From contig VYCW01000051.1 in NCBI GenBank assembly GCA_009843735.1, positions 7,964 through 71,963 on the forward strand: a DNA stretch of 64,000 bases, in the 5' to 3' direction. Shown here one piece after another: positions 1 through 64,000 of the stretch. The stretch comes from Acidimicrobiaceae bacterium. Its GTDB lineage: Bacteria > Actinomycetota > Acidimicrobiia > Acidimicrobiales > Aldehydirespiratoraceae. The position numbers and the translations under genes are program-made. The notes below the pieces were generated by a model. The model worked only from the letters and a program-made list of their open reading frames with translations. It had not been told where the DNA came from and did no database searches. Position 1 is the stretch's first letter, and each line of letters starts with the position of its first letter.

Positions 1-1480
1 CGTAGGTCGTGTGGTCGCGCACGTACTCGGTGTTGGCGTCGCGCTCGGGCCGGTAGTCCCAGCCGGGCCCGTTGGCGCCGATCGCAGCTTGGATGGCGCG
101 CCGGGACCGCTGGGAGGCGAGCACCCGCTCGCGGATGGCCGCGCTGTCCCAACGCTGCACGGTCTCGGCTGCGAATGCTGCGGCCAGCTCGGCGCAGCCG
201 GGTTCGTCAGCCAGGTTGGTGCGCTCAAGCGGGTCGGCCTCGACGTCGTAGAGCAGCGGGGGATCGGAGTCGCAGTGGATGTACTTGTGGCGGCCCCGGC
301 GGATCATGAAGAGCGGATGCGACGTCAACACGGCCATGTACTCGCCGACCGTCTCGTCGAGGTCGTCGGTGCCGCCGCAGGCCAGTTCCCAGAGGCTGCG
401 CCCCGAGATCGGCGTGTCGAACTCGGGCCACGAGCCGCCGTCGGAGGCGATGTCGAGCAGGGTGGGCAGAAGGTCGAGCAGCGAGCATGCGTTGGGGACG
501 GTCGTGCCCTCGGGAATGCCGGGCCCGGCCATGATCAGCGGCACCCGGGCCGAGCGCTCGAAGAACGACATCTTGAAGAACACCCCCCGGTCGCCCAGCA
601 TGTCGCCGTGGTCGCTGGTGACGATGACCACCGTGTCGTCCAGGCGGCCGGTCTCCGCCAGCGCATCGACCAGGCGGCCCAGCCAGGAGTCGAAATAGCT
701 GGTGGCGGCGTAGTACCCGTGGCGGGCGGTGCGGTAATGGGCCGCCGTATAGCCGGCGGTGTCGCCCTGGGTGCCCTGGCGGATGCGCAGGGTGTGGGGG
801 TCGACCTCCTCGTCGCGGATGGGATCGGGCAGGTCGATGTCGTCGTGGTCGTAGAGGTTCCACCACTCGGGACGGGCCTCGTAGGGGTCGTGGGGATGGA
901 TGAACGACGCCACCAGGAAGAACGGCCGCTCATCGGTGTGGGGCCGTGCCAAGTCGTAGAGGCGGCGCACCGCGGTGAACCCGACCTCGTCGTCGTAGTC
1001 GATCTGGAAGTTCGCCAGCACCGGTCCGGCCCCGGTCACCGACTCGAAGTCGTAGTACCACTTGCCGGGATGCTGGGCGGCCGCGTCCCAGTTGGCGGCC
1101 CAGGCGAAGCCGGACGGGTAGACGTCGGTGGTGAGGCGCTCCTCGAAGCCGTGGAGCTGGTCCGGCCCGACGAAGTGCATCTTGCCCGACAGGGTCGTGC
1201 GGTAGCCGGCCAGGCGCAGGTAGTGGGCCAGCGTGGGGATGGACGCCACGAACTCCGCGCCGTTGTCGAAGGCCCCGATCTCGGACGCGAGGCGCCCCGA
1301 CATCATCGAGAACCGCGACGGCGCGCACAGCGGCGAACTGCAGTAGGCCGCGTCGAAGCGGACCCCCCGTTCGGCCAGCGCGTCCATTGCCGGCGTGCGC
1401 ACCAGCGGATGCCCGTAGGCGCCGGTGAAGTGCGGGGCCAGCTGGTCGGCCATTACCACCAGGATGTTGGGCTTGCTCAT
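1..1480 (-). CDS. betC: Choline-sulfatase-like type I sulfatase; the 3' end runs off the window start
   Basis: Absent from the ORF track because there is no stop in the window. Hand reverse-translation from ATG (1480-1478) gives MSKPNILVVMADQLAPHFTGAYGHPLVRTPAMDALAERGVRFDAAYCSSPLCAPSRFSMMSGR, which carries the C-x-P-x-R formylglycine motif. Further in I verified RTTLSGKMHFVGPDQLHGFEE, a block I recall from BetC choline sulfatases. Confidence 0.85.
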   Translation of the reverse strand, partial: MSKPNILVVMADQLAPHFTGAYGHPLVRTPAMDALAERGVRFDAAYCSSPLCAPSRFSMMSGRLASEIGAFDNGAEFVASIPTLAHYLRLAGYRTTLSGKMHFVGPDQLHGFEERLTTDVYPSGFAWAANWDAAAQHPGKWYYDFESVTGAGPVLANFQIDYDDEVGFTAVRRLYDLARPHTDERPFFLVASFIHPHDPYEARPEWWNLYDHDDIDLPDPIRDEEVDPHTLRIRQGTQGDTAGYTAAHYRTARHGYYAATSYFDSWLGRLVDALAETGRLDDTVVIVTSDHGDMLGDRGVFFKMSFFERSARVPLIMAGPGIPEGTTVPNACSLLDLLPTLLDIASDGGSWPEFDTPISGRSLWELACGGTDDLDETVGEYMAVLTSHPLFMIRRGRHKYIHCDSDPPLLYDVEADPLERTNLADEPGCAELAAAFAAETVQRWDSAAIRERVLASQRSRRAIQAAIGANGPGWDYRPERDANTEYVRDHTTY

Positions 1481-1539
1481 GGCCGGACGCTAGTGGTGCG
1501 GTAACGAGCCGTCCGGCAATCACACGTATTGTTCGCGGC

Positions 1540-2127
1540 GTGCAGATTGACCGCGACACGTTGCCCGACCCGGTGGCGGGGCTGCTGCTGACCCACGGTG
1601 CGGGTGGCGGCGCCGGCCAGCACACGCTGGTCGCCCTGGAGGAAGGGCTCGACGTGCCGGTGCGCCGTATCGAGTTCACGTATCGCCGCGAGGGGCGCCG
1701 CTTCCCCGACCGGGCCCCGAAGCTGATCGCCGAGGTTCGGTCCGCAGCCGAGACGTTCGCGGCCGAGCTGGGCACAACCACGGCCCGGCTCGTGCTGGGC
1801 GGGCGCTCGATGGGGGGTCGGATGTGCTCGATGGCGGTGGCCGAGGGGCTGCCCGCGGCCGGGCTGGTGCTGCTCAGCTACCCGCTGCATCCGCCGGGCA
1901 AGCCCGACAAGCTGAGGGTTGACCACTTCGGCGCCATCGACGTGCCCACGCTGTTCGTCAACGGCGACCGCGACCCCTTCGGCACGCCCGAGGAGTTCGC
2001 GGCCCACCTCGGCGCCATCGCAGGCAGCGTGACCGCCCACTGGCTCGAGGGTCAGGGCCATGACCCCAAACCCAGGTCCGACGCAGAGATCGTGGTGGCG
2101 GTGGGCGCCTTCCTCGCTGCCCTCTGA
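1540..2127 (+). CDS. Alpha/beta-hydrolase fold protein (COG3571-like predicted hydrolase)
   Basis: 195-aa ORF with LLLTHGAGGG near the N-terminus and a nucleophile elbow GGRSMGG (G-x-S-x-G). Confidence 0.6.
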   Translation: MQIDRDTLPDPVAGLLLTHGAGGGAGQHTLVALEEGLDVPVRRIEFTYRREGRRFPDRAPKLIAEVRSAAETFAAELGTTTARLVLGGRSMGGRMCSMAVAEGLPAAGLVLLSYPLHPPGKPDKLRVDHFGAIDVPTLFVNGDRDPFGTPEEFAAHLGAIAGSVTAHWLEGQGHDPKPRSDAEIVVAVGAFLAAL

Positions 2128-2178
2128 AGCGTCCCGGGCCGCTCAGAGCCCATCGGCGGGGCCGGTAGCCTCGGAGAC

Positions 2179-3246
2179 ATGCTGGAGCGGATAGCCGGGC
2201 TCGAAGACGAGCTCAGAGACGTGGAGATCCGCCTCGGCGACCCCGCGGTGCAGTCCGACCAGCGCCAACTGGCCGAGCTGGGTCGCCGTCACAAGCAGCT
2301 GAGCGAGATCGTGGCGGTGGGGGAGCGTCTGCGGGCCGCGATCGAGGACCTCGACGAGGCCCGCCGGATGCACTCCGCGGCCGACGCCTCAGAGCGGGCC
2401 GAGCTGCGGGAGATGATCGACGAGCTCGAGGCCGCCGTGGACACGGCCACCGACGAGCTGCGGGTGCTGCTGTTGCCGCCCGACCCCAACGAGGGCCGCA
2501 ACGTGATCGTCGAGATAAGGGGCGCGGCCGGCGGCGAGGAGGCCAACCTCTTCGCCCGCGACCTGTTCGACATGTACCAGGCCTTCGCCCGCAGGCAGCG
2601 CTGGAAGCTGGAGCCGCTGGCCGCCTCGCCGTCGGACCTCGGCGGCTATACCGAGGTCAGCGGCCTGATCTCCGGCGACCAGGTGTGGACCCGCATGAAG
2701 CACGAGGCCGGCACCCACCGGGTGCAGCGGGTACCGGTGACCGAATCGCAGGGCCGGGTCCACACGTCGTCGGCCACCGTGTCGGTGCTGCCCGAGGCCA
2801 AGGAGGTGGACGTGCAGATCGACGAGGCCGACCTGCAGATCGACGTCTACCGCTCGTCGGGTCCCGGCGGCCAGTCGGTCAACACCACCGACTCGGCGGT
2901 GCGGGTCACCCATGTGCCGAGCGGCATGGTGGTGTCGATGCAGGACGAGAAGAGCCAGCTCCAGAACAAGCAGAAGGCACTGCGGGTGCTGCGTTCGAGG
3001 CTGCTGCAGGCCGAGCAGGAGCGGGCCTCGGCCGAGCAGTCGGCGATGCGACGGGGCCAGGTGGGCGGTGGCGACCGGTCCGAAAAGATCCGCACCTACA
3101 ACATGCGGGAGAACCGGGTCACCGACCACCGAATCGGGCTCACCCTCTACAAGCTCGAGCGGGTGCTGGCCGGCGAACTCGACGAGCTGAGCGACGCGCT
3201 CGTGCAGGACGAGCAGCGCACGCTGCTGGCCGGCGACGACGCCTGA
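2179..3246 (+). CDS. prfA: Peptide chain release factor 1
   Basis: 355 aa. It has the GGQ motif (SSGPGGQSVNTTDSAVRVTHVPSG) and an RF1-type P-x-T tripeptide region (RVPVTESQGRVHTSSATV). Confidence 0.95.
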   Translation: MLERIAGLEDELRDVEIRLGDPAVQSDQRQLAELGRRHKQLSEIVAVGERLRAAIEDLDEARRMHSAADASERAELREMIDELEAAVDTATDELRVLLLPPDPNEGRNVIVEIRGAAGGEEANLFARDLFDMYQAFARRQRWKLEPLAASPSDLGGYTEVSGLISGDQVWTRMKHEAGTHRVQRVPVTESQGRVHTSSATVSVLPEAKEVDVQIDEADLQIDVYRSSGPGGQSVNTTDSAVRVTHVPSGMVVSMQDEKSQLQNKQKALRVLRSRLLQAEQERASAEQSAMRRGQVGGGDRSEKIRTYNMRENRVTDHRIGLTLYKLERVLAGELDELSDALVQDEQRTLLAGDDA

Positions 3247-3255
3247 GGACCCCGA

Positions 3256-4179
3256 GTGCCCCAGGTGAGCCGCCCGCACGACGCGGACAGCAAGGTCGGG
3301 ATGCAGTCGTGGGGCGATCTGCTGGCTGAGGCACGGCGCCTACTTTCTGGCAGCGGTGCGTCGGATACGCCGGAAGTGGACGCCCGCCGCATCGTGGAGG
3401 CGGCCTCAGGGTCGTCACCCGCCGAGTTCGAGAGGGTGCTGGGAGCGCGGGCCACCACGCTGACTGCGGCCCGGTTCTTCTCGATGCTGGAGCGTCGCTG
3501 CGCGGGCGAGCCGCTCCAGTACGTGGTCGGCGCGTGGGGTTTCCGGTCTCTCGACTTGATGGTCGACCACCGGGTGCTCATACCGAGGCCCGAGACCGAG
3601 GTGGTGGCCGGCTGGGCGGTGGATGAGGTCCAGAGGCTCTGGCACGGCGCAGGCCGTGATCACCAGGTGACCGTCGTCGACCTCGGCACCGGGTCGGGCG
3701 CCATCGGGTTGTCGGTGGCGGTCGAGTGCCCGCAGGCCAGGGTGTTCGCCACCGACGTGTCGGCCGACGCGCTGGCAGTGGCCCGGGCCAACCTCGCCGG
3801 CCTGGGCCGGGCCGCCGCCCGGGTGAGCCTGCACGAGGGCGACTGGTTCGACGCACTGCCCGCCGCGCTGCGGGGAGCAGTGGACGTGGTGGTGTCGAAC
3901 CCGCCCTACATCGGCACCGGCGAGGAGTTGCCTCCCGTGGTGGCCGACTGGGAGCCGTCCGTGGCGCTGTGGTCCGGACCGGCGGGCCACGAAGCGGTCG
4001 AGCAGGTGATCGGCGGCGCCTCGCAGTGGCTCAGGCCGGGCGGGTCGCTGGTCATGGAGGTGGCTTCCCACCGGGCCCGGGAGACGGCCCACATGGTCGC
4101 GGAGACCGGCTTCGCCGAGGTGCGGGTGGAGCATGACCTATCCGGCCTGGAGCGGGTCGTGATCGGACGCTTGCCATGA
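3256..4179 (+). CDS. prmC: Release-factor glutamine N5-methyltransferase (HemK/PrmC)
   Basis: It has the NPPY motif (VVSNPPYIG) and a SAM-binding [12 protein letters not shown], and sits immediately downstream of prfA. The exact start is uncertain. Confidence 0.85.
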
Positions 4180-4808
4180 TCGGCAGTCGCGTCCTTAGCA
4201 CCCGGACGCTTGAGCAGCGCGAGAACGCCGTGGATGCAGCACTGTCCGCACTGCGGCGGGGCGAGGCGGTGGGCGTGCCCACCGACACCGTCTACGGGCT
4301 GGCCGCCGGCGCCGCCGACGCCGACGCGATCCAGCAGCTCTTCGAGCTCAAGGATCGCCCCGCCGAGCGCAGCATCGCGGTTCTGGTCGCCGACCTGGCT
4401 GCAGCCGAGACTCTGGTGGAGCTCACGCCGAGCGCACGACGGCTGGCCGAGCGCTTCTGGCCGGGCCCGCTCACCATCGTCGCGTCGCGCCGGCCCGCAG
4501 CTCCCGCCCATCTCGGCACCGGCACCACCATCGGCGTGCGCCTGCCCGGCGACGACATGATGCAGGCCATCGCCGGTCCAGGACCCCTGGCCGTGACCAG
4601 CGCCAACCTCCACGGCGGCCCCACTCCCTCCACCGCTCAAGGTGTGGCCGACCTGTTCCCCGCGCTGGGCCTCGTCGTCGACGGCGGCCCGCGCCCGGGA
4701 GCCTCGTCCACCGTGGTGGACATGACCGGCGATGTCCCGATCGTGCTGCGAGAGGGCCCGATAAGCCTCGACGAGATCCTGGCCGCAGCCCAGGAGCAGG
4801 AGTCCTAG
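4176..4808 (+). CDS. tsaC: L-threonylcarbamoyladenylate synthase, YrdC/YwlC/TsaC type
   Basis: 210 aa with VGVPTDTVYGLAA and SANLHGGP blocks. It overlaps the prmC stop by 4 nt. Confidence 0.8.
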   Translation: MIGSRVLSTRTLEQRENAVDAALSALRRGEAVGVPTDTVYGLAAGAADADAIQQLFELKDRPAERSIAVLVADLAAAETLVELTPSARRLAERFWPGPLTIVASRRPAAPAHLGTGTTIGVRLPGDDMMQAIAGPGPLAVTSANLHGGPTPSTAQGVADLFPALGLVVDGGPRPGASSTVVDMTGDVPIVLREGPISLDEILAAAQEQES

Positions 4809-4809
4809 G

Positions 4810-5262
4810 ATGGCGGCCGTGCGGATCGCGGTCGGGGCCGACCATGCCGGGTACGGGCTCAAGCAGGACCTGGCCGACCACCTTCGGGCGGCCGGCCACG
4901 AGGTGACCGACTGCGGCACCCACTCCACCGACCGGGTCGATTACCCCGACTTCGGGGCGGCGGTGGGACGGGCCGTGGCCGGCGGCGACGCTGACCTGGG
5001 CGTGTGCGTGTGCGGCAGCGGCAACGGGATCGCCATGGCTGCCAACAAGGTCGCCGGCGTCCGGGCCGCGGTGGCCTACGACGTGACCTCGGCCCGCCTG
5101 GCCCGGGCCCACAACGACGCCAACGTGCTGTGCATCGGCGAGCGGCTCACCGGTGCCGAGGTTGCCCGCGAGGCCCTCGACGCCTGGCTGGAAGCATCCT
5201 TCGACGGCGGTCGCCACGAAGGGCGGGTCGCCAAGCTCGACACCCTCGGCGCAACAGACTGA
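4810..5262 (+). CDS. rpiB: Ribose-5-phosphate isomerase B
   Basis: 150 aa with VRIAVGADHAGYGLK and VCGSGNGIAMAANK, the typical RpiB/LacAB signature. Confidence 0.85.
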   Translation: MAAVRIAVGADHAGYGLKQDLADHLRAAGHEVTDCGTHSTDRVDYPDFGAAVGRAVAGGDADLGVCVCGSGNGIAMAANKVAGVRAAVAYDVTSARLARAHNDANVLCIGERLTGAEVAREALDAWLEASFDGGRHEGRVAKLDTLGATD

Positions 5263-5353
5263 ACACCAGCGGCACCGAAATTGACCCGTCCGTAGCTACC
5301 GTTCGACAGAGCATCCGCGCCGCGGCGCACGGCGAAGGAGAATCGAGGAACCC

Positions 5354-6610
5354 ATGCCCTGGCCCACCGCCGACGAGGCCGTGTTCGACCTGATCCGTCA
5401 GGAGATCCGCCGCCAGAACACGACCATCCAACTCATCGCGTCGGAGAACTTCGCCAGTCCGGCGGTGATGGCCGCCACCGGCTCGGTGTTCACCAACAAG
5501 TACAGCGAGGGCTACCCGGGCCGGCGCTACTACGGCGGCAACATGGTCGCAGACGAGGCTGAGGACCTCGCCCGCCGCAGGGCCTGCGAGCTGTTCGGGG
5601 CCGATCACGCCAACGTGCAGCCCCATGCCGGCGCCATCGCCAACATGGGCGCTTACCAGGCCGTGATCGAGCCGGGCGACACCGTGCTGGGCATGAGCCT
5701 CGACCACGGCGGCCACCTCACCCACGGGTCGCCGGTGAACTTCTCTGGCCTGCAGTACCGGTTCGTGTCCTACGGGGTGACTGCCAGCGACGAGCGCATC
5801 GACATGGACCAGCTGCGTGACCTCGCCCTCGCCGAGCGGCCCAAGCTGATCGTGGCCGGCGCCACGGCCTACCCCCGCCTCATCCACCCCGAGCCCCTTC
5901 GGGAGATAGCCGACGAGTCGGGGGCGCTGCTGATGTTCGACGCGGCCCACATCGCCGGGCTGATCGCGGGCGGCGTCCACCCCAACCCGACCCAGTTCGC
6001 CGACATCGTGACGTTCACCACCCACAAGACCCTGCGCGGCCCCCGGGGCGGAGCCATCACTTGCCGCTCCGACTACGCCAAGGCGGTCGACAAGGCCATG
6101 TTCCCCGGCATCCAGGGCGGTCCGCTCGACCACGCGGTGGCGGCCAAGGCGGCGGCCTTCGCGGAGGCGGCCACCGCGGAGTTCGCCGACTACGCGGCCC
6201 GCATCGTGGAGAACTCCCAGGCCCTGGCCGCCGCGCTGGCCGGGCACGGCTTCCGGCTCGTCTCCGGTGGCACCGACAACCATCTGATGCTGGTGGACCT
6301 GCGGACCTTCGATCCGGACCTCACCGGCAAGGAGGCCCAGGCCACCCTGGACGCGGCCGGGATCAGCCTCAACAAGAACACCGTGCCCGACGACCCCCGG
6401 TCACCCTTCGTCACATCAGGGGTGCGCATCGGCACCCCCGCGGTGACCACCCAGGGCATGGACACCGACGACATGGTCACCATCGCCGATCTCATCTCCA
6501 GGGCGTTGCGCAACCGCTCCGACGCGGCCGCAGTGGCCGCGGTGCGAGCCGACGCGGAGGAGCTGTGCGCGGCCAAGCCGCCCTACCCGGGGTTGGACAC
6601 CGAAGACTAG
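5354..6610 (+). CDS. glyA: Serine hydroxymethyltransferase
   Basis: 418 aa with [15 protein letters not shown] and the PLP-lysine context [14 protein letters not shown]. Confidence 0.95.
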
Positions 6611-6651
6611 TGGCAGCGCCGGTCGGGCCGGTCGCCGGATAGGGCGCCTGG

Positions 6652-7794
6652 GTGCCGCCGCTACTGTCCTTCGCAATCGTCGGGGCGGTGGCCGCCGTCA
6701 CCACCTTCCTGCTGGTTCCGCTCACCGCCAGGGTCGCGGTGCGCGCCGGCGCCAGCCGGGAACCCGACGTCCACCACATCCACGAGACTCCCACCCCGGC
6801 AGCGGGTGGCCTAGCCATGCTCGTGGGAGTCGTCGTCGCGGTCGCGGTCGCACCGGCAGTGGGGAACATCTCCGCGACGTTTGACACGCCCGGGGAGATC
6901 GTGGGCGGCGTGGCCGCAGCCGTGATCGTTCTCGCGGTCGGCTTCTACGACGACATCAGAGACCTGTCGCCGCCCGCCAAGGCTGCGGGTGTGGTCGCGG
7001 CTGCGGTGGTGCTGCACCTATCGGGAGTATCGATCGCCGTCTTCCGGGTGCCGTTCTGGGACCTGGTGCTCCTCTCGGACGAGTGGTCGGCGGTCATGAC
7101 TGTGCTGTGGGTGCTGGGAATGGCCAACGCGGTGAACCTCATCGACGGCCTCGACGGCCTGGCCGCGGGCATCGTGGCCATCGCCTCGGGGGCGTTCCTC
7201 CTCTACGCCCTGCGGCTCGCCGACCAGGGCGTGATCGACGAGGCCAATCCCGGTGCGCTGTGGGCGGCGGTCGCGCTGGGAGTGTGCGTCGGGTTCCTGC
7301 CCCACAACCTGTACCCGGCCCGGGTCTTCATGGGCGACGGCGGGGCGCTGCTGCTGGGCGCGCTAATGGCGGCCGCCACCATCAGCGTGGGGGGCCGTTC
7401 GACGGTGGAGTTCAGCGGTCAGGCGTTCTTCTTCTACGCACCGCTGGTCATTCCCCTGGTGATCCTGGGGGTGCCGGTGGTCGACACCCTCTTCGCGATC
7501 GTGCGCCGCGCCGTGGGACGCCGAGGCTTCTCGGTGGCCGACCGCGAGCACCTGCACCACCGTCTCATGCGTCTTGGCCACGGGCACCGCCGCGCGGTGA
7601 TCGTCCTGTGGCTGTGGACTGCGCTGCTCTCGGCCTTCGTGCTGTTCCCCACCTACACCGGCCGCGGCGACGCCATCGTGCCGGTCGGCATCGCCGCGCT
7701 GGCGCTGGTGCTGTTCACGATCTTCCACCCCCGGTTCGGCTACGACACCGTGGAGGTGGATGCCGAGGAACTGGACCGCCTCAAGAAGCTCTGA
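6652..7794 (+). CDS. wecA: Polyprenyl-phosphate GlcNAc-1-phosphate transferase (MraY/WecA/Rfe family, GT4)
   Basis: 380-aa polytopic membrane protein with NAVNLIDGLDGLA and FMGDGGALLLG motifs. It occupies the rfe position of the conserved prfA block. Confidence 0.8.
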   Translation: MPPLLSFAIVGAVAAVTTFLLVPLTARVAVRAGASREPDVHHIHETPTPAAGGLAMLVGVVVAVAVAPAVGNISATFDTPGEIVGGVAAAVIVLAVGFYDDIRDLSPPAKAAGVVAAAVVLHLSGVSIAVFRVPFWDLVLLSDEWSAVMTVLWVLGMANAVNLIDGLDGLAAGIVAIASGAFLLYALRLADQGVIDEANPGALWAAVALGVCVGFLPHNLYPARVFMGDGGALLLGALMAAATISVGGRSTVEFSGQAFFFYAPLVIPLVILGVPVVDTLFAIVRRAVGRRGFSVADREHLHHRLMRLGHGHRRAVIVLWLWTALLSAFVLFPTYTGRGDAIVPVGIAALALVLFTIFHPRFGYDTVEVDAEELDRLKKL

Positions 7795-7795
7795 G

Positions 7796-9400
7796 CTAGC
7801 CCTCGCCGTCCCCAGGGTGGATGTCTTCGGGGTTGATCTCCTCGAGTTCCTGGCCCACGGTCTCGGGATACTTCAGAAGAACCAGAGCGGCCACAATCAG
7901 GGGGCCGACGGCCAGCAGGGCGAGCGCCGGCCCGAGCCGCCCGTCGAGCGCATCCGACAGCCAGCCGGCCACTATCAGACCCAGGGCGCTCCCGACCACG
8001 CCCACCATCACGATCACGCCGTTGGAGCGTCCGCGCCGGTGGGTGCCGAACAACTCGGGCCCGTAGACGGCCAGCGCGGGCACCGCGATCGCACCGACCA
8101 CGCCGCCGGCCAGGGTCAGCAGCCAGAGGGCGGCGCCGTCGGTGAAGAAGGCCCACGCGATGAGCAACGCACCCAGCGCCAGCCCGGCTGCACCGATGGG
8201 CCGGCGGCCCCGCCGGTCGGCCAGGTACCCGCCCACGAAGACCCCGATGCCGATGGGGGTGTTGGTGAAGTAGGTGAACAGCGTTATGGCCGTAGCCGAG
8301 AACTCGCGCTCGTCCTTGAGGAAGTCGTTGCGCAGCCCGGAGGCCGGCGCCGCGAACATGGCAATCAGGAACGCGGAGGCGGCCAGGAGGATCAGCCTTC
8401 TGCGCCGGCGGGCCGCCACTTCCGGGTCGGCCTGGCGGTCGACCACACCGTCGTGGGAGACCCGTCCGGTTGCGGCCGTCTCGAAGCGCCGGCTCTCCGG
8501 CAGCCGGCGTCCCACCCAGACGACGACGGCCACCCCGGCCAGCGGCACCACGTACACCAGGCGCCAGCCCGAGATGTGCAGGTCGGCCATCGGCAGCACC
8601 GCGAAGGCCATGCCCGACCCCAGCGCCGCGCACAGCACCAGCACCGACATGGCCCAGGCCCGGGATCGGGCCGGCATCTCCTCCGCGGCCAGGATCACGA
8701 TCAGGATGCCGAGGGCGGTCGATAGGCCCCGGGCGACGAGCTGGGTGCCGCCCAGGAACCACAGTCCCGGCGCCGCCGCGCCCACCGCGGTGATCAGGCA
8801 GCTTCCCAGGCCGGTCGCCAGCAGGAGGCGCTTCCGCCCGTGCCGGTCGGCGAGGGCGGCGGTAACCAGCGCGATCAGCACCCCGGCCCGGACCACGCCC
8901 ATCAGGACCCCCTGGGCGGTGTTGCCGCGACCGAACTCGTCGGCTGCGAAGGTGAGGGTGGCGGTGAGGACGGTTCCCAGGTAGCCGTCCACGACCTGGA
9001 TCGTGCACAGCAGGCCGAGCACGGTGGCGGCCCGGGCGCTCAGGCGGTCCGGGGGCGCCCACCAGTAGCCGTAGGCGTCCCGGCGCCTCCGCAGCGCGCT
9101 CCGCACCGGGAAGTGGAACAGCCACGCCCATACCGGCACCGCGAGCCGGTAGATGGTGGTCTCGACGAGTTCGTACCGTCCGCCGTCTCGCTCACCGTCA
9201 GCGGTTCCGGGGTGGCCAGAGTCCAGCTCCGTCAGCTGCAAGTGGCGCTCGTAGTGCCGGAAAGGACCGCCTACGGCCTCGTAGCGGTCGTCGCCCGCAG
9301 GCCGCTCGGCCACGATGTCGCCGCGGGGCGCCCGCCGTGCCGCCCGCTCGCGCTCCATCTCAGCCGCGCTGCCGCGCCGCACCACCCGCAATACGGTCAT
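7796..9400 (-). CDS. MFS transporter with a ~130-aa N-terminal non-MFS extension
   Basis: The ORF track gives 7796..9529. I trimmed it to the internal ATG at 9400-9398 (MTVLRVV...) to avoid overlapping murA. About 12 hydrophobic segments are present, with an MFS loop motif LADRHGRKRLL. Confidence 0.7.
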   Translation of the reverse strand: MTVLRVVRRGSAAEMERERAARRAPRGDIVAERPAGDDRYEAVGGPFRHYERHLQLTELDSGHPGTADGERDGGRYELVETTIYRLAVPVWAWLFHFPVRSALRRRRDAYGYWWAPPDRLSARAATVLGLLCTIQVVDGYLGTVLTATLTFAADEFGRGNTAQGVLMGVVRAGVLIALVTAALADRHGRKRLLLATGLGSCLITAVGAAAPGLWFLGGTQLVARGLSTALGILIVILAAEEMPARSRAWAMSVLVLCAALGSGMAFAVLPMADLHISGWRLVYVVPLAGVAVVVWVGRRLPESRRFETAATGRVSHDGVVDRQADPEVAARRRRRLILLAASAFLIAMFAAPASGLRNDFLKDEREFSATAITLFTYFTNTPIGIGVFVGGYLADRRGRRPIGAAGLALGALLIAWAFFTDGAALWLLTLAGGVVGAIAVPALAVYGPELFGTHRRGRSNGVIVMVGVVGSALGLIVAGWLSDALDGRLGPALALLAVGPLIVAALVLLKYPETVGQELEEINPEDIHPGDGEG

Positions 9401-9428
9401 CGAGTCCCCGCGGTCATAGGCTTCGAGG

Positions 9429-10700
9429 GTGGCGATCGAGCGGATAGTCGTGCGCTCCGGCCGGCCGCTGGAAGGAACCGTTACCGTGGCCGGGGCCAAG
9501 AACTCGGTGCTCAAGCTCATGGCGGCCACGCTGCTGTCCGAAGGCCTCTACCGCCTCACCAACGTGCCCCGCATCGTCGATGTGGACCTCATGGCCGAGC
9601 TCCTGCGGGCCGTGGGCTGCACCGTCGAGTGGGATCCGACCGAGGAGGCGGCGATCCGCATCGACGTGCCCGCGGAGATCACCCCGGTGGCTCCCTACGA
9701 CATCGTGGAGCGGTTCCGGGCTTCGGTCGTGGTGCTCGGACCCATGCTGGCCCGCTGCGGCGAGGCCCGAGTGGCCCTGCCCGGGGGCGACGACTTCGGT
9801 CCCCGGCCCATCGACATGCACGTGAGCGGCCTCGTCGAGCTGGGCGCGCAGGTCGACGTGGTGCACGGCTACATCGAGGCCTCCGCAGCCGAGCTGCTCG
9901 GAGGCCGGGTGGTGCTCGAGTTCCCCAGCGTGGGAGCGACCGAGAACCTGCTGATGGCCGCAGTGGCGGCCAAGGGCGCCACCGTGATCGACAACGCGGC
10001 CCGCGAGCCGGAGATATCCGACCTCTGCCAGTTCCTGGTCCGCATGGGCGCCCGCATTTCGGGCGCCGGCTCGTCCACGCTCGTGGTCGAGGGGGCCGGC
10101 ACGGTTCAGTACCTTCGGGCCGCGGATCATTCGGTCGTTCCCGACCGGATAGTGGCGGCCACCTACCTGGCCGCGCTGGGCGTGGCGTCGGGCGAGGTGT
10201 TCGTGGCCGGCGCCCGCCACGACCACATGGAGCTGCTCTGCCAGAAGCTGACCGAGATGGGGATGGTGATCACCCCCGACGACGGAGGCATCCGGGCCAT
10301 CGCGCCCCGCCGACTCGACTCGGTCGACTGCTCCACGCTGCCCTACCCGGGTGTGGCCACCGACTACCTGCCGTTCCTGGTGGCGATGCTGGCGACCGCC
10401 TCCGGCGTCGGGATCGTCACCGAGAACCTGTTCCCGGGCCGGTTCCGCTACGTGGATGAGCTGCGCCGCATGGGCGCCGACATCCGCACCGACTCCCACC
10501 ATGCCGTGGTGCGGGGCGTGGAGCGGCTCTCGGGGGCTCCGGTCAGGGCGCACGACATACGGGCCGGCGCCGCGCTCGCCGTCGCCGGGCTGGGGGCGGA
10601 GGGCACCACGGTGGTGAGCGAAGCGCATCACGTGGCTCGCGGCTACGAGAACCTGGCCGGCGATCTGGCGTCGCTCGGCGCCGACGTGAGGGCCGAATAG
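9429..10700 (+). CDS. murA: UDP-N-acetylglucosamine 1-carboxyvinyltransferase, Asp-type active site
   Basis: 423 aa with GAKNSVLKLMAATLL. The active-site loop LPGGDDFGPRPIDMH has Asp121 (9789-9791) where E. coli has Cys115. Confidence 0.95.
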   Translation: MAIERIVVRSGRPLEGTVTVAGAKNSVLKLMAATLLSEGLYRLTNVPRIVDVDLMAELLRAVGCTVEWDPTEEAAIRIDVPAEITPVAPYDIVERFRASVVVLGPMLARCGEARVALPGGDDFGPRPIDMHVSGLVELGAQVDVVHGYIEASAAELLGGRVVLEFPSVGATENLLMAAVAAKGATVIDNAAREPEISDLCQFLVRMGARISGAGSSTLVVEGAGTVQYLRAADHSVVPDRIVAATYLAALGVASGEVFVAGARHDHMELLCQKLTEMGMVITPDDGGIRAIAPRRLDSVDCSTLPYPGVATDYLPFLVAMLATASGVGIVTENLFPGRFRYVDELRRMGADIRTDSHHAVVRGVERLSGAPVRAHDIRAGAALAVAGLGAEGTTVVSEAHHVARGYENLAGDLASLGADVRAE

Positions 10701-10719
10701 ACCGGAAGCGAGCGCCAAG

Positions 10720-10866
10720 TCAGTCCTCGTCGGCCGGTGCGGTCTCCGACTGCTTGACCGCCCGCCGCTTCGCGTGCCAGACGATGCCGGCGAACAGCAG
10801 CACCGGGCAGGCCACCAGCAGCGCCTCGTCCCATCCACCCTGATGCGCCAGCACCGCCAAGCCCAT
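10720..10866 (-). CDS. Possible 48-aa small membrane protein
   Basis: This ORF is below the track's length cutoff. Hand translation gives MGLAVLAHQGGWDEALLVACPVLLFAGIVWHAKRRAVKQSETAPADED: one hydrophobic helix followed by a basic then acidic tail. I cannot test for homologues. Confidence 0.3.
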   Translation of the reverse strand: MGLAVLAHQGGWDEALLVACPVLLFAGIVWHAKRRAVKQSETAPADED

Positions 10867-10969
10867 CCCGCGAGCCTACGAGGCCGCCGGAGGCCAGTGC
10901 GGGGCGCGGCCCCGGACTCCTGGGGCGACCGGGGTCGGAGTTGGGGCCGGGCGCTGCGAGACTGGGCCC

Positions 10970-11230
10970 GTGCGGGCCGAAGTGGAGAAGATCATCAAGA
11001 TCATCCGGCCGGCCATCCAGGCCGACGAGGGCGACATCAGCCTCATAGAGGTCGACGAGGCGACCGGCGTCGTCACCGTCGAGCTCTTCGGCGCCTGCGT
11101 CACCTGCCCGGCGTCCACCCAGACCCTCAAGGCGGGCATCGAGCGGATCATGCGCGACCGGGTGCCGGGCGTGACCGAGGTGGTTGAGGTGAACGCCCTG
11201 GGCATGAGCGAGACGTTCGTCTCGCTCTGA
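10970..11230 (+). CDS. NifU-like (Nfu C-terminal domain) Fe-S cluster scaffold/carrier
   Basis: 86 aa with IRPAIQADEGDISLIEV and the CxxC motif GACVTCPAS. Confidence 0.8.
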   Translation: MRAEVEKIIKIIRPAIQADEGDISLIEVDEATGVVTVELFGACVTCPASTQTLKAGIERIMRDRVPGVTEVVEVNALGMSETFVSL

Positions 11231-11249
11231 GCACCAGGGAGGCGCCGGC

Positions 11250-13082
11250 TCAGCGGCCGTGGTGCTCGGCCAGGTTGAGGGCGTTCTCGATCAGGCCGAG
11301 GTGGCTGTACGCCTGCGGGAAGTTGCCCCGGGCCTCGCCGGTGACAGGGTCGTACTCCTCCGACATCAGTCCGGTCGGCCCCGCCAGGGCCGCATAGTCG
11401 TCGAACAGGGCGCGGGCGCCGTCGAGGTCGCCGATGAGGATCTTGGCGTCGATGAGCCACGACGTCATCAGGTTGAAGCCGCTGGGCGTGCCGGGCAGCC
11501 CGTCACGGCCCCGGTAGCGGTAGACGGTGGGACCGATCCTCAGCTGGGACTCGATGGCCTCGACGGTCGCGCTCAAGCGGGGATCGGTGGGCGCCACGAG
11601 GCCCGACAGGCCCACGGCCAGCACGGCCGAGTCCAGGTCGGTGCTGCCGTAGGCGGCGGTGAACGAGCCCACCTCGGGGTTCCAGCCCTCGGAGAGGATC
11701 TCTGCCGCGATCCTGTCGCGTAGCTGCTCCCATTCCGGCATGATGCGACCGAACACGCTCCTGGCCACGGCGATCCCGCGATCGACGGCCATCCAGCACA
11801 TGGCCTTGGAGTGGACGTGATGGCGGGGCGCGGCCCTTATCTCCCAGATGCCCTGATCCGGCTCTTGCCAGCGCAGGCTCACCGCGGCCACCAGTTGCTC
11901 AACCAGGTGCCAGTGGGGCTCGTCGAGAGGCGCTCCCGCCCGGCCCAACCGCCAGACCAACTCCGTGATCGGGCCGAACACGTCGGTCTGGGCCTGCTGC
12001 TCGGCCGCGTTGCCGATCCGCACCGGATGGCTGCCCCCGTAGCCCGGCAGGTGCGGGTCGAAGTGCTCGGGAGGCAGAGCGCCGCCGTCGACGGTGTAGA
12101 TGGGGGCCAGATGATCGAGGTCGGCGCCACCGACCTCGATGAGCTGAAGCAGCCAGCCGAGCAGGTCCATGGCCTCGCGGGTCGAGCCCAGGCGCACCAG
12201 CGTGCTCGCCGCCATCGACGCATCCCGCATCCAGCAGTAGCGGTAGTCCCAGTTCCGGGACCCTCCCAACTCCTGGGGCAGGCTGGTGGTGGGGGCGGCG
12301 ACGATCGCGCCCGTCGGGCCGTGGCACAGCGCCTTGAGCACCAGGGCGGAATGCCGCACGAGATCGGTCTGGAGCGGCGGGAGGGTCAGGCCGCCGGCCC
12401 AGGTGCTCCAGTGCTCGATGGTGGCCGAGCGCCGCTCCGGTTCCGGTGTCGAGTCGTCGCCCGCGCCGGGGCCGCAGAGCAGCTCCAGCACGACCGGCCC
12501 CGCCGACAGGTCCACGTCGGCTCGGGCGGTGTCGTTGCCGCCGTTTGACTCGATACGCCATCGCAGGCCCGGCGACCGCAGGCCCATCTTGGCCGAGTCG
12601 TCGCCGCGCAGGTCGATCCCGCGGTGGCTGCGCTCCAGCCGTGTCGCCTCCGAGCCCGAACGGGGCGCGAACTCGACGACGGCGCGTCCTGAGCCCACCA
12701 GCACCCGAAGCAGGCGGCTCCGTCCGGCGGGCTCTGCCGGCAGTCCCCCGGAGCAGTCGAGGTAGTCGGTGACGCTCATGTCCTCCCACGACGTCTCCAG
12801 CACCATGGAGTCGTCGATGTAGCGCTGCCCCGGGCGACGGCCGGGATCGGCGGGGCCTACCGCGAAGTAACCGGCGGGCGGGCCGCCGAGCAGCTCGGCC
12901 ATCAGCGGATTCGAGTCGACTCGGGGACAGCAGAGCCAGACCACGCGGGCGTCGGGCGTCACGAGGGCCGCGGTGCGCTGATCCGACAGCAGCGAGTGCT
13001 GCTCGATGGGCACCACCGGCGAGGGTGCCGAGTCCGAGGAACGGCCACGCGCTGGACTCGGCTGACGGGCGGAACCGCTCAC
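11250..13082 (-). CDS. Glycoside hydrolase family 15 (glucoamylase/trehalase-like)
   Basis: The N-terminal block IEQHSLLSDQRTAALVTPDARVVWLCCPRVDS and the catalytic-domain block NWDYRYCWMRDAS are typical of GH15. The track ORF reaches 13319, but I chose the GTG at 13082-13080 so that the Arg-rich, non-homologous leader is excluded. The start remains uncertain. Confidence 0.8.
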   Translation of the reverse strand: MSGSARQPSPARGRSSDSAPSPVVPIEQHSLLSDQRTAALVTPDARVVWLCCPRVDSNPLMAELLGGPPAGYFAVGPADPGRRPGQRYIDDSMVLETSWEDMSVTDYLDCSGGLPAEPAGRSRLLRVLVGSGRAVVEFAPRSGSEATRLERSHRGIDLRGDDSAKMGLRSPGLRWRIESNGGNDTARADVDLSAGPVVLELLCGPGAGDDSTPEPERRSATIEHWSTWAGGLTLPPLQTDLVRHSALVLKALCHGPTGAIVAAPTTSLPQELGGSRNWDYRYCWMRDASMAASTLVRLGSTREAMDLLGWLLQLIEVGGADLDHLAPIYTVDGGALPPEHFDPHLPGYGGSHPVRIGNAAEQQAQTDVFGPITELVWRLGRAGAPLDEPHWHLVEQLVAAVSLRWQEPDQGIWEIRAAPRHHVHSKAMCWMAVDRGIAVARSVFGRIMPEWEQLRDRIAAEILSEGWNPEVGSFTAAYGSTDLDSAVLAVGLSGLVAPTDPRLSATVEAIESQLRIGPTVYRYRGRDGLPGTPSGFNLMTSWLIDAKILIGDLDGARALFDDYAALAGPTGLMSEEYDPVTGEARGNFPQAYSHLGLIENALNLAEHHGR

Positions 13083-13126
13083 GGGCCGGACGTTAGTGGC
13101 CGTCTGCGCCGCTACGGTGCCGGGCC

Positions 13127-14062
13127 GTGAGCGAGATGCCCGAGGTGGTGGAACGGCCCCCCGAGCGCCGCTGCTACCGGCACCCCGATCGGCGCGGCGG
13201 CGTCTCCTGCCAGCGTTGCGACCGACCGATCTGCCCGGACTGCATGCACCAGGCGTCGGTCGGGTTCCACTGTCCCGAGTGCACCACCGGGCGGGGCGCC
13301 CGACCGGTGACGGTGTCACCCATGATGGTGGCGCGCTCGTCGCGGCCGAGGGTCACCCAGTTGCTGCTGGGCCTGAACGCGCTGGCCTACCTCTACTCGA
13401 TCGTCCTGACCGGCTCGGCCAGGGGAATAACCCGTCTCGACCAAACACTGCTGGTCGACGGAGGCCTGTTCGCTCGGGCCCGGCTCTTCGACGGCAGTTC
13501 CGTCAGATTGATCGGAGTCGACACCGGCGAGTACTACCGGCTGGTCACCGCCGCGTTCCTGCACGACGGGATCTTCCACCTGGCATTCAACATGTACATC
13601 CTCTGGATCCTCGGCTACATGCTCGAGGGGGGCTTCGGGAAGGCCCGGTTCCTGACGCTGTACGTGGTATCGATGCTGGGCGGTTCGTTCGGGGTGCTGC
13701 TGCTATCGCCGAACTCGCCGACCGTGGGCGCCTCGGGGGCAGTGTTCGGCCTGATGGGTGCGACGGTGCTGATGCATCGGGCCATCGGGGGCAGCATCTG
13801 GCGCTCGCCACTGGCCCCGCTGCTGATGATCAACGTCGTCTTCACGCTGCTCATCCCGCGGGTGTCCATCGGCGGCCACTTCGGCGGACTGATCGCGGGC
13901 GCGCTCATGGGTGCGGTGATGATGTCCTTCGAGCGCCGCAATGCTCCTCGGTGGGTGACGGTGGCTCTGGGCGGCATGCTGTCGGCGCTCCTCGTGCTCG
14001 GATCGGTCCTCGCCCTGCCACTGCGGGACCTGATCTCCGACGTGGTGGACCTGGTCGCATAG
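13127..14062 (+). CDS. Rhomboid-family intramembrane serine protease with an N-terminal zinc-ribbon
   Basis: It has CYRHP...CQRCDRPICPDC...CPEC (4x Cys pairs), a rhomboid GASGAVFGLMG (GxSG) and a downstream GHFGGLIAG (catalytic His). Confidence 0.85.
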   Translation: MSEMPEVVERPPERRCYRHPDRRGGVSCQRCDRPICPDCMHQASVGFHCPECTTGRGARPVTVSPMMVARSSRPRVTQLLLGLNALAYLYSIVLTGSARGITRLDQTLLVDGGLFARARLFDGSSVRLIGVDTGEYYRLVTAAFLHDGIFHLAFNMYILWILGYMLEGGFGKARFLTLYVVSMLGGSFGVLLLSPNSPTVGASGAVFGLMGATVLMHRAIGGSIWRSPLAPLLMINVVFTLLIPRVSIGGHFGGLIAGALMGAVMMSFERRNAPRWVTVALGGMLSALLVLGSVLALPLRDLISDVVDLVA

Positions 14063-14115
14063 AGAGGGTCCAGCGAGCGCCGGGTGCCGGATAGGCGCCC
14101 GCGTAGGATGGCAGG

Positions 14116-15297
14116 GTGGCTGAGCCGTCCGGAGCGCCGGAGACCTACCTCGACCACGCCGCGTCCACGCCGCTGAGGCCCGCGGCCCGCGACGCCTGGC
14201 TGGCCGCCGCGGAGAGGCATCACGCCAACCCGACCGGATCTCACCTGGCCGCCAGGGAGGCTCGCCGGGCGCTGGACGAGGCCCGCAGCCGGGCCGCGTC
14301 CGTCCTCGGGGCCGACCCCGGCGAGATCGTGTTCACGTCGGGAGGCAGCGAGGCCGACAACATGGCTGTGCGGGGCGCGCTCGGGCTCCGGGGCTCCGGG
14401 GCTGCGGTGACCACCGAGGCCGAGCACCACGCCGTCCACGATCCGGTTGAACGCTCCGGAGGAGTCTTTGTGGGCGTGGACGAGCGCGGCATCGTCGGCC
14501 TCGACGCGCTGGCTGATGTGCTGGGTGCCCGCAACGGTGACGTCGCGGTGGTCTCGGTGATCGCGGTCAACAACGAGACCGGCTCGATCACACCACTGCC
14601 CGAAGTGGCCCGGGTGGTTCGCGACCTCGCCCCCGGAGCGCTGCTGCACACCGACGCCGTCCAGGCCGTGAACTGGATTGATGTGGCCGCCGAGACCGCC
14701 GGCTACGACCTCGTGTCGGTCACCGGGCACAAGGTGGGCTCGCCGGTGGGAACCGGGGTGCTGGTGGTGCGCGACGGCGTGGAACTCGACCCGCTGATCG
14801 TTGGGGGCGGTCAGGAGCGGGGCCGGCGGGCCGGCACGCCTGACGTGGCCGGAGCGGTGTCGTTCGCGGCTGCGCTGGTCGAGACCACCGAGCAGCGTGA
14901 CGCCAGTGTCGAGCGGCTCCGCGTCCTGCGGGATGCCCTGATCGACGGCTTGACGGACCGGCTCGGCGACCGGGTGCTGGTCTCGGCGGCCCGGACCAAC
15001 GGTGATCGCGGCCACATCGCGGCGGGCATCGCCAACGTGTGCATCGCCGGGGTGCAGAGCGAGGCACTGCTGTTCCTGATGGACGCGGCCGGGGTGCGGG
15101 CCTCAGCCGCCTCGTCATGTTCCAGCGGTGCCCAGGACCCGTCACATGTGCTGGCCGCCATGGGGGTTCCCCGCGAGGTCGCCCTGGGGTCGCTGCGGCT
15201 GTCGCTCGGCCACACCAGCGTCGCCACCGACGTGGAGCGGGCCGTGGAGGTCATCGCAGCGTCGGTCGAGCGACTCGACCGCTTCGAGGGCGGCTGA
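14116..15297 (+). CDS. iscS: Cysteine desulfurase (class V aminotransferase, IscS/NifS-like)
   Basis: The PLP-lysine context is SVTGHKVGSPVGTG and the C-terminal loop has SSCSSG. It lies directly upstream of mnmA, as in other actinobacteria. Confidence 0.85.
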   Translation: MAEPSGAPETYLDHAASTPLRPAARDAWLAAAERHHANPTGSHLAAREARRALDEARSRAASVLGADPGEIVFTSGGSEADNMAVRGALGLRGSGAAVTTEAEHHAVHDPVERSGGVFVGVDERGIVGLDALADVLGARNGDVAVVSVIAVNNETGSITPLPEVARVVRDLAPGALLHTDAVQAVNWIDVAAETAGYDLVSVTGHKVGSPVGTGVLVVRDGVELDPLIVGGGQERGRRAGTPDVAGAVSFAAALVETTEQRDASVERLRVLRDALIDGLTDRLGDRVLVSAARTNGDRGHIAAGIANVCIAGVQSEALLFLMDAAGVRASAASSCSSGAQDPSHVLAAMGVPREVALGSLRLSLGHTSVATDVERAVEVIAASVERLDRFEGG

Positions 15298-15298
15298 G

Positions 15299-16372
15299 GT
15301 GGCCGGGTCGTCGCCACACGCCCGCGGCAACCGGGTTCTGGTGGCCATGTCGGGCGGGGTGGACTCGTCGGTGGCCGCGGCCTTGCTGCAGGAGGCCGGC
15401 TACGACGTGGCCGGGGTCACCATGAAGCTGTGGGGCGGTCCAAGCGACACCGGCTGCTGCTCGGTGTCGGACGTGGACGACGCCCGCTGGGTGGCCGACC
15501 AGCTCGGCGTCGAGCATCACGTCTTCAACTTCGGCGACGACTTCGAGCGTCACGTCGTGGAGCCGTACGTGGCCGACCACGCCGCGGGCCGCACCCCGAA
15601 TCCGTGCGTGGAGTGCAACCGCCACATCAAGTTCCGCCGGCTGCTGCGCCGGGCCGACGCGCTCGGGTTCGAACTGGTAGCCACCGGCCACCACGCCCGC
15701 ATCGTGGCCACCGCCAACGGTCCCCGGATCGGGCGGGGCGTCGATGCGGCCAAGGACCAGTCCTACGTGCTGCACATGCTCGACGCCCCGGCGTTGGACC
15801 GGCTGCTGCTGCCGGTGGGGGAGATGACCAAGGACGAGGTGCGGCGCCACGCCGAGGCTCGGGGTCTGGTCACGGCATCAAAGCCCGACAGCCAGGACGT
15901 CTGCTTCATCACCTCGTCGTCCGGTCGCCGGAAGTTCCTCAGCGAGCGCATCCCGATGCGTGCGGGGAGGGTGGTCGACACCGCGGGCCAACAGGTCGGC
16001 ACGGTCGAGTCGCTCGAGCTGGTGACGGTCGGCCAGCGCCGGGGACTCGGCGCTATAGGCGACGGGTCGCCCCGCTACGTGCTGGACGTGGATGCCGACT
16101 CGGCCACAGTCACGGTGGGGGACCGGGCTGCACTCGACTGCCCGATCACGCCCCTGGAGGACTGGCGCTGGGCGAACGGGCCAGTGGAGGGTCCCCTGCG
16201 GGTGCAGACCTCAGCCCATGGCGTCGCAGCGGCGGCCACGATCGACGGCGACGGCACCGCAGTGCACTGGGCCGATCCCCGCCGGGCAGTGGCTCCCGGC
16301 CAGAGCGTCGTCGCCTACGCAGGCGATCTCGTGGTCGGCGGCGGCACCGCCGCCCGGCCTAGCGGCCGTTGA
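15299..16372 (+). CDS. mnmA: tRNA-specific 2-thiouridylase
   Basis: It has the PP-loop VAMSGGVDSSVAA plus NPCVECNRHIKF and KDQSYVL blocks. I trimmed the track ORF (15128) to the in-frame GTG at 15299, 1 nt after the iscS stop. Confidence 0.9.
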   Translation: MAGSSPHARGNRVLVAMSGGVDSSVAAALLQEAGYDVAGVTMKLWGGPSDTGCCSVSDVDDARWVADQLGVEHHVFNFGDDFERHVVEPYVADHAAGRTPNPCVECNRHIKFRRLLRRADALGFELVATGHHARIVATANGPRIGRGVDAAKDQSYVLHMLDAPALDRLLLPVGEMTKDEVRRHAEARGLVTASKPDSQDVCFITSSSGRRKFLSERIPMRAGRVVDTAGQQVGTVESLELVTVGQRRGLGAIGDGSPRYVLDVDADSATVTVGDRAALDCPITPLEDWRWANGPVEGPLRVQTSAHGVAAAATIDGDGTAVHWADPRRAVAPGQSVVAYAGDLVVGGGTAARPSGR

Positions 16373-17333
16373 TGACAGCAGAGGAGAACAGCCGCAGGCC
16401 TGTCATCGTGTGCTGGTAGTCGACCGTGTCAATCGTGTCGATGCAGATGATCATCTCGTCGATCCCTAGAGCATCGGTGGAGTCATGCGCCCACTGGTGC
16501 AGGCCGTCTAGCGGGCCAACATACGAGTGGATCCAATGGTCGAGTTCGTGACGGAGCACCGAGGGTTCCATGCCGATCTGGCCGGCGCGGCGATCGATCG
16601 CGGCGTACCGCTCGTCAACGGTGCCGATCGGGTCGTCGGTCAACAGGACCGTGCACATCCGGCTGATCACCAGATCGTCGCCGCGACGCCCAAGCGCGTC
16701 GGCCGTACGGCGAGTAGCGCGGGCGATCTCAGCGGTCCTGGCGTTGCCCCTGGATAACACATTGACGCGGTCTGCGAAGCGGGCGGCCAGAGCCACCATC
16801 CTGGGCTTCTCAGCCGCCAGAAGGATCTCTGGGCCGCCGCTACGTGGTGGCTTCGGCTCGCAGACACCTCCGGAGATCGAGTAGTAGTCGCCCTCGAAGT
16901 CGGTCCGGGTCTGGGTCCACAGCGATCGCAAGATCTCGAGTTCTTCTCCGAGCATGGCGACCCGCTCACGGGCGCTCGGGAACTCGATCCCCAGGGACCG
17001 CTGCTGCTCCGGCGCGTTTCCCGCGCCCATGCCAACGATCATCCGGCCACCACTCAGCAGATCCGCAGTAGAGGTGATCTTCGCGAACAGGCCGGGATGA
17101 CGCCTCCCCACCGGCGACACCAGCGAGCCGAGACGCAGGTGCCTTGTGCGCATCGCCATCGCCGGGAGCATCGTCCAAGGCTCGAAGGTGCCCACATCGA
17201 TGTTCGCTTGATGCGCGAAGATGTCGTCACCGATATAGCAGGCGTGGAAGCCGAGCGACTCGATCTCCGCAGCCGCGTCCAGATACTCGGCGACGGTCCA
17301 GCCCCATCCCACCAGCAGAACCGACGGGAGCAT
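16359..17333 (-). CDS. Luciferase-like monooxygenase (LLM) class flavin/F420-dependent oxidoreductase
   Basis: The LLM blocks are RLGSLVSPVGRRHPGLFAK and GGRMIVGMGAGN. The start was trimmed to the ATG at 17333-17331, 1 nt downstream of the stop of the preceding gene. This is the last gene of the minus-strand operon. Confidence 0.8.
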   Translation of the reverse strand: MLPSVLLVGWGWTVAEYLDAAAEIESLGFHACYIGDDIFAHQANIDVGTFEPWTMLPAMAMRTRHLRLGSLVSPVGRRHPGLFAKITSTADLLSGGRMIVGMGAGNAPEQQRSLGIEFPSARERVAMLGEELEILRSLWTQTRTDFEGDYYSISGGVCEPKPPRSGGPEILLAAEKPRMVALAARFADRVNVLSRGNARTAEIARATRRTADALGRRGDDLVISRMCTVLLTDDPIGTVDERYAAIDRRAGQIGMEPSVLRHELDHWIHSYVGPLDGLHQWAHDSTDALGIDEMIICIDTIDTVDYQHTMTGLRLFSSAVINGR

Positions 17334-17334
17334 C

Positions 17335-18534
17335 TCAGGCCGTCCCGTCTGCGAGCAGGTCGTCAAGGATCCGGTTGGCGAACAGGTATTGGGGCTCGTC
17401 CCAGAACGGCGCGTAGAACCCCCGGTCACGAGCGGGAGAGCGCCGTGACCGCTGTATGGCCTCCATCACCGCCGCGTCTTCCTCGGCAGCCTGAGCGAAT
17501 AGCTCGTCGGCAGCTCGACGCCTCGGCGCGTAGTCCGAGGTGGCGGCCTGCTTGCGCACCAGGGTCGCTCCCCGGACCCGGGTGCGATCGGGCGCCTCGG
17601 GGAACTGGATCACGGGGGCTATCAGGGTGTCCATCACCGCCACCGAGAGGTTCGGGTAGCTCTGCAGGAAGAAGCCCCGCTCGGGCCTGCTGTTCCGGCC
17701 TATGTGGGGCAGGTCGATGGGCGGGTAGGTCGCCGTCACGTCTGACTCGGCGTAACTGAAGCCAAAGACGTTGCCGGTCGAGACCACCTCGAACTTGGGA
17801 GTACCGTCCGGGCCGACCCTGGGAATCTCCGGAGAAGCGGCGTACATGGCGTGCGTGAACGATTCGTGCAGGATGTTCAGGCAGTCGTTGTCAGCGAAGG
17901 TCTTCCAGTTTGTGGCCAGTACTGACTCGAACACGTCGATCTGTCCCGACTCGTCGGTTGCCGTGCCTAGATCGTCGAGGTCGAATTCGTGCAGGAGCTC
18001 CTCGAAGGATCCGATGTAACTGGAGAAATCGGGTGACCGGGAGCCGGCGCTTACGAACACGACTCCGAGGGACACATCGCACGCGATTCCCTTGAGGTCT
18101 CGATGCTGCATGGGGACAGCGGGGAGACCATTGCCGGGAGGCCCCGCCCAGTAAGGCGCGTCGATGAGCCGCCCTTCGAGGTCGTAGCGCCATCCGTGAT
18201 AGGCCACACGCAAGTCAGCCGCCTGCTTCACCGGCGCGGTGACCACTGGGCAGCCGTCGTAGGCGCACACATTGTGGAACGCCCTAATCCGGCCGTCGGA
18301 GCCCTTCACCACGAAGATCGGCAGGCCGCACACGTCGATTGGCATCGCATCGCCGACGTGAGCGAGTTCGTCGGCGAAGCACGCCGCGAGCCAGTTCCGC
18401 TCGACGATGCACTCCTGCTCCAGGGCGAAGAAGTCGGCCGCGGTGAACGCCCGCCGGGGAAACGTCCTGGCCTCACCAATGGGCCGGCGAATCGCTTCCG
18501 TTTCGGCTTGGGTGAGAAGGTGTGCGGTGCCCAT
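17335..18534 (-). CDS. Rieske-type ring-hydroxylating oxygenase alpha-subunit homologue with non-canonical Rieske ligands
   Basis: The start was trimmed to MGTAHLL (ATG 18534-18532). The Rieske region reads FHNVCAYDGC...VAYHGWRYDLEGRL, against the canonical C-x-H...C-x-x-H. The catalytic domain keeps NWK...D and the HESFTH 2-His pattern. Confidence 0.75.
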   Translation of the reverse strand: MGTAHLLTQAETEAIRRPIGEARTFPRRAFTAADFFALEQECIVERNWLAACFADELAHVGDAMPIDVCGLPIFVVKGSDGRIRAFHNVCAYDGCPVVTAPVKQAADLRVAYHGWRYDLEGRLIDAPYWAGPPGNGLPAVPMQHRDLKGIACDVSLGVVFVSAGSRSPDFSSYIGSFEELLHEFDLDDLGTATDESGQIDVFESVLATNWKTFADNDCLNILHESFTHAMYAASPEIPRVGPDGTPKFEVVSTGNVFGFSYAESDVTATYPPIDLPHIGRNSRPERGFFLQSYPNLSVAVMDTLIAPVIQFPEAPDRTRVRGATLVRKQAATSDYAPRRRAADELFAQAAEEDAAVMEAIQRSRRSPARDRGFYAPFWDEPQYLFANRILDDLLADGTA

Positions 18535-18545
18535 CGCGTCTCCTG

Positions 18546-19289
18546 CTAGGTCTGGACCGTGTATCCGTACCAGACGTTGGGTTCCTCCAGCCAGCAGCGG
18601 TCGGCGTCCACGTCGACATGGAGTAGATCCAGAGCGCCATCGATCACGTACCGGCCGCTGGCGGGGAGTTCGAGGCCTGTCCATTCCTCCCAGTCGGAGA
18701 CGGAGCCTTCGAAGCGCATCGGCTCCCGGCAGACGCCCAAGCGCTGGGCACCTCCGGCGATCTGAGCGCGGATCCAGGGGTCGAAGGCGGTGCCGTCGGG
18801 GCGCTTCCAATCGATGTACTCCTCGAATGGGATCGTCGGATAGAGGTGCTTGCGGGTGGGTCGGATCGGGGCGATCAAGTGCGACAGACCATGATCGCGG
18901 CACAGGCGATTGCCCTCTTCCAGCGCCCGGGCCGCCACGCCCTTCCCGCTGTGGGAGTCGGCTACCGCTACCTGGATCCCGCAGAGGGTGGTCACTGCCC
19001 GGCCCTCGCGTCGATGGCGCAGGCTGCGGGCCAGCACCTCGTGCTCGCTGTGGGGCAGGCCCTCGGTCGTTCCGTCCCAGAACACGGGCACGGAGTTGAA
19101 GACTCCGGCCAGTTCGTCGGTGGTCTCGTCCACGAGGTACAGCTGCAGGTCTGCGAACGCCGCGATCACCAGGGGCCAGTGCTCATTCCATATCGAATCG
19201 TGCAGCATGAACTCCGGGAAGGCGTCCGATTCCATCTGCTCGAAGTGCTCGAGCAGTTCGGGCTTCTGGGCGTGGCTCAGGATCTTCAC
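18546..19289 (-). CDS. GNAT-family acyltransferase with a ~100-aa C-terminal extension
   Basis: 247 aa. The acetyl-CoA pocket-like motif is VAVADSHSGKGVAARAL. The conserved-looking C-terminal block is RPTRKHLYPTIPFEEYIDWKRPDGTAFDPWIR. It overlaps the upstream gene's stop by 4 nt. Confidence 0.65.
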   Translation of the reverse strand: MKILSHAQKPELLEHFEQMESDAFPEFMLHDSIWNEHWPLVIAAFADLQLYLVDETTDELAGVFNSVPVFWDGTTEGLPHSEHEVLARSLRHRREGRAVTTLCGIQVAVADSHSGKGVAARALEEGNRLCRDHGLSHLIAPIRPTRKHLYPTIPFEEYIDWKRPDGTAFDPWIRAQIAGGAQRLGVCREPMRFEGSVSDWEEWTGLELPASGRYVIDGALDLLHVDVDADRCWLEEPNVWYGYTVQT

Positions 19290-20134
19290 GTTCCGGAACC
19301 TCTCCGCTGCGGCTCCCGTCGCCTCAGGTAGTCGATCGCGATGCTGTGCAACCGTTCCTGGCCGAAGGCCTCGCCGTGGCCGGGTAGAACCGTGTTCACC
19401 GTCATTTGTGCCAGCCGCCGCATCGTCTCCACATAAGCATCGATATCACTTCCGGCTAGCTCATCGAGGAGCGGGCCGTCGTACACCGCGTCACCCGAGA
19501 GCAGCAGCCCGCTACGGGCGTCGTAGAGCCCGATGCTGCCCGGGGAGTGGCCCGGCAGGTGCAGGACCTCCAACGCCCGGTCGCCGAGGTCGATCACGTC
19601 CCCTTCGCCGAGTAGCCGGGTCGGGGCAGCAGGACGGTGCGGAAGCTGGTCGAGTTCGAACCCGTCGTGCGGCACCGCCATCACGAAACACTCGGGCATG
19701 AGGTATCCCGCCCGTTGCATGTGGGCGTTCTCGGCCGGATCAAGGTCCGCGCTCCAGAGGCTGACGATGTCGGGATCCGCCGTGGCCGGATCCACGTAGT
19801 GGGCCTCGTCCCGGTGCACCCAGCGCTGCCCGAACTCGTGCCACCCGCCGGCGTGGTCGGCATGAGTGTGGGTTAGGACGACCACGGCTTCGCGTCCGGG
19901 GGCGATTTTCAGGTGCGGCCAGAGGGGAGTTATGCCGAGCCCGGTGTCAACCACTAGGTCGAAATGCTTGCCCGCGATCCACCACACATTGCATCGAAGC
20001 ACCTCCGCAACGTACGGCTCCCGCAGCAGGGCGATGCCCGGGGAGAAATCGGCCCGATTCCACCAAGCCCCGGCAATGGGCAGCGGAGCCGAACTCTCGC
20101 CCCGTCCCCGGCTCAAGCGTCCTAGCCCGCTCAC
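19286..20134 (-). CDS. Metallo-beta-lactamase-fold hydrolase
   Basis: It has the HxHxDH motif (VLTHTHADHAGG) and a later HLPGHSPGS. I trimmed the track ORF to the GTG at 20134-20132, which forms a GTGA overlap with the stop of the preceding small gene. Confidence 0.75.
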   Translation of the reverse strand: MSGLGRLSRGRGESSAPLPIAGAWWNRADFSPGIALLREPYVAEVLRCNVWWIAGKHFDLVVDTGLGITPLWPHLKIAPGREAVVVLTHTHADHAGGWHEFGQRWVHRDEAHYVDPATADPDIVSLWSADLDPAENAHMQRAGYLMPECFVMAVPHDGFELDQLPHRPAAPTRLLGEGDVIDLGDRALEVLHLPGHSPGSIGLYDARSGLLLSGDAVYDGPLLDELAGSDIDAYVETMRRLAQMTVNTVLPGHGEAFGQERLHSIAIDYLRRREPQRRGSGT

Positions 20135-20379
20135 GCCGCGTCCCTGGCTCGTGCGATGCCCAGCAGCGCCAGCAGCGCCACGACGAACCAGACGAATTCG
20201 AGCACCACGAAAGGCGGATACCAGATCACGGCCGAGGCAATGCAGGCGAGCGCCGCACCGACGGCGTTCAGCGCCTGGTAGAGGCGGGAGGACGCCGAGA
20301 GCCGGCCGACAAGGTTGAGGGCGAAGGCGGCCAGGAGGATCGACACGCCCGCAGACCCGATGAGGGTCTCGATGCTCAT
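20131..20379 (-). CDS. 82-aa integral membrane protein (3 predicted helices)
   Basis: It is the C-terminal part of track ORF 20131..21456: MSIETLIGSAGVSILLAAFALNLVGRL...WYPPFVVLEFVWFVVALLALLGIA. Its ATG forms an ATGA overlap with the livF-like stop, and its own stop overlaps the MBL start. Confidence 0.6.
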   Translation of the reverse strand: MSIETLIGSAGVSILLAAFALNLVGRLSASSRLYQALNAVGAALACIASAVIWYPPFVVLEFVWFVVALLALLGIARARDAA

Positions 20380-21104
20380 GGAGCGTCCCTCGGAACGATG
20401 TCCTCGGAGCCCAGGTAGGCGGCGTCGAGGCGGGACCGGTCCGCCAGGAGTTGACTGGCAGGCCCTGACAGCACAAGGTCGCCGTGGCTCAGGACGTATG
20501 CCCGGTCGCTGTGGGAAAGTGCCAACTCGGCGTACTGCTCCACCAGCAGGGCGCCTGCGCCGGTGTCCGCGACGACTTGACGGACGACCGGCAGCAGCTG
20601 CGCGAAGATCAGCGGTGCCAGTCCGAGAGAGAGCTCGTCGATGAGCAACAGCCTCGGCTCGCTCAGGATGGCCCGCCCCATGACCAGCATCTTCTGCTCG
20701 CCGCCGGAGAGCAGAGCAGCCTTTCGCTCCATCAAGGGAGCCAGGGCGGGGAAGTAGGCGAGCGCCTTGTCGAAGTCGGGACGGCCGCGCCGAACCCCCA
20801 GCACCAGGTTCTCTCGCACGGTCAGCTGGCCGAGCACACCCCGGCCCTCGGGCACGTGCGCCACGCCTCGCCGGGCGACCTCGTGGGCCCGTCGCAGCCT
20901 TGGGACGGGGCCGCCCAGGACGGTGATGTCCCCCTTGAGGCGGGCCACGAGTCCCGACACGGCACGCAGCGTGGTCGTCTTGCCGGCACCGTTGGGTCCC
21001 AGCAGGGTGACCACCTCGCCGGCTCGAACATGGAGCGAAAGGTCCCTGACCACCGGTACCCCGTCGTAGCCGGCGCTCAGCCCGTCGATATCGAGCAGCG
21101 TCAT
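20376..21104 (-). CDS. ABC transporter ATP-binding protein, LivF-like
   Basis: Walker A GPNGAGKTT, signature LSGGEQKML, Walker B LLLIDELSLGLAP. Confidence 0.9.
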   Translation of the reverse strand: MTLLDIDGLSAGYDGVPVVRDLSLHVRAGEVVTLLGPNGAGKTTTLRAVSGLVARLKGDITVLGGPVPRLRRAHEVARRGVAHVPEGRGVLGQLTVRENLVLGVRRGRPDFDKALAYFPALAPLMERKAALLSGGEQKMLVMGRAILSEPRLLLIDELSLGLAPLIFAQLLPVVRQVVADTGAGALLVEQYAELALSHSDRAYVLSHGDLVLSGPASQLLADRSRLDAAYLGSEDIVPRDAP

Positions 21105-21868
21105 GTCCGATCCTCGGCGTCGGAGTGCTCCTCGCCCAGGTAGGCCTCAACCACTCGGGGATCCCGGCGGATCTGCTCGGGAGCGCCCTCAGCGATGACC
21201 GACCCGAACTCGAGCACCCAGATGCGGTCGCACACCGACAGGACCAGGTCCATGTCGTGGTCCACCAGCAACAGCGTGGCCCCGCCGTCGACCATGGCGC
21301 GCAGCCGGGCACCCAGCCACACCGTCTCAGCCCGGTCCAGGCCTGCTGCCGGCTCGTCGAGCAGCACGATCCGCGACTGGGCCACCATGGCGCGGGCAAT
21401 CCCCACCAGCTTGCGCTGGCCGAGCGATAGTTCCTGGGGCAAGCGGGAGCGCGCACCAGTCAGCTCGAAACGCTCCAGTACTTCCTCGATGCGCTCGTCG
21501 CGCTCACGGCGCCACAGCCCGGTAACGGCTCGGCCCAGCGTCAAGGGCTGGCTGGCTACGGCCAGGTTCGACCAGACATCGATGTCGTCGAAGAGCTCGA
21601 CGGACTGCCAGGTCCGGTTGAGGCCCCGCTGAGACAGCACGTGGGGCGGCACGGAGCTGATGTCCTCCCCCCTGAACAGCACCGTGCCTGACGCATTGGA
21701 CGGCAGGAATCCAGTGACTGCGTCGATGAAGGTCGTCTTGCCGGCGCCGTTGGGCCCGATGAGTCCCGTCAGCTCACCGTGGCGGCAGGCGATGTCGACC
21801 CCCGTTAGCGCCTCCACCCCGCCGAAGGCGACCCGCAGGCCCTGGCTCTCGAGCACAGTGGGGCTCAC
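21101..21868 (-). CDS. ABC transporter ATP-binding protein, LivG-like
   Basis: Walker A GPNGAGKTT, signature LSLGQRKLV, Walker B VLLDEPAAGLD. The start was trimmed to the GTG at 21868-21866, giving a GTGA overlap with the permease stop. Confidence 0.9.
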   Translation of the reverse strand: MSPTVLESQGLRVAFGGVEALTGVDIACRHGELTGLIGPNGAGKTTFIDAVTGFLPSNASGTVLFRGEDISSVPPHVLSQRGLNRTWQSVELFDDIDVWSNLAVASQPLTLGRAVTGLWRRERDERIEEVLERFELTGARSRLPQELSLGQRKLVGIARAMVAQSRIVLLDEPAAGLDRAETVWLGARLRAMVDGGATLLLVDHDMDLVLSVCDRIWVLEFGSVIAEGAPEQIRRDPRVVEAYLGEEHSDAEDRT

Positions 21869-23934
21869 GGCGCGCTTCCGATCGGCGCTGGGGGCAGTGC
21901 CCGGCGATTGAGAAGGGCACGACACTTCTTCGCAACATACCGATTGAACCGCCGGGTCGACCCGGCGATGCCGTCGGCGTCGAAGGCCAACTCGGCGATC
22001 AGGAAGGTTCCCGCGATATAGGTCTCGTAGCGCCCGAGCACGATCAACTCCTCGCCGACGACTGTGCCGATCCCGGCTCCCACCAGCGTGCCGGTCCACA
22101 GGGCACCGCTCACCGTGCTGATGCCACCGAGGTAGGCGTAGGCGATTAGCACTAGCGAGGCCGTCCAGCCGAACGTGTCGGACTGAAACGATCCAAGCTG
22201 GGCGGCCTTCAGGCCACCCGCGGCTCCGGCCAGCGCGGCACCGATCACGAAGGCCGTCAGCTTGATGCGGGCGATGTCGACACCGGCCGCCGCGGCGGCC
22301 CGCTCGTTGGCCCTTACCGCCAGCATCTGCCGGCCCGTGGGGCTGCGCCGCAGCAGCGACACGAACACGCACGCAGCCACGGCCACGGCCAGGATGAGCA
22401 CTCCGATGGCCGGAGATGGCCGCTTGTCGTCCCCCAGGAAGAATTCAGAGGCCGAACCCAACTCGATCCCGAACAACTCGGGTGCGTCCGCTCTGGCCCG
22501 TCGTGACGTTCCGAACCATCCGTCGCGGCGGAACAGCACGGCTTCGATGGCGATGCCGGCGCCGAGAGTGATGATGGCCAGGCTCGGGCCCCGCGACCGC
22601 AGTGCCAACATCCCGACAACGAGACCGAACAGCGCTGAGGTGGCGATGGCAAGCGGGTATCCGAGGATGAACGGGACGCCGGCCTCGGCTACATACGACC
22701 CGAGACCAAAGGCCGCGATGCCCGACAGCGCGACCTGGGCCAGTGACACCTGCCCCACGAAACCGGTGACGACCACGAGGCTGAGCGCCAGGATGATCCC
22801 GATCAACGAGTTGTTGATGCCGTTGCGGTACTCGAAGGGCAACCAGATGGACGCAGCCAGGACCGCGAGCACGAACAGCACCACCGGAACCGGCCGTATC
22901 CGGTCGGCGTAGGCCAGCGGAAGACGCTCGCTGCCGACCGCTCCCCGTCCTGGCACCGCGTCACCCCTGGCGGCCATCGCCACCGCGATCACCGCCAGCG
23001 GGAGGATCTCGGCCAGGTCCAAGTCCGGTACCCAGTCCTGACGCTGCTCCAGGATGAAGATCAGGCTCTGAGCCATGCCGATCCCCACGCCGACGAGGGC
23101 CGACGTCCAGAACGACGAGAAGGCGCCAACCAGGGCCGCGGCCACCGCCGGCACGATCAGGAGTGTCATCCTGCCCGGGCTGACACCGGTGATAGGAGCC
23201 ACCAGGATGCCGACACCGCCGGCTACCACGCTGGCGACGACCCAGCTTACGGCGGCCTGGAAGTCCGCCGAGTAGCCCAGCAGGGTCGCGACCTCCTCGT
23301 TCTCGGCCGCGGCGCGGGTGGCGATCCCGAAACGGGTGAAGCGGAACGCGGTCCACAGCACCAGCGTGACCGCTAGCAGCAGGGCCAGCAGAATGAACCG
23401 GTCGCGCGGGATCAAAGTCCCTGCGATGCTCACCGTGGCGTCGGGAAGCAGCGCCTCCGCGTGCTTGGCCTGCGATCCGAACCTGAGCACCACCACGGCC
23501 TGCAGAGTGAGCAGCATCCCGATCGAGGCCACCACCTTGGCCGTCGCGGGGGCGTATCGCAGCGGTCTGAACACCAGGAAATGAGCCGCGAGTCCCAACA
23601 GCACCGCCGTTGCCATCGCGACGGCAATCGCGGTTGGAATGGAGGTTCCGTCGCCCACGTCGATGATGGTTGGAAGGTCGGGAGCGTCGAAGTGGAGGCC
23701 GAACCATCCGGCGATCCCGGCTGCGATGGCAAGAGGATTGGGAAGCGGAGGCACCGGGTACTCGCCGTTGTTCCGCATCTCGACGAAGACGTAGGTGACG
23801 TAGGTGGCGATGGCTCCGTGCCCGAAGTTGATGACGCCCGAGGCCCGGAAGCTGAGGGTCAGCCCAATCGCTAGCGCGCCGATGATGACACCGGTGCCGA
23901 TGCCGATGAGCAGGAACTGCAGATAGATGCTCAC
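21865..23934 (-). CDS. Fused LivH/LivM-type branched-chain-amino-acid-family ABC permease
   Basis: 689 aa and highly hydrophobic throughout. Two permease halves are in one polypeptide, and the gene sits upstream of the LivG/LivF-like ATPases. Confidence 0.85.
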   Translation of the reverse strand: MSIYLQFLLIGIGTGVIIGALAIGLTLSFRASGVINFGHGAIATYVTYVFVEMRNNGEYPVPPLPNPLAIAAGIAGWFGLHFDAPDLPTIIDVGDGTSIPTAIAVAMATAVLLGLAAHFLVFRPLRYAPATAKVVASIGMLLTLQAVVVLRFGSQAKHAEALLPDATVSIAGTLIPRDRFILLALLLAVTLVLWTAFRFTRFGIATRAAAENEEVATLLGYSADFQAAVSWVVASVVAGGVGILVAPITGVSPGRMTLLIVPAVAAALVGAFSSFWTSALVGVGIGMAQSLIFILEQRQDWVPDLDLAEILPLAVIAVAMAARGDAVPGRGAVGSERLPLAYADRIRPVPVVLFVLAVLAASIWLPFEYRNGINNSLIGIILALSLVVVTGFVGQVSLAQVALSGIAAFGLGSYVAEAGVPFILGYPLAIATSALFGLVVGMLALRSRGPSLAIITLGAGIAIEAVLFRRDGWFGTSRRARADAPELFGIELGSASEFFLGDDKRPSPAIGVLILAVAVAACVFVSLLRRSPTGRQMLAVRANERAAAAAGVDIARIKLTAFVIGAALAGAAGGLKAAQLGSFQSDTFGWTASLVLIAYAYLGGISTVSGALWTGTLVGAGIGTVVGEELIVLGRYETYIAGTFLIAELAFDADGIAGSTRRFNRYVAKKCRALLNRRALPPAPIGSAP

Positions 23935-24019
23935 GAGTCGTCGCCGACGATCTCAGCCGCTCCGGTCGTGATGTTAGCCGCGGAGACTCGAGGCCCCGCT
24001 TCAGGGCTTGTGATGATGT

Positions 24020-25357
24020 TCAGCCGAGAGCCTCGAACTCCGAGAAGTCGATCGGCGCCAATCCGACGTCCTTCATCGAAGTGCCGTCGACCTCGAGCAC
24101 TATCAGGCTCGATACGCACGCACCGGGGAACGGGTCGGGTCCTGGACAGGAGACGTCGGCGTAGTAGCCGGTCGTGAGCTGTACCCGGCTCAGCGCCTCG
24201 TTGACCGTCTCGCGGGAGAGATTCTCGTATCCCACGTCAACCAGCGCGGCGTGGACACCGAGGACAGACACGAGGGCCCAGCCGGCGAGACCGTAGACCT
24301 CAGCTTCTTCGGATCCGTAGGTTTCGATGATCCGCTGACCCTCGAGGACCGCATCGCTGGCCAGGGACGGGTCGACCGGCAGGGCGCTGGCTCCGAACAC
24401 AAGCCACCCGTCCAGGGCGCCACTCGCCACCGTGTCCTCGAGAGCACAAGTGTCGAAGGTGATGATGGCCGTTTCGACCGACAGTGACGACAGCGCATCG
24501 GCTAGCGGCGAGCACTGGGTGCCGTCTATAGCGGCCATCACGACGTCGACGTCGGCCGCTCCCGAGGCGGTGACCACACCGACGTAGTCGGCCTGTTCGA
24601 AGGCTGCAGGCGTGATGCCGGTTACTTCCAGGCCAGCATTCTCTGCGAAGACGCTGGCTGCGTCGCAGGCCTCCAGGAAGAAGGGGTCGTCGAGGCAGAT
24701 GATCGCCATGGTGCCAGCGCCAATGGTGTCGGCCGCATAGGCCACGGGTCCCTGTACCAATCCCAGGAAGCCGGGATCGAAGATCCATTCGGTCGGTCGC
24801 TGCCAGTCGTCGGGCAGGTTGGCCAGTGCCAGCTGCGGCAGACCGGCCGGGACGGTGACCTCCGCAGCCTCGTTGCTCGAGTAGCTGCTGGTGATCATCA
24901 CGTGGATGTCGTCGTCGTTGGCGAACTGCTGGGCGCATGCCACCGCGCCTTCGGGACCGTCACCGGAAGTGCAGAGCTCAAGCTCCAACGGGTGCCCGTC
25001 CACTCCACCGAGCTCCGCGTTTATGTACGCAACCGCAGCTTCGGCAGCCCTGCGGGCTTCGATGATCGAGAAGAGCTCCTCCTCCTGGGAGTCGAATCCG
25101 ATTCTGACCGGGTCCATAGCAGTGTCGTCCGGCTCTGGTGCCTCCTCTGGTGCGGCGGTTGTTGCCGGTGCGGCAGTCGTCGCCGGTGCGGCGGTTGTTG
25201 CCGGTGCCTCCGCTTCGGGCGCGTCGTCATCCCCGCAGGAGGCGGCAACCAGCGCGAACACCCCGAACAGGCCAGCGAGCAGCCGAACCCCTCTCGCCGA
25301 GATCGGACTTCTGCCGGTCTCTGTTCGTGTGGTTGCCTCGCCCCGCTGCCGGTTCAT
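24020..25357 (-). CDS. Lipoprotein substrate-binding protein (type I periplasmic-binding fold, Liv/amide family)
   Basis: The start was trimmed to MNRQRG (ATG 25357-25355). The signal and lipobox are LLAGLFGVFALVAASCG, followed by a low-complexity linker with 3x PATTAA and then a PBP1-like domain. Confidence 0.8.
   Translation of the reverse strand: MNRQRGEATTRTETGRSPISARGVRLLAGLFGVFALVAASCGDDDAPEAEAPATTAAPATTAAPATTAAPEEAPEPDDTAMDPVRIGFDSQEEELFSIIEARRAAEAAVAYINAELGGVDGHPLELELCTSGDGPEGAVACAQQFANDDDIHVMITSSYSSNEAAEVTVPAGLPQLALANLPDDWQRPTEWIFDPGFLGLVQGPVAYAADTIGAGTMAIICLDDPFFLEACDAASVFAENAGLEVTGITPAAFEQADYVGVVTASGAADVDVVMAAIDGTQCSPLADALSSLSVETAIITFDTCALEDTVASGALDGWLVFGASALPVDPSLASDAVLEGQRIIETYGSEEAEVYGLAGWALVSVLGVHAALVDVGYENLSRETVNEALSRVQLTTGYYADVSCPGPDPFPGACVSSLIVLEVDGTSMKDVGLAPIDFSEFEALG
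25149..25202 (-). repeat. 3 x 18-bp in-frame tandem repeat encoding (APATTA)3 in the SBP linker
   Basis: The plus-strand units are ggtgcggcggttgttgcc / ggtgcggcagtcgtcgcc / ggtgcggcggttgttgcc. Units 1 and 3 are identical, and unit 2 differs only synonymously. Confidence 0.9.
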
Positions 25358-25387
25358 GACTGCTCCCATCTCCGATTCCGAAATTTT

Positions 25388-25405
25388 TTCGTTCGACTGA
25401 ATGAA
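25388..25405. promoter_or_regulatory. Candidate TetR operator (imperfect palindrome) in the divergent SBP/TetR intergenic region
   Basis: TTCGTTC-GACT-GAATGAA has half-sites matching 6/7 as an inverted repeat. It lies in the 77-bp AT-richer gap between divergent starts 25357 and 25435. Confidence 0.3.
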
Positions 25406-25434
25406 TTGGGCGAGGTTATGCTTACCGCCCATCC

Positions 25435-26118
25435 ATGTCAAACGACAGCCTTGGTTCCCCCGTTAGGCGGGTCGGCCGTCCCCGTGCCGACAAACGCGTC
25501 CCCGAAGGCGACGTCTCCGAGCACATCCTCGCGGCGTCAGCCGAACTGTTCATCCGCCAGGGCTACACGGCTACCACCACCCGCCAGATAGCGGCTGCGG
25601 TCGGCTTGCGGCAGGGGTCGTTGAGCCACTACTTCCCGCGGAAGAAGGACATTTTCGCAGAACTGCTCGACCGTACGGTTGAACCCGCGCTGACGATGAT
25701 CGACGGACTCGATCCAGGGTTGCCGCCCGAGGTCCGGCTGTGGCTCCTGCTGTCGACCGACTGCTTCAATCTGGCGTCGGGTGAGCAGAACCTGGCCAGT
25801 CTCATGCTGCTCCCCGAAGCACGAAGTGATGAGTTCGACCAGTTCTGGGCTAGGCGCGACCAACTCAAGGATCGGTATCGGGACATCATCGTGGCGGGCT
25901 TGAGGCACGGGTCCCTGTCTTGTAGCGATGTTCTTCTAGCCGTTGACGCCACCTTCGGGATCGTCGAGAGCATCATCACCTGGTTCGAGCGGGGCGGGCC
26001 GGTGACGTCTCGCGGCGCTGTCCATCACGTCGCGCGAGCCGCACTGGCTGCGCTATTGACGTCGCCGTCTGAAGTGGATCGGGTAATCGCTCAGGCCGAA
26101 GCGCTGGTGGCAGCATGA
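25435..26118 (+). CDS. TetR/AcrR-family transcriptional regulator
   Basis: The N-terminal HTH is FIRQGYTATTTRQIAAAVGLRQGSLSHYFPRKKDIF. It is divergent from the ABC/enzyme operon. Confidence 0.9.
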   Translation: MSNDSLGSPVRRVGRPRADKRVPEGDVSEHILAASAELFIRQGYTATTTRQIAAAVGLRQGSLSHYFPRKKDIFAELLDRTVEPALTMIDGLDPGLPPEVRLWLLLSTDCFNLASGEQNLASLMLLPEARSDEFDQFWARRDQLKDRYRDIIVAGLRHGSLSCSDVLLAVDATFGIVESIITWFERGGPVTSRGAVHHVARAALAALLTSPSEVDRVIAQAEALVAA

Positions 26119-26152
26119 GGCCGCGGACCATGCGGACGGGTGATTCGACAGC

Positions 26153-27214
26153 TTGATGTCAACGAGGATCAATTCGCCCATGACCGGACCGAGCCGACGC
26201 GAGGTCTCCTTGCCCAAGCTGGATGTCTATGTGCTGCCGGTCGAGGTGAGCTGGCAGCAGGTCCGCACCATGTTTCTGCGAGCAGAGGAATTGGGCTTCC
26301 ACACTGCCTGGATCCACGACAACGTGGTCGGGCCTGTGCCCTGGAAGCCTGACGCCGCGGTCTACGACTCCTGGAGTGTTCTAGGTGCGCTGGGCGAAGC
26401 CACGTCGCGCATAAGGCTCGGATCTCTGGTCACTCCGATGGGACGACGCCATCCAAGCGTTTTCGCCAAGATGACGGCGTCCTTCGACAACACCAGCGGT
26501 GGGCGCCTCGACTTGGGGATGGGTCCCGGAGATGAGCCCCATCAATACGAGCCCTGGGGACTGCGCTATCCGGAGCCACCCGAACGCATCGAGATCCTCG
26601 AGGAGGAGATCGAGATCATCAAGGGACTCTGGACCAATGATCGCGTGACCTACGAGGGCAAGCACTACCAACTGCGGGACGCCACGCTTGCCCCGAAGCC
26701 GCTGCAGAAGCCCCACCCACCGATCTGGATCGGTCTCGTGTTCGGCCGCAGAGTCATGCCGCGCGTCGCCGCCCGCCACGCCGACGGTGTGAACTTCTAC
26801 TCCAAACATGACGAAGACGTGGCCGCGACGATTGAGCAGGTCCGGTCGCTGTGCAGAGACATCGGACGCGACCCCGCACCGATCAAGTTCTCGCGCTGCG
26901 TGTCGGTTTGGGTGACCGACGACATCCCCGATGTCGAAGCCGAGTTGAACCGAGTCGGTGAGGAGTACGGCACCGGCGGAGACTACGTGCGCGACTATGT
27001 GGCCGCTTATGAGCGCATGGCGATCGGCCCCCCGGAGGTGATCGCTGAGGAGTTCGTGAAGCAGGCCCAGCTTGGAATCGACCAGATCATCGTCAACATG
27101 ATCCTGGGGCCCGGTCCGGCACACAAGGACTTGCCGGTTGTGGAAGGAGTGCTTCGCACCTGGGAGCGCATCGCCACAGAGGTGCGGCCCTTGATGGAGG
27201 CGACGCTCAGCTAG
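26153..27214 (+). CDS. LLM-class flavin/F420-dependent oxidoreductase
   Basis: It has RLGSLVTPMGRRHPSVFAK, GGRLDLGMGPG and KPLQKPHPPIWIG blocks. The start could instead be the internal M at about 26180. Confidence 0.8.
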   Translation: MMSTRINSPMTGPSRREVSLPKLDVYVLPVEVSWQQVRTMFLRAEELGFHTAWIHDNVVGPVPWKPDAAVYDSWSVLGALGEATSRIRLGSLVTPMGRRHPSVFAKMTASFDNTSGGRLDLGMGPGDEPHQYEPWGLRYPEPPERIEILEEEIEIIKGLWTNDRVTYEGKHYQLRDATLAPKPLQKPHPPIWIGLVFGRRVMPRVAARHADGVNFYSKHDEDVAATIEQVRSLCRDIGRDPAPIKFSRCVSVWVTDDIPDVEAELNRVGEEYGTGGDYVRDYVAAYERMAIGPPEVIAEEFVKQAQLGIDQIIVNMILGPGPAHKDLPVVEGVLRTWERIATEVRPLMEATLS

Positions 27215-27224
27215 CCCTTCGTCC

Positions 27225-28136
27225 TCAGCCGATCCGGAGGCCGCGGCGCTCGGCCGTGGCCAGCACCGCCGCGGGACGGCTTGGGGACATCAGCAGCGCG
27301 GTCACCGAGCGCTCCTCGCTGCGGTTGCGGCCCGTCATCACGCCGGCCTTGACCGGCCCGGTGAGGCGCAGCTCCAGAGCCATGCCGAAGGCTTGGGCGG
27401 TCAGGTCGGCGGCGCCGGTGCCGGTCCGTGCCGGACCGATGGAGTCGACGCTTCGGCGGCTCAACGGCAGCGGCTCGTTCACGGCCAGATGGTCGTGGAC
27501 CACCAGCCCGTTGGGCACGAACACCAGCCATCGCCGGTTCAGACGGAACAGGGCGTGGGCCGCGAAGGCTGCGACCGGAAGCCCCACCGCGGCCGCCACT
27601 ATTCCCGCGGTCCATCCCCGGTCGGCCAGAAGCAGGGGCCCGACGGCCACACCGAGCACCGCGATCGCCCACACCGGCACGATCAGCGCGATCATCACCG
27701 GTCCCGGCGGGCGAAGCAGGAAGCGGCGCTCGTCTCCGTAGCTGGCCGCGTTGACGTGGGCCTCGGCGTAGAGGGGCTGTAGCACCACGAGGGTTCCCAC
27801 CAGCCCGACGAACAGCGCGATGACGGCAACCAGGTCACTCGAGTCGGCCGCGGCCAGCGCCGCCTCCAGCCCGCCGGCGGGCACCCCGATCCGGACCACG
27901 GTCAGCGCCCGGGGTCCGGGCAGCAGCAGCGCGGCGAGCACCAGCGCATAGGCGAGCCACATGGCCACGATCACCGCCGTCTGGGCCGCATCGTCGTCGG
28001 GCCGGAGTGACGGATGGATCAGGTCGCCGAGCAATGCTGCCAGTCCGGTCGCCAGCCAGGCTGCGATTGCCGCGGCCCGCACTAGCAGCGCGGTCCGGGC
28101 CCGGCCCTGTTCCGCGGTTCGGGCCTCGCCTCGCAC
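27225..28136 (-). CDS. Hypothetical polytopic membrane protein with a soluble C-terminal domain
   Basis: 303 aa with about 6 hydrophobic segments, followed by RLNRRWLVFVPNGLVVHDHLAVNEPLPL, which resembles a bacterial PH-like domain. The function is unknown. Confidence 0.5.
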   Translation of the reverse strand: MRGEARTAEQGRARTALLVRAAAIAAWLATGLAALLGDLIHPSLRPDDDAAQTAVIVAMWLAYALVLAALLLPGPRALTVVRIGVPAGGLEAALAAADSSDLVAVIALFVGLVGTLVVLQPLYAEAHVNAASYGDERRFLLRPPGPVMIALIVPVWAIAVLGVAVGPLLLADRGWTAGIVAAAVGLPVAAFAAHALFRLNRRWLVFVPNGLVVHDHLAVNEPLPLSRRSVDSIGPARTGTGAADLTAQAFGMALELRLTGPVKAGVMTGRNRSEERSVTALLMSPSRPAAVLATAERRGLRIG

Positions 28137-28199
28137 CGCGCAATTCTGGCACCGGGCGGCGCCGGGGCGGTCATAGGCCCGCCATTAATCCCGCTCTAG

Positions 28200-30422
<2,223 letters not shown>

Positions 30423-30547
30423 GCGCGGGTCCCGCGGCCCTCCGCCACCGTGTCGCATGGGCGATGTAGGTTCAGGCCTGTGACTCCATCGGGCCTGTCC
30501 TCGATGCCGCGTCGCGGCATTGGCCGTGCGTTCCGCCCGGTAAGGCC

Positions 30548-32080
30548 ATGAGCGCCGCGCCGCGGCGGGGAAGCACGGCCACATCCAGTTTCGGCGTGAG
30601 CCGTCGCGAGGGCCATGACGCGTCCGCGTTCTACGAGCGTTTCCCAGTGCCTGAGATCAGCGACGACTCCGACGTAGCCCGCCCGCCGGGGGAGTGGCTC
30701 GACCGCCTGTGGGTGGGCGACGCCCGAAACATGGACGCGAATGGCAATGTGGCCGACAGCTCAGTCGCACTGGTGGTCACCTCACCGCCGTACTTCGCGG
30801 GCAAGGAGTACGAGGAGGCCGTCGGTCAGGGCCACATTCCCGCCGACTACGTGGCCTACGTCGAGATGCTCGAAGCCGTCTTCGCGGAGTGCGTGCGCAA
30901 GCTGGAGCCCGGTGGACGCATAGCCGTCAACGTCGCGAACCTGGGACGACGCCCCTACCGCTCCCTATCGGCCGATGTGATCAGGATCCTCCAGGACCGG
31001 CTGGGCCTGCTGCTGCGGGGCGAGGTCATCTGGCGCAAGGCTCGCGGCGCGGCGGGAAACTGCGCCTGGGGCAGCTTCCAGCGGCCCAGCAACCCGGTGC
31101 TGAGAGACCTCACCGAGCGGGTCGTGGTCGCCTCCAAGGGCCGCTTCGATCGAGCTGTGCCCGCGGCTCAGCGCGCCGCGCTGGGACTGCCCTCGGAAGG
31201 GACAGCCCCGGTGGACGAGTTCCTGGAGGCAACCACCGACGTCTGGGAGATTCCGGCCGCCTCGGCCACCCGGGTGGGGCATCCTGCGCCCTTCCCGGTC
31301 GAGCTGCCCCAGCGTCTGATCGACCTCTACACGTACCGTGGCGACCTAGTGCTCGATCCCTTCATGGGCGCCGGAACCACCGCGGTGGCCGCCGTGCGAA
31401 CCGGACGGCGCTACGTCGGTTTCGACACCGACGCCGGCTACATCGCCCTAGCCGAGGAGCGCATCAAGTCCGAACGTGAGCAGCTGGCCCGCCGATCGGA
31501 CATGGAGCGATGGGAGGTGACGGTCGCGCCGAGGGCCAACGGGCGTCAGTCGCGGCTGTTCGACGAGCCGCCCGCACAGCCATCCTCAAAGCGAAACAGT
31601 GCGGCCGCGCCGGTCAATGGCTCCGAATCCGACGCTGACGACAACTTCCAGGCTCGAGCGGTGCGGGAGGGGCGTAAGGCCCAGGAGCTGGCCTGGCAGG
31701 TAATGGCCGAGAGCGGCTTCGACAAGATCCAGAGCCGGGTCTCGCTCGAAGGAGGGGTCGAAGTCAACTACTCGGCGCTGGACCAGAGAGGCCGCCGGTG
31801 GCTATTCGACGTGTCGGGTGCGTTCAGCCTCACCCAGCGCCCCGGGCTGAGGCGCACGGACACGCTGTGGAAGGCGATCGGGCGAGCTGCCGTCCTGCAC
31901 TCGCGGCCCAACCGGGAGCCGCTGGTGCTGCTGACCACCGACCGCCCGGCTCCCAACAGCGCTGGGCAGCGCGCCCTGGATGCCATTACCGGTGACGACA
32001 AGCCGATCCGTGCTGTGATCGAGATGGGCAACCTCGAGGACCTGGAGCGTCTCACCCGCTTCGCGAGCGGCGACGTGTGA
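30548..32080 (+). CDS. Beta-class N4/N6 amino DNA methyltransferase (SPPY type) with a ~170-aa C-terminal domain of unknown function
   Basis: Motif IV VVTSPPYFAGKEYEE precedes motif I VLDPFMGAGTTAVAA, which is the beta permutation. After about residue 330 comes a low-complexity linker, then an extra domain (FQARAVREGRKAQELAWQVMAESGFDKI...WLFDVSGAF...). Confidence 0.85.
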   Translation: MSAAPRRGSTATSSFGVSRREGHDASAFYERFPVPEISDDSDVARPPGEWLDRLWVGDARNMDANGNVADSSVALVVTSPPYFAGKEYEEAVGQGHIPADYVAYVEMLEAVFAECVRKLEPGGRIAVNVANLGRRPYRSLSADVIRILQDRLGLLLRGEVIWRKARGAAGNCAWGSFQRPSNPVLRDLTERVVVASKGRFDRAVPAAQRAALGLPSEGTAPVDEFLEATTDVWEIPAASATRVGHPAPFPVELPQRLIDLYTYRGDLVLDPFMGAGTTAVAAVRTGRRYVGFDTDAGYIALAEERIKSEREQLARRSDMERWEVTVAPRANGRQSRLFDEPPAQPSSKRNSAAAPVNGSESDADDNFQARAVREGRKAQELAWQVMAESGFDKIQSRVSLEGGVEVNYSALDQRGRRWLFDVSGAFSLTQRPGLRRTDTLWKAIGRAAVLHSRPNREPLVLLTTDRPAPNSAGQRALDAITGDDKPIRAVIEMGNLEDLERLTRFASGDV

Positions 32081-32144
32081 GTCCGTGACCGGCGCGCTCG
32101 TCGATCAGGAGCGCAAGCGGTGCGGGTGAGCGCTCCGTTTCTCC

Positions 32145-33209
32145 ATGGCTGACGATCGCACCAAGATCACCGAACTGGCCACCGCCCTGGGAATGACGGG
32201 GCACAACACGCTGCAGGAGGCGCTCGAAGCGCGGCCCGACGTACTCGAGATCGGCTCCGATGACTGGGACGACCTAGCCCGCATAGTTCGCACCGGAAGG
32301 CTGACAGCGGTCGCCGAGACGGCCTTCTCCAACGGCGCCTACTTCGGATCCCACACCGATGGCCTTGCCGGACGGATTCCCCAGCACATCGAGTGGAGCG
32401 GAGGGAGGCGCATTCCCGGTGACAGGCCGGTGCCCGCGGACCTGCTGGTCGATCGGGTGTACATGATCAGCTGCAAGTACCTGTCGAGGATCCTCCACAA
32501 CACGGCGCCCGCCCATGTCTTCCTCGATGGCCTGGTGGCCGCGCCCGGATACCGCGGATTCAACTGGTTTCAAGAGGTGGCGCCGGACGCACACGAAGCC
32601 CTGTATGCCCGGACGGTGGAAGTCCTCGGCCTGGTCCCCATGGCGAAGACCCCTCAGGAACTGACCAGCGAACATCGCAAGAAGCTGAAGGCTGCCTTCA
32701 GAGAGCGAGCTGTGCCGGGACTCCCGGCCGAACTCGATCACCAGTACCAGAGACTCATCGATGAAGTGAGCCACGCGTCGGCTGAGCTGTGGAGGGAACT
32801 TCTCGGTGGTCGGGCGGACCAGGAGCGGATCCTCTGGCGGCTGCTACGCATCTATTCGTCCACGTACTTCATTCTCGGCATCGACCAGCGAAGAACCATG
32901 AGGCTTCGGGTCATCACGCCGTGGGAGTGGCGGCAGTCCTACCAGTTCGTGTCGCTCACGGTCAGAGCGGCCGGCCGGGGCCAGCCCCGGATCGACTGGG
33001 AGGCGACCTACCGTGACCTCGCCGCCGGCCAACGCCGTCGCGTCAGGGGTCATGTCGAGATCCGGTGGAGCCATCGCCCGTTCTGCGAGCCACCCGAGGC
33101 GAAGGTGTACCTCGACACCCCGCACGCGCAGGTGCCGGGCTATCGCCGGCTCGACCACACCGACGAGCCCCCGCCCTACGACCAGCAGAGCCTGATCGAC
33201 TGCCCCTGA
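32145..33209 (+). CDS. Hypothetical protein; possible PD-(D/E)xK-like nuclease partner of the adjacent methyltransferase
   Basis: 354-aa ORF, 64 nt downstream of the MTase on the same strand. I recognise no family. The segment PVPADLLVDRVYMISCKY resembles a PD...(S/E)xK motif variant. The functional call is inference only. Confidence 0.45.
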   Translation: MADDRTKITELATALGMTGHNTLQEALEARPDVLEIGSDDWDDLARIVRTGRLTAVAETAFSNGAYFGSHTDGLAGRIPQHIEWSGGRRIPGDRPVPADLLVDRVYMISCKYLSRILHNTAPAHVFLDGLVAAPGYRGFNWFQEVAPDAHEALYARTVEVLGLVPMAKTPQELTSEHRKKLKAAFRERAVPGLPAELDHQYQRLIDEVSHASAELWRELLGGRADQERILWRLLRIYSSTYFILGIDQRRTMRLRVITPWEWRQSYQFVSLTVRAAGRGQPRIDWEATYRDLAAGQRRRVRGHVEIRWSHRPFCEPPEAKVYLDTPHAQVPGYRRLDHTDEPPPYDQQSLIDCP

Positions 33210-33219
33210 AGCCGCTCCG

Positions 33220-33253
33220 GCCATGGAGACGGGCCCGGGTCGTGGCCCATGGC
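33220..33253. terminator. Possible bidirectional terminator hairpin between convergent genes
   Basis: GCCATGG (33220-33226) pairs with CCATGGC (33247-33253), enclosing a GC-rich GGGCCCGGG core. It lies in the 53-nt gap between the stops at 33209 (+) and 33263 (-). There is no clear U-tract. Confidence 0.3.
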
Positions 33254-33262
33254 GATGCCGCG

Positions 33263-33754
33263 CTAGGAGACCTCGAAGCACCAGCGGACGGTGTCGGACT
33301 CGTCGGGACGGGCGATGAGCACGAATCTCGCGATCACGCAGTTCGTGTCCGGCGACAGGGCTTCGATGAGGCGGCCCTCGCCGGGCGCGAACTCGAAGCG
33401 GTTGAGCCCCTCCATGTGCTCGACCTCTGAGGTCACGTCAACCCCCTCGGTGGCATTGTCGCTCGGCAGGATCACCATCGAGGAGAGCCGGTAGCGGGCG
33501 TCCAGGACTACGCCGACCCGCTGCTGCTGGAGCACTTCGTCGCCGGGGTTGGGGATCACCCGGTCCACCGCAGGCCCCGCCGTGACGGCGCGTTCGGATT
33601 CGTCTTCACCCGAGCCGACCAGCGCGGCCACGACGAAGCCCAATATCCCGAACAGCGCGAGCGCGACGATGCCCACTCGTATCCGCCACCCGCTGCGCAG
33701 GCGCGGCGGCGAGGAGTCGGGGCCCTGTCCGTTCGTTGCCATCTCGTGTCGCAC
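33263..33754 (-). CDS. Single-pass membrane-anchored protein, unknown function
   Basis: 163 aa with an N-terminal basic stretch, then the TM helix IRVGIVALALFGILGFVVAALVG, then a beta-rich ectodomain. It is divergent from the pseudokinase. The start may be the M at 33742. Confidence 0.55.
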   Translation of the reverse strand: MRHEMATNGQGPDSSPPRLRSGWRIRVGIVALALFGILGFVVAALVGSGEDESERAVTAGPAVDRVIPNPGDEVLQQQRVGVVLDARYRLSSMVILPSDNATEGVDVTSEVEHMEGLNRFEFAPGEGRLIEALSPDTNCVIARFVLIARPDESDTVRWCFEVS

Positions 33755-33815
33755 AGTACCGGACCCCGGCGACAGCCCCTTGCGTCCCTATCATCGCCAC
33801 GCCGGTACCGTGGCG

Positions 33816-35381
33816 ATGATGGTCACGCCCGCAGAGTCGTTGCGATCCTTCGGCGATCGTTACCGGTTGCTGAAGCTCGTCGGCGAGGGTTCGAGCGCGC
33901 GGGTCTATGTGGCCGAGGATCTCACGCTTCACCGGCGTGTCGCCCTCAAGATCCTGAAGGTGGAGATAGCCGATGACACCAGCTTCCGGGACCGCTTCGC
34001 GGCGGAGATGAGAGCGACGTCGCTGCTGAACCATCCCCGGGTCCTGCCTGTGTACGACTGGGGCCTGGACCCTCAGCCCTACTCCGTCACCGAGTACCTC
34101 ACCGGCGGCAGCCTGGCCATGCTCCTGGACGCCGGGCACCGCCTGACCCCGTCGCAGGCGCTGGTGATGGGATTGGAGGCGGCTCGGGCCCTGGTGAACA
34201 TCCATGCCGGCGGCCGGGCCCATCTGAGTCTCGGGCCGTCCGCCATCCTGTTCGACTCCGGCGCCCGCCCCTACATCTCCGACCTTGGACTGTCGGCGGC
34301 GCTGCTGCCGGCCGCCGCCAGCGACGGCGACGCTCCTGAAGAATCCGAGGAAACCGAGGAGTCCGGGGACGTCTCGCCGGCCGCCGCCGAGACGCCGGAC
34401 GGCGGCGCCGATGACGATGGCGCCCGATCGGCGACCGAGCCGGAGGCGGGCCCGGACGAGCAGGCAGCGGCTGCTCGGAGCTACTCACCGCTGGAGCAGA
34501 CCCAGGACGTGCACGACCTGGCGCTGCTCCTCTGCGAGGCCGTGACCGGCTCCAGGGCCCTGACCGCCGATGACGGCGACGAAGCCTCCATGGCTTCGCT
34601 GACCGCGCTCGGCCCCCTGCAGGCCGTGCTGGCGCGGGCCGCCGCGGCTGAACCCGCCGACCGGCTCAGCGCGGCGGACCTGGCCGAGGAGCTGCTGAGA
34701 GTGGCAAACCTGCTCCCAAGGCCCGATCCGATCCCTGTCCCGTCCGAGTACAGCCCTCCGAGCGCTTCGGCCGCAGCCTCCTACGATCAGACCGAGGACT
34801 TCGCGCAGGTCGGCCCCTCAGTGTCGGAGCGTTCGGCAGTGCCGCTCGACGATGCTCCCCGCCGTCGCTGGCCGGGAATCGTCCTTGCCGCGATCCTGGT
34901 CCTCGGCGGGGCTGCAGCCGGGGTGTGGGCTTTGTTCCTGAGAGGCACCGACAACCCCGCGGTGCCTGAACTGGAAGGCCAGACGCTCGGCGCCGCGACG
35001 TCCGTTGCGGCCGACCTGGGCTGGCAGGTCAACGAGATACTGGTGCGCGAGTCCGGCACCAGCCGCGGACGGGTGGTGCGTACCGAGCCACCCGCCGGTG
35101 GCACCCTCGACGAGGGTGCCACTCTGGACCTGTTCGTGTCGCTGGGCGAGCCACTCATACCGGTGTCGGACCTGCGCTTCCTTTACGGCATGTCGGTCGA
35201 GGAAGCCACCGACGAGCTGGAGTCGCTGGGTCTGAACCCATCGGGGGAGACGCCCGTCAACGATGCCGTCGTGCCGTCGGGACTGGTGGTCGGCCTCGAC
35301 GTGGAGGAGGGCGTCTACGAACTGGAAGTGGGGGCCGAGGTAGACCTGCTGGTGTCGGACGGCCCGTCCGAGGCCGGGTAG
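33816..35381 (+). CDS. PknB-like Ser/Thr protein pseudokinase with a TM helix and two PASTA-like domains
   Basis: The start was trimmed to ATG 33816 (GTG 33810 is also possible). The G-loop GEGSSARV, VALKIL Lys and alphaC Glu are retained. The catalytic loop reads HLSLGPSA (34221-34244) instead of HRDxKPxN, and DFG is DLG. The C-terminus has WPGIVLAAILVLGGAAAGVWALFL followed by 2 PASTA-like repeats. Confidence 0.85.
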   Translation: MMVTPAESLRSFGDRYRLLKLVGEGSSARVYVAEDLTLHRRVALKILKVEIADDTSFRDRFAAEMRATSLLNHPRVLPVYDWGLDPQPYSVTEYLTGGSLAMLLDAGHRLTPSQALVMGLEAARALVNIHAGGRAHLSLGPSAILFDSGARPYISDLGLSAALLPAAASDGDAPEESEETEESGDVSPAAAETPDGGADDDGARSATEPEAGPDEQAAAARSYSPLEQTQDVHDLALLLCEAVTGSRALTADDGDEASMASLTALGPLQAVLARAAAAEPADRLSAADLAEELLRVANLLPRPDPIPVPSEYSPPSASAAASYDQTEDFAQVGPSVSERSAVPLDDAPRRRWPGIVLAAILVLGGAAAGVWALFLRGTDNPAVPELEGQTLGAATSVAADLGWQVNEILVRESGTSRGRVVRTEPPAGGTLDEGATLDLFVSLGEPLIPVSDLRFLYGMSVEEATDELESLGLNPSGETPVNDAVVPSGLVVGLDVEEGVYELEVGAEVDLLVSDGPSEAG

Positions 35382-35402
35382 CGCTCCGGCTATATTGCCC
35401 GA

Positions 35403-35705
35403 GTGTCCGGTCGAATCAGCCGCGACGAGGCCGCCCACGTAGCCCGGCTGGCCCGCCTGCGCTTCAGCGACGACGAACTCGACGAACTCGCCGCGCAGCT
35501 GTCGGCCGTGCTCGACCACGCGGCCGACGTGGAGGCGCTGGACGTCTCCGGCATCGAGCCCACCTCCCATCCTCAGCCGCTCACCGACGTGACCAGGGTC
35601 GACGAGGTGCGGCCCTCGCTGGAACGTGACGAGGTCCTCGCCCAGGCGCCGTCGGTGGCCGAGGGCCAGTTCCGGGTGCCGCCGATCCTTGGAGAGGCGC
35701 CGTGA
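35403..35705 (+). CDS. gatC: Asp/Glu-tRNA amidotransferase subunit C
   Basis: 100 aa with [27 protein letters not shown]. It overlaps gatA by 4 nt. Confidence 0.9.
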
Positions 35706-37195
35706 CCGCGCTGGGAGTCGCGGCGGCGGTGAACGCCGGGGAACGCACCGCCCGCTCCGTGGCGGAGGACTACCTGGACCGCATAAGCAAGGGCGACGGC
35801 GAGATAGGGGCCTTCAACCTGGTGCTGGCCGAGGAGGCCCTCGCCGACGCGGACCGCATCGACGCCGCCGTGGGCCGGGGTGAGCCGGTAGGGCCCCTGG
35901 CGGGGGTGCCGGTGGCCCTCAAGGACAACCTCTGCACCCGGGGCATCCCCACCACCTGCTCGTCACGGATGCTCGAGGGCTGGCGGCCCCCGTACAGCGC
36001 AACCGTGGTTCAGCGCCTCAGGGCCGCGGGCGCCGTGATCGTCGGCAAGACCAATCTCGACGAGTTCGCCATGGGCTCCTCCACCGAGAACTCCGCCTTC
36101 GGCCCGACCCGCAACCCCCACGACACCAGCCGGGTGCCCGGAGGCTCCAGCGGCGGCTCGGCCGCGGCGGTGGCCGCCGGCTTCGCCGCGCTGGCCCTCG
36201 GGTCCGACACCGGAGGCTCCATCCGCCAGCCCGCCGCCCTGTGCGGTGTGGTGGGGATGAAACCGACCTACGGGCGGGTGTCGCGCTACGGCCTGGTCGC
36301 CTTAGCGTCCTCGCTCGACCAGATCGGCCCGTTCGGGACCAACGTGGCCGACGCGGCCGCCTGCTACGAGGCCATCGCCGGCCACGACCCGCTCGACTCG
36401 ACCTCGATCGACCAGCCGGTGGAGCCGGTAGGGAAGGCGCTCACCGACGGGGTCGAGGGACTGAGGGTCGGGGTGGTCGCCGAGCTCTGCGGAGGCCGGC
36501 CGCAGGAGGCTCACCTCGCTGGCACGGACGGGTCCGCGGCGAGCGGCGTCGAGGGAGTCGCCGGCGACGTGCTGTCGCGGGTGCAGGACGCCGCCGAGGC
36601 GCTGGAGCAGGCTGGCGCCGAAGTGCGGACGGTGTCGGTGCCGTCCGCGGTGCTGGGACTGTCGGCCTACTACCTGATCGCCCCGGCCGAGGCCTCCAGC
36701 AACCTGGCCAGGTACGACGGTGTGCGCTACGGGCTGCGGGTCGACGCGGCCAACGCCGCCGAGATGAACGTCAACACCCGCACTGCCGGCTTCGGAGCGG
36801 AGGTCAAGCGCAGGATCATGCTCGGCACCTACGCCCTGTCCGCCGGCTACTACGACGCCTTCTACGGCAAGGCGCTACGGGCGCGCACCCTCATGCTGCA
36901 GGAATTTGCAACCGTCTACGAGGACGTCGACGTCCTGCTCTGCCCAACCGCGCCGACGACCGCGTTCGAGTTGGGGGCCAAGACCGCCGACCCGCTGCTG
37001 ATGTACCTCAACGACGTGTGCACCATCCCGTCCAACCTCACCGGCCACCCGGCGATATCGGTGCCCTTCGGGCGGGGGGACGACGGTCTCCCCGTCGGCG
37101 TGCAGGTCATGGGCCCGGCCCTGTCGGAGCGGTTGATCTTCCGGGTCGCGGCCGCGCTGGAGCGGACCGCGCCCGGCGACGGGAGCACACCGTGA
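35702..37195 (+). CDS. gatA: Asp/Glu-tRNA amidotransferase subunit A
   Basis: The amidase signature is [14 protein letters not shown], together with [13 protein letters not shown]. Confidence 0.95.
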
Positions 37196-38652
37196 GCGGA
37201 ACACCCGAGCGCGAGGGAACTCTTGCCGACGGATGGGAGCTGGTGGTGGGCCTTGAGGTCCACGTCGAGCTGAGCACGGCCACCAAGCTGTTCTGCGGCT
37301 GCGCCAACCGCTTCGGCGACGAGCCCAACACCAACGTGTGCCCGGTGTGCCTGGGCCTGCCCGGCTCGCTGCCGGTGGTCAACGCGGCTGCGGTCGACTT
37401 CGCCATGCGCCTGGGCCGGGCCCTCGGATGCGAGGTGCGCCCGGCGGTGTTCGCCCGGAAGAACTACTTCTACCCCGACATGCCCAAGGACTACCAGATC
37501 TCCCAGTACGACCAGCCCACCAACACCGACGGCTGTCTGGAGCTGCCCGACGGCGATGTGGTGGGCATCGAGCGGGCCCACATCGAGGAGGACACCGGCA
37601 AGACCACCCACGTGGGCGGGGGCGGGCGCATCCACGACGCCGACCACGCGCTGGTGGACTACAACCGGGCCGGCGTGCCGCTGGTGGAGATCGTCAGCCG
37701 CCCCGACATCCGCGGTGCCGAGCAGGCCCGGACCTACGTGCGGGAGCTGCGGGCCATCCTGCTCGCCATCGGCGTGTCCGACGCCCGGATGGAGGAGGGC
37801 TCCATGCGGGTGGACGCCAACGTGTCGGTGCGCCCGGTCGGCTCCAACGAGCTGCGGACCCGCTGCGAGATCAAGAACCTGAGCTCGCTTCGCTCGCTGG
37901 GCCGGGCCATCGCATTCGAGGCTCACCGCCACGTCGATCTGTGGTCGGGTGGGGAGCGGCCCCGCCAGGAGACCCGCCACTGGGACGAGGCGGGCGGTCG
38001 CACCACGCCGGGGCGCTCCAAGGAGGACGCCGAGGACTACCGCTACTTCCAGGATCCCGACCTGGTGCCGCTGGCGCCCTCGGCCGACCAGGTCGCAGCC
38101 ATAGACGCCGCGCTGCCCGTACTGCCGGCGGCCCGCCGGGCCGCGCTCCTGGCCGCAGGCGCCGGAGCCGTTTCGGCCTCCGACGCGGCCCTGCTGGTGG
38201 AGCGGGACCAGGACGCACTGGTCCGGACCGCGGTCGCGATGGGGGCCGACCCGGGCCTGACCGCGACCAGGGTGTCCAACGACCTGGCCGTCGACGACTG
38301 GTCCCGAGTGACGCCGGACGGCCTGGCCGCCCTGATCGGGTTGGAGGCCTCGGGGCAGATCACCGCCACCCAGGCCAAGCAGGTGCTGGCCGAGATGGTG
38401 GAGGCTGGTGATGATCCGGCCTCCATCGCCGAGCGTCGCGGCTTCCAGGCCATGGCCGGCGACGACCTGGCCGCAACCGTCGACCGGGTGATCGCCGGCA
38501 ACCCCGACGAGTGGCAGCGGTTCTGCTCCGGCGACGACACCGACCGCAAGAAGCTGTCCGGGTTCTTCATCGGCCAAGTGATGCGGTCCACCCGGGGCCG
38601 GGCCGACGGCGCCGCCGTCAACCGCCTGCTTCAGGAGAAGGCCGGCGGCTGA
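37192..38652 (+). CDS. gatB: Asp/Glu-tRNA amidotransferase subunit B
   Basis: I trimmed the 803-aa track ORF to the GTG at 37192, which forms a GTGA overlap with the gatA stop. The N-terminus reads [23 protein letters not shown]. Confidence 0.95.
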
Positions 38653-38698
38653 ACTTCTGTCAAGAATCCACCGCATAGGTGGGAAATCGACAGAAGTT
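38652..38698. terminator. Compound hairpin, probable bidirectional terminator between gatB and the MATE gene
   Basis: There is a perfect 10-bp inverted repeat, AACTTCTGTC (38652-38661) / GACAGAAGTT (38689-38698). It encloses an inner 5-bp stem, CCACC-gcata-GGTGG (38668-38682). The element is unusually AT-rich for this sequence. Confidence 0.55.
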
Positions 38699-38715
38699 CG
38701 AATGGGGCGACGGGA

Positions 38716-40035
38716 TCAGCGGTCGGCGCCGGTGACCTGCCAGCGGGTGCTGGCGAAGCGCCACAGCATCAGGGCCAGGCGGGTCGCCATCCAGGCGTGG
38801 AGGGCAGCCCAGAGCCAACCGATCCCTGCCCCGGCCGCCACGACCAGCAGCCCGCCGCCCACCAGCACCACCCCGGCGCCGACCATGGACACGGCCAGGA
38901 AGCGCAGGTCGCCGGCTCCGATCAGCACGCCGTCCAGAGCGAACACCACCCCTGCGGCCGGTTGGGAGAATCCGACGTGCAGCAGCAGGAAGGCCGCCAG
39001 CGCGACCACGGCGGCATCCTCGGTGAACACGTGGGGCAGCACACCGGAGACGGCCAGCACCGCCGCGCCCGTCAGCACGCCGGAGGCCGCGCCCCAGCCG
39101 ATCATGCGCCGTCCCAGCGCCCTGGCCCGGTCCGGCTGGCTCGCACCCAGGGCCAGGCCGATCAGGGCCTGCCCGGCGATGGCCACCGCGTCGAGCACTA
39201 GGGCCAGAACCGTCCAGACCTCGAACACGATCTGGTGAGCGGCCAGGTCGTCAGTCCCGATCCGGGCGGCTATCGCCACCGTGACCGTGAGGCTGGCCCG
39301 CAGCGCCGAGGTCCGGATCAGTAGATCCCATCCGGCGACGGCCAAGCGCCGGATGACGGCCGGATCCGGCCGCAAGCCCACGCCGTGTCGGGCTACGGCC
39401 TGCCGGATCCACCAGACGAAGATGGCCGCGGCCGCGGCCTGGGCCACCACCGTCGACAACGCCGACGCGCCGATCCCCTGGTCGAAGCCGTACACCAGCA
39501 CCACCTCGAGAACGAAGTTCCCGACAGCCGAGCCCAACGCCACCGCGAAGGGCCGCTTGGTGTCCTGCACGCCGCGCAGGTAGCCCACCCCGGCCAGCAT
39601 TACGAGCATGGCCGGCAGCCCGAACAGGGAGATCCTCAGGTAGACGAGCGCGTTGTGGCGCACCGCGGGGTCGTCCCCGCCCAGCGTGTCCACCAGCCAG
39701 GACGACAGCAGCAGGCCGGCCGCGGCCAGGACGACACCGGCGGCCAGCGCCAGCCAGATGCTCTGGACCGCCTGATGGGCGGCCCGGCGGTGCTCGCCGG
39801 CGCCCAGCAGCCGGGCCACCGCCGCGGTGGTGCCGTAGGCGAGGAAGATGAACATGGCGTGAGCGGTCAGCAGGATCGACGCGGCCAGCGCAAGGCCGCC
39901 GAGTTGGGGCGTGCCGATGCGGCCCACGATGGCGGTGTCGGCCAGCACGTACAGCGGTTCGGCCACCAGCGCTCCCAGCGCGGGCCATGCCAACCGCCAA
40001 ATCTCACGGTCGTCAGCGGTCAAGTTCAGCCGCAT
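38716..40035 (-). CDS. MATE-family efflux transporter (DinF/NorM-like)
   Basis: The start was trimmed to MRLNLTADDREIWRLAWPALGALVAEPLYVLADTAIVG (ATG 40035-40033). About 12 TM segments are present. Confidence 0.85.
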   Translation of the reverse strand: MRLNLTADDREIWRLAWPALGALVAEPLYVLADTAIVGRIGTPQLGGLALAASILLTAHAMFIFLAYGTTAAVARLLGAGEHRRAAHQAVQSIWLALAAGVVLAAAGLLLSSWLVDTLGGDDPAVRHNALVYLRISLFGLPAMLVMLAGVGYLRGVQDTKRPFAVALGSAVGNFVLEVVLVYGFDQGIGASALSTVVAQAAAAAIFVWWIRQAVARHGVGLRPDPAVIRRLAVAGWDLLIRTSALRASLTVTVAIAARIGTDDLAAHQIVFEVWTVLALVLDAVAIAGQALIGLALGASQPDRARALGRRMIGWGAASGVLTGAAVLAVSGVLPHVFTEDAAVVALAAFLLLHVGFSQPAAGVVFALDGVLIGAGDLRFLAVSMVGAGVVLVGGGLLVVAAGAGIGWLWAALHAWMATRLALMLWRFASTRWQVTGADR

Positions 40036-40130
40036 GACGCTCGTGGTCCGGCGGTCATGCTCCGAGGGCGCGATAAGTAGTCTCGGAGAGATGAGCGCAC
40101 GGCGCAGAAACCTAGGCCGGGCAACCTGAC

Positions 40131-42413
40131 ATGAGCGTGTCGGCGCCCTCGGAGGCCGCCTCACCGGGCGTGCCCGCCCGGGCTGCTTCGCGCCTGCCGG
40201 GCCTCGACGGGCTTCGGGGCCTGGCGGTGGCGTGGGTGCTTGCCTTCCACCTGTGGCCCGATCTAGTGCGGGGCGGCTGGCTGGGGGTGGGTCTGTTCTT
40301 CACGCTGTCCGGCTACCTGATCGCGGGGTTGCTCGACAAGGAGGTCACTGCCACCGGCCATCTGCGGCTGGGACGGTTCATGGCCCGGCGGGTCCGCCGG
40401 CTGCTGCCGGCTGCGCTGGTGACGATCGCGGCCACTCTGGCGCTGACCGCGCTGCTGGACGACCAGCCGCTGCGCACCATCGGCATCGATTCGCTGACCG
40501 CGGCGCTGAACGTGTTCAACTGGCACGCGTCCCTCGACGAGACGGGCTACGCAGGGATCTTCGAGGCCGCACCGGAGCCGCTGGCCCATTTCTGGTCCCT
40601 GGCGATCGAGGAGCAGTTCTACCTGGTCTTCCCGGCCGCGGTCGCTCTGATCCGGAGACCCGGCCGGGTGGTGGCCGCGATGGCGGTCATCGGTCTGGGC
40701 GGCGTGTGGCTGTGGTGGGGATCGACCGACGCCTACGTGGCCACCCCGGTGCGCGCGTTGGAGATCGCGGCGGGCGCAGGTCTGGCCGTGGCCCAGGCCC
40801 GCTACGGCGCGGTGCGCCGCCTGTTCCAGCCTCCTGCGGACCTGCCCCGCTCGTCACGGATTGCCTGGGCTGTGCTGCTGGCGGTCGCGGCTGCGCTCAC
40901 CGTGGTCTCGGTGTTGCGTCTCGGGCCCGACGACGGATTCGTTTTCCGGGGCGGTCCCCAACTGATGGCGCTGTGCTGGGTGGTGCTGGTGATCGCCGCG
41001 GTGCGAGACGGCTGGCCGGCCCGATTCATGTCCTGGGCGCCGCTGCGCTGGCTGGGTCTGCGCTCCTATGCCATCTACCTGTTCCACTGGCCGGTGATCG
41101 AGTTGACCGACTGGCATCCGGTAGTGGTCATCGTGGTCACGCTGGGACTCGCCGAGGCATCGTTCCATCTGCTGGAGATGCCCGTGCGCCGCGGCACCGG
41201 CCGGCTCGCCATACCGGTGCTGGCCGCAGCCGCGGCCGCGGTGGTGACGGTGGCTGCGGTGGCCGCGGCCGCCTCCGCGCCGGAGCGCGGCATCGCAGAA
41301 CGGGCCGAGGGCGCCGACGAACTGCCGGCCTGGCTGACCGAGCAGGAGGAGCCGGCCGTCGCCGCGCCGACCACACAGCCGGCTCCGACGTCGGCACCCG
41401 AGCAGCCGGCCCCGGACACGGCTGCGGCGACGGTGCCGGTGACGCATCCCACCACGGTCGAGCAGCCCGACGAGCAGTCCCAGGACCCCGAGCCCTCCGC
41501 GCCCGACCCCTCCGCGTCGGCGCCCGCGGCGCCGACTTCGGAACAACCCGAGTCGGAACCATCCCCGGCCACGTCCGAACCGCCGGTGACCGAGGCGCCG
41601 CAGCCCGAAACGGACTCCGAGCCGATACCGGACAAGCCCGACGGCGCCGACGACGCGACGCCGGGGACCACTGCGCCGGTCACGGCGCCACCGCAGCCCG
41701 AGACCACCTTCACGGTGCCGATCGTCACCGTTCTCGGCGACTCCGCCGCGGTCCACATCGCCGACGGGCTGCGCGAGTGGGGCAACGCCAGCCGCCTGAT
41801 GGCAGTGGTGGACCATTCCCGGATCGGCTGCTCGCCCGCGGGCACGGCCGGCAGCGGCTGGCGCTACCTGCGGGGCAACATCGGCGACGAGGCCAGTCCC
41901 ATGGGGTTCCTGGAGGACCGGGCGTGCCGCGACGACTTCATCCAGGACGGCTCGCACGCCGTACTGGTCGTCGACCACGGCGCGGTGCTGTTCGACCACC
42001 TCAGCGCCGACGGCGACTGGGTGTCGATCCTCGACCCCGCTCTGGCGGCCGACGTGGCCGACTCCTACCGGCGCCTGGTGGCCAAGGCCCGGGGCGTCGG
42101 GGCCCGGGTGATGTTCACCACCGCGCCGGTGCTGCTCCCTAGCTACGACCGGACCGCCGCCGACCAGCCCCAGACCAGTCCCGACAGGGCCGAGGCCTAC
42201 AACACGCTCCTGCGGGGGCTGGTCGAGGAACTCAACACGGCAGGCGTCCCCCAGCCGGTAGGGCTGATCGACACCGCCGCGGTGCTGGACAACTACGGCT
42301 ACGACGGCACCTTTGGCCGTTCCGACGGCATGCACCTTGACTACGACCGGGCCGAGGTCTTCGCGGCCGAGGTGCTGGGTCCCGCGGTGCTGGCCCTGCT
42401 CGATCTCGAGTAG
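40131..42413 (+). CDS. Acyltransferase-3 (OafA-like) membrane domain fused through an acidic Pro/Thr/Glu-rich linker to an SGNH-like domain
   Basis: The N-terminus reads LPGLDGLRGLAVAWVLAFHLW and continues into about 10 TM segments. The linker at about 41300-41710 is low-complexity (PEPSAPDPSASAPAAPTSEQPESEPSPATSEPP). The C-terminal domain starts VTVLGDSAAVHIADG (GDS block). Confidence 0.8.
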   Translation: MSVSAPSEAASPGVPARAASRLPGLDGLRGLAVAWVLAFHLWPDLVRGGWLGVGLFFTLSGYLIAGLLDKEVTATGHLRLGRFMARRVRRLLPAALVTIAATLALTALLDDQPLRTIGIDSLTAALNVFNWHASLDETGYAGIFEAAPEPLAHFWSLAIEEQFYLVFPAAVALIRRPGRVVAAMAVIGLGGVWLWWGSTDAYVATPVRALEIAAGAGLAVAQARYGAVRRLFQPPADLPRSSRIAWAVLLAVAAALTVVSVLRLGPDDGFVFRGGPQLMALCWVVLVIAAVRDGWPARFMSWAPLRWLGLRSYAIYLFHWPVIELTDWHPVVVIVVTLGLAEASFHLLEMPVRRGTGRLAIPVLAAAAAAVVTVAAVAAAASAPERGIAERAEGADELPAWLTEQEEPAVAAPTTQPAPTSAPEQPAPDTAAATVPVTHPTTVEQPDEQSQDPEPSAPDPSASAPAAPTSEQPESEPSPATSEPPVTEAPQPETDSEPIPDKPDGADDATPGTTAPVTAPPQPETTFTVPIVTVLGDSAAVHIADGLREWGNASRLMAVVDHSRIGCSPAGTAGSGWRYLRGNIGDEASPMGFLEDRACRDDFIQDGSHAVLVVDHGAVLFDHLSADGDWVSILDPALAADVADSYRRLVAKARGVGARVMFTTAPVLLPSYDRTAADQPQTSPDRAEAYNTLLRGLVEELNTAGVPQPVGLIDTAAVLDNYGYDGTFGRSDGMHLDYDRAEVFAAEVLGPAVLALLDLE

Positions 42414-42460
42414 CCGTGTCCCAGTTGTCGCTCGCCGATTCAGCGGCCATAATTGGCGCC

Positions 42461-42499
42461 GTGAACGACGCTGTCCTGCCCGTGGTAGTACCTGGCTGA
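42461..42499 (+). promoter_or_regulatory. Candidate ilvB leader peptide (12 codons, Val/Leu-rich)
   Basis: GTG AAC GAC GCT GTC CTG CCC GTG GTA GTA CCT GGC TGA translates to M-N-D-A-V-L-P-V-V-V-P-G. It contains two consecutive GTA codons, an A-ending codon type expected to be rare in a genome this GC-rich. It lies 116 nt upstream of the ilvB start. Confidence 0.5.
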
Positions 42500-42535
42500 C
42501 AGCGCGCGCTCGCAACCCCATCCGAACGTGCGCAA

Positions 42536-42560
42536 GACCTCCCCCCGGGAGGTCGTTTCG
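42536..42560 (+). terminator. Candidate attenuator terminator in the ilvB leader
   Basis: A perfect 8-bp stem, GACCTCCC (42536-42543) / GGGAGGTC (42547-42554), has a 3-nt loop and is followed by GTTTCG. It lies between the leader peptide stop and the ilvB ATG. Confidence 0.5.
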
Positions 42561-42614
42561 CGTGCGGCCCACTTCCCTCGACCGAACCCCAGCAACCGCC
42601 CCGGAGGCCCGATC

Positions 42615-44348
42615 ATGGAAATGAACGGCGGACAAGCCCTCGTCAAGGCCCTCGAGTGCGAGGGCACCGAAGTGGTATTCGGGCTGCCCGGCGGAGCCAT
42701 CCTCCCGGTGTACGACCCGATCATCGAGTCGCCGGTGCGCCACATCCTCGTTCGCCACGAGCAGGGCGCCGGCCACATGGCTGAGGGCTACGCCCACGCC
42801 ACCGGGCGCCCCGGCGTCGTGATGATCACGTCCGGGCCCGGTGCCACCAACGTGGTGACTGCGCTGTGCGACGCCTACATGGACTCGGTTCCGCTGGTGT
42901 GCATCACCGGCCAGGTCCCCTACGCCGCCATCGGCACCGACGCCTTCCAGGAGTGCGACACCACCGGCATCACCATGGCGGTCACCAAGCACAACTTCCT
43001 GGTCACCGAGGCCCAGGACATCCCTCGCATCGTCCACGAGGCCTTCCACATCGCCACCACCGGGCGTCCCGGCCCGGTGCTGGTGGACATCCCCAAGGAC
43101 ATCGTCGACCCCCGCAATCCGCGCTCGGCCATGACCTGGTACGAGCCCACCGACGACATCATGGAACTGCCCGGATACCGCCCGGCCACGGCCGGCGATC
43201 CCCAGTTGGTGCGGGCTGCGGCCGAGCTGATCTGCAAGGCCGAGCGTCCCGTCCTCTACGCCGGCGGCGGGATCCTCAAGGCCCGGGCCGCGGCCGAACT
43301 ACTCGCCCTCGCCGAGCTGATCGACGTGCCGGTGGTCACCACCCTCATGGCCCGGGGCTGCTTCCCCGACAGCCACGAGCTGTGCCTGGGGATGCCCGGC
43401 ATGCACGGCAACTACACCGCGGTCACCGCCATGCAGCGCTCGGACCTGCTCATCGCGCTCGGGGCCCGCTTCGACGACCGGGTGACCGGGCGCCTCGACG
43501 GCTTCGCACCCGACGCCAAGGTGATCCATGTGGACATCGACGCGGCCGAGCTGGGCAAGGTGCGGGTCCCCGACGTGGCCATCCGGGGCGACTGCAAGCT
43601 GGTGATCGCCGAGCTGGTCGAGGCTGTGCGAGCCTGCGGCGGCGCCGAGGCCCAGCCGGACCGCCGGGCCTGGCGCTCGACGATCAGCGGCTGGCAGGAG
43701 CGCTACCCGCTGGTGTACGAGCAGTCCGAGCCGGGGGAGCTGCTCAAGCCCCAGTACGTGCTGGAGGTCCTGCGGGACTCGACGCCCGACGACACCATCG
43801 TCACCTCCGGAGTGGGCCAGCATCAGATGTGGGCCAGCCAGTACTGGCGCTTCGACCACCCCTACACCTGGATCAACTCCGGCGGTCTGGGCACCATGGG
43901 CTTCTCGGTCCCGGCCGCGATCGGGGCCAAGGTCGGGATGCCGGACCGGATGGTGTGGGCCGTCGACGGCGACGGCTGCTTCCAGATGACCGCCCAGGAA
44001 CTGGTCACCGCGTCGATGGAGCGCATCCCCATCAAGGTGGCGCTGTTCAACAACGCATACCTGGGCATGGTCCGCCAGTGGCAGGAGATGTTCTACGAGG
44101 AGCGCTACAGCGAGGTCTACCTCTCCTACGAGATCCCCGACTACGTGAAGTGGGCCGAGGCCATGGGCTGTGTCGCCCTGCGGGTGGAGTCCCCCGAGGA
44201 GGTCGCCCCGGCCATCGCCAAGGCCAACGAGATCGACGACCGCCCGGTGGTGCTGGAGTTCCGCAGCTCCGCGGGCGAGAACGTGTTCCCGATGGTCCCG
44301 GCCGGCCAGTCGAACTCCGACATCGTCGTCGACCCCTCGCAGCGATGA
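42615..44348 (+). CDS. ilvB: Acetolactate synthase large subunit
   Basis: The start was trimmed to [34 protein letters not shown] (ATG 42615). The ThDP motif is [16 protein letters not shown]...DGDGCFQM. Confidence 0.95.
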
Positions 44349-44875
44349 CTGCAGAGGCTCCCGCAGCCGGCCATGCCGCGCCGGCCGACCGGTTCCACAC
44401 GATCGTCACCACCGTGGAGAACAAGCCGGGCGTGCTGGCCCGGGTGGCGTCGCTGTTCGCCCGGCGAGGCTTCAACATCGAGTCGCTGGCGGTGGCGCCC
44501 ACCGCAGACGAGCGCTTCAGCCGCATCACGTTCACCGTGGACGTGGCCTCGTCGTCGCTGGAGCAGGTGGTCAAGCAGCTCGACAAGCTGATCAACGTGG
44601 TGGAGATCAGCGAGCTGAGCCCAGCGGAGTCGGTCGAGCGGGAGCTGATGCTGGTGACCGTGGCTGTCGAAGCGGCCGGCGGTCGCCGCCACGGGCTGCT
44701 CGAGTTGATCGACGACTTCCGGGCCTACGTGCTCGACGAGGACCAGTCCCAGATGATGCTGTCGCTGGCGGCCCGCCCGGCCCGGCTCGACGAGTTCGAG
44801 GAGCGGCTACGGGCCTTCGGGATCGTGCAGCTGCAGCGAACCGGCCGGGTCGCCCTGCCCTCGCTGGGCTCCTGA
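44345..44875 (+). CDS. ilvN: Acetolactate synthase small (regulatory) subunit
   Basis: There is an ATGA overlap with the ilvB stop. The ACT domain reads [33 protein letters not shown]. Confidence 0.95.
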
Positions 44876-44892
44876 TCTGTACCGTCAATCCC

Positions 44893-44944
44893 GAACATCG
44901 GTTCCCTATCAACACTTGGAACACTGGTTCCCTACCAACACAAG
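44893..44944 (+). repeat. 2 x 26-bp tandem repeat immediately upstream of the ilvC ribosome-binding site
   Basis: The units are GAACATCGGTTCCCTATCAACACTTG and GAACACTGGTTCCCTACCAACACAAG, 21/26 identical. Each starts with an inverted GAAC-N4-GTTC, and the second ends in the AAGGAGAGG RBS. Confidence 0.85.
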
Positions 44945-44955
44945 GAGAGGCTCTC

Positions 44956-45987
44956 GTGGCGAACATCTACTACGAGCAGGACGTGGACCGCTCGGCCATC
45001 GCCGGCCGCAAGGTGGCCGTGCTCGGCTACGGATCCCAGGGCCATTCGCACGCCCTCAACCTGAAGGACTCGGGCATCGACGTGCGGGTGGGCCTGCGCG
45101 ACGGTTCCTCGTCGGCCGCCAAGGCCCGGGAGGCCGGGCTGGAGGTCCGCTCGATCGCCGACGCCGTGGCTGAGGCCGATGTGACGATGATGCTCATGCC
45201 CGACACCGAGATGGGCGCCATTTACGCCGAGCACGTCGAGCCGAACCTCGAGCCGGGCGGGGCGCTGTTCTTCGCCCACGGCTTCAACATCCGCTTCGGG
45301 CTGATCTCGCCGCCGGAGTCGGTGGACGTGTGCATGGTGGCCCCCAAGGGGCCCGGCCACCTCGTGCGGCGCACCTACGTCGAGGGCGGCGGGGTGCCGT
45401 GCCTGGTGGCGATAGAGCAGGACGCCTCCGGTGGCGCGTTGGCCCTCGCGCTGGCCTATGCCGACGCCATTGGTGGGGCCCGGGCCGGGGTAATCGAGAC
45501 CACCTTCACCGAGGAGACCGAGACCGACCTGTTCGGCGAGCAGGCCGTGTTGTGCGGGGGCACCACCGCTCTGGTGCAGGCCGCCTTCGAGACGCTGGTC
45601 GACGCCGGCTACCAGCCCGAGATCTGCTACTTCGAGTGCCTGCACGAGTTGAAGCTGATCGTGGACCTCATGTACGAGGAGGGCATCGCCGGGATGCGCT
45701 ACTCGGTGTCGGACACCGCCGAGTACGGCGACCTGACCCGAGGTCCCCGCATCGTCAACGACGCGGTGCGGGCCGAGATGCAGCGCATCCTGGCCGAGGT
45801 GCAGGACGGCTCCTTCGCCGAGGAGTGGGTGGCCGAGAGCCGCGGCGGCCGGGCCAACTTCCTGCGCCTGGAGGCGGCCGGCCACGACCACCCGGTCGAG
45901 ATCGTGGGCAAGGAGCTCCGGGCCATGATGCCGTGGATCTCAGCAGGCAAAGCGTCAGTGAAGGAGACTTCGGGTGGCCAGGGCTAA
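44956..45987 (+). CDS. ilvC: Ketol-acid reductoisomerase
   Basis: The start was trimmed to GTG 44956, which is preceded by the AAGGAGAGG RBS. The N-terminus reads [39 protein letters not shown]. Confidence 0.95.
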
Positions 45988-46462
45988 CCAGGCGCCAGCC
46001 ATCGACATCGGCATCGACGAGGCTGACCGCGTCGCCATCGCCGAGGGGCTGTCCCGGCTGCTGGCCGACAGCTACACCCTTTACCTGAAGACCCACAACT
46101 ACCACTGGAACGTGGTCGGGCCGATGTTCAACACGCTGCACCTGATGTTCGAGGAGCAGTACACCGAACTGGCCCTGGCCGTCGACCAGATTGCCGAGCG
46201 GATCAGAGCGCTGGGCGAGCCCGCGCCGGGCAGCTACGCCGAGTTCGCCAAGCTGTCGTCGGTGTCGGAGGAGACCGACCGTCCCGACGCCAACGAGATG
46301 ATCCGCCGCCTGGTGCAGGGCCAGGAAGCCGTGGTCCGCACGGCCCGGTCAGTGTTCCCTGCCACCGAGAAGGCCGGCGACGAGGCGTCCGCCGACTTGC
46401 TTACCCAGCGAATGCAGGTCCACGAAAAGACAGCCTGGATGCTCCGCAGCCTCCTGGCCTGA
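45974..46462 (+). CDS. dps: Dps (DNA protection during starvation) ferritin-like protein
   Basis: It has [28 protein letters not shown]. The AAGGAG RBS is 8 nt upstream of GTG 45974, and the gene overlaps the ilvC 3' end by 14 nt. Confidence 0.9.
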
Positions 46463-46475
46463 GGAGGCTCCGCGA

Positions 46476-47642
46476 CTATTGGAAGGACACGTAGAAGATC
46501 TTGGGTGACCGTGCCAGCACTTGCTCGGGCGTGGCCATCGGGCTGTCCTCGTCGTAGAAGTTCTTCCACCCCCAGTAGAAGTGGTCGGCATCGGGCTCGC
46601 CGGTCAGCGTGTTCCAGGTGTTGTACTTGGCTGACAGGGAGCCTTGGCCGTCCATGTGGATCATCACGGCCAACTCCGGGGGCGTCTCGATCTGCTCGCG
46701 GTTGGTGATCATCGAGAACCGGAACTGGTGAACGATCAGCAGCTTCTGGGGGAGGCCTTCTTCCCGGACGATCCCGGCCAGCCAGTCCACGACCTGGTTG
46801 ATCTCCGCCGCGTCCACCGTGCCGATCTGCCTCAAGTGGACCTCGTGCGGCTTGAGCCTCCACTCCGGATCGAGGGCGAGCCCGACGTGGGGCAGGCGAA
46901 GGAACTCCTCGTAGTGCTTGGCCTGCGTCAGGAAGTCCGTTCGTCCCGGCTGGAGATCCAACACCACGTAGACGCCGTTGGCGGCCGCGACCTCGATCCA
47001 GGGCCTGATCACCTCGTGATCGGTCACGCTCGAGTAGTCCCCATCGGCGCCGGCCGAGGCGGAGGCGACGGTGGCAATGACCTCGAAGGTGGGCAGCACC
47101 GCTAACCCGTCCGCCCCGTAGCCCGCGGCTATGGATCGAAGGCGCTCCACCGCAGCCTCGGGGCCCTGCTCGCCCAACACACCGAGACCCGCGGTCGACG
47201 GATGGCCGTATGCAGCCACCAGACGGCGATCCGGCATGTCGTCACCCGTCTCGAACAAGAGCTGGTCGCCACTAGGCAACTCTGCCCAGGAGGTTTGTGG
47301 GTTCTCGGGCTGCGGCTCCGGTTCGGCGGGCTCTGGTTCTTCGGTCTGTGGTTCTTCGGGTTGGGCTTCTTCGGTCTGCGGTAGTTCTTCGGCTGGCGCT
47401 TCCGGAACGGCAGGCTCGGCCAGCGGCGGCGCCGAAGTGGACGAAGGGGGTGCAGTGGCAGCCTCTAGGCCGGTCGAGGCAGCGTCCGGCTCTAGGGCCT
47501 CTAGGCGCTGCCCAGTGAAGTGCGGTCCGGTTCCGCCGGGGACGGCGTCACTCGCGCATGAGGCGGCCAGCAATAGGAGCGCTGCGCACACGCGGATGCT
47601 GGCGGCGAGGCGATGGGGAGGCCGCGTCGACATGGTCGGCAC
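46476..47642 (-). CDS. Secreted lipoprotein with an acidic Pro/Glu linker and a conserved-looking C-terminal domain of unknown function
   Basis: The signal and lipobox are VCAALLLLAASCAS, and the linker is PEEPQTEEPEPAEPEPQPENPQ. The C-terminal ~270 aa is well-balanced in composition (VVLDLQPGRTDFL...LIVHQF...). I cannot assign a family. Confidence 0.65.
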   Translation of the reverse strand: MPTMSTRPPHRLAASIRVCAALLLLAASCASDAVPGGTGPHFTGQRLEALEPDAASTGLEAATAPPSSTSAPPLAEPAVPEAPAEELPQTEEAQPEEPQTEEPEPAEPEPQPENPQTSWAELPSGDQLLFETGDDMPDRRLVAAYGHPSTAGLGVLGEQGPEAAVERLRSIAAGYGADGLAVLPTFEVIATVASASAGADGDYSSVTDHEVIRPWIEVAAANGVYVVLDLQPGRTDFLTQAKHYEEFLRLPHVGLALDPEWRLKPHEVHLRQIGTVDAAEINQVVDWLAGIVREEGLPQKLLIVHQFRFSMITNREQIETPPELAVMIHMDGQGSLSAKYNTWNTLTGEPDADHFYWGWKNFYDEDSPMATPEQVLARSPKIFYVSFQ

Positions 47643-47724
47643 TGGACGCTAATTGCTCCGGTTGCTTCGGTCGTGTCAATTACCGAATGTCCTCCGGCAT
47701 CTGTGTGGATTCCCGAATGCGCCG

Positions 47725-48927
47725 TCAGTTGAGGCGTTCGACGATCATGGCCATGCCTTGGCCGCCGCCTACGCACATGGATTCGAGGCCGATGGTGTTG
47801 TCGCCGTCCTCAAGGCCGTTTAGCAGGGTGCACATGATGCGCGACCCGGTCATGCCGAAGGGGTGGCCCAGGGCGATCGACCCGCCGTTGGGGTTGAGCT
47901 TGTCGTAGTCGATGCCCAGGTCGTCGGCCGAGGGGAGCACCTGGGCCGCGAAGGCCTCGTTGATCTCCACGTGGTCGATGTCGTCGATGGTCATGCCGGC
48001 CCGGCCCAGGGCCTGGCGGCAGGCGTCGACCGGGCCGAGGCCCATGATCTCGGGGTTCAGCGCCGACACGCCGGTGGCCACGATCCGGGCCAACGGCTTG
48101 GCCCCCACCGCGGCCGCCTTGGCGTCGGACATCACCACCACCGCGGCGGCGCCGTCGTTCAGCGGGCAGCAGTTGCCGGCGGTGACCGTGCCGTCGGGGC
48201 GGAACACGGGCTTGAGCTGGGAGACGCCCTCGAGTGTCGTGCCCTCGCGGATGCCGTCGTCCCGGCGCACCTCGTTGCCGCCAGACAGCGGGTAGGGGGT
48301 TATCTCGCGCTCGAAGAAGCCCCGGTTCCGGGCCGCCTCGGCCCGGTTCTGGGACATCACTCCCCACTCGTCCTGGGCCTGGCGGGACACAGCCTTGTAC
48401 TGGGCCACGTTCTCGGCCGTCTGGCCCATTGCGATGTAGATGTCGGGCAGGCCCTGCGGTGGAGCCCACGACTCCGCGCCTCCGGCGGTGCGGCCGGCGG
48501 TGCGTCCCTCAGCTTCGGCGAAATCGTCGTTGTGGGGTCCGCTGTCGGCGGCGCCGTAGTCGTAGCGCGACACCGTCTCCACGCCCCCGGCCACGAAGCA
48601 GTCGCCCTCGCCGGCCTTGATGGCGTGGGCCGCCATGCGGATGGTCTGAAGCGACGACGAGCAGTAGCGGTTGACGGTCACGCCTGGAGCGTTGACGCCG
48701 GCCAGGATCGAGGCGACCCGGGCGATGTTGTAGCCGCCCTCGCCGCCGGGCTGGCCGATGCCCCAGATCACGTCCTCCACGTCGGCGGGCTCGAGGCCCG
48801 GGACCTTGGACAGCACGTCGCCGATGATGAACGCCGACATGTCGTCGGGCCGGACCTCGGTGAGCGATCCCTTGACGGCCCGGCCGATCGGGGTGCGGGC
48901 GGTGGCGACGATGACGGCTTCAACCAT
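47725..48927 (-). CDS. Acetyl-CoA C-acetyltransferase (thiolase)
   Basis: The start was trimmed to MVEAVIVATARTPIGRA (ATG 48927-48925). The active-site Cys context is NRYCSSSLQ and the C-terminal block is CVGGGQGMAMIVERL. Confidence 0.9.
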   Translation of the reverse strand: MVEAVIVATARTPIGRAVKGSLTEVRPDDMSAFIIGDVLSKVPGLEPADVEDVIWGIGQPGGEGGYNIARVASILAGVNAPGVTVNRYCSSSLQTIRMAAHAIKAGEGDCFVAGGVETVSRYDYGAADSGPHNDDFAEAEGRTAGRTAGGAESWAPPQGLPDIYIAMGQTAENVAQYKAVSRQAQDEWGVMSQNRAEAARNRGFFEREITPYPLSGGNEVRRDDGIREGTTLEGVSQLKPVFRPDGTVTAGNCCPLNDGAAAVVVMSDAKAAAVGAKPLARIVATGVSALNPEIMGLGPVDACRQALGRAGMTIDDIDHVEINEAFAAQVLPSADDLGIDYDKLNPNGGSIALGHPFGMTGSRIMCTLLNGLEDGDNTIGLESMCVGGGQGMAMIVERLN

Positions 48928-49003
48928 GACGGCTCCTTGCGGGTTTGGGGGGTTCGTTGGCGGGCGTGCGCCGGTCGATGCGGGCCTGCATAGGCTCGCG
49001 CCG

Positions 49004-50488
49004 GTGCACAACAGTAGCGACGGCACGGCCATTGACACCGAGCGGGCCTGGAAGCTCCTGATCGGCGGGGAGTGGGTCGACCCGGCTGGGGGGACCTACC
49101 CGGTCATCGACCCCAACGACGGCAGCGTCGTGGGTCACGCTCCCGAGGCGACCGCGACCCAGGCGAACGACGCTGCCTCGGCAGCCCGCGAGGCGCTTCC
49201 GCAGTGGCGGGCCCTCAGCCCCGAGGAGCGCGGCAACCGCCTGGCCCGTCTGGCCGGTGTGATCGAGCGGATGGCGCCGTCGTGGCTCGAGCTGGTCCAG
49301 GCCGAGACCGGCTCGGTGACCTCCATCGCCAAGGGACTCCAGGTGGGCGGGCCCATGATCGAGCGGTTCCGCTACTACTCGAGGCCGATCAACGTCGACG
49401 AGGACGTGGCCCCCATGCCGGCTGAGGCTGGGGCGCTGGGTCCGGCCGGACTGATCGCGGCCACGGTTAAGCGCCACCCGGTGGGGGTGGTGGCCTGCGT
49501 CACCCCCTACAACATGCCGCTGGTGAACGTGGCCGGCAAGGTCGCCCCGGCGCTGGCCGCAGGCAACACCGTGGTGATCAAGCCCGCTCCCCAGGACCCG
49601 CTGGGCGTGCTGCTGCTCGGCGAGGCGGTAGCCGAGGCCGGTCTGGGCGACGGCGTGGTCAACATCGTCACCGGTTCAGGACCGGAGGCACCGGCGGCTC
49701 TGGTGGCCTCCACCGACGTGAACATGGTGTCGTTCACCGGCTCGACCGCCGTGGGCGCCCGCATCTACGCGGACGGCGCGGCCACCATGAAGCGGGTACT
49801 GATGGAGCTCGGCGGCAAGGGCGCGCTGGTGATGACCGAGGACGCCGACGTGAACGCGGCCTGCATGGGGATCGCCACCACCTGGGGGCTCCACTCGGGC
49901 CAGATCTGCACCGCGCCGACCCGGGTGATCTGCCATCGCAGCATCCTCGGCCAGACGGTGGAGACGCTGAAGGCCTTCGCGGGCTTCATGAAGGTGGGCG
50001 ACGGCCGAGCGCCAGACACCATCGTCGGTCCGGTCATCACCGAGGCCCACCGCGACCGGGTCGAGGGCTTCATCGCGGGCGGGATCGACGCCGGGGCGAC
50101 CGCCGTGTGCGGCGGGCAGCGGCCCGATCTGCCCGGCTACTTCGTGGAGCCCACCCTGCTGGCGGACGTGACCCCTGGCATGGAAGTCGCGCGCGAAGAG
50201 GCTTTCGGGCCGGTGGTGGTGGTCCTGGCCCACGACGGCGACGACGAGGCCGTGGCCCTGGCCAACGACTCGTCGTACGGTCTGTTCTCCTACGTCTACG
50301 CCGGCGACGCCAAGCGGGCCTACGAGATCGGCTGCCGGCTGGAGTCCGGCAACGTGGCTCTCAACACCGTGCAGCCCCACATGTACGCCCCCTTCGGCGG
50401 CTTCAAGATGTCGGGCATCGGCCGAGACCGGGGCAAGTGGGGCATAGAGGCCTACACCGAGATCCAAGCCATCAACTGGCTCTCCTAG
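49004..50488 (+). CDS. NAD(P)-dependent aldehyde dehydrogenase
   Basis: It has KLLIGGEWVD, the catalytic Glu in ELGGKG and the catalytic Cys in SGQICTAPTR. The start is uncertain: I chose the in-frame GTG at 49004, and the ATG at 48926 would overlap the divergent thiolase start. Confidence 0.85.
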   Translation: MHNSSDGTAIDTERAWKLLIGGEWVDPAGGTYPVIDPNDGSVVGHAPEATATQANDAASAAREALPQWRALSPEERGNRLARLAGVIERMAPSWLELVQAETGSVTSIAKGLQVGGPMIERFRYYSRPINVDEDVAPMPAEAGALGPAGLIAATVKRHPVGVVACVTPYNMPLVNVAGKVAPALAAGNTVVIKPAPQDPLGVLLLGEAVAEAGLGDGVVNIVTGSGPEAPAALVASTDVNMVSFTGSTAVGARIYADGAATMKRVLMELGGKGALVMTEDADVNAACMGIATTWGLHSGQICTAPTRVICHRSILGQTVETLKAFAGFMKVGDGRAPDTIVGPVITEAHRDRVEGFIAGGIDAGATAVCGGQRPDLPGYFVEPTLLADVTPGMEVAREEAFGPVVVVLAHDGDDEAVALANDSSYGLFSYVYAGDAKRAYEIGCRLESGNVALNTVQPHMYAPFGGFKMSGIGRDRGKWGIEAYTEIQAINWLS

Positions 50489-50540
50489 GCAATCCGACCG
50501 CGCGTAGCGGCTCATACCCCTGGCCCGGTAGCTTCCGGCC

Positions 50541-51011
50541 ATGCTTGATGTGGACTCGCGGGCGCCCGACTTCGAGGCGCCCGACCAGCACGGCAACCTT
50601 GCGCGGCTGGCCGACCTCCGCGGTAGCTGGGTGGTGCTGTGGTGGTACCCCAAGGCCTCGACCGCCGGTTGAACCAAGGAGGGCAGGGGGTTCCGTGACC
50701 GAGCCCCGGAGTTCGAGGAGGCAGGCGCAGTCGTGGTCGGCGCCTCGTTCGACACCGTCGAGGAGCAGCGGGCCTTCGCCGAGACCGAGAGCTTTCCCTT
50801 CGCGCTGATCAGCGACACCGACAAGTCGGTCGGCCGGCGCTACCACGCTGAGCGTGAACCGGGGGAGGACTACTACGAGCACGGGCTGCCTCGCCGCATC
50901 ACCTACCTGATCGATCCGCAGGGGCAGATAGCCGCGGCCTACGATCTCGCCGGCCAGGACCTCGCCGGTCACGCGGCCCAGGTCCTGGCCGACATCGCAG
51001 CCCGGTCCTGA
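50541..51011 (+). CDS. Bcp-type peroxiredoxin with an in-frame TGA at the peroxidatic-Cys position (candidate selenoprotein, otherwise a pseudogene)
   Basis: Hand translation from ATG 50541 gives MLDVDSRAPDFEAPDQHGNLARLADLRGSWVVLWWYPKASTAG-TGA-TKEGRGFRDRAPEFEEAGAVVVGASFDT..., continuing in the same frame as track ORF 50733..51011. It aligns with E. coli Bcp YFYPKAMTPGCTVQACGLRD. Confidence 0.7.
50670..50672 (+). other. In-frame UGA codon (codon 44), putative selenocysteine
   Basis: Offsets of 129 nt (50541 to 50670) and 192 nt (50541 to 50733) are both multiples of 3, so the UGA sits in a continuous reading frame. The flanking TAG-U-T matches the TPG-C-T peroxidatic motif. Confidence 0.6.
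50686..50706 (+). promoter_or_regulatory. Candidate SECIS-like hairpin downstream of the UGA
   Basis: GGGGGT (50686-50691) pairs with ACC (50698-50700) and, after a GAG bulge, with CCC (50704-50706). The apical loop is UCCGUG. The hairpin starts 16 nt after the U of UGA. A longer-range CCTCGA (50656-61) / TCGAGG (50713-18) pairing also brackets the codon. None of this has been folded computationally. Confidence 0.3.
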
Positions 51012-51039
51012 CGGTCCCGCCCATCCGGATACAACGACG

Positions 51040-52047
51040 GTGATCATCGACTGCCACGGCCACTACACCACCACGCCGCCCGCAGTGGGGGAGTGGCGCG
51101 AGGCCCAGAAGGCCGCGGTGGCGTCCGATCCGGGCCACGTCGGGACCAAAGGCGAGATCGCGGTCAGCGACGACGAGATCCGCGAGAGCCTGGAGGGCGC
51201 CCAGCTCGCCTTCCAGCGCGAGCGGGGCACAGACCTGACGATCTTCTCGCCCCGGGCGAGCTGGATGGGCCATCACATCGGCAACGAGCACACTTCGAGG
51301 TTCTGGACCCAGCACCAGAACGAGTTGATACGGCGAGTGTGCGACCTGTACCCCCGCAACTTCGCCCCGGTGGCTCAGCTGCCCCAATCACCGGGCGCGC
51401 CCATCGACGCCTCGGTGCGGGAGCTGCGACGCTGCACGGAAGAGATGGGCTTCGTCGGCTGCAACGTCAACCCCGACCCGAGCGGCGGCCACTGGAACGG
51501 GCCGCCGCTCTGGGACCGCTACTGGTGGCCCCTGTGGGAGGCGATGTGCGAGCTCGACGTGCCGGCCATGATCCATGTCAGCGCGGCCTGCAACGAGAAC
51601 TTCCACACCACCGGCTCGCACTACCTGGGCGCCGACACGACCGCCTTCATGCAGGCGCTCACCTCGGGATTCGTTCACGACTTCGAGGGACTGCGGCTGG
51701 TGATCCCCCACGGCGGGGGAGCGGTTCCCTACCACTGGGGGCGCTTCGCGGGAATGGCCCAGGACTCGGGCTGGGACCTGCACGGGCTGATGGAGCACGT
51801 CTGGTTCGACACCTGCGTCTACCACCAGCGGGGCATCGACCTCCTCGTCGACGTAGTGCCCGCCGACAACATCCTGTTCGCGTCGGAGATGGTGGGCGCG
51901 GTGCGGGGCATCGATCCCGCCACCGGCCACCATTACGACGACACCCGCCGCTACATAGACAACGCCGACCTCGACGACGAGGCTCGGACCAAGATCTTCG
52001 AGGGAAACGCCCGGAGGGTCTATCCCCGACTGGAGGTGAGGCCATGA
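51040..52047 (+). CDS. ligJ: 4-oxalomesaconate hydratase-like amidohydrolase (LigJ family)
   Basis: It has MIIDCHGHYTT, DPSGGHWNGPPLWDRYWWPLWEAMCELDVPAMIH, PHGGGAVPYHWGRF and IFEGNARRVY. These closely parallel my recollection of Sphingobium LigJ. Confidence 0.75.
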   Translation: MIIDCHGHYTTTPPAVGEWREAQKAAVASDPGHVGTKGEIAVSDDEIRESLEGAQLAFQRERGTDLTIFSPRASWMGHHIGNEHTSRFWTQHQNELIRRVCDLYPRNFAPVAQLPQSPGAPIDASVRELRRCTEEMGFVGCNVNPDPSGGHWNGPPLWDRYWWPLWEAMCELDVPAMIHVSAACNENFHTTGSHYLGADTTAFMQALTSGFVHDFEGLRLVIPHGGGAVPYHWGRFAGMAQDSGWDLHGLMEHVWFDTCVYHQRGIDLLVDVVPADNILFASEMVGAVRGIDPATGHHYDDTRRYIDNADLDDEARTKIFEGNARRVYPRLEVRP

Positions 52048-52754
52048 GCGGACACGGCCGTCCCGTAGTGGTTCGTACGGTGGAGCGGGCCGATCCGGCC
52101 GCTGTCGACGGTCTGGCGACGATGGGGAGTGCCACCGTGCACGAGGCCATCGGCCGGCGGGGCTTCCTGGATCCCGACATCCGCCCCATCCAGTCCGGCA
52201 CCCGCATCGCGGGCACCGCGGTGACCGCGCTGTGCCATCCCGGCGACAATCTGATGATCCACGCCGCGGTCGAGACATGCCAACCGGGTGACATCCTGGT
52301 CGTGGCGGTCAGTGCGCCCTCGATGCACGGCTTTTTCGGGGATCTGCTGGCTACCTCGGTCCAGGCCCGGGGAGTGCGGGGCCTGGTGATCGACGCCGGC
52401 GTGCGCGACACCGCCGAGCTGCGGGCCATGAACTTCCCGGCGTGGAGCCGGCACGTCTCCTGCCAGGGCACCGTCAAGGCCACGGCGGGGTCGGTGAACG
52501 TGCCGGTGGTGGTCGGCGGTCAGATAGTCAGCCCCGGCGACGTGGTGTGCGCCGACGACGACGGCGTGGTGGTGGTGGCCCGCTCCGAGGCCGGGTGGGC
52601 GCTGGAGATGTCCCGGCAACGGGTGGCCAACGAGGAGGACGCCCGGGCGCGGCTGGCGGCCGGCGAGCTGGGTCTGGACATGTACGGCCTGCGCCAGCAG
52701 CTGGTCGGCATGGGCGTCGACTGGGTGGACACCCTTGAGGAGCCGGCGAACTAG
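52044..52754 (+). CDS. ligK: 4-carboxy-4-hydroxy-2-oxoadipate aldolase / oxaloacetate decarboxylase (RraA-like, LigK family)
   Basis: There is an ATGA overlap with the ligJ stop. The blocks are SATVHEAIGRRG, FGDLLATSVQARGVRGLVIDAGVRD, GTVKATAGSVNVPVV and RLAAGELGLDMY. Confidence 0.8.
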   Translation: MSGHGRPVVVRTVERADPAAVDGLATMGSATVHEAIGRRGFLDPDIRPIQSGTRIAGTAVTALCHPGDNLMIHAAVETCQPGDILVVAVSAPSMHGFFGDLLATSVQARGVRGLVIDAGVRDTAELRAMNFPAWSRHVSCQGTVKATAGSVNVPVVVGGQIVSPGDVVCADDDGVVVVARSEAGWALEMSRQRVANEEDARARLAAGELGLDMYGLRQQLVGMGVDWVDTLEEPAN

Positions 52755-52778
52755 AGCCGCATCTGGCCCCGCCCAGGG

Positions 52779-53648
52779 TCAGGCGAAGTCGTAGAGGCGC
52801 TGGGGGTTGTCGACCAGGATCCGGTTGCGGTCGGTCTCGTCGGGAGCGAACACGGCCAGCAGGTCCACGAGGTCTCCGTCGTCGGGCATGTGGCGCACGT
52901 TGGGGTGGGGCCAGTCGGTGCCCCAGAGCACCCGGTCGCCGGCTGCCGCGATGAGCGCGGCGGCCAGCGGAGCCACATCGTCATAGGGCGGGCGCCCCCC
53001 GGCGGTGAGCCGCTCCGCCCCCGAGATCTTCACCCAGGCCCCTTCGTGTTGCATGAGTTCCAGCAGCGCGGCGAACGGTGACTGGTCGAGGCCGCCGGCT
53101 GCGGGCACGCGGGCCATGTGATCGATGATGAACGGGCAGGGCAGGCGGAGCAGCACGCCGGCGAAGTCGGGCAGATCAGAGGCGTCGAGATGCACGACCA
53201 TGTGCCAGCCCCGGGACGCCACCCGGCAGGCGGTGCGCTCGAAGGCCCCGAGGTCGCCGCCTCCGAGATGCCTGACGAAGTTGAACCGAGCGCCCCGCAC
53301 ACCGACCTCGTGCAGCCGGTCGATCTCGGACTCGGGGCAGGACTCGTCGATCATGGCCACACCGGCGTACCGGCCGCCGGACCGCAACAGCGCGTCGACC
53401 ATGGCGGAGTTGTCGGTTCCGTGGCAACTGGCCTGAACCAGCACGGCCCGGCTCAGCCCCATGCGCTCATGCAGCCCCGCGAGCTGGTCCGCGCCCGCGT
53501 CGGGGGGTGTGTAGGACCGGCCGGCCGCGAAGGGAAAGCGGCTCGCGGGTCCGAACACATGGCAATGGGCGTCGCAGGCACCCGGTGGCGGGGAGAACGC
53601 CAACGGCGGGTGCGGGTCCGGATGGGGAGGCGGGATCGTCGGCTGCAC
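52779..53648 (-). CDS. ligI: 2-pyrone-4,6-dicarboxylate hydrolase-like amidohydrolase (LigI family)
   Basis: 289 aa with the N-terminal CDAHCHVFGP motif, WHMVVHLD, and a C-terminal WGTDWPHPN. Confidence 0.75.
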   Translation of the reverse strand: MQPTIPPPHPDPHPPLAFSPPPGACDAHCHVFGPASRFPFAAGRSYTPPDAGADQLAGLHERMGLSRAVLVQASCHGTDNSAMVDALLRSGGRYAGVAMIDESCPESEIDRLHEVGVRGARFNFVRHLGGGDLGAFERTACRVASRGWHMVVHLDASDLPDFAGVLLRLPCPFIIDHMARVPAAGGLDQSPFAALLELMQHEGAWVKISGAERLTAGGRPPYDDVAPLAAALIAAAGDRVLWGTDWPHPNVRHMPDDGDLVDLLAVFAPDETDRNRILVDNPQRLYDFA

Positions 53649-53672
53649 GCCGGGGGTGCCTCTGCCTGCCGT

Positions 53673-54824
53673 TCAGCGGGGACGGGGGAAGACGACCCCG
53701 TCGAAGAGCTTCCGGGCAGTGCGGATGATCCCCGCGCTCTCCACCACGGGCACCCCTCCGGGCTGGGTGGTCAGGTTCACCGCGGCTTCGAACGTGCCGG
53801 TCGGATGCTCCAGCGTGACCACCCGGTCGATCCGGGACGCTGCGGCCGGTCCGGCCGGTCCGCCGGCTCCCTCGGGCAGCATCTCGTTCCCGACGGCGTC
53901 GGGCAGCACCGCGGCGGTGGCGACCGACACCGCGCCGAGCACGCCGATGGCCTCATGGCAGCGGTGGGGGATGAAGGTCCGGGTGCAGAGGTGCCCTTCG
54001 GCGGTTCGGGGCGGTGCCACCAGCGTCATCTTGGGCACGCTGGACGCAGTCACGTCCCCGAGGCCCATCAGGTGGCCCGCGGCTCTGCGCACCTCCTCGA
54101 GCCGGGTCCGCAGGCGGCGGTCGGCTTCGAGGGTGGCGCAGTCCTCGTAGCCGGTCAGGCCAAGGTCGCCGGCCCGCATCACGACCGTCGGCATGCCGTT
54201 GTCGACGAGGGTGCAGTCCACGCCCTCGACAGAGTCGGTGAGGTTGCCGGTAGGGAGCAACGCGCCGCAGGAGCCGCCCGCGATGTCCTCGAAGTCGAGT
54301 CGCACCGCGGCCGCCGTGCCGGGTACGCCCGCGATGGACGCCGGGCCGGAGTAGTCGGGCATGCCGTCTCGAATCGGGAACGTCGCGGTTGCCGCCGATC
54401 CGGTGTTCACCATGTGGATCCGCACCCTCGCCTCGGCCCCGTTGGGAGTGACCAGGCCTCTCTCCACCGCGAACGGTCCCACACCGGCCAGCATGTTGCC
54501 GCAATTCTGGGCGTCGCTGACGAGGGGCTCGTCCACCGAGGGCTGAAGGAACAGGTAGTCGACGCCGGCACCGGGACCCGATCGCGGACCTACGACGGCC
54601 ACCTTGGTGGTGAGCACGTGAGCTCCGCCGATGCCGTCGATCTGGCGGGGGTCCGGCGACCCGACGATGCGCAGGATGAGGTCGTCTCGCTCGGCGGGAT
54701 CGTCGGGCAGGTCCAGGCTGCAGAAGAAGGCGCCCTTGGAGGTCCCGCCTCGCATCAGCATGCACGGCACGCTCTCGGTCACACCGCCATTGTGCCCCGC
54801 GAGGCGTCGGTGAGCGCGCCGCAT
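53673..54824 (-). CDS. PrpF-superfamily isomerase (4-oxalomesaconate tautomerase GalD / LigU-like)
   Basis: 383 aa with VPCMLMRGGTSKGAFF and RIVGSPDPRQIDGIGG blocks, typical of PrpF/GalD/LigU. Confidence 0.75.
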   Translation of the reverse strand: MRRAHRRLAGHNGGVTESVPCMLMRGGTSKGAFFCSLDLPDDPAERDDLILRIVGSPDPRQIDGIGGAHVLTTKVAVVGPRSGPGAGVDYLFLQPSVDEPLVSDAQNCGNMLAGVGPFAVERGLVTPNGAEARVRIHMVNTGSAATATFPIRDGMPDYSGPASIAGVPGTAAAVRLDFEDIAGGSCGALLPTGNLTDSVEGVDCTLVDNGMPTVVMRAGDLGLTGYEDCATLEADRRLRTRLEEVRRAAGHLMGLGDVTASSVPKMTLVAPPRTAEGHLCTRTFIPHRCHEAIGVLGAVSVATAAVLPDAVGNEMLPEGAGGPAGPAAASRIDRVVTLEHPTGTFEAAVNLTTQPGGVPVVESAGIIRTARKLFDGVVFPRPR

Positions 54825-54841
54825 GTTCTAGCTTCGGGGCC

Positions 54842-56071
54842 GTGATCGGCGATGCGGTGCTGGACGGCCTGCGGGTGGTCGAGGGCTCGGCGTTCGTGGC
54901 CGCGCCCTCGGGAGGTATGGCGCTGGCCCAGCTGGGAGCCGAAGTGGTGCGCTTCGACCGGATCGGCGGGGGCATCGACTACGGGCGGTGGCCGCTCACG
55001 GCGGAGGGCCGCTCGCTGTACTGGGCGGGATTGAACAAGGGCAAGAAGTCGGTGGCCGTCAACCTGCGCGATCCGGCCGCCCAGGAGCTGCTCTCCGAGC
55101 TGATCGGTGCGGCCGGCACCTTTCTCACCAACTTCCCGGCCCAGGGGTGGATGGCCCCCGAGAGGCTGACGGCCCGGCGGGCCGATCTGGTGATGGTGGC
55201 GATCACCGGCAACCGGGACGGGACCACCGCGGTGGACTACACCGTCAACGCCGCGGTCGGGTTCCCGATGGTGACCGGCCCCGCGGACCTCGACGGCCCG
55301 GTCAACAGCGTGCTGCCCGCCTGGGACCTGCTGTGCGGGCAGACGGCTGCCGTCGGGATCCTGGCCGCGGAGCGGCGCCGGCTGCTGACGGGGGATGGGT
55401 CGGTGATGATGCTGGCGTTGAGCGATGTGGCCCTGGCGGCCACGGCCGCGCTGGGCTATGTCGCGGAGGTCCAGGTCAACGGCGCGATCCGGCCTCGCGG
55501 TGGCAACGACCTCTACGGCGCGTTCGGGGTGGAGTTGTCCACCGCGGACGAGCGCCGCCTGTACGCGGTGGGCATCAGCGGCCGGCAGTGGGCGTCACTG
55601 CTGGAGGCCACCGGGAGCGAGGCCGCGGTCGCCGGGATCGCCTCGGCCCGGGGCCTCGACTTCACCGACGAGGGCGACCGTTACGAGGCCCGCCACGAGA
55701 TCAAGGCGGTGATGCAGGACTGGGCCGGCGCACGGTCCTTCGCCGAAGCGGCCGAGCGCTTGGACGCGCTCGGCGTCTGCTGGGGGCCCTACCAGACCTT
55801 CGCGGAGCTGGTCGAGAACGACCCGCGCTGCTCGCCTGCTGCCGGACTGTTCCGTGAGGTGGACCAGTCCGGCATCGGCCCCTATCTGGTGCCGGGGTCG
55901 CCGCTGGCGTTCGCGCCAGGCCCGGGGACGGGAACCGATGCGCTCGGCGACGCCGCGACCGCGCCCGTGCTGGGGCAGCACACCGACGAGGTGCTGGCCG
56001 GATGGCTGGGACTGTCGGCTCGTGAGATCGGCCGCCTGCACGACGCCGGCGTGGTCGCAGGCGGGAGCTAG
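54842..56071 (+). CDS. Family III CoA-transferase (CaiB/BaiF)
   Basis: 409 aa with LDGLRVVEGSAFVAAPSGGMALAQLGAEVVRFD. The start is a GTG at 54842. Confidence 0.8.
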   Translation: MIGDAVLDGLRVVEGSAFVAAPSGGMALAQLGAEVVRFDRIGGGIDYGRWPLTAEGRSLYWAGLNKGKKSVAVNLRDPAAQELLSELIGAAGTFLTNFPAQGWMAPERLTARRADLVMVAITGNRDGTTAVDYTVNAAVGFPMVTGPADLDGPVNSVLPAWDLLCGQTAAVGILAAERRRLLTGDGSVMMLALSDVALAATAALGYVAEVQVNGAIRPRGGNDLYGAFGVELSTADERRLYAVGISGRQWASLLEATGSEAAVAGIASARGLDFTDEGDRYEARHEIKAVMQDWAGARSFAEAAERLDALGVCWGPYQTFAELVENDPRCSPAAGLFREVDQSGIGPYLVPGSPLAFAPGPGTGTDALGDAATAPVLGQHTDEVLAGWLGLSAREIGRLHDAGVVAGGS

Positions 56072-56189
56072 ATGGGGCATGGCTCAGAATTGTCAGAGTT
56101 ATTGAAGATCGCAGTTTGTGAAATATAGGACGCGCCAATATATGGGTCCTGACCTGCCCCTTTTCCTAAAGCAAATATTCGCCTTGCAC

Positions 56190-56224
56190 AATTGTATACC
56201 GATGCTAAATTGTATACCGATGCT
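56190..56224 (+). repeat. Perfect 17-bp direct repeat (18-bp period) spanning the whiB-like start region
   Basis: AATTGTATACCGATGCT occurs at 56190-56206 and again at 56208-56224, separated by a single A. Each copy carries an in-frame ATG (56202 and 56220) and the palindrome GTATAC. The repeat lies within a roughly 150-bp low-GC stretch (about 40-45% GC by eye). Confidence 0.9.
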
Positions 56225-56558
56225 CGAGGTGTACGAGACGGCCGTAGCCCCGGTGGGCTCCACGGCCTGGATGGAGCAGGGGCGCTGTGTGGGCGAGAGC
56301 GACCTGTTCTTCGCTCCGTTCGCCGAGCGGCCCGAGGCCCGGGTCCGCCGCGAGGCTCGGGCCCGGTCGATCTGCGAGCAGTGCATGGTGCTGGCGGCGT
56401 GCCGGGACTATGCCCGAAGGAACCGCGAGCTCGGCTTCTGGGGAGGCGAGAGCGAGTCGGAGCGGGCCGAAGCCGGATTCGCTCCCACCACGCCGATCGT
56501 TGGCCGCAAGCGTGTCGCGGAGGAGCGCGCCCTCGACGCCATGCGCCGAGTCCGCTGA
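56220..56558 (+). CDS. WhiB-family Fe-S transcription factor
   Basis: The Cys pattern is C-x28-C-x2-C-x5-C (GRCVGESDLFF...SICEQCMVLAACRDYA), followed by GFWGG. The start is ambiguous between ATG 56220, ATG 56202 (in the repeat) and the track's 56118. Confidence 0.85.
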   Translation: MLEVYETAVAPVGSTAWMEQGRCVGESDLFFAPFAERPEARVRREARARSICEQCMVLAACRDYARRNRELGFWGGESESERAEAGFAPTTPIVGRKRVAEERALDAMRRVR

Positions 56559-56563
56559 CAGCG

Positions 56564-56616
56564 CCGACCCCTCTCACAAGTCGAACGACCGCTGGCGCGG
56601 GGTCGTCGCTGTGTTT
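56564..56616 (+). terminator. Weak candidate terminator after the whiB-like gene
   Basis: CGACCCC (56564-70) pairs with GGGGTCG (56598-604) across a large loop, and is followed by TGTGTTTTA. This is low confidence. Confidence 0.2.
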
Positions 56617-56689
56617 TACGTTCTCTGCTGCCCTTGCTACCGTCCGAGCCGGCGGTGCCAGGGAGGTGCCCGCGACCAAGGAAGTCTGA

Positions 56690-58954
56690 ATGGGCCACAC
56701 GCTTCGGCGCGCCGCCATGTCATGCCTGCTGCTGCGGAGGCGTGCCGCGGCACGGATCGCGGCCGCCCCGGTCGCGTTGGCGATCCTCGCGGCATTGCTG
56801 GCGCCGGGAGCGGCCGCCCAGACCGCCGGGATCTCGATTCCCGACGCGGGCCTTCGCAGCGCCATCGAGAGCGCCCTCGGTAGGCAGCCCGGCGATGCGA
56901 TCACCGAGGGCGACATGGCGCTGGTCGGCGTCCTGGACGCCGGCTACGCGGGAATCACGAACCTCGATGGCCTGCAGCACGCGGTCAACCTGCGTGCCCT
57001 GTACCTGCAGGGCAACAGCATCTCGGATGCCTCGAGCCTCGCGGGTCTGGCTCGCATGCAGGTGCTCCTCCTTCACGGCAACGACATCGCCGACATCGAT
57101 CTGACCGCCATGACCGATCTGAGGTTCGTCGACCTCAGCTACAACGACCTGACGACCATCGATCTCTCCGGTCAGAGAACCACGGTCGGGGAGAACGCTC
57201 GAAGCAGCATGCTGTACGCGCTGTGGCTCAACAACAATCGCCTGACGTCGGTCGACGTCTCGGGCCTGACTGCGCTGAGGGACCGGCCCGACGGCACGTC
57301 CCACCCCAACTATGTGAGCCTGCGGCTTGACCGCAACCAGCTGACGAGCGTCACCGGGCTCGCCGACCTCCCGCGCCAGGTCTGGAGCCTGAGACTCGAG
57401 CACAACCAGCTGACCTCTGTCGATCTACGGGGCGCGGAGCACGTCCACTACCTGTACCTCAACGACAACCCGATCTCGAACGCGTCCCAGCTCGATGGCT
57501 TCACGTCCCTGACCGACCTGCGGAGGCTTCACTTCTACGGCACCGACATCTCGGCCATCGACCTGTCCCGGTTCTCCCGGCTGGAGCGGGCCTTCCTCAA
57601 CGACAACCGGCTGGCCTCGGTCGATGTGACCGGACTGGACAGCATCCAGCGGCTGTGGCTGAGAGGGAACCGCATCACCGAGGTCACCGGGTTGCGGGAC
57701 ATCGGCGACACCCTCATCTCGCTCAACCTGAGAACCAACCGCCTGTCGTCGATCGACTTGTCGGGGCTGTCCGGCCTCCGCCAGCTCTACCTGAGCGACA
57801 ACCAGCTCACCTCGGTGGACTTGAGTCCCGTGACCGATTTGGGCGTCCTGTGGCTCGACAACGGCTCGACTTCTGCTGGGAGCACGCCCGACCCCGCCTA
57901 CCGGAACCAGATCACGACGCTCGCCCACCTGCCCCGCTTCCTCACCGATCTCAGGCTGAGCGGCAATCCCCTAGACGCGCCGGTCTCGGTGTCGTCCAGG
58001 ACGGGCCTCCGGAAGCTGCATGTCAGCGGCACCCAGATCACCGGCCTGTCCGAGGTGGCCGGTCTCACCGGCCTGACCGAGCTGGGGCTGACCAGCATGG
58101 GCCTGAACGGTTCGGACCTGTCGGAGCTGTCCGGGCTGGGGGCGCTGGAGAAGCTCGACCTGAGGGACAACACGATCACGGACCTGTCGGCTCTGGCCCC
58201 CTTGGTCCGCTTGACCGAGATCCGGCTCGACGGCAACTTCGTCGGCGACGTCTCGCCGCTGGCGAGCATGGGCGGTCTCCGGGATCTGTACGTGGCCGGC
58301 AACCTCATCAGGGACTTCGCGCCGCTGCGCGACCTGATCGTGGCGGGGTTGACGATCCACGGTGGCGACCGGCAGCGGGGAGACTCGCCCGACAGCTTCT
58401 TCTGGGATCTGGACGCCGCGGGCTCGATCCACGGTTGGAACCTGAGCCGGCTGGCCGCGGACGGGGTGCTGGACAACACCGAGTGCGGGCTCGACCTCAT
58501 CTGCCCCAGACTGGCAATCGAGCGCTGGGTCTTAGCCATCTGGCTCGTGCGGGTGCTCGACGGCCGCGATCCCGAGCCGCTCGGCTTCAACCGGTTCGAG
58601 GATGTGCATCCGGGCCTGCAGTGGGCCGCGCACGTCGAGCGTCTCGCCGAACTGGGCGTAGCGTCCGGCTGTTCGGTCGAGCCGGCCCGGTTCTGCCCCC
58701 AGGCGCCGGTGACGAGGGCAGAGATGGCAACCCTGCTCGCTCGGGCCTTCAACCTGGAGTCGGACACGCCCGCCGGGTTCGTCGACGTCGACCCGCAGAG
58801 CGCGCACGCGGCCAGCATCGACGCCATCGCGGCGGCCGGCATCGCCGGGGGCTGCGGAGCCGGACCCGATCGGTACTGCCCCGACGACTTCGTGACGCGG
58901 GGCCAAGCGGCCACCTTCATCGCCACCGCTAGAGACCACGCCAGCGGCAGTTAA
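56690..58954 (+). CDS. Secreted leucine-rich-repeat (internalin-like) protein with three C-terminal SLH-like cell-wall anchoring repeats
   Basis: The signal peptide is ...LAILAALLAPGAAAQ. About 20 LRRs of roughly 22 aa follow (LRALYLQGNSISDASSLAGL, LRFVDLSYNDLTTIDLSG, LRQLYLSDNQLTSVDLSP ...). The C-terminus has 3 repeats of the GC-x5/6-(F/Y/I)CP-x3-VTR-x-(E/Q)-xA type. Confidence 0.8.
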   Translation: MGHTLRRAAMSCLLLRRRAAARIAAAPVALAILAALLAPGAAAQTAGISIPDAGLRSAIESALGRQPGDAITEGDMALVGVLDAGYAGITNLDGLQHAVNLRALYLQGNSISDASSLAGLARMQVLLLHGNDIADIDLTAMTDLRFVDLSYNDLTTIDLSGQRTTVGENARSSMLYALWLNNNRLTSVDVSGLTALRDRPDGTSHPNYVSLRLDRNQLTSVTGLADLPRQVWSLRLEHNQLTSVDLRGAEHVHYLYLNDNPISNASQLDGFTSLTDLRRLHFYGTDISAIDLSRFSRLERAFLNDNRLASVDVTGLDSIQRLWLRGNRITEVTGLRDIGDTLISLNLRTNRLSSIDLSGLSGLRQLYLSDNQLTSVDLSPVTDLGVLWLDNGSTSAGSTPDPAYRNQITTLAHLPRFLTDLRLSGNPLDAPVSVSSRTGLRKLHVSGTQITGLSEVAGLTGLTELGLTSMGLNGSDLSELSGLGALEKLDLRDNTITDLSALAPLVRLTEIRLDGNFVGDVSPLASMGGLRDLYVAGNLIRDFAPLRDLIVAGLTIHGGDRQRGDSPDSFFWDLDAAGSIHGWNLSRLAADGVLDNTECGLDLICPRLAIERWVLAIWLVRVLDGRDPEPLGFNRFEDVHPGLQWAAHVERLAELGVASGCSVEPARFCPQAPVTRAEMATLLARAFNLESDTPAGFVDVDPQSAHAASIDAIAAAGIAGGCGAGPDRYCPDDFVTRGQAATFIATARDHASGS

Positions 58955-58971
58955 GGCTCTGCGCGGTTTGC

Positions 58972-60108
58972 CTAAACCGGGTCCTGGCCCTCAGCGGTGA
59001 CGGTGATCACCAGGCTGCCGACGTGACGCTTGGCCGCGAAGGCCTCCTGGGCGGCGCGGATCTCCTCCAGGGGATAGGTGCCGCCCACCACCGGCCGGAC
59101 CTCGCCCCGCTCGATGTAGCCGACCAGATCGGCGAATACCTGAGGCTCGTAGACAGTGGCGCCGTGGAGCTGCAGGTCATTCAGGTAGAGCGTGCGCAGG
59201 TCCAGCTCCACGATCGGGCCAGCGATGGCCCCCGACGTCACGTAGCAGCCGCCCCGGTTCAGCCCTTCGAGCCAGCCGCCGAAGCTGTCCCCGCCGACGA
59301 TGTCGGCGACCACGTCGAAGCAGCCCCCGTTGGCCTCCACCGCGGCCGTAACCACGTCGGCTGACTCCCGGGCCACCACCGCGTCGGCACCGAGATTGCG
59401 GACCGCGGCCAGCTTGGACTCCCCGGCCACGGCGACCACCCGGGCCCCGTGGTGCTTGGCGAGCTGCACCAGCGCGCTGCCCACACCGCCCGACGCGCCC
59501 GGGACCGCGATCGTCGCGCCCGGGCCGAGCCCGGACCGCTGGAGCATGTGCTCCGCGGTCGACCACGAGCAGGCGAAGCTGGCCAGTTCGATGTCCGACA
59601 GCCCGACCGAGACCGGGTAGACGTTCTCGCCGGGGACGGTGCAGTACTCCGCGTAGCCGCCGTCGCGCTCGCTGCCCAGATAGCCGGCGAGCTCGCGGTC
59701 GTCGGGGCGGTCCCGGTCCCGCAGCCACGGGTCGACCAGCACCCGGCGTCCCACCAGCCCGGCGTCGGCGCCCTCACCCGCCGCGACCACCACGCCCGCG
59801 ATGTCGGCGCCCTGGATCCGGGGGAACGACAGGCCGCTGCGGCCCCAGCCCGAGTCGTCGGGGTCGGCCTCGTCGAACCCCTCCGAGTCCGTGGCCGAGG
59901 TGACGGCCCGGCTGTACCAGCCGACCCGGGTGTTGATGTCGGTGTTGTTCATCCCGCACGCGGCCACCTGCACCAGCACGTCGCCCGGGCCGGGCCTGGG
60001 CACACCCACGTCGTCGCGAACCTCCAGCATCTCCGGCCCGCCGGTTCCCAGCAGCACCGCGGCCCGCATCACTGCGGGCAGCTCAGGGTCGGGCACGGTC
60101 GGTGTCAT
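58972..60108 (-). CDS. Medium-chain dehydrogenase/reductase (zinc-ADH / quinone-oxidoreductase family)
   Basis: It has MRAAVLLGTGGPEMLEV, VQVAACGMNNTD and the Rossmann motif AVPGASGGVGSALVQLAK. Confidence 0.8.
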   Translation of the reverse strand: MTPTVPDPELPAVMRAAVLLGTGGPEMLEVRDDVGVPRPGPGDVLVQVAACGMNNTDINTRVGWYSRAVTSATDSEGFDEADPDDSGWGRSGLSFPRIQGADIAGVVVAAGEGADAGLVGRRVLVDPWLRDRDRPDDRELAGYLGSERDGGYAEYCTVPGENVYPVSVGLSDIELASFACSWSTAEHMLQRSGLGPGATIAVPGASGGVGSALVQLAKHHGARVVAVAGESKLAAVRNLGADAVVARESADVVTAAVEANGGCFDVVADIVGGDSFGGWLEGLNRGGCYVTSGAIAGPIVELDLRTLYLNDLQLHGATVYEPQVFADLVGYIERGEVRPVVGGTYPLEEIRAAQEAFAAKRHVGSLVITVTAEGQDPV

Positions 60109-60114
60109 CGGCGT

Positions 60115-60882
60115 TCATCCAGTGAGTCGGTGGCGGTGCATGGCCTGGTAGTGGGGCAGGCAGGCCTCGTAGGCGTCGAGGAGGAGTTGGTTGTGGTCGA
60201 TCGGGACATAGTCGCGCTTCTGGTGTGACAGCGTCGTGGACTGGGCGAGGTTGGCATGCCAGGTGCCGCTCTCGTACCAGGTGTGATCGGAGGCCTTGCT
60301 GGTGCCCCACTCGAGGGCGTGGGGCTTGAAGTCAATGCCCACCGCCTCGCACCAGGCGGCGGTCACTAGGTGGGGGTCGTCGAGCAGGTCGCCGGCGTCG
60401 ATGACTGGGGGAGGGGTTCCGGAGCGCTGCGTCACCAGGTCGAATAGCGCCCGCTGCTCGGCGAAGCCGGTCTCCGACAGGGTGAAGTCGGTCCACTGCC
60501 CGTACATCGAGGTCAGCGTCTTGGCCGGGTCGCGGATCAGGAAGGAGTGGTTGAACGCGTCGAGGAACGGAACGGCCGCGCCGTCAGGTCCCGCGGCGGG
60601 CGCGACCCAGCCGTGCATGTGGGCGACGTAGTGGGGGAAGTCCTTCATGAACACCGGTCCCCGCTCCGCTGCCGACACCAGGTCCTGCCACACCGCCTCG
60701 TAGCTGAGCCCGGGCCGGTGCTGGATGTGGCTCTCCGGCGGGCGGGTGTCGTTGCCGATCGAGTACCACACCTCCCCGAAAGGCTCGTGAACGCACTCAT
60801 GGTCGCCCCGCTGGCTCATCATCCGCTCGAAGGCAGTCGAAGTCGATCGGGGCACCGCCCACAGCACGAGGACCGGGATCAT
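60115..60882 (-). CDS. Sulfotransferase-fold-like protein (tentative)
   Basis: 255 aa. The N-terminal LWAVPRSTSTAFERMM resembles the PAPS-binding 5'-PSB loop (PRSGST-like) of sulfotransferase-family proteins. The rest is unassigned. Confidence 0.45.
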   Translation of the reverse strand: MIPVLVLWAVPRSTSTAFERMMSQRGDHECVHEPFGEVWYSIGNDTRPPESHIQHRPGLSYEAVWQDLVSAAERGPVFMKDFPHYVAHMHGWVAPAAGPDGAAVPFLDAFNHSFLIRDPAKTLTSMYGQWTDFTLSETGFAEQRALFDLVTQRSGTPPPVIDAGDLLDDPHLVTAAWCEAVGIDFKPHALEWGTSKASDHTWYESGTWHANLAQSTTLSHQKRDYVPIDHNQLLLDAYEACLPHYQAMHRHRLTG

Positions 60883-60900
60883 GCTCGCACCTCCGGCTAG

Positions 60901-63405
60901 CTAGGCACGCAGGCGCGTGTTCGTCGGGTCGTGCACGGCCTCGCCCAGCACCCGGGCCGGGCACAGTTCCCCGACGACCCGTACCTGCAGTTCGGTGCCG
61001 GGCTCGGCGTGCTCGGGGGCCAGGTAGGCGAAAGCCAGGCTCTGGCGGCAGTGGAACCCGTAGGCGCCCGAGGTCACCAGGCCCACCGCCTGCCCGCCGG
61101 CGTAGACGCCGTCGGCGGCGTGCACGTCGGCGTGGTCGGCCTCGACGGCCAGGTAGGCGAGGCGCCAGCGGTAGGGCTCCTCCCCCGAGGCGGCTAGGGC
61201 CCGGCGGGCCAGCAGCGCATCCCGGCCGACGAAGCCGCCCTTGCCGGTCTTCACGAAGCGGTACAGCCCGGCCTCGTCGGGATTGACGTCGTGGGTGAGC
61301 TCACGGCTGGTGCAGTAGCGCTTCTCCATGCGCAGCGAGTCGAGGGCATGGTTCCCGGCGTCGGCCACCCCCAGGGGCTCGCCCGCCTCCCACAGGGCGT
61401 CGTAGACGGTGGCGAGGTCCTCGACGGGCAGGTGCAACTCCCAGCCCAGCTCACCGGTGAACCCGACCCTCAAGGCCCGCACGTCCGGCACGCCAGCCAC
61501 AGTAATGACCCTGCCCCGCAGCCACCCGAAGGCCTCGTTGCCCAACTCCGCGCCGGTCACGCGGGACAGCAGGCGCCGGGCCTCGGGCCCGGTCACGTTG
61601 AGAACCCCCAACTCCATCGACCGGCTCACTAGTTCGGCGTCGGCGCCGTCGGGCCAGTGCGTCTCGAAGAACTCCCGGTCCTTGCCCTCGCCGGCCGCGG
61701 CCGACACCAGGTAGAGGTGGTCGGCGGCCAGGCGGGTGACGGTCAGCTCGCTCTCGATCCGGCCCTGCGGCGTCAGCAGGTAGGTGAGGCCGATGCGCCC
61801 GAGGCTGGGAACGGTGTTGGTGGTGAGGTGGTCGAGCACCGCGGCCGCGTCGGGGCCGACCAGGTCGAACTTGGCGAAGGCGGTGGCGTCGAGGATCCCG
61901 ACCCGCTCGCGCACGGCCCGGCACTCCTCGGCCACGGTGTCGAACCAGCCGGTGTGGCGGAACGAGACCATGTCCTCCGGCGGCAGCCCGGCTGCGGCCG
62001 GGAACCATTTGGGCCGCTCCCAGCCGTAGATCTGGGTGAACACCGCTCCCTTGCCGTGCAGCCGCTCGTACAGGGAAGTGGTGCGGTAGGGACGCCCGGC
62101 CGGCCGTTCCAGGCCGGGCAGCGGCGTCTGGTGGCGGTACTGGTGGTCCTCGGTTCCCTTCGTCCGGCCGTAGGACATGGCATCGGCACGGTCGATGTAT
62201 CCCAGCCGGCGGGCGTCGTAGGCCCGCACGCTGACGCCGGTGGTGCCGTGCACCATCCAGCGGGCCAGTTCCCGGCCCAGTCCCGGCCCGTCGGCGATCC
62301 CCACCTGCACGCCGGCCATCTGCCAGAAGTTGGGCACTCCCGACGGGCCCAGCAGGGGCTCGCCGTCGGGCGGGTAGGAGATCGCGCCGCAGATCACCTG
62401 CTTGATCCCCAGCGGCTCGAGCACCGGCATCCGCTCGAAGGCCCGGGCCAGCCACGGGCCGACCCGGTCGAAATCGGCGTCGAACAGCGGGTTCTCCAGC
62501 GACCAGTCCGGTCCGTCCCCGTCGTGCCACACGGCCTCGGCGCCGGTCTGCTCGTAGATGCCGATCAGGCCCGACTGTTGCTCCTGGCGCAGGTATCCCG
62601 ACACGTAGTCGTCGCGCACCACCGGCAGTTCCCGGTCGAGGTCGGCGAACTCGGGCACCGGCTCGGTCAGCAGGTAGGTGTGAAGCACGTTGGCGATGGG
62701 CACGTCGAGCCCCACCATGCGGGCCACCCGGTGGGCGTAGCAGCCGGCCGCGTTGACCACCTGCTCGGCGTGCACGGTGCCCCGCTCGGTGTCCACGTCG
62801 AAGCCGCCGCCGCGCCGCCGCCGGATTCCCAGCACCCGGTTGCGGCGACTCACCGCCGCGCCCAGGTTGCGGGCGGCCCGCACCATGGCGTTGGCCGCCC
62901 CGGCGGGGTCGACATGGCCGTCATCGGGGGTGTGGACCGCGCCGAGCATGCCGTCGGTCGCGTAGAAGGGGTGCAGCTCTGAGATCCGTGCCGGGTCGAC
63001 CCACTCCATGGCGTTGCCCACATACTCGGCCGGTCCGAGCTGGGCCCGCAGCCAGTCCACCTCCTCGGCGTTGTAGGCCACCCGGAGGCTGCCGCTGCGG
63101 TGCCAGGAGGTGGCCACCCCGCTCTCGGTCTCCAGCGAGGCGTACAGCTCGCAGGCGTAGCGGCGGAACTCGGCCAGCGCGTAGCTCGACACCGAGTGGG
63201 TGACCTGCCCGGCCGCGTGCCAGGTCGAGCCCGAGGTCAACTCGGCCTTCTCGATCAGCAGGGCGTCCGTCCAACCCTCGTGGGCGAGGTGATACAGCGC
63301 GCTGGCGCCGCAGATCCCGCCGCCGATGATCACCACCCGGGCCGAGCCTGGCAGCTCGGGACCGGCAACACGGATCCCACCGGGCTCAACGGAACCTTCA
63401 GCCAC
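60901..63405 (-). CDS. Dimethylglycine/sarcosine dehydrogenase-like FAD oxidoreductase fused to a GcvT aminomethyltransferase domain
   Basis: 834 aa. The FAD dinucleotide fold is VVIIGGGICGASALYHLA, STWHAAG gives the covalent-FAD His context, and the C-terminal folate-binding GcvT-like half has GFTGELGWELH. The start is a GTG at 63405. Confidence 0.85.
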   Translation of the reverse strand: MAEGSVEPGGIRVAGPELPGSARVVIIGGGICGASALYHLAHEGWTDALLIEKAELTSGSTWHAAGQVTHSVSSYALAEFRRYACELYASLETESGVATSWHRSGSLRVAYNAEEVDWLRAQLGPAEYVGNAMEWVDPARISELHPFYATDGMLGAVHTPDDGHVDPAGAANAMVRAARNLGAAVSRRNRVLGIRRRRGGGFDVDTERGTVHAEQVVNAAGCYAHRVARMVGLDVPIANVLHTYLLTEPVPEFADLDRELPVVRDDYVSGYLRQEQQSGLIGIYEQTGAEAVWHDGDGPDWSLENPLFDADFDRVGPWLARAFERMPVLEPLGIKQVICGAISYPPDGEPLLGPSGVPNFWQMAGVQVGIADGPGLGRELARWMVHGTTGVSVRAYDARRLGYIDRADAMSYGRTKGTEDHQYRHQTPLPGLERPAGRPYRTTSLYERLHGKGAVFTQIYGWERPKWFPAAAGLPPEDMVSFRHTGWFDTVAEECRAVRERVGILDATAFAKFDLVGPDAAAVLDHLTTNTVPSLGRIGLTYLLTPQGRIESELTVTRLAADHLYLVSAAAGEGKDREFFETHWPDGADAELVSRSMELGVLNVTGPEARRLLSRVTGAELGNEAFGWLRGRVITVAGVPDVRALRVGFTGELGWELHLPVEDLATVYDALWEAGEPLGVADAGNHALDSLRMEKRYCTSRELTHDVNPDEAGLYRFVKTGKGGFVGRDALLARRALAASGEEPYRWRLAYLAVEADHADVHAADGVYAGGQAVGLVTSGAYGFHCRQSLAFAYLAPEHAEPGTELQVRVVGELCPARVLGEAVHDPTNTRLRA

Positions 63406-63534
63406 CTTGCCCCTCTCTCAACAAATCCGCCTCGGCGGGCGCCGGTGCGCGACGTTATCGCCGCGGATGGGGCACAATACGGCACCAACGCAAGCCGATT
63501 CGTCGACGGCAAGGACAGGACACAGGAGGTCGAG

Positions 63535-64000
63535 GTGCGCCTTTCGCATCCCGGTCTGGCCGACCCGGAGTTCTATGTGCCCGGCCTGCCCGCCGATTAC
63601 GTGACGGCCCGCTACGGCGTGAGCGGTACCGACATCGCCAAGCTCGGCTCGGCCGAGAATCCTCTGGGCGCCTCGCCGCTGGCGGTGCAGGCCATCCGCG
63701 ACCGGCTGGGCGACCTTCACCTGTACCCGTCGTGGACGGCGGAGCCGCTGCGGGAGAAGATCGCGCTCCTCTACGGCTTCGAGCCCGAACGGGTGATGTG
63801 TGGGGCGGGCGAGACCGAGATCATCTCGTGGCTCATCCGGGCGTTCTGCGAGCCGGGAGGGCGCATCCAGATGCCGGGCCCGTGCTTCCCCATCTACCAC
63901 CTGTTCGCCGAGGCCGAGGACCGCGTCCCGGTCCTGGTGCACTCCGCCACCGACCGGGACACCATGGCCGTGGACGGGGACGCCTATATCGGCGCCATTG
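63535..64000 (+). CDS. Class I/II aminotransferase, HisC-like (5' part; runs off the window end)
   Basis: Absent from the ORF track because there is no stop in the window. GTG 63535 is preceded by the CAGGAGG RBS. The translation VRLSHPGLADPEFYVPGLP...KLGSAENPLGASPLAV...LYPSWTAEPLREKIA matches the histidinol-phosphate aminotransferase-like N-terminus. Confidence 0.7.
   Translation, partial: MRLSHPGLADPEFYVPGLPADYVTARYGVSGTDIAKLGSAENPLGASPLAVQAIRDRLGDLHLYPSWTAEPLREKIALLYGFEPERVMCGAGETEIISWLIRAFCEPGGRIQMPGPCFPIYHLFAEAEDRVPVLVHSATDRDTMAVDGDAYIGAI

What the first reader, a model, noticed from the sequence alone, without database searches (positions are those of the whole stretch)
16359..26118. 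Tightly coupled 9-gene operon joining a Liv-type ABC importer to MBL, GNAT, Rieske-like and LLM enzymes, with a divergent TetR
**Gene order.** The minus-strand genes run SBP lipoprotein (25357), fused LivHM permease, LivG-like, LivF-like, an 82-aa membrane protein, an MBL hydrolase, a GNAT with a C-terminal extension, a Rieske-type oxygenase and an LLM oxidoreductase (16359).

**Coupling.** Six of the eight junctions are 4-nt start/stop overlaps (GTGA at 21865-68, ATGA at 20376-79, GTGA at 20131-34, plus 21101-04 and 19286-89) or a 1-nt spacer (17333/17335). The other two are 85-nt and 11-nt gaps. This argues for a single translationally coupled unit.

**Regulation.** A TetR gene is divergent across a 77-bp gap that contains an imperfect palindrome, TTCGTTC-N4-GAATGAA.

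**Interpretation.** The enzyme combination (hydrolase + acyltransferase + oxygenase + flavin/F420 oxidoreductase) behind a PBP1-type binding protein does not correspond to any catabolic or biosynthetic pathway I can name. The substrate is unknown.
Basis: partly seen in the sequence, partly recalled or inferred. Interest (0 to 1): 0.6.

Follow-up and report, generated by a model that had tools for sequence, protein, structure and literature searches.

The report
Importer operon with cluster-less Rieske enzyme
A sponge-symbiont actinobacterium carries a repressor-controlled, 11-gene uptake-and-breakdown locus for an unidentified small metabolite, and its "Rieske oxygenase" has lost the iron-sulfur cluster that defines that enzyme class.

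Summary
All nine minus-strand genes, the five 4-nt overlaps, the 1-nt spacer, the 11- and 85-nt gaps, the divergent TetR and the palindrome sit exactly where stated.

The functional unit is larger than described. A second LLM gene (26153-27214) follows the TetR gene. All 11 genes travel together in at least 12 Acidimicrobiales genomes (Aldehydirespiratoraceae, mostly sponge-derived), in different flanking contexts.

The intergenic region holds a conserved promoter-like TTGACA-N17-TAnnnT. Just downstream lies a conserved inverted repeat, TTTCrTTC-N4-GAACGAAA.

- **LLM enzymes.** Both are F420-class. In Pseudomaricurvus alkylphenolicus the same enzyme module lies beside cofC-cofGH and npdG.
- **"Rieske oxygenase".** It belongs to a small monophyletic clade nearest the quaternary-ammonium oxygenases Stc2 and CntA. 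The clade keeps the His-His-Asp iron site. It has lost two of the four [2Fe-2S] ligands and the bridging carboxylate, and it has no reductase partner.
- **Commonest neighbour.** This is the MBL hydrolase, followed by LLMs, the GNAT-fold protein, amine oxidases and esterases.

No characterised ortholog or pathway was found, and the substrate remains unknown. My best guess is a nitrogenous, cationic marine or sponge metabolite.

The parts
16359..17333 (-). LLM1, a luciferase-like oxidoreductase of the F420-dependent class. It is the last gene of the operon.
   Evidence: - Pfam Bac_luciferase 144 bits, above the 27.9 cut-off.
- The best NCBIfam hits are all F420-LLM families. TIGR03560 scores 159 bits, below its 231 cut-off.
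- The closest PDB chains are Mer, Fgd1 and fHMAD.
- Orthologs sit next to cofC-cofGH and npdG in L033.
17335..18534 (-). Rieske-fold / RHO-alpha-like non-heme iron protein with a degenerate [2Fe-2S] site ('Rieske*').
   Evidence: - Pfam Rieske 50 bits and Ring_hydroxyl_A 53 bits.
- The HMM alignment to Stc2 (3vca) shows C-R-H becoming C90-A-Y92 and C-P-Y-H becoming V110-A-Y-H113. The bridging Glu becomes N220. H223, H228 and D353 are kept.
- AF2 model pLDDT 94.9. The best Foldseek hits are Stc2, TM1040_3219 and CntA.
- The clade is monophyletic.
18546..19289 (-). GNAT-fold protein of 247 aa with a beta-rich C-terminal extension. It is a probable acyl-CoA-dependent transferase or decarboxylase.
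   Evidence: - Pfam GNAT scores only 17.9 bits, below the cut-off, and there is no NCBIfam hit.
- AF2 pLDDT 96.5.
- Foldseek top hits are the GNAT-like decarboxylase domains of SxtA, CurA and GphF, followed by arylalkylamine, polyamine and agmatine N-acetyltransferases.
- G115 and G117, in the position of the GNAT CoA-binding loop (motif assignment from general knowledge), are nearly invariant in 79 homologs.
19286..20134 (-). MBL-fold metallo-hydrolase, glyoxalase-II/YcbL-like. It is not a beta-lactamase.
   Evidence: - Lactamase_B 74 bits.
- The H-x-H-x-D-H motif (H89, H91, D93, H94) plus H196, D215 and H253 are invariant across 18 orthologs.
- The best PDB match is 2xf4, YcbL.
- Class B beta-lactamase models score 30-36 bits against cut-offs of 200-240.
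- It is the commonest neighbour of Rieske*, present in 26 of 66 loci.
20131..20379 (-). 82-aa CBU_0592-family small membrane protein with three hydrophobic segments.
   Evidence: - NCBIfam NF047864 scores 42.6 bits, above the 25 cut-off.
- PF26604 is recorded on the identical protein.
- It also lies beside Rieske* in loci without the ABC system, L024 and L076.
20376..21104 (-). LivF/UrtE-like ABC ATPase.
   Evidence: - ABC_tran 85 bits.
- UrtE 175 bits and LivF 167 bits, both below the equivalog cut-offs.
- It is absent from the orthologous clusters L007, L021 and L022.
21101..21868 (-). LivG/UrtD-like ABC ATPase.
   Evidence: ABC_tran 97 bits plus BCA_ABC_TP_C 51 bits. LivG scores 194 bits and UrtD 189 bits.
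21865..23934 (-). Fused LivH-LivM type permease of 689 aa.
   Evidence: BPD_transp_2 199 bits in two stretches. The N-terminal half is UrtB/LivH-like and the C-terminal half is LivM/UrtC-like.
24020..25357 (-). Type-I (Peripla_BP_6) substrate-binding protein. It is a probable lipoprotein with an Ala/Pro/Thr-rich linker.
   Evidence: - Peripla_BP_6 91 bits.
- The N-terminus reads ...FALVAASCGDDD.
- PDB similarity is weak, E about 2e-3. From memory, unverified, those hits (3ukj, 3tx6, 4jb0) are Rhodopseudomonas aromatic-acid binders.
25387..25406 (.). Putative TetR operator, an imperfect inverted repeat TTTCGTTC-GACT-GAATGAAT.
   Evidence: -
- The same element, consensus TTTCrTTC-N4-GAACGAAA, lies in the TetR-SBP intergenic region of L014, L016-L019, L021-L023 and L025. 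It is a perfect 8-N4-8 repeat in L017.
25413..25441 (-). Promoter-like element for the transporter operon.
- -35 TTGACA at 25441-25436, overlapping the first codons of tetR on the other strand.
- 17-nt spacer.
- -10 TAACCT at 25418-25413.
   Evidence: - TTGACA and a TAnnnT hexamer are conserved in the aligned orthologous intergenic regions.
- The consensus scan, which needs at least 4 of 6 matches in each hexamer, did not report it.
25435..26118 (+). TetR-family repressor, divergent from the transporter operon.
   Evidence: TetR_N 55 bits and TetR_C_24 40 bits. It is conserved at the same position in all orthologous clusters.
26153..27214 (+). LLM2, a second F420-class luciferase-like oxidoreductase, downstream of tetR. 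The alternative start at about 26180 gives 344 aa.
   Evidence: - TIGR03560 scores 191 bits, below the 231 cut-off, and all top families are F420-LLMs.
- The closest PDB chains are Mer and Adf.
- It is conserved next to tetR in L001, L006, L007, L009 and L014-L025, with a 4-nt overlap with tetR in L007.

Best explanation
The locus is an 11-gene regulon made of two divergent operons. It takes up and degrades one unidentified small metabolite.

**Regulation (inferred).**
- Without the inducer, the TetR protein sits on the inverted repeat at 25387-25406. That site lies just downstream of the -10 of the transporter promoter and within tetR's own upstream region.
- Binding therefore blocks both operons.
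- Binding of the substrate or an early intermediate releases the repressor.

**Uptake (shown by family membership).** A lipoprotein-anchored type-I binding protein, a fused LivHM permease and two ATPases import the compound. The system belongs to the branched-chain amino-acid (HAAT/Liv) type. The 82-aa CBU_0592 protein is a conserved membrane accessory.

**Enzymes (fold and cofactor class shown; order and reactions inferred).**
1. Two F420-dependent LLM oxidoreductases transfer hydride to or from the substrate.
2. The cluster-less Rieske-fold protein uses its intact His-His-Asp iron site on an electron-rich intermediate. It has no [2Fe-2S] relay and no reductase, so the substrate itself must supply the electrons, or the chemistry is non-redox.
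3. The glyoxalase-II-like MBL hydrolase cleaves the resulting ester, lactone, thioester or amide.
4. The GNAT-fold protein carries out an acyl-CoA-dependent transfer or a decarboxylation.

**Substrate class.** My best guess is a nitrogenous, probably cationic compound such as a betaine, pyridinium, polyamine or guanidino metabolite of sponge or marine origin.
For: **Architecture.**
- Gene models and junctions are verified.
- Five independent contigs give identical gene calls.
- All 11 genes are kept together at 53-80% protein identity in L006, L007/L008, L009 and L014-L025. Their flanking genes differ.

**Regulation.** The promoter-like TTGACA-N17-TAnnnT and the inverted repeat are conserved in otherwise divergent intergenic regions.

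**F420 dependence.**
- The top NCBIfam families for both LLMs are F420 classes.
- In the cultured gammaproteobacterium P. alkylphenolicus (L033), orthologs of both LLMs, the MBL, the GNAT and Rieske* lie beside two F420 genes that pass their curated cut-offs:
  - a CofC-CofG-CofH fusion (1100 bits, cut-off 1018);
  - NpdG/Fno (204 bits, cut-off 150).

**Cluster-less Rieske protein.**
- Ligand substitutions appear in the alignment to Stc2.
- They hold in all 48 clade members, against 52 canonical relatives.
- Some representatives have no Cys at all in loop 1.
- H223, H228 and D353 are invariant.
- Only 1 ORF with a plant-type ferredoxin motif occurs among 1232 ORFs in the 77 loci.

**Core module.**
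- The MBL accompanies Rieske* in 26 of 66 loci.
- LLMs do so in 18, the GNAT in 14 and an esterase directly downstream in 13.

**Nitrogenous substrate.**
- The nearest structures are the quaternary-ammonium oxygenases Stc2 and CntA.
- In other lineages the Rieske*-MBL pair sits with the following:
  - a flavin amine oxidase;
  - an aldehyde dehydrogenase;
  - a class-III aminotransferase;
  - an M20 amidohydrolase;
  - an agmatinase-like ureohydrolase;
  - a BetI-type TetR.
- The GNAT model resembles agmatine, polyamine and arylalkylamine N-acetyltransferases.
Against: - No transcript, binding or enzymatic data exist.
- Both LLMs score below the curated cut-off of every named F420 family. No F420 biosynthesis gene lies in the 64-kb window.
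- The substrate class rests on distant neighbours at 33-43% identity, which may act on different compounds. It also rests on ancestry from Stc2/CntA at only about 20% identity.
- The binding protein's only PDB similarity is weak (E about 2e-3). From memory, unverified, those hits are aromatic-acid binders.
- The MBL family is very large. In Parvibaculum and Azospirillum it stands alone in uninformative contexts, so it may be a generalist.
- Distant GNAT homologs are also stand-alone.
- The order of the enzymatic steps is conjecture.
Confidence: 0.55

Rival explanations
1. This is a conventional aromatic-acid catabolic operon. The binding protein imports an aromatic acid. A normal Rieske dioxygenase, fed by a reductase encoded elsewhere, hydroxylates the ring. 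The other enzymes process the product.
For: - The Pfam Rieske and Ring_hydroxyl_A domains pass their thresholds.
- NCBI names relatives 'aromatic ring-hydroxylating dioxygenase subunit alpha'.
- The binding protein's only PDB hits are, from memory and unverified, Rhodopseudomonas aromatic-acid binders.
Against: - Two of the four [2Fe-2S] ligands and the bridging carboxylate are replaced throughout the clade. Some members have no Cys at all in loop 1.
- No beta subunit, ferredoxin, reductase, dihydrodiol dehydrogenase or ring-cleavage dioxygenase lies in any of the orthologous clusters.
- The nearest structures are alpha-only quaternary-ammonium oxygenases, not arene dioxygenases.
- The binding-protein similarity is only E about 2e-3.
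Confidence: 0.08
2. This is an organosulfur (sulfonate, sulfone or sulfate-ester) scavenging locus. The LLMs are FMNH2-dependent SsuD/SfnG-like desulfonating monooxygenases. The MBL is a sulfatase- or persulfide-dioxygenase-like enzyme.
For: - The LLMs also hit SfnG (68-95 bits) and SsuD models.
- The MBL profile weakly matches ETHE1.
- Gammaproteobacterial loci carry a conserved 533-aa TPR-repeat protein. I read its C-terminal half as sulfotransferase-like from the sequence only. NCBIfam matched only the TPR repeats.
Against: - F420-LLM families score higher than any FMN family for both LLMs.
- No SsuE/MsuE-type flavin reductase is present.
- The L033 module carries F420 biosynthesis genes and an F420:NADPH oxidoreductase instead.
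- The transporter is Liv-type, not SsuABC/TauABC-type.
Confidence: 0.07
3. This is a detoxification or resistance cassette. The MBL hydrolase and the GNAT acetyltransferase inactivate a toxic compound, for example an antibiotic or a sponge defence metabolite, under TetR control. The purpose would not be nutrition.
For: - MBL and GNAT are classic drug-modifying folds, and TetR regulators often control resistance.
- The alpha/beta hydrolase that follows Rieske* in other loci resembles macrolide esterases, at 127 bits against a 420 cut-off.
Against: - The locus encodes a binding-protein-dependent importer. In other phyla it has TonB receptors and MFS carriers, not an exporter.
- The MBL scores far below every beta-lactamase model.
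- Neighbours in other lineages are typical catabolic enzymes: aldehyde dehydrogenase, aminotransferase, acyl-CoA dehydrogenases and enoyl-CoA hydratase.
Confidence: 0.1
4. Rieske* is catalytically inert. It would be a substrate-binding or scaffolding relic, and the real chemistry would be done only by the LLMs, the MBL and the GNAT.
For: Loss of cofactor ligands is typical of pseudoenzymes.
Against: - The His-His-Asp triad and many surrounding residues (the NWKT..EN..N.LHE.F.H block, E352-D353, the FWD motif) are invariant or nearly so across a clade that has diverged to about 33% identity.
- The protein models confidently as a complete RHO alpha subunit.
- It is the defining, most conserved neighbour of the module across phyla.
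Confidence: 0.1

Closest known systems
Quaternary-ammonium Rieske monooxygenases: Stc2 (stachydrine demethylase, 3vca), CntA (carnitine oxygenase, 6y9d) and GbcA
   Same: - The two-domain alpha-only architecture is the same: a Rieske-fold domain plus a Ring_hydroxyl_A catalytic domain.
- The 2-His-1-carboxylate iron site is the same.
- They are the best sequence and structure neighbours, with Foldseek E 1e-26 to 1e-30 and TM about 0.75.
   Different: - Identity is only about 20-22%.
- The first His and the second Cys of the [2Fe-2S] site are replaced by Tyr and by Val/Ala.
- The bridging Glu is Asn.
- No GbcB/CntB-type reductase gene accompanies it.
- GbcA scores 91 bits against a 670 cut-off.
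F420-dependent catabolic systems with paired LLM hydride transferases plus NpdG. The example is the picrate npd genes of Rhodococcus (from my own knowledge, not checked here).
   Same: There are two Mer-like LLM enzymes. In L033 an NpdG-type NADPH:F420 oxidoreductase lies in one cluster with them.
   Different: There is no evidence for nitroaromatic substrates. The partners here (MBL, GNAT-fold, cluster-less Rieske-fold, Liv importer) are not part of the npd system. The LLMs fall below every named family cut-off.
Liv/Urt-type (HAAT family) ABC importers
   Same: The system has a Peripla_BP_6 binding protein, two BPD_transp_2 permease domains, and a LivG-type ATPase with its C-terminal motif plus a LivF-type ATPase.
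   Different: - The permeases are fused into one polypeptide.
- All components score far below the LivJ/H/M/G/F and UrtA-E equivalog cut-offs.
- A CBU_0592 small membrane protein is coupled to the ATPase gene.
- Some orthologous clusters have only one ATPase.
GNAT-like decarboxylase or loading domains (CurA GNATL, GphF, SxtA), and the agmatine and polyamine N-acetyltransferases
   Same: The fold is the same, and the glycine-rich loop at the position of the GNAT CoA-binding loop is conserved.
   Different: Identity is 11-17% and TM only about 0.5-0.6. The protein is free-standing with an extra C-terminal beta region of about 100 residues. Catalytic residues were not compared.
homABCDER homarine catabolic operon (PMC13236597)
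   Same: It is a marine bacterial operon for a cationic N-methylated metabolite, with a dedicated regulator and transporter.
   Different: The protein families are unrelated: an FAD-binding HomA/HomB pair, a peptidase and an aldehyde dehydrogenase. It is not the same system.

Membership tests
Rieske non-heme iron oxygenase (alpha subunit) | Rieske [2Fe-2S] ligands C-x-H ... C-x-x-H | tested here: not met
   - The motifs read C90-A-Y92 and V110-A-Y-H113, so only 2 of the 4 ligands remain.
- The same holds in all 48 clade members.
- Some representatives have no Cys in loop 1.
Rieske non-heme iron oxygenase (alpha subunit) | Mononuclear iron 2-His-1-carboxylate triad in a Ring_hydroxyl_A domain | tested here: met
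   H223, H228 and D353 are invariant. Ring_hydroxyl_A scores 52.6 bits, above the 24.9 cut-off.
Rieske non-heme iron oxygenase (alpha subunit) | Bridging Asp/Glu that links the Rieske His to the iron-site His | tested here: not met
   The position is Asn (N220) throughout the clade, except P0170. Canonical relatives have Glu or Asp.
Rieske non-heme iron oxygenase (alpha subunit) | Cognate reductase or ferredoxin | tested here: not met
   - None is present in the Pfam-annotated clusters.
- Only 1 Fer2-motif ORF occurs among 1232 ORFs in the 77 loci.
- A partner encoded elsewhere cannot be excluded.
F420-dependent LLM oxidoreductases | Luciferase-like TIM-barrel domain | tested here: met
   Bac_luciferase scores 144 bits for LLM1. 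LLM2 matches Mer and Adf in the PDB.
F420-dependent LLM oxidoreductases | Score above the curated cut-off of a named F420-LLM family | tested here: not met
   TIGR03560 scores 159 bits (LLM1) and 191 bits (LLM2) against a 231 cut-off.
F420-dependent LLM oxidoreductases | Use of F420 as cofactor | not testable with these tools
   The evidence is indirect. F420 families outrank FMN families. Orthologs are clustered with cofC-cofGH and npdG in L033.
HAAT (Liv-type) ABC importer | Peripla_BP_6 binding protein, two BPD_transp_2 permease domains, and LivG- and LivF-type ATPases | tested here: met
   The Pfam scores are 91, 199, 97 (plus 51 for BCA_ABC_TP_C) and 85 bits, all above threshold.
HAAT (Liv-type) ABC importer | Equivalog of the branched-chain amino-acid (LivJHMGF) or urea (UrtABCDE) systems | tested here: not met
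   All scores are far below the cut-offs, for example LivG 194 vs 362, LivF 167 vs 441 and LivJ-like 17 vs 477.
TetR-family repressor with divergent operator | TetR_N HTH domain, and a palindromic site in the divergent intergenic region | tested here: met
   TetR_N scores 55 bits. The inverted repeat is conserved in 9 orthologous regions. DNA binding itself is not testable here.
GNAT acyltransferases | Pfam or NCBIfam sequence model above threshold | tested here: not met
   Acetyltransf_1 scores 17.9 bits against a 20.7 cut-off. There is no NCBIfam hit.
GNAT acyltransferases | GNAT fold with a CoA-pyrophosphate binding loop | tested here: met
   The AF2 model has pLDDT 96.5. Foldseek gives probability 1.00 to many GNAT structures. 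The G115-x-G117 loop is nearly invariant.
Class B metallo-beta-lactamases | Score above the subclass B1/B3 model cut-offs | tested here: not met
   The scores are 30-36 bits against cut-offs of 200-240. The protein is an MBL-fold hydrolase of the glyoxalase-II/YcbL type.
CBU_0592 family membrane protein | NCBIfam NF047864 above its cut-off | tested here: met
   The score is 42.6 bits against a 25 cut-off. PF26604 is recorded on the identical protein.

The most novel reading that the evidence does not exclude
The CxYDGC clade represents a new catalytic class within the Rieske-oxygenase superfamily. The alpha subunit would have discarded its [2Fe-2S] relay and its reductase. It would activate O2, or do Lewis-acid chemistry, at the retained His-His-Asp iron site, using electrons supplied by the substrate. 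That substrate would be an intermediate made electron-rich by F420H2-dependent LLM hydride transfer, for example a reduced pyridinium, enamine or hydroquinone-type species. Together with the MBL hydrolase this would define a previously undescribed F420-linked pathway for a nitrogenous marine or sponge metabolite. The pathway would be spread by lateral transfer among sponge symbionts of several phyla.
Probability: 0.25. Interest if true: 0.8.

Novelty: new variant of a known kind. Interest (0 to 1): 0.58.

Why it matters
- **Enzymology.** Rieske oxygenases are defined by a two-metallocentre design fed by a reductase.
  - This clade is monophyletic, conserved and clearly under selection. It keeps the catalytic iron site but has lost the cluster, the bridging residue and the reductase.
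  - That implies either a new way of supplying electrons or a new, non-monooxygenase reaction on this scaffold.
- **F420 biology.** The recurring link to F420-class LLMs matters. These enzymes form a very large, mostly unassigned family in Actinomycetota. A gammaproteobacterium carries F420 biosynthesis genes inside the same cluster. This gives a concrete, testable entry point into F420-dependent catabolism outside the classical hosts.
- **Ecology.** The locus is a candidate route by which sponge-associated Acidimicrobiales, and unrelated symbionts that share the module, use a host- or seawater-derived metabolite.
- **Experiments.** A cultured carrier, Pseudomaricurvus alkylphenolicus KCTC 32386, makes laboratory work feasible.

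Tried and rejected
- **Consensus promoter/terminator scan of 15.5-28.5 kb.**
  - It found no promoter and 3 terminator-like sites, against 3.9 expected by chance. It is uninformative for this 66-72% GC genome.
  - The conserved promoter-like element emerged only from comparing orthologs.
- **RNA elements.** Rfam and tRNA scans of the whole window found nothing. The 85-nt SBP-LivHM gap folds no better than shuffles, z = 0.46.
- **Inverted-repeat finder.** It missed the palindrome because the arms are imperfect.
- **Distant homologs as a guide to substrate.**
  - Distant GNAT homologs (35-38% identity, Lutispora and Anaerolineaceae) are stand-alone genes in unrelated contexts.
  - The MBL family in Parvibaculum and Azospirillum is likewise stand-alone.
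  - The nearest canonical Rieske relatives sit with an epimerase-like protein, an amidohydrolase and a creatinase/M24-like protein. This is suggestive of small N-compound catabolism but not decisive.
- **Homarine hom operon.** I considered it and rejected it, because the protein families are unrelated.
- **Literature searches.**
  - I searched for this enzyme combination, for 'Aldehydirespirator' and for Rieske oxygenases without a cluster.
  - Nothing relevant turned up.
- **F420 and accessory genes in the window.**
  - tblastn found no F420 biosynthesis gene and no Fno.
  - It also found no SnoaL, GFA, amine oxidase or esterase gene.

Full report
**1. Observation**

The window is 64-72% GC.

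- The junctions are as described:
  - five ATGA/GTGA 4-nt overlaps at 21865-68, 21101-04, 20376-79, 20131-34 and 19286-89;
  - one 1-nt spacer at 17334;
  - an 11-nt gap at 18535-45;
  - an 85-nt gap at 23935-24019.
- TetR (25435-26118) is divergent across 77 bp. That gap contains TTCGTTC-N4-GAATGAA at 25388-25405.
- Pfam and NCBIfam support every family call. The exception is the GNAT, which is sub-threshold by sequence (17.9 vs 20.7 bits). Structure rescues it: AF2 pLDDT 96.5, with GNAT folds at the top of Foldseek.
- Gene callers on five independent metagenome contigs that carry identical proteins produced the same models.

**2. The real extent of the unit**

An F420-class LLM gene (26153-27214) follows tetR. 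In every orthologous locus that I could read, the same 11 genes occur in the same order:

LLM2-TetR <-> SBP-LivHM-LivG-(LivF)-(CBU_0592)-MBL-GNAT-Rieske-like-LLM1

- This holds for L001/L002 (identical), L006/L025 (about 66-80% identity) and L007/L008/L021 (53-79%).
- It also holds for L009 (56-79%, which has extra SnoaL genes and a relocated LLM1), and for L014 and L016-L023.
- L015 is an exception: tblastn found no TetR or MBL there at 50% coverage or more.
- The flanking genes differ between these genomes:
  - DNA ligase and mnmA in the window;
  - amidohydrolase and adenosine deaminase in L006;
  - GCV_T and DUF418 in L007.
- The cluster is also 3-6 GC points below its flanks. It therefore behaves as a transferable block.
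- The 4-nt overlaps recur in these diverged copies. That is the best available sequence-level argument for co-translation and co-transcription.
- The record titles place the carriers in Acidimicrobiales, under 'Candidatus Aldehydirespirator(aceae)'. The closest is Acidimicrobiaceae SB0665_bin_5, at 95%.
- That family contains sponge-symbiotic lineages (PMC11706023).

**3. Regulation**

I aligned the TetR-SBP intergenic regions of nine clusters. Three conserved blocks stand out in otherwise divergent sequence:

- TTGACA, which overlaps the tetR start codon on the other strand (25436-25441 in the window).
- A TAnnnT hexamer 17 nt downstream (25413-25418).
- Six nucleotides further on, the inverted repeat TTTCrTTC-N4-GAACGAAA (25387-25406). 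It is a perfect 8-N4-8 palindrome in L017.

This is the layout of a repressor site covering the transcription start of the transporter operon. It also lies in tetR's own upstream region. That is inference, because no binding data exist. The generic promoter/terminator scan, Rfam, and folding of the 85-nt gap gave nothing.

**4. The 'Rieske oxygenase' is the unusual part**

- A profile of four orthologs aligns to stachydrine demethylase Stc2 (3vca) over both domains.
- The Rieske ligand motifs C-R-H ... C-P-Y-H of Stc2 correspond to C90-A-Y92 ... V110-A-Y-H113. The first His and the second Cys are gone.
- The Glu that bridges the Rieske His to the iron-site His in the Stc2/CntA group is Asn220.
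- The iron ligands H223, H228 and D353 are retained.

Across 100 homologs the pattern is all-or-none:

| Group | Loop 1 | Loop 2 | Bridging residue |
|---|---|---|---|
| Relatives down to about 33% identity | C-x-Y-D-G-C | [VASTG]-x-Y-H | Asn |
| More distant relatives | C-R-H-R-G | C-P-Y-H | Glu/Asp |

- In a neighbour-joining tree the 48 degenerate sequences form one clade with no canonical member inside it.
- I ran a profile search of 1.84 billion representative proteins.
  - It found 17,661 RHO-like proteins.
  - Among the 150 best hits, 30 matched the degenerate pattern outright. Roughly 15-20 more fragments or variants appear to share it.
  - Several of these have no cysteine at all in loop 1 (NISPYDGA, NLSNYPNT). 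This rules out a rebuilt cluster that uses C95.
- The protein models confidently (pLDDT 94.9). Its nearest structures are Stc2, TM1040_3219 and CntA, the alpha-only quaternary-ammonium oxygenases.
- None of the annotated clusters encodes a ferredoxin or reductase. A motif scan of 1232 ORFs in the 77 loci found a single plant-type ferredoxin motif.
- I found no description of such proteins in the searchable literature.

**5. The LLMs are F420-class**

- Both LLMs hit F420-LLM families first, though below the curated cut-offs. Their closest PDB chains are Mer, Fgd1, Adf and fHMAD.
- The strongest argument is contextual. In the cultured gammaproteobacterium Pseudomaricurvus alkylphenolicus KCTC 32386 (L033), orthologs of Rieske*, the MBL, the GNAT and both LLMs lie in one locus. 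That locus also carries:
  - a CofC-CofG-CofH fusion, 1100 bits against a 1018 cut-off;
  - NpdG, the NADPH:F420 oxidoreductase, 204 bits against 150;
  - a SnoaL-like and a GFA-like protein;
  - LysR and AsnC regulators, MFS carriers and a TonB receptor.

**6. What travels with Rieske\***

I clustered the ORFs from 77 loci found with the clade profile.

| Neighbour of Rieske* | Loci (of 66) |
|---|---|
| MBL hydrolase | 26 |
| LLMs | 18 |
| GNAT | 14 |
| A specific MFS carrier | 14 |
| Alpha/beta hydrolase directly downstream | 13 |
| Flavin amine oxidase | 10 |
| AsnC regulator | 7 |
| SnoaL-like | 6 |
| GFA-like | 6 |

- The MBL orthologs are 42-77% identical, better conserved than Rieske* itself.
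- Other neighbours include:
  - aldehyde dehydrogenase;
  - class-III aminotransferase;
  - M20 amidohydrolase;
  - agmatinase-like ureohydrolase;
  - BetI-type TetR;
  - acyl-CoA enzymes.
- Many carriers are MAGs labelled as sponge or coral symbionts from several phyla.
- The enzyme core is therefore a module that different lineages have attached to different uptake systems. The Liv-type importer is the Acidimicrobiales solution.
- The MBL is a glyoxalase-II/YcbL-like hydrolase, not a beta-lactamase. Its wider family is very large and often stand-alone.

**7. Mechanism, and how sure I am**

- **Shown:** gene content, coupling, conservation, the promoter/operator element, ligand loss in Rieske*, absence of a reductase, and the F420 context.
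- **Inferred at about 0.8:** one TetR-controlled regulon for import plus catabolism.
- **Inferred at about 0.7:** the LLMs use F420.
- **Inferred at about 0.7:** Rieske* carries no [2Fe-2S] cluster and does not act as a reductase-fed monooxygenase.
- **Inferred at about 0.3-0.4:** the substrate is a nitrogenous, cationic small molecule. This rests on three lines:
  - the Stc2/CntA ancestry;
  - amine-catabolic neighbours in other lineages;
  - the GNAT model's resemblance to amine N-acetyltransferases.
- **Conjecture:** the step order. LLM hydride transfer would make an electron-rich intermediate. Rieske* would oxidise or cleave it without external electrons. The MBL, or an esterase in other lineages, would hydrolyse the product. 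The GNAT-fold enzyme would acylate or decarboxylate.

**8. Comparison and novelty**

- At the system level this is an ordinary kind of thing: a repressor-controlled ABC importer fused to catabolic enzymes.
- The enzyme set matches no characterised pathway that I could find.
- The central enzyme fails three of the four tested defining features of Rieske oxygenases while keeping the catalytic site.
- I therefore rate it a new variant of a known kind, of moderate to good interest. The main value is the cluster-less RHO clade and its link to F420.

Noticed in passing
window 25149-25207: An 18-nt tandem repeat (3.3 copies, 85% matches) lies inside the binding-protein gene. It encodes the repeated APATTA linker between the lipobox and the folded domain.
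   Followed up: partly
window 16359-16372: The 3' end of LLM1 overlaps the 3' end of the convergent mnmA-like gene (15128-16372, + strand) by 14 nt. This leaves no room for a terminator between them.
   Followed up: no
window 16000-28000; also 32-34 kb, 44-48 kb and 56-58 kb: GC content dips to 0.64-0.69 across the cluster, against 0.70-0.72 in the flanks. The cluster sits in different genomic contexts in L006 and L007, which suggests lateral transfer. Three other GC dips in the window were not examined.
   Followed up: partly
L007/L008/L021 and L022: These orthologous clusters lack the LivF-type ATPase gene. Only a 269-aa LivG-like ATPase lies between the permease and the CBU_0592 gene. L006/L025 lack the CBU_0592 gene instead.
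   Followed up: no
L003 3714-4915: In one metagenome contig the Rieske-like gene is called as two pieces, 356 aa and 43 aa. This could be a frameshift, a stop variant or an assembly error.
   Followed up: no
L033 11885-15668 (Pseudomaricurvus alkylphenolicus KCTC 32386): A single 1015-aa protein fuses CofC with CofG and CofH. It lies next to npdG, inside a catabolic cluster of a gammaproteobacterium. This is an unusual fusion and an unusual host for F420 biosynthesis.
   Followed up: partly
L024 6940-12183 (Myxococcales MAG): A compact version of the module carries two cluster-less Rieske paralogs: MBL, Rieske* (420 aa), CBU_0592, GNAT, Rieske* (397 aa), LLM. This hints at a possible hetero-oligomer.
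   Followed up: no
L015 (Acidimicrobiales chromosome OY759762.1): tblastn found no TetR or MBL match at 50% coverage or more in an otherwise complete cluster. This may reflect gene decay or frameshifts.
   Followed up: no
L017 13397-18500: A second, diverged Liv-type ABC set lies on the opposite strand just downstream of the cluster. LivF is 64% identical, LivG 59%, LivHM 51% and the SBP 37%.
   Followed up: no
L026, L028-L030 (sponge-associated gammaproteobacterial MAGs): Here the module is embedded in a locus of about 20 kb. The other genes encode a P450, a canonical KshA-like Rieske protein, a 533-aa TPR-repeat protein, an agmatinase-like enzyme, an NmrA-like protein, two acyl-CoA dehydrogenases, an ADP-forming acyl-CoA synthetase and an enoyl-CoA hydratase. 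The substrate may therefore be larger or more lipid-like in those lineages.
   Followed up: partly
L009 (GCA_018672395.1, labelled Gemmatimonadales): The full cluster has 56-79% identity to the Acidimicrobiales proteins. It sits in a MAG assigned to another phylum. This could be lateral transfer or a binning error.
   Followed up: no

What the first reader, a model, noticed from the sequence alone, without database searches (positions are those of the whole stretch)
18196..18267. Rieske-type oxygenase homologue with two of the four [2Fe-2S] ligands replaced
The canonical alpha-subunit signature is C-x-H-x15-17-C-x-x-H (for example NVCRHRG...CPYHGW). Here the aligned positions read NVC-A-Y-DGC ... 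RV-A-Y-H-GW.

The first His is replaced by Tyr92, and the second Cys is replaced by Val110. An extra Cys95 appears 5 residues after Cys90.

I verified the DNA by reverse-complementing 18250-18279 (ttccacaatgtgtgcgcctacgacggctgc = FHNVCAYDGC). The catalytic domain still shows the mononuclear-iron 2-His pattern (LHESFTH).

There are three possibilities. The protein binds a non-standard cluster, for example with Cys/Cys/His ligation. It has lost the cluster and receives electrons differently. Or it is a non-redox paralogue.
Basis: partly seen in the sequence, partly recalled or inferred. Interest (0 to 1): 0.55.

Follow-up and report, generated by a model that had tools for sequence, protein, structure and literature searches.

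The report
Rieske oxygenase relative without iron-sulfur cluster
This gene encodes a well-conserved relative of the Rieske oxygenases that has lost the iron-sulfur cluster feeding electrons to the active site but kept the catalytic iron site, and it belongs to a widespread, undescribed bacterial clade that must work differently from every characterised member of this enzyme class.

Summary
The gene at 17335-18534 (-) encodes a 399-aa Rieske-oxygenase alpha-subunit homologue. At the four [2Fe-2S] ligand positions it reads C90, Y92, V110, H113, with canonical spacing and no register shift.

It is not an error or a one-off. About 76 homologues, down to about 33% identity, share the pattern. They come from Acidimicrobiales (many sponge-associated), Gamma- and Alphaproteobacteria, Myxococcota and others, and form one pure clade in a neighbour-joining tree.

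All 147 canonical relatives examined keep C-H...C-H. The clade has also changed the inter-subunit bridging Glu/Asp to Asn220. The iron-binding triad H223/H228/D353 is essentially invariant. Both domains are under purifying selection.

C90 and C95 are each repeatedly replaced within the clade. This argues against a conserved substitute cluster or metal site.

The gene sits in a tight operon: Liv-type ABC importer, MBL-fold hydrolase, GNAT-like protein, this gene, F420-type luciferase-like oxidoreductase. No ferredoxin or Rieske motif occurs in the 64 kb.

Best reading: a cluster-free non-heme-iron enzyme that works without the Rieske electron relay. Its substrate and chemistry are unknown. I found no description of such a clade in the literature searched.

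The parts
17335..18534 (-). Gene for the 399-aa cluster-less Rieske-oxygenase alpha-subunit homologue (ATG 18534, TGA 17337-17335)
   Evidence: Translation. Pfam PF00355 + PF00848. AF2 model pLDDT 92.1, pTM 0.91. Foldseek top hits are Stc2 and CntA.
18196..18267 (-). Degenerate Rieske cluster-binding loops: C90-A-Y92-D93-G-C95 ... V110-A-Y112-H113. Y92 replaces His ligand 1 and V110 replaces Cys ligand 2.
   Evidence: Y92 and D93 are clade-specific: Tyr in 89% and Asp in 100% of clade members, versus His 100% and Arg 99% in canonical relatives.
17875..17877 (-). Asn220 codon, at the position of the inter-subunit bridging Glu/Asp (CntA E205, Stc2 E201)
   Evidence: N in 95% of clade members and 0% of canonical relatives, which have E or D. 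CntA E205 mutants are inactive (PMC7948474).
17851..17868 (-). H223-E-S-F-T-H228: the two His ligands of the mononuclear iron site, plus the clade-specific E224
   Evidence: Aligns with Stc2 His204/His209. Invariant in the clade.
17476..17478 (-). Asp353 codon, the carboxylate ligand of the 2-His-1-carboxylate triad
   Evidence: Aligns with Stc2 Asp360. Invariant in A1; 98% in the clade and 97% in canonical relatives.
17800..17832 (-). Clade-specific insertion (residues 235-245, incl. P238, R239, G244) just after the Fe-binding helix
   Evidence: These columns are gaps in 83-91% of canonical relatives and conserved in at least 90% of the clade.
16359..17333 (-). Luciferase-like (LLM) oxidoreductase, F420-type. 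Its ATG (17333) lies 1 nt after the RO-like stop codon.
   Evidence: Pfam PF00296. NCBIfam F420 LLM subfamilies, below cut-off. PDB Mer/FGD1 relatives. Junction read. Conserved downstream neighbour in orthologues.
18546..19289 (-). 247-aa GNAT-like (N-acetyltransferase-family) protein. Its stop codon lies 11 nt upstream of the RO-like ATG.
   Evidence: Weak Pfam PF00583 hit (E 0.0037). Weak match to the GNAT domain in PDB 4u5y. Homologues are named GNAT family N-acetyltransferase by NCBI/JGI. Conserved neighbour.
19286..20134 (-). MBL-fold metallo-hydrolase of the glyoxalase II / thioesterase-like type. It starts at GTG 20134 (GTGA overlap with the upstream gene), and its stop overlaps the GNAT-like start.
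   Evidence: Pfam PF00753. PDB YcbL 2xf4 at 2.7e-17 and PqsE at 1e-07. Start codon read.
20131..20379 (-). Small (~82 aa) hydrophobic protein ORF between the ABC ATPase and the MBL gene
   Evidence: The translation is visible at the C-terminus of ORF 20131..21456. The orthologous position in L002 carries an 82-aa PF26604 CBU_0592 protein.
20376..25441 (-). Liv-type ABC importer: ATPase 20376-21104, ATPase 21101-~21868, fused permease 21865-23934, substrate-binding protein 24020-~25300/25441. Gene starts are approximate.
   Evidence: Pfam ABC_tran, BCA_ABC_TP_C, BPD_transp_2 and Peripla_BP_6. Same order in orthologous loci.
25435..27214 (+). Divergently transcribed TetR-family regulator (25435-26118) and a second LLM oxidoreductase (26153-27214)
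   Evidence: Pfam. The same divergent pair occurs in L001 and L002.

Best explanation
The gene encodes a member of a monophyletic, widely distributed clade of Rieske-oxygenase alpha-subunit homologues. The closest relatives are the alpha3-type betaine/carnitine oxygenases Stc2, CntA and GbcA.

Shown here. The clade has lost the Rieske [2Fe-2S] cluster: His ligand 1 became Tyr, and Cys ligand 2 is variable. It has also lost the carboxylate that wires that cluster to the neighbouring subunit's iron (Glu/Asp to Asn220). It keeps the full two-domain fold and an essentially invariant 2-His-1-Asp metal site (H223, H228, D353).

Inferred. The dead Rieske domain survives as a structural and interface module. 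H113 and N220 probably still contact each other across the subunit interface. The protein is a mononuclear non-heme-iron enzyme whose catalysis does not use a reductase-to-Rieske-to-iron electron relay.

Mechanism I commit to (inferred). It activates O2 at the Fe(II) triad using electrons that come from the substrate itself. In other words, it is a reductant-independent oxidase or dioxygenase reaction. An alternative is that it uses H2O2 from a neighbouring flavoenzyme. The substrate would be a small nitrogen-containing metabolite imported by the operon's Liv-type ABC system. It would be processed together with the adjacent MBL-fold (thio)esterase-like hydrolase, the GNAT-like protein and the F420-type LLM oxidoreductase. 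A remodelled pocket would adapt the site to the new chemistry (clade-specific E224, Y231, and the R239 insertion).
For: - Register and ligand replacement.
- Fold: the AF2 model has pLDDT 92.1, including 93-96 over the former cluster loops. Foldseek top hits are Stc2 (1e-28) and CntA, with TM 0.73-0.85.
- Family-wide pattern: 36-sequence alignment A1 has Y92, D93, Y112, H113, H223, E224, H228, E352 and D353 invariant, with N220 and C90 near-invariant.
- Motif table over 246 proteins: the clade reads [C/S/V/G][Y/F/H]D[C/H/S/A/G]x H N H H D, while canonical proteins read C H R x C H [E/D] H H D.
- Phylogeny: 76 of 77 cluster-less proteins form one pure NJ clade. The three basal members still have Glu at position 220, which suggests stepwise decay.
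- Selection: dN/dS is 0.13-0.25 overall, and the Rieske-domain segment (0.10-0.22) is about as constrained as the catalytic one (0.12-0.32).
- Precedent for the bridging residue: CntA E205 is essential for electron transfer, and E205A/D/Q are inactive (PMC7948474).
- No partner motifs: no Rieske, plant-type ferredoxin or 4Fe-4S motif occurs in any ORF of at least 60 aa in the 64-kb window. No ferredoxin or reductase family recurs next to the gene in 77 related loci.
- Context: the tight operon is conserved at 56-66% identity. A flavoenzyme (LLM or FAD amine oxidase) lies within 3 genes in 34 of 77 loci, and a hydrolase in 54 of 77.
Against: - No biochemical data exist. Substrate and reaction type are unknown.
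- Three canonical relatives used as controls also lack an adjacent reductase, so absence of a partner gene is weak evidence.
- In the query's own subclade, C90, C95, H87 and H113 are all present. A non-Rieske metal site in this particular protein cannot be excluded from sequence, and model coordinates could not be inspected.
- A retained metal triad is equally compatible with non-redox (Lewis-acid) catalysis.
- A few related loci carry a canonical RO paralogue next door.
- The NJ tree has no support values.
Confidence: 0.6

Rival explanations
1. Non-redox paralogue. The RO catalytic (SRPBCC) domain keeps a divalent metal as a Lewis acid and catalyses a hydrolytic, lyase or isomerase step with no O2 chemistry. 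Alternatively, it is only a ligand-binding subunit.
For: The whole electron-delivery apparatus is dismantled. The clade gained Glu224 next to the first metal His, plus Tyr231 and Arg239. That set is typical of acid/base catalysis on carboxylated substrates. Neighbours are dominated by hydrolases (54 of 77 loci). NCBI names some members only 'SRPBCC family protein'.
Against: The exact facial triad geometry used for O2 activation (H-x4-H plus a distal Asp) is invariant. Frequent pairing with flavin oxidoreductases (34 of 77 loci) suggests an oxidative pathway. I found no precedent for a hydrolytic enzyme on this scaffold in the literature searched.
Confidence: 0.2
2. Still a reductant-dependent oxygenase, with electrons delivered in trans. 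The donor could be a canonical RO paralogue in a mixed oligomer (as in NdmA/NdmB), a free Rieske ferredoxin, or a reductase carrying its own Rieske domain (as NdmD does for NdmC), encoded elsewhere in the genome.
For: NdmC lacks a Rieske cluster and is served by the Rieske domain of NdmD (PMC10380055). Canonical RO paralogues lie directly beside the cluster-less gene in L041, L049, L053 and L054. An 80-aa Rieske protein lies 3 kb away in L004. Canonical relatives often have partners encoded elsewhere.
Against: The bridging carboxylate on the receiving side, which is essential in CntA, is Asn in 95% of the clade. The normal entry route is therefore closed. No Rieske or ferredoxin motif occurs in the 64-kb window. 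Adjacent canonical paralogues occur in only about 5 of 77 loci.
Confidence: 0.1
3. A non-standard metal centre occupies the old cluster pocket in this subclade. It could be a mononuclear Zn/Fe site or an unusual [2Fe-2S] held by C90, C95 and H113 plus H87, Y92 or D93.
For: C90, C95 and H113 are all present in the query and its relatives of at least ~53% identity. C95 is replaced by His, another metal ligand, in P0020 and P0025. The C-x-Y-x-G-C spacing mimics the C-T-H-L-G-C box of bc1-type Rieske proteins (my own knowledge). The loops are among the most conserved parts of the protein.
Against: C90 becomes S, V or G, and C95 becomes S, A or G, repeatedly and independently. These changes occur in sister sequences of Cys-bearing members: P0029/P0030, P0120/P0105, and P0041 versus P0114/P0122. 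Y92 becomes Phe in several members. Position 110 is freely variable (V/A/T/S/G). So no ligand set is conserved across the clade, while the rest of the protein is.
Confidence: 0.08
4. Artefact: a sequencing or assembly error, or a decaying pseudogene.
For: None found.
Against: The ORF is intact and has the same length as its orthologues. A 99%-identical protein represents 32 database sequences. The same motif occurs in 77 independent genome loci. dN/dS is 0.13-0.25.
Confidence: 0.01

Closest known systems
Alpha3-type quaternary-ammonium Rieske monooxygenases: stachydrine demethylase Stc2 (PDB 3vca), carnitine monooxygenase CntA (6y8j), glycine-betaine monooxygenase GbcA
   Same: They are the best sequence matches (3vca at 1.9e-20; NCBIfam GbcA at 5e-26). 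They are also the best structural matches (Foldseek 1e-28, TM 0.73-0.85). They share the two-domain architecture, the H-x4-H...D iron triad, and the absence of a beta-subunit gene nearby.
   Different: Two of the four cluster ligands are missing. The bridging Glu (CntA E205) is Asn. The CntA pi-cation Tyr203 position is Cys218. The GbcA model score is 91 bits against a cut-off of 670. There is a clade-specific insertion at 235-245, plus E224 and Y231.
NdmC of the caffeine N-demethylase NdmCDE (Pseudomonas putida CBB5)
   Same: An RO-family catalytic subunit that has no Rieske cluster of its own (PMC10380055).
   Different: NdmC is described as lacking the N-terminal Rieske [2Fe-2S] and is fed by a Rieske domain fused to the reductase NdmD, with NdmE as scaffold. 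Here the Rieske domain is retained and constrained but ligand-deficient. The bridging residue is lost. No NdmD/NdmE-like genes or Rieske motifs are nearby.
Cluster-less Rieske-like domains such as plant/algal PSB33/TEF5
   Same: A Rieske fold kept without the residues that bind an Fe-S cluster (PMC12164590).
   Different: Those are membrane-anchored photosystem II auxiliary proteins without a catalytic domain. Here the dead Rieske domain is fused to an apparently live non-heme-iron catalytic domain.

Membership tests
Rieske non-heme iron oxygenase alpha subunit (RO; PF00355 + PF00848) | N-terminal Rieske-fold domain | tested here: met
   PF00355 at E 2e-13, above the gathering score. AF2 and Foldseek superpose on RO alpha subunits.
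Rieske non-heme iron oxygenase alpha subunit (RO; PF00355 + PF00848) | C-x-H-x15-17-C-x2-H ligands of the Rieske [2Fe-2S] cluster | tested here: not met
   The sequence reads C90-x-Y92-x17-V110-x2-H113 in an ungapped register. All 147 canonical relatives keep C-H...C-H.
Rieske non-heme iron oxygenase alpha subunit (RO; PF00355 + PF00848) | Bridging Asp/Glu three residues before the first iron His (inter-subunit electron transfer) | tested here: not met
   The residue is N220. Asn occurs in 95% of the clade and 0% of canonical relatives.
Rieske non-heme iron oxygenase alpha subunit (RO; PF00355 + PF00848) | 2-His-1-carboxylate mononuclear iron triad in an SRPBCC-type catalytic domain | tested here: met
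   H223, H228 and D353 align with Stc2 H204, H209 and D360. They are invariant in the clade. PF00848 at E 7e-14.
Rieske non-heme iron oxygenase alpha subunit (RO; PF00355 + PF00848) | Dependence on an NAD(P)H reductase, with or without a ferredoxin partner | tested here: inconclusive
   No ferredoxin or Rieske motif occurs in the 64 kb, and none recurs in 77 loci. However, canonical controls also lack adjacent partners. Biochemistry is needed.
Rieske non-heme iron oxygenase alpha subunit (RO; PF00355 + PF00848) | Head-to-tail alpha3 (or alpha3beta3) assembly | not testable with these tools
   Only a monomer could be modelled. No beta-subunit gene lies adjacent.
GbcA/Stc2/CntA quaternary-ammonium monooxygenases | Equivalog-level sequence score (NCBIfam NF058607 GbcA cut-off 670 bits) | tested here: not met
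   The score is 91 bits, covering the N-terminal half only.
GbcA/Stc2/CntA quaternary-ammonium monooxygenases | Aromatic pi-cation residue for the trimethylammonium group (CntA Y203, two residues before the bridging Glu) | tested here: not met
   The equivalent position is C218 by motif alignment (D-C218-L-N220-I-L-H223). The CntA residues come from PMC7948474.
NdmC-type Rieske-less RO subunits | N-terminal Rieske cluster absent, with the Rieske function supplied by the reductase (NdmD) and a GST-like scaffold (NdmE) | tested here: not met
   The Rieske domain is present and under purifying selection. No NdmD-like Rieske motif occurs in the window. No GST-like family turned up among the Pfam-annotated operon genes and recurrent neighbour families.

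The most novel reading that the evidence does not exclude
The clade is a new mechanistic class on the Rieske-oxygenase scaffold. It would be a homotrimeric 2-His-1-Asp iron enzyme that activates oxygen with no protein electron donor at all. Either the substrate supplies all electrons, or the enzyme runs the RO 'peroxide shunt' physiologically, using H2O2 made by the flavoenzyme that is so often encoded beside it. That flavoenzyme is an FAD amine oxidase in Proteobacteria and an LLM oxidoreductase in Acidimicrobiales.
Probability: 0.3. Interest if true: 0.8.

Novelty: new variant of a known kind. Interest (0 to 1): 0.6.

Why it matters
Reviews describe Rieske oxygenases as using two metal centres, with the Rieske-to-iron relay across subunits central to their mechanism and to engineering efforts (abstracts listed).

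A natural, ancient, selectively maintained lineage that discarded the cluster and the bridging carboxylate but kept the catalytic iron would show that the scaffold can support reductase-independent chemistry. Such enzymes would be attractive biocatalysts because they need no redox partners.

The lineage also offers a natural experiment on what the Rieske domain contributes structurally. [quoted passage not shown]

The carriers are largely marine and sponge-associated bacteria. The unknown substrate may therefore be an abundant marine or host-derived nitrogenous metabolite.

Tried and rejected
- Register shift. Three PDB alignments, MAFFT and an HMM alignment all agree and show no indel between the motifs, so a shift is rejected.
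- Sequencing error or pseudogene. Rejected on the basis.
- Conserved replacement metal site or disulfide (C90/C95). Rejected at clade level by independent substitutions. It is not excluded for this subclade.
- Electron-transfer partners. Regex scans of all ORFs in the window and in 84 loci (L001-L081, a re-oriented window segment and three control loci) found nothing in the window. Elsewhere there were only sporadic canonical RO paralogues.
- Control for 'no reductase nearby'. Three canonical relatives also lack one, so I down-weighted this argument.
- Substrate from context. The neighbour families are too generic and heterogeneous to name a compound. They are MBL, GNAT-like, LLM, FAD amine oxidase, alpha/beta hydrolases, creatinase/M24, arginase-family, SnoaL, GFA, sulfotransferase and TauD.
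- The GNAT-like protein. It has no significant PDB, NCBIfam or Pfam hit beyond weak GNAT matches.
- Literature. Five full-text searches for cluster-less, degenerate or vestigial Rieske oxygenases returned nothing relevant. The only related items were NdmC and PSB33/TEF5.
- tRNA and Rfam scans of the window were empty.
- Metal-site geometry could not be inspected because model coordinates are not exposed by the tools.
Full report
**Observation**

The ORF on the minus strand from ATG 18534 to TGA 17337-17335 encodes 399 aa. A longer ORF reaching 18903 overlaps the upstream gene. Orthologues are 399 aa with the same N-terminus, so ATG 18534 is the start.

The protein reads FHNV-C90-A-Y92-D93-G-C95-...-R-V110-A-Y112-H113-GW.

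Pfam detects a Rieske domain (PF00355, residues 47-128, E 2e-13) and the ring-hydroxylating alpha catalytic domain (PF00848, 204-390, E 7e-14). Both are above the gathering scores.

Ungapped phmmer alignments to Stc2 (3vca/4qup) and 3n0q place C90/Y92/V110/H113 on the four cluster ligands C/H/C/H. MAFFT and HMM alignments agree. The spacing C-x-Y-x17-V-x2-H is canonical, so no register shift can restore Cys2His2.

H223 and H228 (LHESFTH) align with Stc2 His204/His209, and D353 aligns with Stc2 Asp360.

**It is a family trait, not an accident**

The first homology search returned 99 proteins. The 47 closest (99% down to about 33% identity) all show C-x-Y-D-G-[C/H/S/E] and x-x-Y-H-G-W. More distant hits have the canonical CRHRG...CPYH.

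A profile of 36 clade members (A1) was searched against 1.84 billion representatives. The 33 best-scoring representatives are all full-length cluster-less proteins. Canonical proteins follow, starting at 312 bits, interspersed with shorter cluster-less fragments.

Over 246 proteins I tabulated positions 90/92/93/95/110/113/220/223/228/353:
- The clade reads [C/S/V/G][Y/F/H]-D-[C/H/S/A/G]-[V/A/T/S/G]-H-N-H-H-D.
- Canonical relatives read C-H-R-x-C-H-[E/D]-H-H-D.

In a neighbour-joining tree of 224 full-length sequences, 76 of 77 cluster-less proteins form one pure clade that includes the query. The only outlier is a single canonical-like protein with His changed to Asn. The tree has no bootstrap support, so I treat monophyly as likely rather than proven.

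A scan of species-representative genomes found 77 loci. They come from:
- Acidimicrobiales, including many MAGs whose isolate or Candidatus names suggest a sponge origin. One Acidimicrobiaceae MAG, SB0665_bin_5, is 95% identical at this gene.
- Gamma- and Alphaproteobacteria, Myxococcota, Chloroflexota and others.
- The cultured strains Pseudomaricurvus alkylphenolicus KCTC 32386 and Leucothrix arctica IMCC9719.

The window has 69.7% G+C, which fits an Acidimicrobiia origin.

**What else changed, and what did not**

I compared 63 non-redundant clade members with 147 canonical relatives. The clade-specific residues are:
- Y92, where canonical proteins have His in 100%.
- D93, where canonical proteins have Arg in 99%.
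- N220, where canonical proteins have Glu or Asp.
- E224, Y231, W129, F373 and F377.
- An insertion around P238-R239-G244.

N220 sits three residues before the first iron His. That is the position of the 'bridging' carboxylate connecting the Rieske His of one subunit to the iron site of the next. In CntA this is E205, and E205A/D/Q variants are inactive and block electron transfer (PMC7948474).

So both ends of the electron wire are gone. By contrast, H223, H228 and D353 are invariant or nearly so.

The three earliest-branching clade members still carry Glu at position 220 while already lacking His1 and Cys2. This suggests the order of events: the cluster was lost first, then the now useless bridging residue.

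**Is something else bound in the old cluster pocket?**

C90 and C95 are conserved in the query's subclade. Across the clade, however, each is replaced repeatedly and independently:
- C90 becomes S, V or G.
- C95 becomes H, S, A or G.

These replacements often occur in the nearest neighbours of Cys-bearing sequences. Examples are P0029 CYDC versus P0030 SYDC, and P0120 CYDC versus P0105 VYDC. Y92 is Phe in several members, and position 110 varies freely.

No ligand set is therefore conserved. This argues against a family-wide alternative cluster, mononuclear site or disulfide. A subclade-specific site in this protein cannot be excluded from sequence, and I could not inspect model coordinates.

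The loops remain highly conserved (F86, H87, N88, Y92, D93, Y112, H113, G114 are invariant). They are also confidently modelled (pLDDT 93-96 for residues 81-120). This points to a structural or interface role. That role is an inference.

**The gene is functional**

dN/dS against ten orthologues is 0.13-0.25. The Rieske-domain segment (0.10-0.22) is about as constrained as the catalytic domain (0.12-0.32).

The AF2 model is confident overall (pLDDT 92.1, pTM 0.91). It superposes on complete RO alpha subunits, best on the alpha3 quaternary-ammonium enzymes Stc2 (E 1e-28) and CntA (TM up to 0.85 on the target).

**Context**

The gene lies in a translationally coupled minus-strand operon, in this order:
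1. Substrate-binding protein (Peripla_BP_6).
2. Fused Liv-type permease.
3. Two ABC ATPases.
4. A small hydrophobic ORF.
5. MBL-fold hydrolase (GTGA start overlap; stop overlaps the next start).
6. 247-aa GNAT-like protein.
7. The RO-like gene, 11 nt downstream.
8. F420-type luciferase-like oxidoreductase, 1 nt downstream.

A TetR regulator and a second LLM are transcribed divergently.

The same arrangement is found in orthologues at 66% and 56% identity and across the Acidimicrobiales loci.

The MBL protein is closest to glyoxalase II / thioesterase types (YcbL 2.7e-17, PqsE 1e-07). The LLM is closest to F420-dependent Mer/FGD1. The 247-aa protein belongs to a large uncharacterised family named GNAT N-acetyltransferase by NCBI and JGI.

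In Proteobacteria the partners change. They include a TetR / alpha-beta hydrolase / FAD amine oxidase / RO-like arrangement, and MFS or TonB transporters with MBL, GNAT-like, LLM and SnoaL-like proteins. Arginase-family, creatinase/M24, amidohydrolase, sulfotransferase, GFA and TauD genes also occur.

Within three genes, 54 of 77 loci have a hydrolase, and 34 of 77 have a flavoenzyme (LLM or amine oxidase).

No ferredoxin or reductase family recurs. No Rieske, plant-type ferredoxin or 4Fe-4S motif exists in any ORF of at least 60 aa in the 64-kb window. As a control, three canonical relatives also lacked an adjacent reductase, so this absence is only weak support.

In about five loci a canonical RO paralogue lies directly beside the cluster-less one. 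This keeps a hetero-oligomer scenario alive for those genomes.

**Mechanism**

Shown:
- The cluster ligands are lost.
- The bridging carboxylate is lost.
- The metal triad is retained.
- The fold is retained.
- Both domains are under purifying selection.
- The gene is embedded in a conserved catabolic-type operon.

Inferred:
- The protein is a mononuclear non-heme-iron enzyme that no longer uses the reductase-to-Rieske-to-iron relay.
- I commit to O2 activation at the Fe(II) triad with electrons supplied by the substrate, acting on a small imported nitrogenous metabolite (confidence about 0.6 for the cluster-free, relay-independent iron-enzyme statement as a whole).
- A less likely alternative is H2O2 from the adjacent flavoenzyme, analogous to the peroxide shunt known for naphthalene dioxygenase. 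That precedent is my own knowledge and was not verified in the papers read.

Rivals and their confidence:
- A non-redox Lewis-acid enzyme: 0.2.
- Electrons delivered in trans, NdmC/NdmD-like or via a canonical paralogue: 0.1.
- A non-standard metal centre in the old pocket: 0.08.
- An artefact: 0.01.

**Comparison with what is known**

By fold and descent the protein is an RO alpha-subunit relative. It fails two defining features of the family, the Rieske ligands and the bridging carboxylate, so it should not be filed as a functional Rieske oxygenase.

It is not a GbcA/Stc2/CntA equivalog. It scores 91 bits against a cut-off of 670, and the CntA pi-cation Tyr203 position is Cys218.

The nearest precedents are NdmC and PSB33/TEF5:
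- NdmC has no Rieske cluster of its own and is served by the Rieske domain of its reductase NdmD. Here the Rieske domain is kept and no such partner is evident.
- PSB33/TEF5 are cluster-less Rieske-like domains with no catalytic domain.

Five full-text literature searches found no description of a cluster-less RO alpha clade. The library lacks most subscription journals, so prior mention cannot be excluded.

**Verdict**

This is a real, conserved, family-wide feature. I classify it as a new variant of a known kind. Interest is 0.6. A specialist would be surprised that a widespread lineage of this intensively studied family has dispensed with its hallmark cluster while keeping the catalytic iron. 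The clade is directly testable in two cultured strains. Function and chemistry remain inferred.

Noticed in passing
L053 6833-7975 and 8001-9173; L054 8001-9179 and 9232-10425; L049 2958-4097; L041 4272-5378: In a few proteobacterial genomes a canonical RO alpha paralogue (CRHR...CPYH) is encoded directly next to the cluster-less one. This hints at possible mixed oligomers or tandem duplication within one pathway.
   Followed up: partly
window 20131-20379 (-): A small (~82 aa) very hydrophobic ORF is wedged between the second ABC ATPase and the MBL hydrolase, with 4-nt overlaps on both sides. The orthologous position in L002 (6207-6455) is a PF26604 CBU_0592-family protein.
   Followed up: partly
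window 18546-19289 (-): The 247-aa protein upstream belongs to a large family (551 hits at E<=1e-5) of ~250-aa GNAT-like proteins. They have no Pfam hit above threshold and no solved structure. The family is found well beyond this operon, for example in Chloroflexi and Lutispora.
   Followed up: partly
P0128, P0050, P0124: The earliest-branching cluster-less proteins still have Glu at the bridging position (220) although His1 and Cys2 are already gone. They look like an evolutionary intermediate.
   Followed up: partly
L082 6001-8367: The closest canonical relative examined (P0051) sits between an amidohydrolase and a creatinase/M24 gene. The same enzyme types appear next to some cluster-less members (L038, L045, L051). 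This suggests a shared substrate theme (N-substituted amino or guanidino compounds).
   Followed up: no
window 15128-16372 (+) and 25435-27214 (+): Flanking genes are a tRNA 2-thiouridylase MnmA-like gene (PF03054) convergent with the operon end, and a divergent TetR regulator followed by a second luciferase-like oxidoreductase. No tRNA or Rfam match occurs anywhere in the 64 kb.
   Followed up: yes

Follow-up and report, generated by a model that had tools for sequence, protein, structure and literature searches.

Type II restriction-modification (R-M) systems such as PvuII and BamHI combine a beta-class amino-methyltransferase (MTase) carrying an SPPY or SPPF motif with a neighbouring gene for a PD...xK-type restriction endonuclease (REase). 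Gene order is variable among these systems, and the restriction enzymes usually diverge faster than their MTases. In the Cfr10I/NgoMIV family S-x-K replaces (D/E)-x-K after the catalytic aspartate and an R-x-D-R-type recognition motif is typical, while BbvCI represents the heterodimeric, subunit-sharing type of restriction enzyme. CcrM, a lineage-wide beta-class MTase of adenine with a DPPY motif, carries a linker and a C-terminal domain after its core, and this DNA-binding domain is SAND-like with six antiparallel strands (PMC6787082).

Here we analyse a 64-kb stretch of DNA from a member of the Acidimicrobiia (the window), in which an amino-MTase gene, M, is followed by X, the gene of a 354-residue protein. 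The Acidimicrobiia abound in soils, oceans and sponges, and most of the class is uncultured. Our analysis gives about an even chance that M and X form an R-M-like two-gene module with an unannotated candidate nuclease, almost confined to this class. It is not a textbook case of R-M, because each gene also survives alone.

Organisation of the locus

M occupies positions 30548–32080 of the forward strand (510 aa) and X positions 32145–33209 of the same strand (354 aa), with a spacer of 64 nt (32081–32144) between them. Both ORFs were confirmed, and on rechecking them the coordinates and motifs quoted in the initial annotation all proved correct. The pair is flanked by ligA (28311–30422) on one side and by a block of orf163, a PASTA kinase gene and gatCAB on the other, which is the synteny gap that had been reported for this place. 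GC3 of M and X is mildly lower than that of the neighbouring genes.

Upstream of M lies a conserved block, TCCGCCACCGTGTCGCATGGGCGATGTAGGTTCAGGCCTGTGA (30441–30483, forward strand), which holds a TAGGTT hexamer. Most of its columns are invariant in the window and in three related loci (L006, L001 and L008), with GGGCGATGTAGGTTCA unbroken, and the surrounding intergenic DNA has diverged. We infer for this block a possible role as promoter or operator of the M-X operon. A scan for promoter and terminator consensus sequences gave no match, the sigma-70 consensus included. Conservation of a perfect 8-nt inverted repeat at 30504–30520 was looked for in relatives and not found, and Rfam and tRNA scans revealed nothing near the module.

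The methyltransferase core and the linker

The catalytic region of M (residues 1–320; 30548–31507, forward strand) is that of a beta-class N6/N4 DNA amino-MTase, as had been claimed earlier. Motif IV (VVTSPPYFAG, residues 76–85, with SPPY at 79–82) precedes motif I (DPFMGAGTTAVAA, residues 270–282, with DPFMGAGTT at 270–278 and FxGxG at 272–276), which is the beta-class order, and the Pfam family N6_N4_Mtase (PF01555) matches residues 73–304 with E = 3.2e-36 and 125.8 bits (cut-off 26.7). The PADLOC model MTase_II (PDLC03350) also matches M (E = 1.1e-83), and the PDB matches comprise 2zie (1.4e-35) and the N4-cytosine MTases 8s9m and 1boo. The latter two agree with the earlier remark that SPPY is typical of N4-cytosine enzymes, as does its presence as motif IV in the solved enzymes of this kind (PMC10406627). 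The SPPY motif thus suggests N4-cytosine as the target base of M. Observed/expected ratios of palindromes in the 64-kb window (CACGTG 0.30, CGCGCG 0.35, TCGCGA 0.45, CAGCTG 0.52, CGCG 0.87) revealed no clear-cut target site by under-representation. Across the class, the mean pairwise identity of M is 67–75%, irrespective of the partner gene.

The core is followed by a Ser/Pro/Ala-rich linker (residues 321–364; 31508–31639, forward strand), which is poorly conserved, variable and gapped in alignments. The last ~40 residues of the MTase core together with the linker have a dN/dS of 0.42–0.53, in contrast to 0.09–0.16 in the domain that follows.

A degenerate nuclease-like domain at the C-terminal end of M

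The C-terminal domain of M (C-dom; residues 365–510; 31640–32077, forward strand) is a real conserved domain with 220 homologues and a highly conserved loop-helix, RPGLRRTDTLWKA. Its dN/dS is 0.13–0.16, and where C-dom is split from the MTase it is still under purifying selection (dN/dS 0.09). The AF2 model (pLDDT 86.4) has the topology alpha-beta-beta-beta-alpha-beta, with helices at residues 3–25 and 73–87 and strands at 28–36, 40–47, 53–59 and 95–99 of the domain. Its top Foldseek matches, SfsA (probability 1.00), Card1 (TM 0.53), EcoO109I, NucS/EndoMS, MspJI, McrC, BstEII, BsoBI and Hjc, all have the nuclease fold. On this predicted structure, the fold of C-dom is PD-(D/E)xK, that is REase-like, with a degenerate site (GVEVN ... 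LFDVSG), and model and fold search agree with the guess made in the initial annotation.

M resembles CcrM in its general plan (a beta-class core joined by a linker to a C-terminal domain of ~90–150 aa) and in its lineage-wide occurrence. However, CcrM has DPPY and modifies adenine in GANTC whereas M has SPPY, and the NCBIfam CcrM model reaches only 51.9 bits on M (cut-off 830) and covers the core region only. A CcrM-like nature of C-dom was considered and rejected, as its predicted fold is PD-(D/E)xK and not SAND-like (PMC6787082).

Related loci encode B, a free-standing paralogue of C-dom of 140 aa (hhalign probability 99%, E = 2e-18). B carries an E-x-D ... E-x-K signature that is invariant in 24 sequences. 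The catalytic lysine is absent from C-dom, which has D-V-S in beta-3 where B has E-x-K, and the glutamate of beta-2 varies. Loss of this lysine makes an active nuclease unlikely, and C-dom is probably not one. The combination of B, a predicted active PD-(D/E)xK protein, with a degenerate paralogue in the same operon is reminiscent of two-subunit enzymes of the BbvCI type, and by this analogy suggests that B and C-dom form an asymmetric nuclease-pseudonuclease pair. In contrast to BbvCI-type enzymes, the degenerate copy is here fused to M, and the window has X without B. B gave noise only when searched against PDB sequences, by profile as well as by single sequence.

Features of X

X belongs to a real protein family, with more than 2000 homologues, 651 representatives of clusters at 50% identity and a dN/dS of 0.08–0.35. 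It evolves faster than M (44–60% against 60–80% identity). The AF2 model of X (pLDDT 89.3, pTM 0.86) predicts four parts: a helical, HTH-like region (residues 1–70), a small beta-meander (residues ~80–126) holding E83, P97-x-D99 and S109-C-K111, a second helical region (141–233) and a beta-sheet domain (241–335) with E305, R307, H310 and E318-A-K320.

The motif PVPADLLVDRVYMISCKY at residues 95–112 had earlier been likened to the PD...SxK variant of Cfr10I/NgoMIV-type enzymes. The P-x-D ... S-x-K pattern itself is near-invariant: among 63 divergent representatives D99 is kept in 62, more than any other residue, and S109 and K111 in 57 each. In the model, D99 stands just before beta-2 (strand 100–102), S109 ends beta-3 (106–109) and K111 follows two residues on. 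This predicted placement is the canonical PD-(D/E)xK geometry, making D99 and S109-x-K111 a candidate active site. However, the specific link to Cfr10I/NgoMIV gained no support by profile or fold: neither the PDB profile search nor Foldseek retrieved any chain of that family for X. X shares with these enzymes the S-x-K that replaces (D/E)-x-K after the catalytic aspartate, but differs in having a spacing of 10 residues between the aspartate and S-x-K. Four residues beyond K111, at position 115, the window has arginine but homologues vary, so an R-x-D-R-type motif is not conserved in X.

The PADLOC model REase_II (PDLC03456) gives a weak but consistent match to 99 of 116 members of the family, the best with E = 2.5e-5; on X of the window it is weak (E = 0.014) and covers residues 229–325. 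X had no Pfam family, with scattered weak matches, and NCBIfam gave nothing over the 116 homologues. Searches against PDB sequences by profile and single sequence gave noise only, and Foldseek with the model found nothing significant in the PDB and three uncharacterised viral proteins in the viral BFVD. By hhalign, X is unrelated to C-dom, to A (a gene found with B, described below) and to a 490-aa protein of locus L005.

Linkage, partner exchange and solitary genes

The association of X with M was surveyed in loci from 80 GTDB species. M adjoins X in 66 of them, and in 64 of these 66 an M with both catalytic region and C-dom lies immediately 5' of X on the same strand. The order of the genes takes three forms, namely the tandem M-X, a divergent arrangement (L007) and X before M (L072), and the module is found in at least four flank groups in addition to singletons. 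The association of the two genes proposed in the initial annotation is thus a tight linkage across species, although the picture of partners it gave was incomplete, as it had missed an alternative set, A and B, which accompanies the same M family in M-A-B modules at other loci. A survey of 168 loci contained 64 M-X and 13 M-A-X arrangements; B and X never occur together in these 168 loci, and B takes the position of X.

Variation at the site downstream of ligA was seen in two relatives. L007 shares flanking genes of 92–98% identity with the window, whereas identity falls to 67% for X and 77% for M; the orientation of M is reversed there, and a remnant of the older M persists. In L005 the same slot holds a complete NspV-type R-M system (REase PDLC03454, 1.2e-74; MTase PDLC03310, 3.7e-112) and X is gone. 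With a swapped M-X allele in one relative and a true R-M system of NspV type in the other, the slot behaves as an R-M hotspot, in line with the R-M or defence site suggested earlier.

X is solitary, meaning that the retrieved locus contains no M, in 14 of the 80 species loci, among them a clade of five species. These solitary copies keep all 33 invariant residues and have the same dN/dS (0.08–0.25) as paired X. In two syntenic pairs (L074 against L071 and L038 against L032) M is precisely absent with both flanks conserved, and in L086 there is no M on the retrieved contig of 18.6 kb (~7.5 kb on the upstream and 10 kb on the downstream side of X). A 127-aa ORF upstream of X in L086 was examined as a possible A or C-dom and is related to neither. 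Conversely, of 49 informative metagenome loci with M, 35 lack X and 14 carry it, and B occurs alone as well (L169). The initial view that X goes with M is correct for adjacency, but a strict dependence is contradicted by the intact, selected solitary copies. An endonuclease of a type II system should not persist without its cognate MTase, and at 14 of the 80 retrieved loci X does so. As an active restriction enzyme should not outlast the loss of M unless an MTase acts in trans, solitary X counts against a classical R-M system.

Distribution

X is present in at least 517 GTDB species, and nearly all of the 80 fetched loci are from Acidimicrobiia. Two cultured carriers are Salinilacustrithrix flava EGI L10123 (L028) and Acidiferrimicrobium sp. 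IK (L034). A tblastn search of X against plasmids and phages gave no match, X was not found in IMG/VR contigs, and against plasmids C-dom had no match by tblastn and M a single weak one.

Possible function of the module

In the R-M-like reading, M would methylate a fixed DNA motif and X would be the effector of the module, presumably a nuclease. X may bind DNA through its N-terminal HTH-like helices and its C-terminal beta domain, and would cut unmodified DNA with the PD-(D/E)xK-type site formed by P-x-D99 and S109-x-K111. C-dom, a catalytically degenerate paralogue of the small predicted nuclease B that replaces X in M-A-B, would most likely act as a DNA-binding or docking module and not as a nuclease, and may contact X. 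Like PvuII and BamHI, the locus has a beta-class SPPY MTase beside a gene of similar size with a PD...xK-type motif, and it shares with type II systems a variable gene order and a variable chromosomal slot, which in a relative is occupied by another R-M system. It differs from them in that X falls in no described REase family, M has an extra pseudo-nuclease domain, each gene persists alone under selection, and the family is almost restricted to one class, with X not found on plasmids or phages.

The near-restriction to one class and the high conservation of M resemble lineage-wide epigenetic MTases. M could be such an enzyme, comparable to Dam or CcrM, with X or A and B as methylation-linked housekeeping factors; X might then nick or repair DNA as a MutH-like nuclease guided by the methylation state, or be a methylation-sensitive DNA-binding protein. 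We consider this rather unlikely, though several observations favour it: the purifying selection on solitary X, including the five-species clade, the frequent occurrence of M without X, the even conservation of M across the class whatever its partner, and the spread of X over its many, almost exclusively acidimicrobial, species. Some loci also lie beside genes for replication or repair, as with ligA in the window and with RecR and DnaX in L003, and a metaepigenome study detected CGCG and BAAAA methylation in all sampled Acidimicrobiia MAGs, with orphan MTases (PMC8919816). However, nothing links M to these published motifs, and a PADLOC REase model matches X. Moreover, the module is found at many chromosomal sites, and the one next to ligA shows replaced alleles and decayed remnants along with a true R-M insertion, a pattern typical of selfish or defence genes and not of a fixed housekeeping gene.

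A further possibility, which we regard as improbable, is that M is a class-wide epigenetic MTase whose pseudo-nuclease tail recruits B (with A) or X, or that X and B are MutH-like nucleases of methyl-directed repair. The first version, if true, would amount to an R-M architecture not described before, in which a nuclease docks to the MTase. In the second, X and B would supply strand discrimination for repair in the Acidimicrobiia, which, to our knowledge, are assumed to lack MutS and MutL. Both versions would account for the persistence of X, B and split-off C-dom on their own under purifying selection.

X might also be an HTH-type DNA-binding regulator or accessory protein, an enlarged controller protein whose polar residues bind DNA or a ligand. 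Its four N-terminal helices with a TVTELATALG-type motif, the weak HTH matches of a few members in Pfam (E ~0.1), the lack of a fold match to solved nucleases and the tolerance of X to the loss of M would fit such a role. We find it very improbable, as X, with 354 aa and three further conserved domains, greatly exceeds known controller proteins in size, and its strongest conservation (P97, D99, S109, K111, R307, E318 and K320) lies outside the HTH. The consistent REase_II match at residues 229–325, and the sharing of a slot with B, a candidate nuclease with a canonical motif, also stand against it. That M and X are chance neighbours of unrelated function, as their separate occurrences might suggest, is effectively refuted by their adjacency in 66 of 80 loci with unrelated flanks and three gene orders, and by the 64 M-X and 13 M-A-X arrangements among 168 loci.

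None of X, A, B and C-dom has a Pfam family, and PADLOC has an entry for X alone (one REase model, matched weakly) and no match for A, B or C-dom, although they make up a modular system that recurs in hundreds of Acidimicrobiia species. Should X and B prove to be nucleases, they would represent new families of restriction enzymes, and M would be an unusual case of an MTase with an inactive copy of its partner nuclease fused to it. If instead X is a housekeeping factor that reads methylation, the module could account for the class-wide methylation described in the Acidimicrobiia.

The methyltransferase and its C-terminal domain

The 510-aa ORF that follows ligA (28311–30422) in the window, M (30548–32080), is a beta-class amino-methyltransferase; Pfam N6_N4_Mtase matches residues 73–304 (E = 3.2e-36) and PADLOC MTase_II PDLC03350 matches at 1.1e-83. 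The initial annotation had placed motif IV before motif I, and this order holds, with SPPY at residues 79–82 and FxGxG at residues 272–276. Among solved structures, M is closest to TTHA0409 (2zie, 1.4e-35); N4-cytosine enzymes (8s9m, M.PvuII) come next, along with adenine enzymes. Motif IV is SPPY in solved N4-cytosine enzymes whereas it is DPPY in CcrM (PMC10406627), and because M carries the former, the methylated base is probably m4C. Irrespective of the gene that accompanies it, M is one orthologous family. Comparing M from loci containing the downstream partner X with M from loci containing the small genes A and B instead gives 67% identity, and comparisons among M-X loci give 69%; conservation of the central target-recognition region is the same whichever the partner, which suggests one shared specificity across the partner sets.

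The C-terminal domain of M (C-dom, residues 365–510) was modelled using 119 homologues in the input, giving a pLDDT of 86.4 and an alpha-beta-beta-beta-alpha-beta topology. Foldseek matches of this model in the PDB are individually weak (E 1e-3 to 0.3) and nearly all are PD-(D/E)xK nucleases (SfsA, Card1 with TM 0.53, SPO1766, EcoO109I, NucS/EndoMS, MspJI, McrC, Cdn1, BstEII, BsoBI and Hjc), in agreement with the restriction-endonuclease-like fold proposed earlier. The active site is degenerate: beta-3 reads LFDVSG, with D-x-S instead of (D/E)-x-K, and the Glu of beta-2 is variable in the alignment. The best-conserved segment is a low-confidence loop and helix, RPGLRRTDTLWKA. The dN/dS of C-dom is 0.13–0.16. 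In two related loci, L005 and L007, decay of the methyltransferase part has left only C-dom, as a free remnant ORF under strong purifying selection (dN/dS 0.09 vs ~0.5 for the decayed part). Because dN/dS is low, also in the free ORF, C-dom is functional in its own right. A CcrM-like domain was ruled out, since CcrM's C-terminal domain is SAND-like (PMC6787082), in contrast to the PD-(D/E)xK-type fold in M.

Upstream of M, a 43-nt block (30441–30483; conserved core GGGCGATGTAGGTTCA) hardly varies among the window, L006, L001 and L008, in contrast to the diverging intergenic DNA around it, and it is possibly a promoter or operator. At 30504–30520, ending 28 nt upstream of M, there is an inverted repeat with perfect 8-nt arms, ATGCCGCG-T-CGCGGCAT, with two CGCG sites inside; its conservation does not extend to L001 or L008.

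The candidate nuclease X

X, a 354-aa ORF (32145–33209), is separated from M by a 64-nt spacer. Its homologues number more than 2000, every one labelled hypothetical, and clusters at 50% identity give 651 representatives; it has no family in Pfam or NCBIfam. Its sole recurrent profile match is PADLOC REase_II PDLC03456, over residues 229–325 (99 of 116 members, best E = 2.5e-5). The AF2 model is confident (pLDDT 89.3, pTM 0.86) and consists of four N-terminal helices with an HTH-like TVTELATALG motif, a small beta-meander (strands 82–84, 100–102, 106–109 and 116–120), a helical middle and a C-terminal beta-sheet domain. Residue conservation was counted over the window protein and 62 divergent representatives having 26–46% identity to it. 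D99 and P122 are kept in 62/63, P97 in 60, R307 in 59, S109 and K111 in 57 each, and E318 and K320 in 54 each. In the model D99 is located just ahead of beta-2 and S109-x-K111 where beta-3 ends, a placement that would correspond to canonical PD-(D/E)xK geometry. Foldseek with the whole model found no matching solved structure in the PDB, and a BFVD search returned three uncharacterised viral proteins and no others. The resemblance to Cfr10I/NgoMIV suggested by the initial annotation found no counterpart, either by fold or by profile search against the PDB. The GC content of X (0.656 over 32001–33000; GC3 0.81) is lower than that of ligA and gatA (GC3 0.90–0.93), a mild deviation inside the range seen for the window's other genes.

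Distribution and linkage of M and X

Scanning one genome per GTDB species places X in at least 517 species. Among the best 80 loci of these, fetched for comparison and almost all from Acidimicrobiia, M including C-dom lies directly upstream of X in 64. M is without C-dom in L067 and L072 (downstream of X in the latter), and M and X are divergent in L007. Several genomic contexts, unrelated to one another, harbour the M-X module.

X is found without M within 5 kb in 14 of the 80 loci, in syntenic contexts from which M is precisely missing. These solitary genes retain 33/33 invariant residues, are scattered across the X tree (including one five-species clade), and show dN/dS of 0.08–0.25 vs 0.09–0.35 for paired X. 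From the M side, a metagenome scan finds X at only 14 of 49 informative loci. Solitary X and frequent X-less M do not fit a textbook restriction-modification (R-M) system. One solitary X (L086, MAG RHO2_bin_38) has an IS481-type transposase fragment and an AAA_14/DUF4143 ATPase gene in its vicinity (L086:124–678 and 5291–6520), which hints at local rearrangement.

The slot that follows ligA is a hotspot of variation. The locus is 98% identical between the window and L006 (MAG labelled Acidimicrobiaceae bacterium SB0665_bin_5). In L007, at the same site, flanking genes are 92–98% identical whereas identity falls to 67% for X and 77% for M, and the slot (2375–6065) holds a remnant of a former M and an inverted, divergent M-X allele. 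The L005 slot (6001–10855) lacks X and holds a remnant C-dom ORF, a solitary M and a complete NspV-type R-M system. Such flux of genes, seen in the allele differences, the remnants and the NspV-type system, is what R-M or defence loci are expected to show.

Convergent with X is a membrane-anchored 163-aa ORF of no known family (33263–33754, minus strand) with a hydrophobic N-terminal segment. Its pairing with the neighbouring PASTA-domain Ser/Thr kinase, which is followed by gatCAB, is conserved in relatives L005–L008. The mechanical kinase ORF (33549–35381, plus strand) overlaps it; as the kinase domain begins at ORF residue 105, the true start is probably near 33810.

A second partner set

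M loci without X carry two other conserved, unannotated small genes, A and B, both absent from the window (examples at L104:4451–5247, L128:4444–5186 and L002:7655–8008). A (~105–130 aa) has no known family; in 13 loci it also separates M from X, and in P0154 it is fused to C-dom. B (~140 aa) is a paralogue of C-dom that stands free of M (hhalign probability 99%, E = 2e-18), with canonical and invariant motifs GVE(V/I)D ... WFE(Y/F)KGS (E-x-K); its homologues, at least 905, all bear the label hypothetical. Neither A, B nor C-dom, like X, has a Pfam family, and PADLOC matches X only. In the census of 168 loci, M-X accounts for 64, M-A-B for 25 (plus partial versions), M-A-X for 13, M-A for 9 and M-B for 2, with M standing alone in 17 and X in 16; B and X occur together in none of the 168. 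M-A-B seems to constitute a module not described before.

Discussion

What the analysis establishes is gene identity, folds, linkage and selection; the rest is inferred. The best-supported reading, to which we give an even chance, is an R-M-like module in which a conserved methyltransferase, probably m4C-forming, is served by interchangeable putative nuclease partners, the window carrying the M-X variant. C-dom may be a dead paralogue of the putative nuclease B, retained for DNA binding or docking. Solitary X and B would then need a methyltransferase in trans; given that M appears to hold to a single specificity class-wide, this is plausible.

The main rival, which we consider rather unlikely, makes M a lineage-wide epigenetic methyltransferase and its partners methylation-linked housekeeping nucleases or readers. 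This fits the CGCG and BAAAA methylation reported in all sampled Acidimicrobiia MAGs, together with orphan methyltransferases (PMC8919816), the assignment of either motif to M being hypothetical.

If the locus is indeed an R-M-like module, X by itself would be one more candidate restriction enzyme family and nothing unusual, since new families of this kind are common. It is the combination of three features that sets the locus apart from an ordinary R-M pair: a methyltransferase fused to a pseudo-nuclease of which a free, predicted-active paralogue exists elsewhere, the swap of partners between X and A plus B, and the persistence of every part alone under selection.
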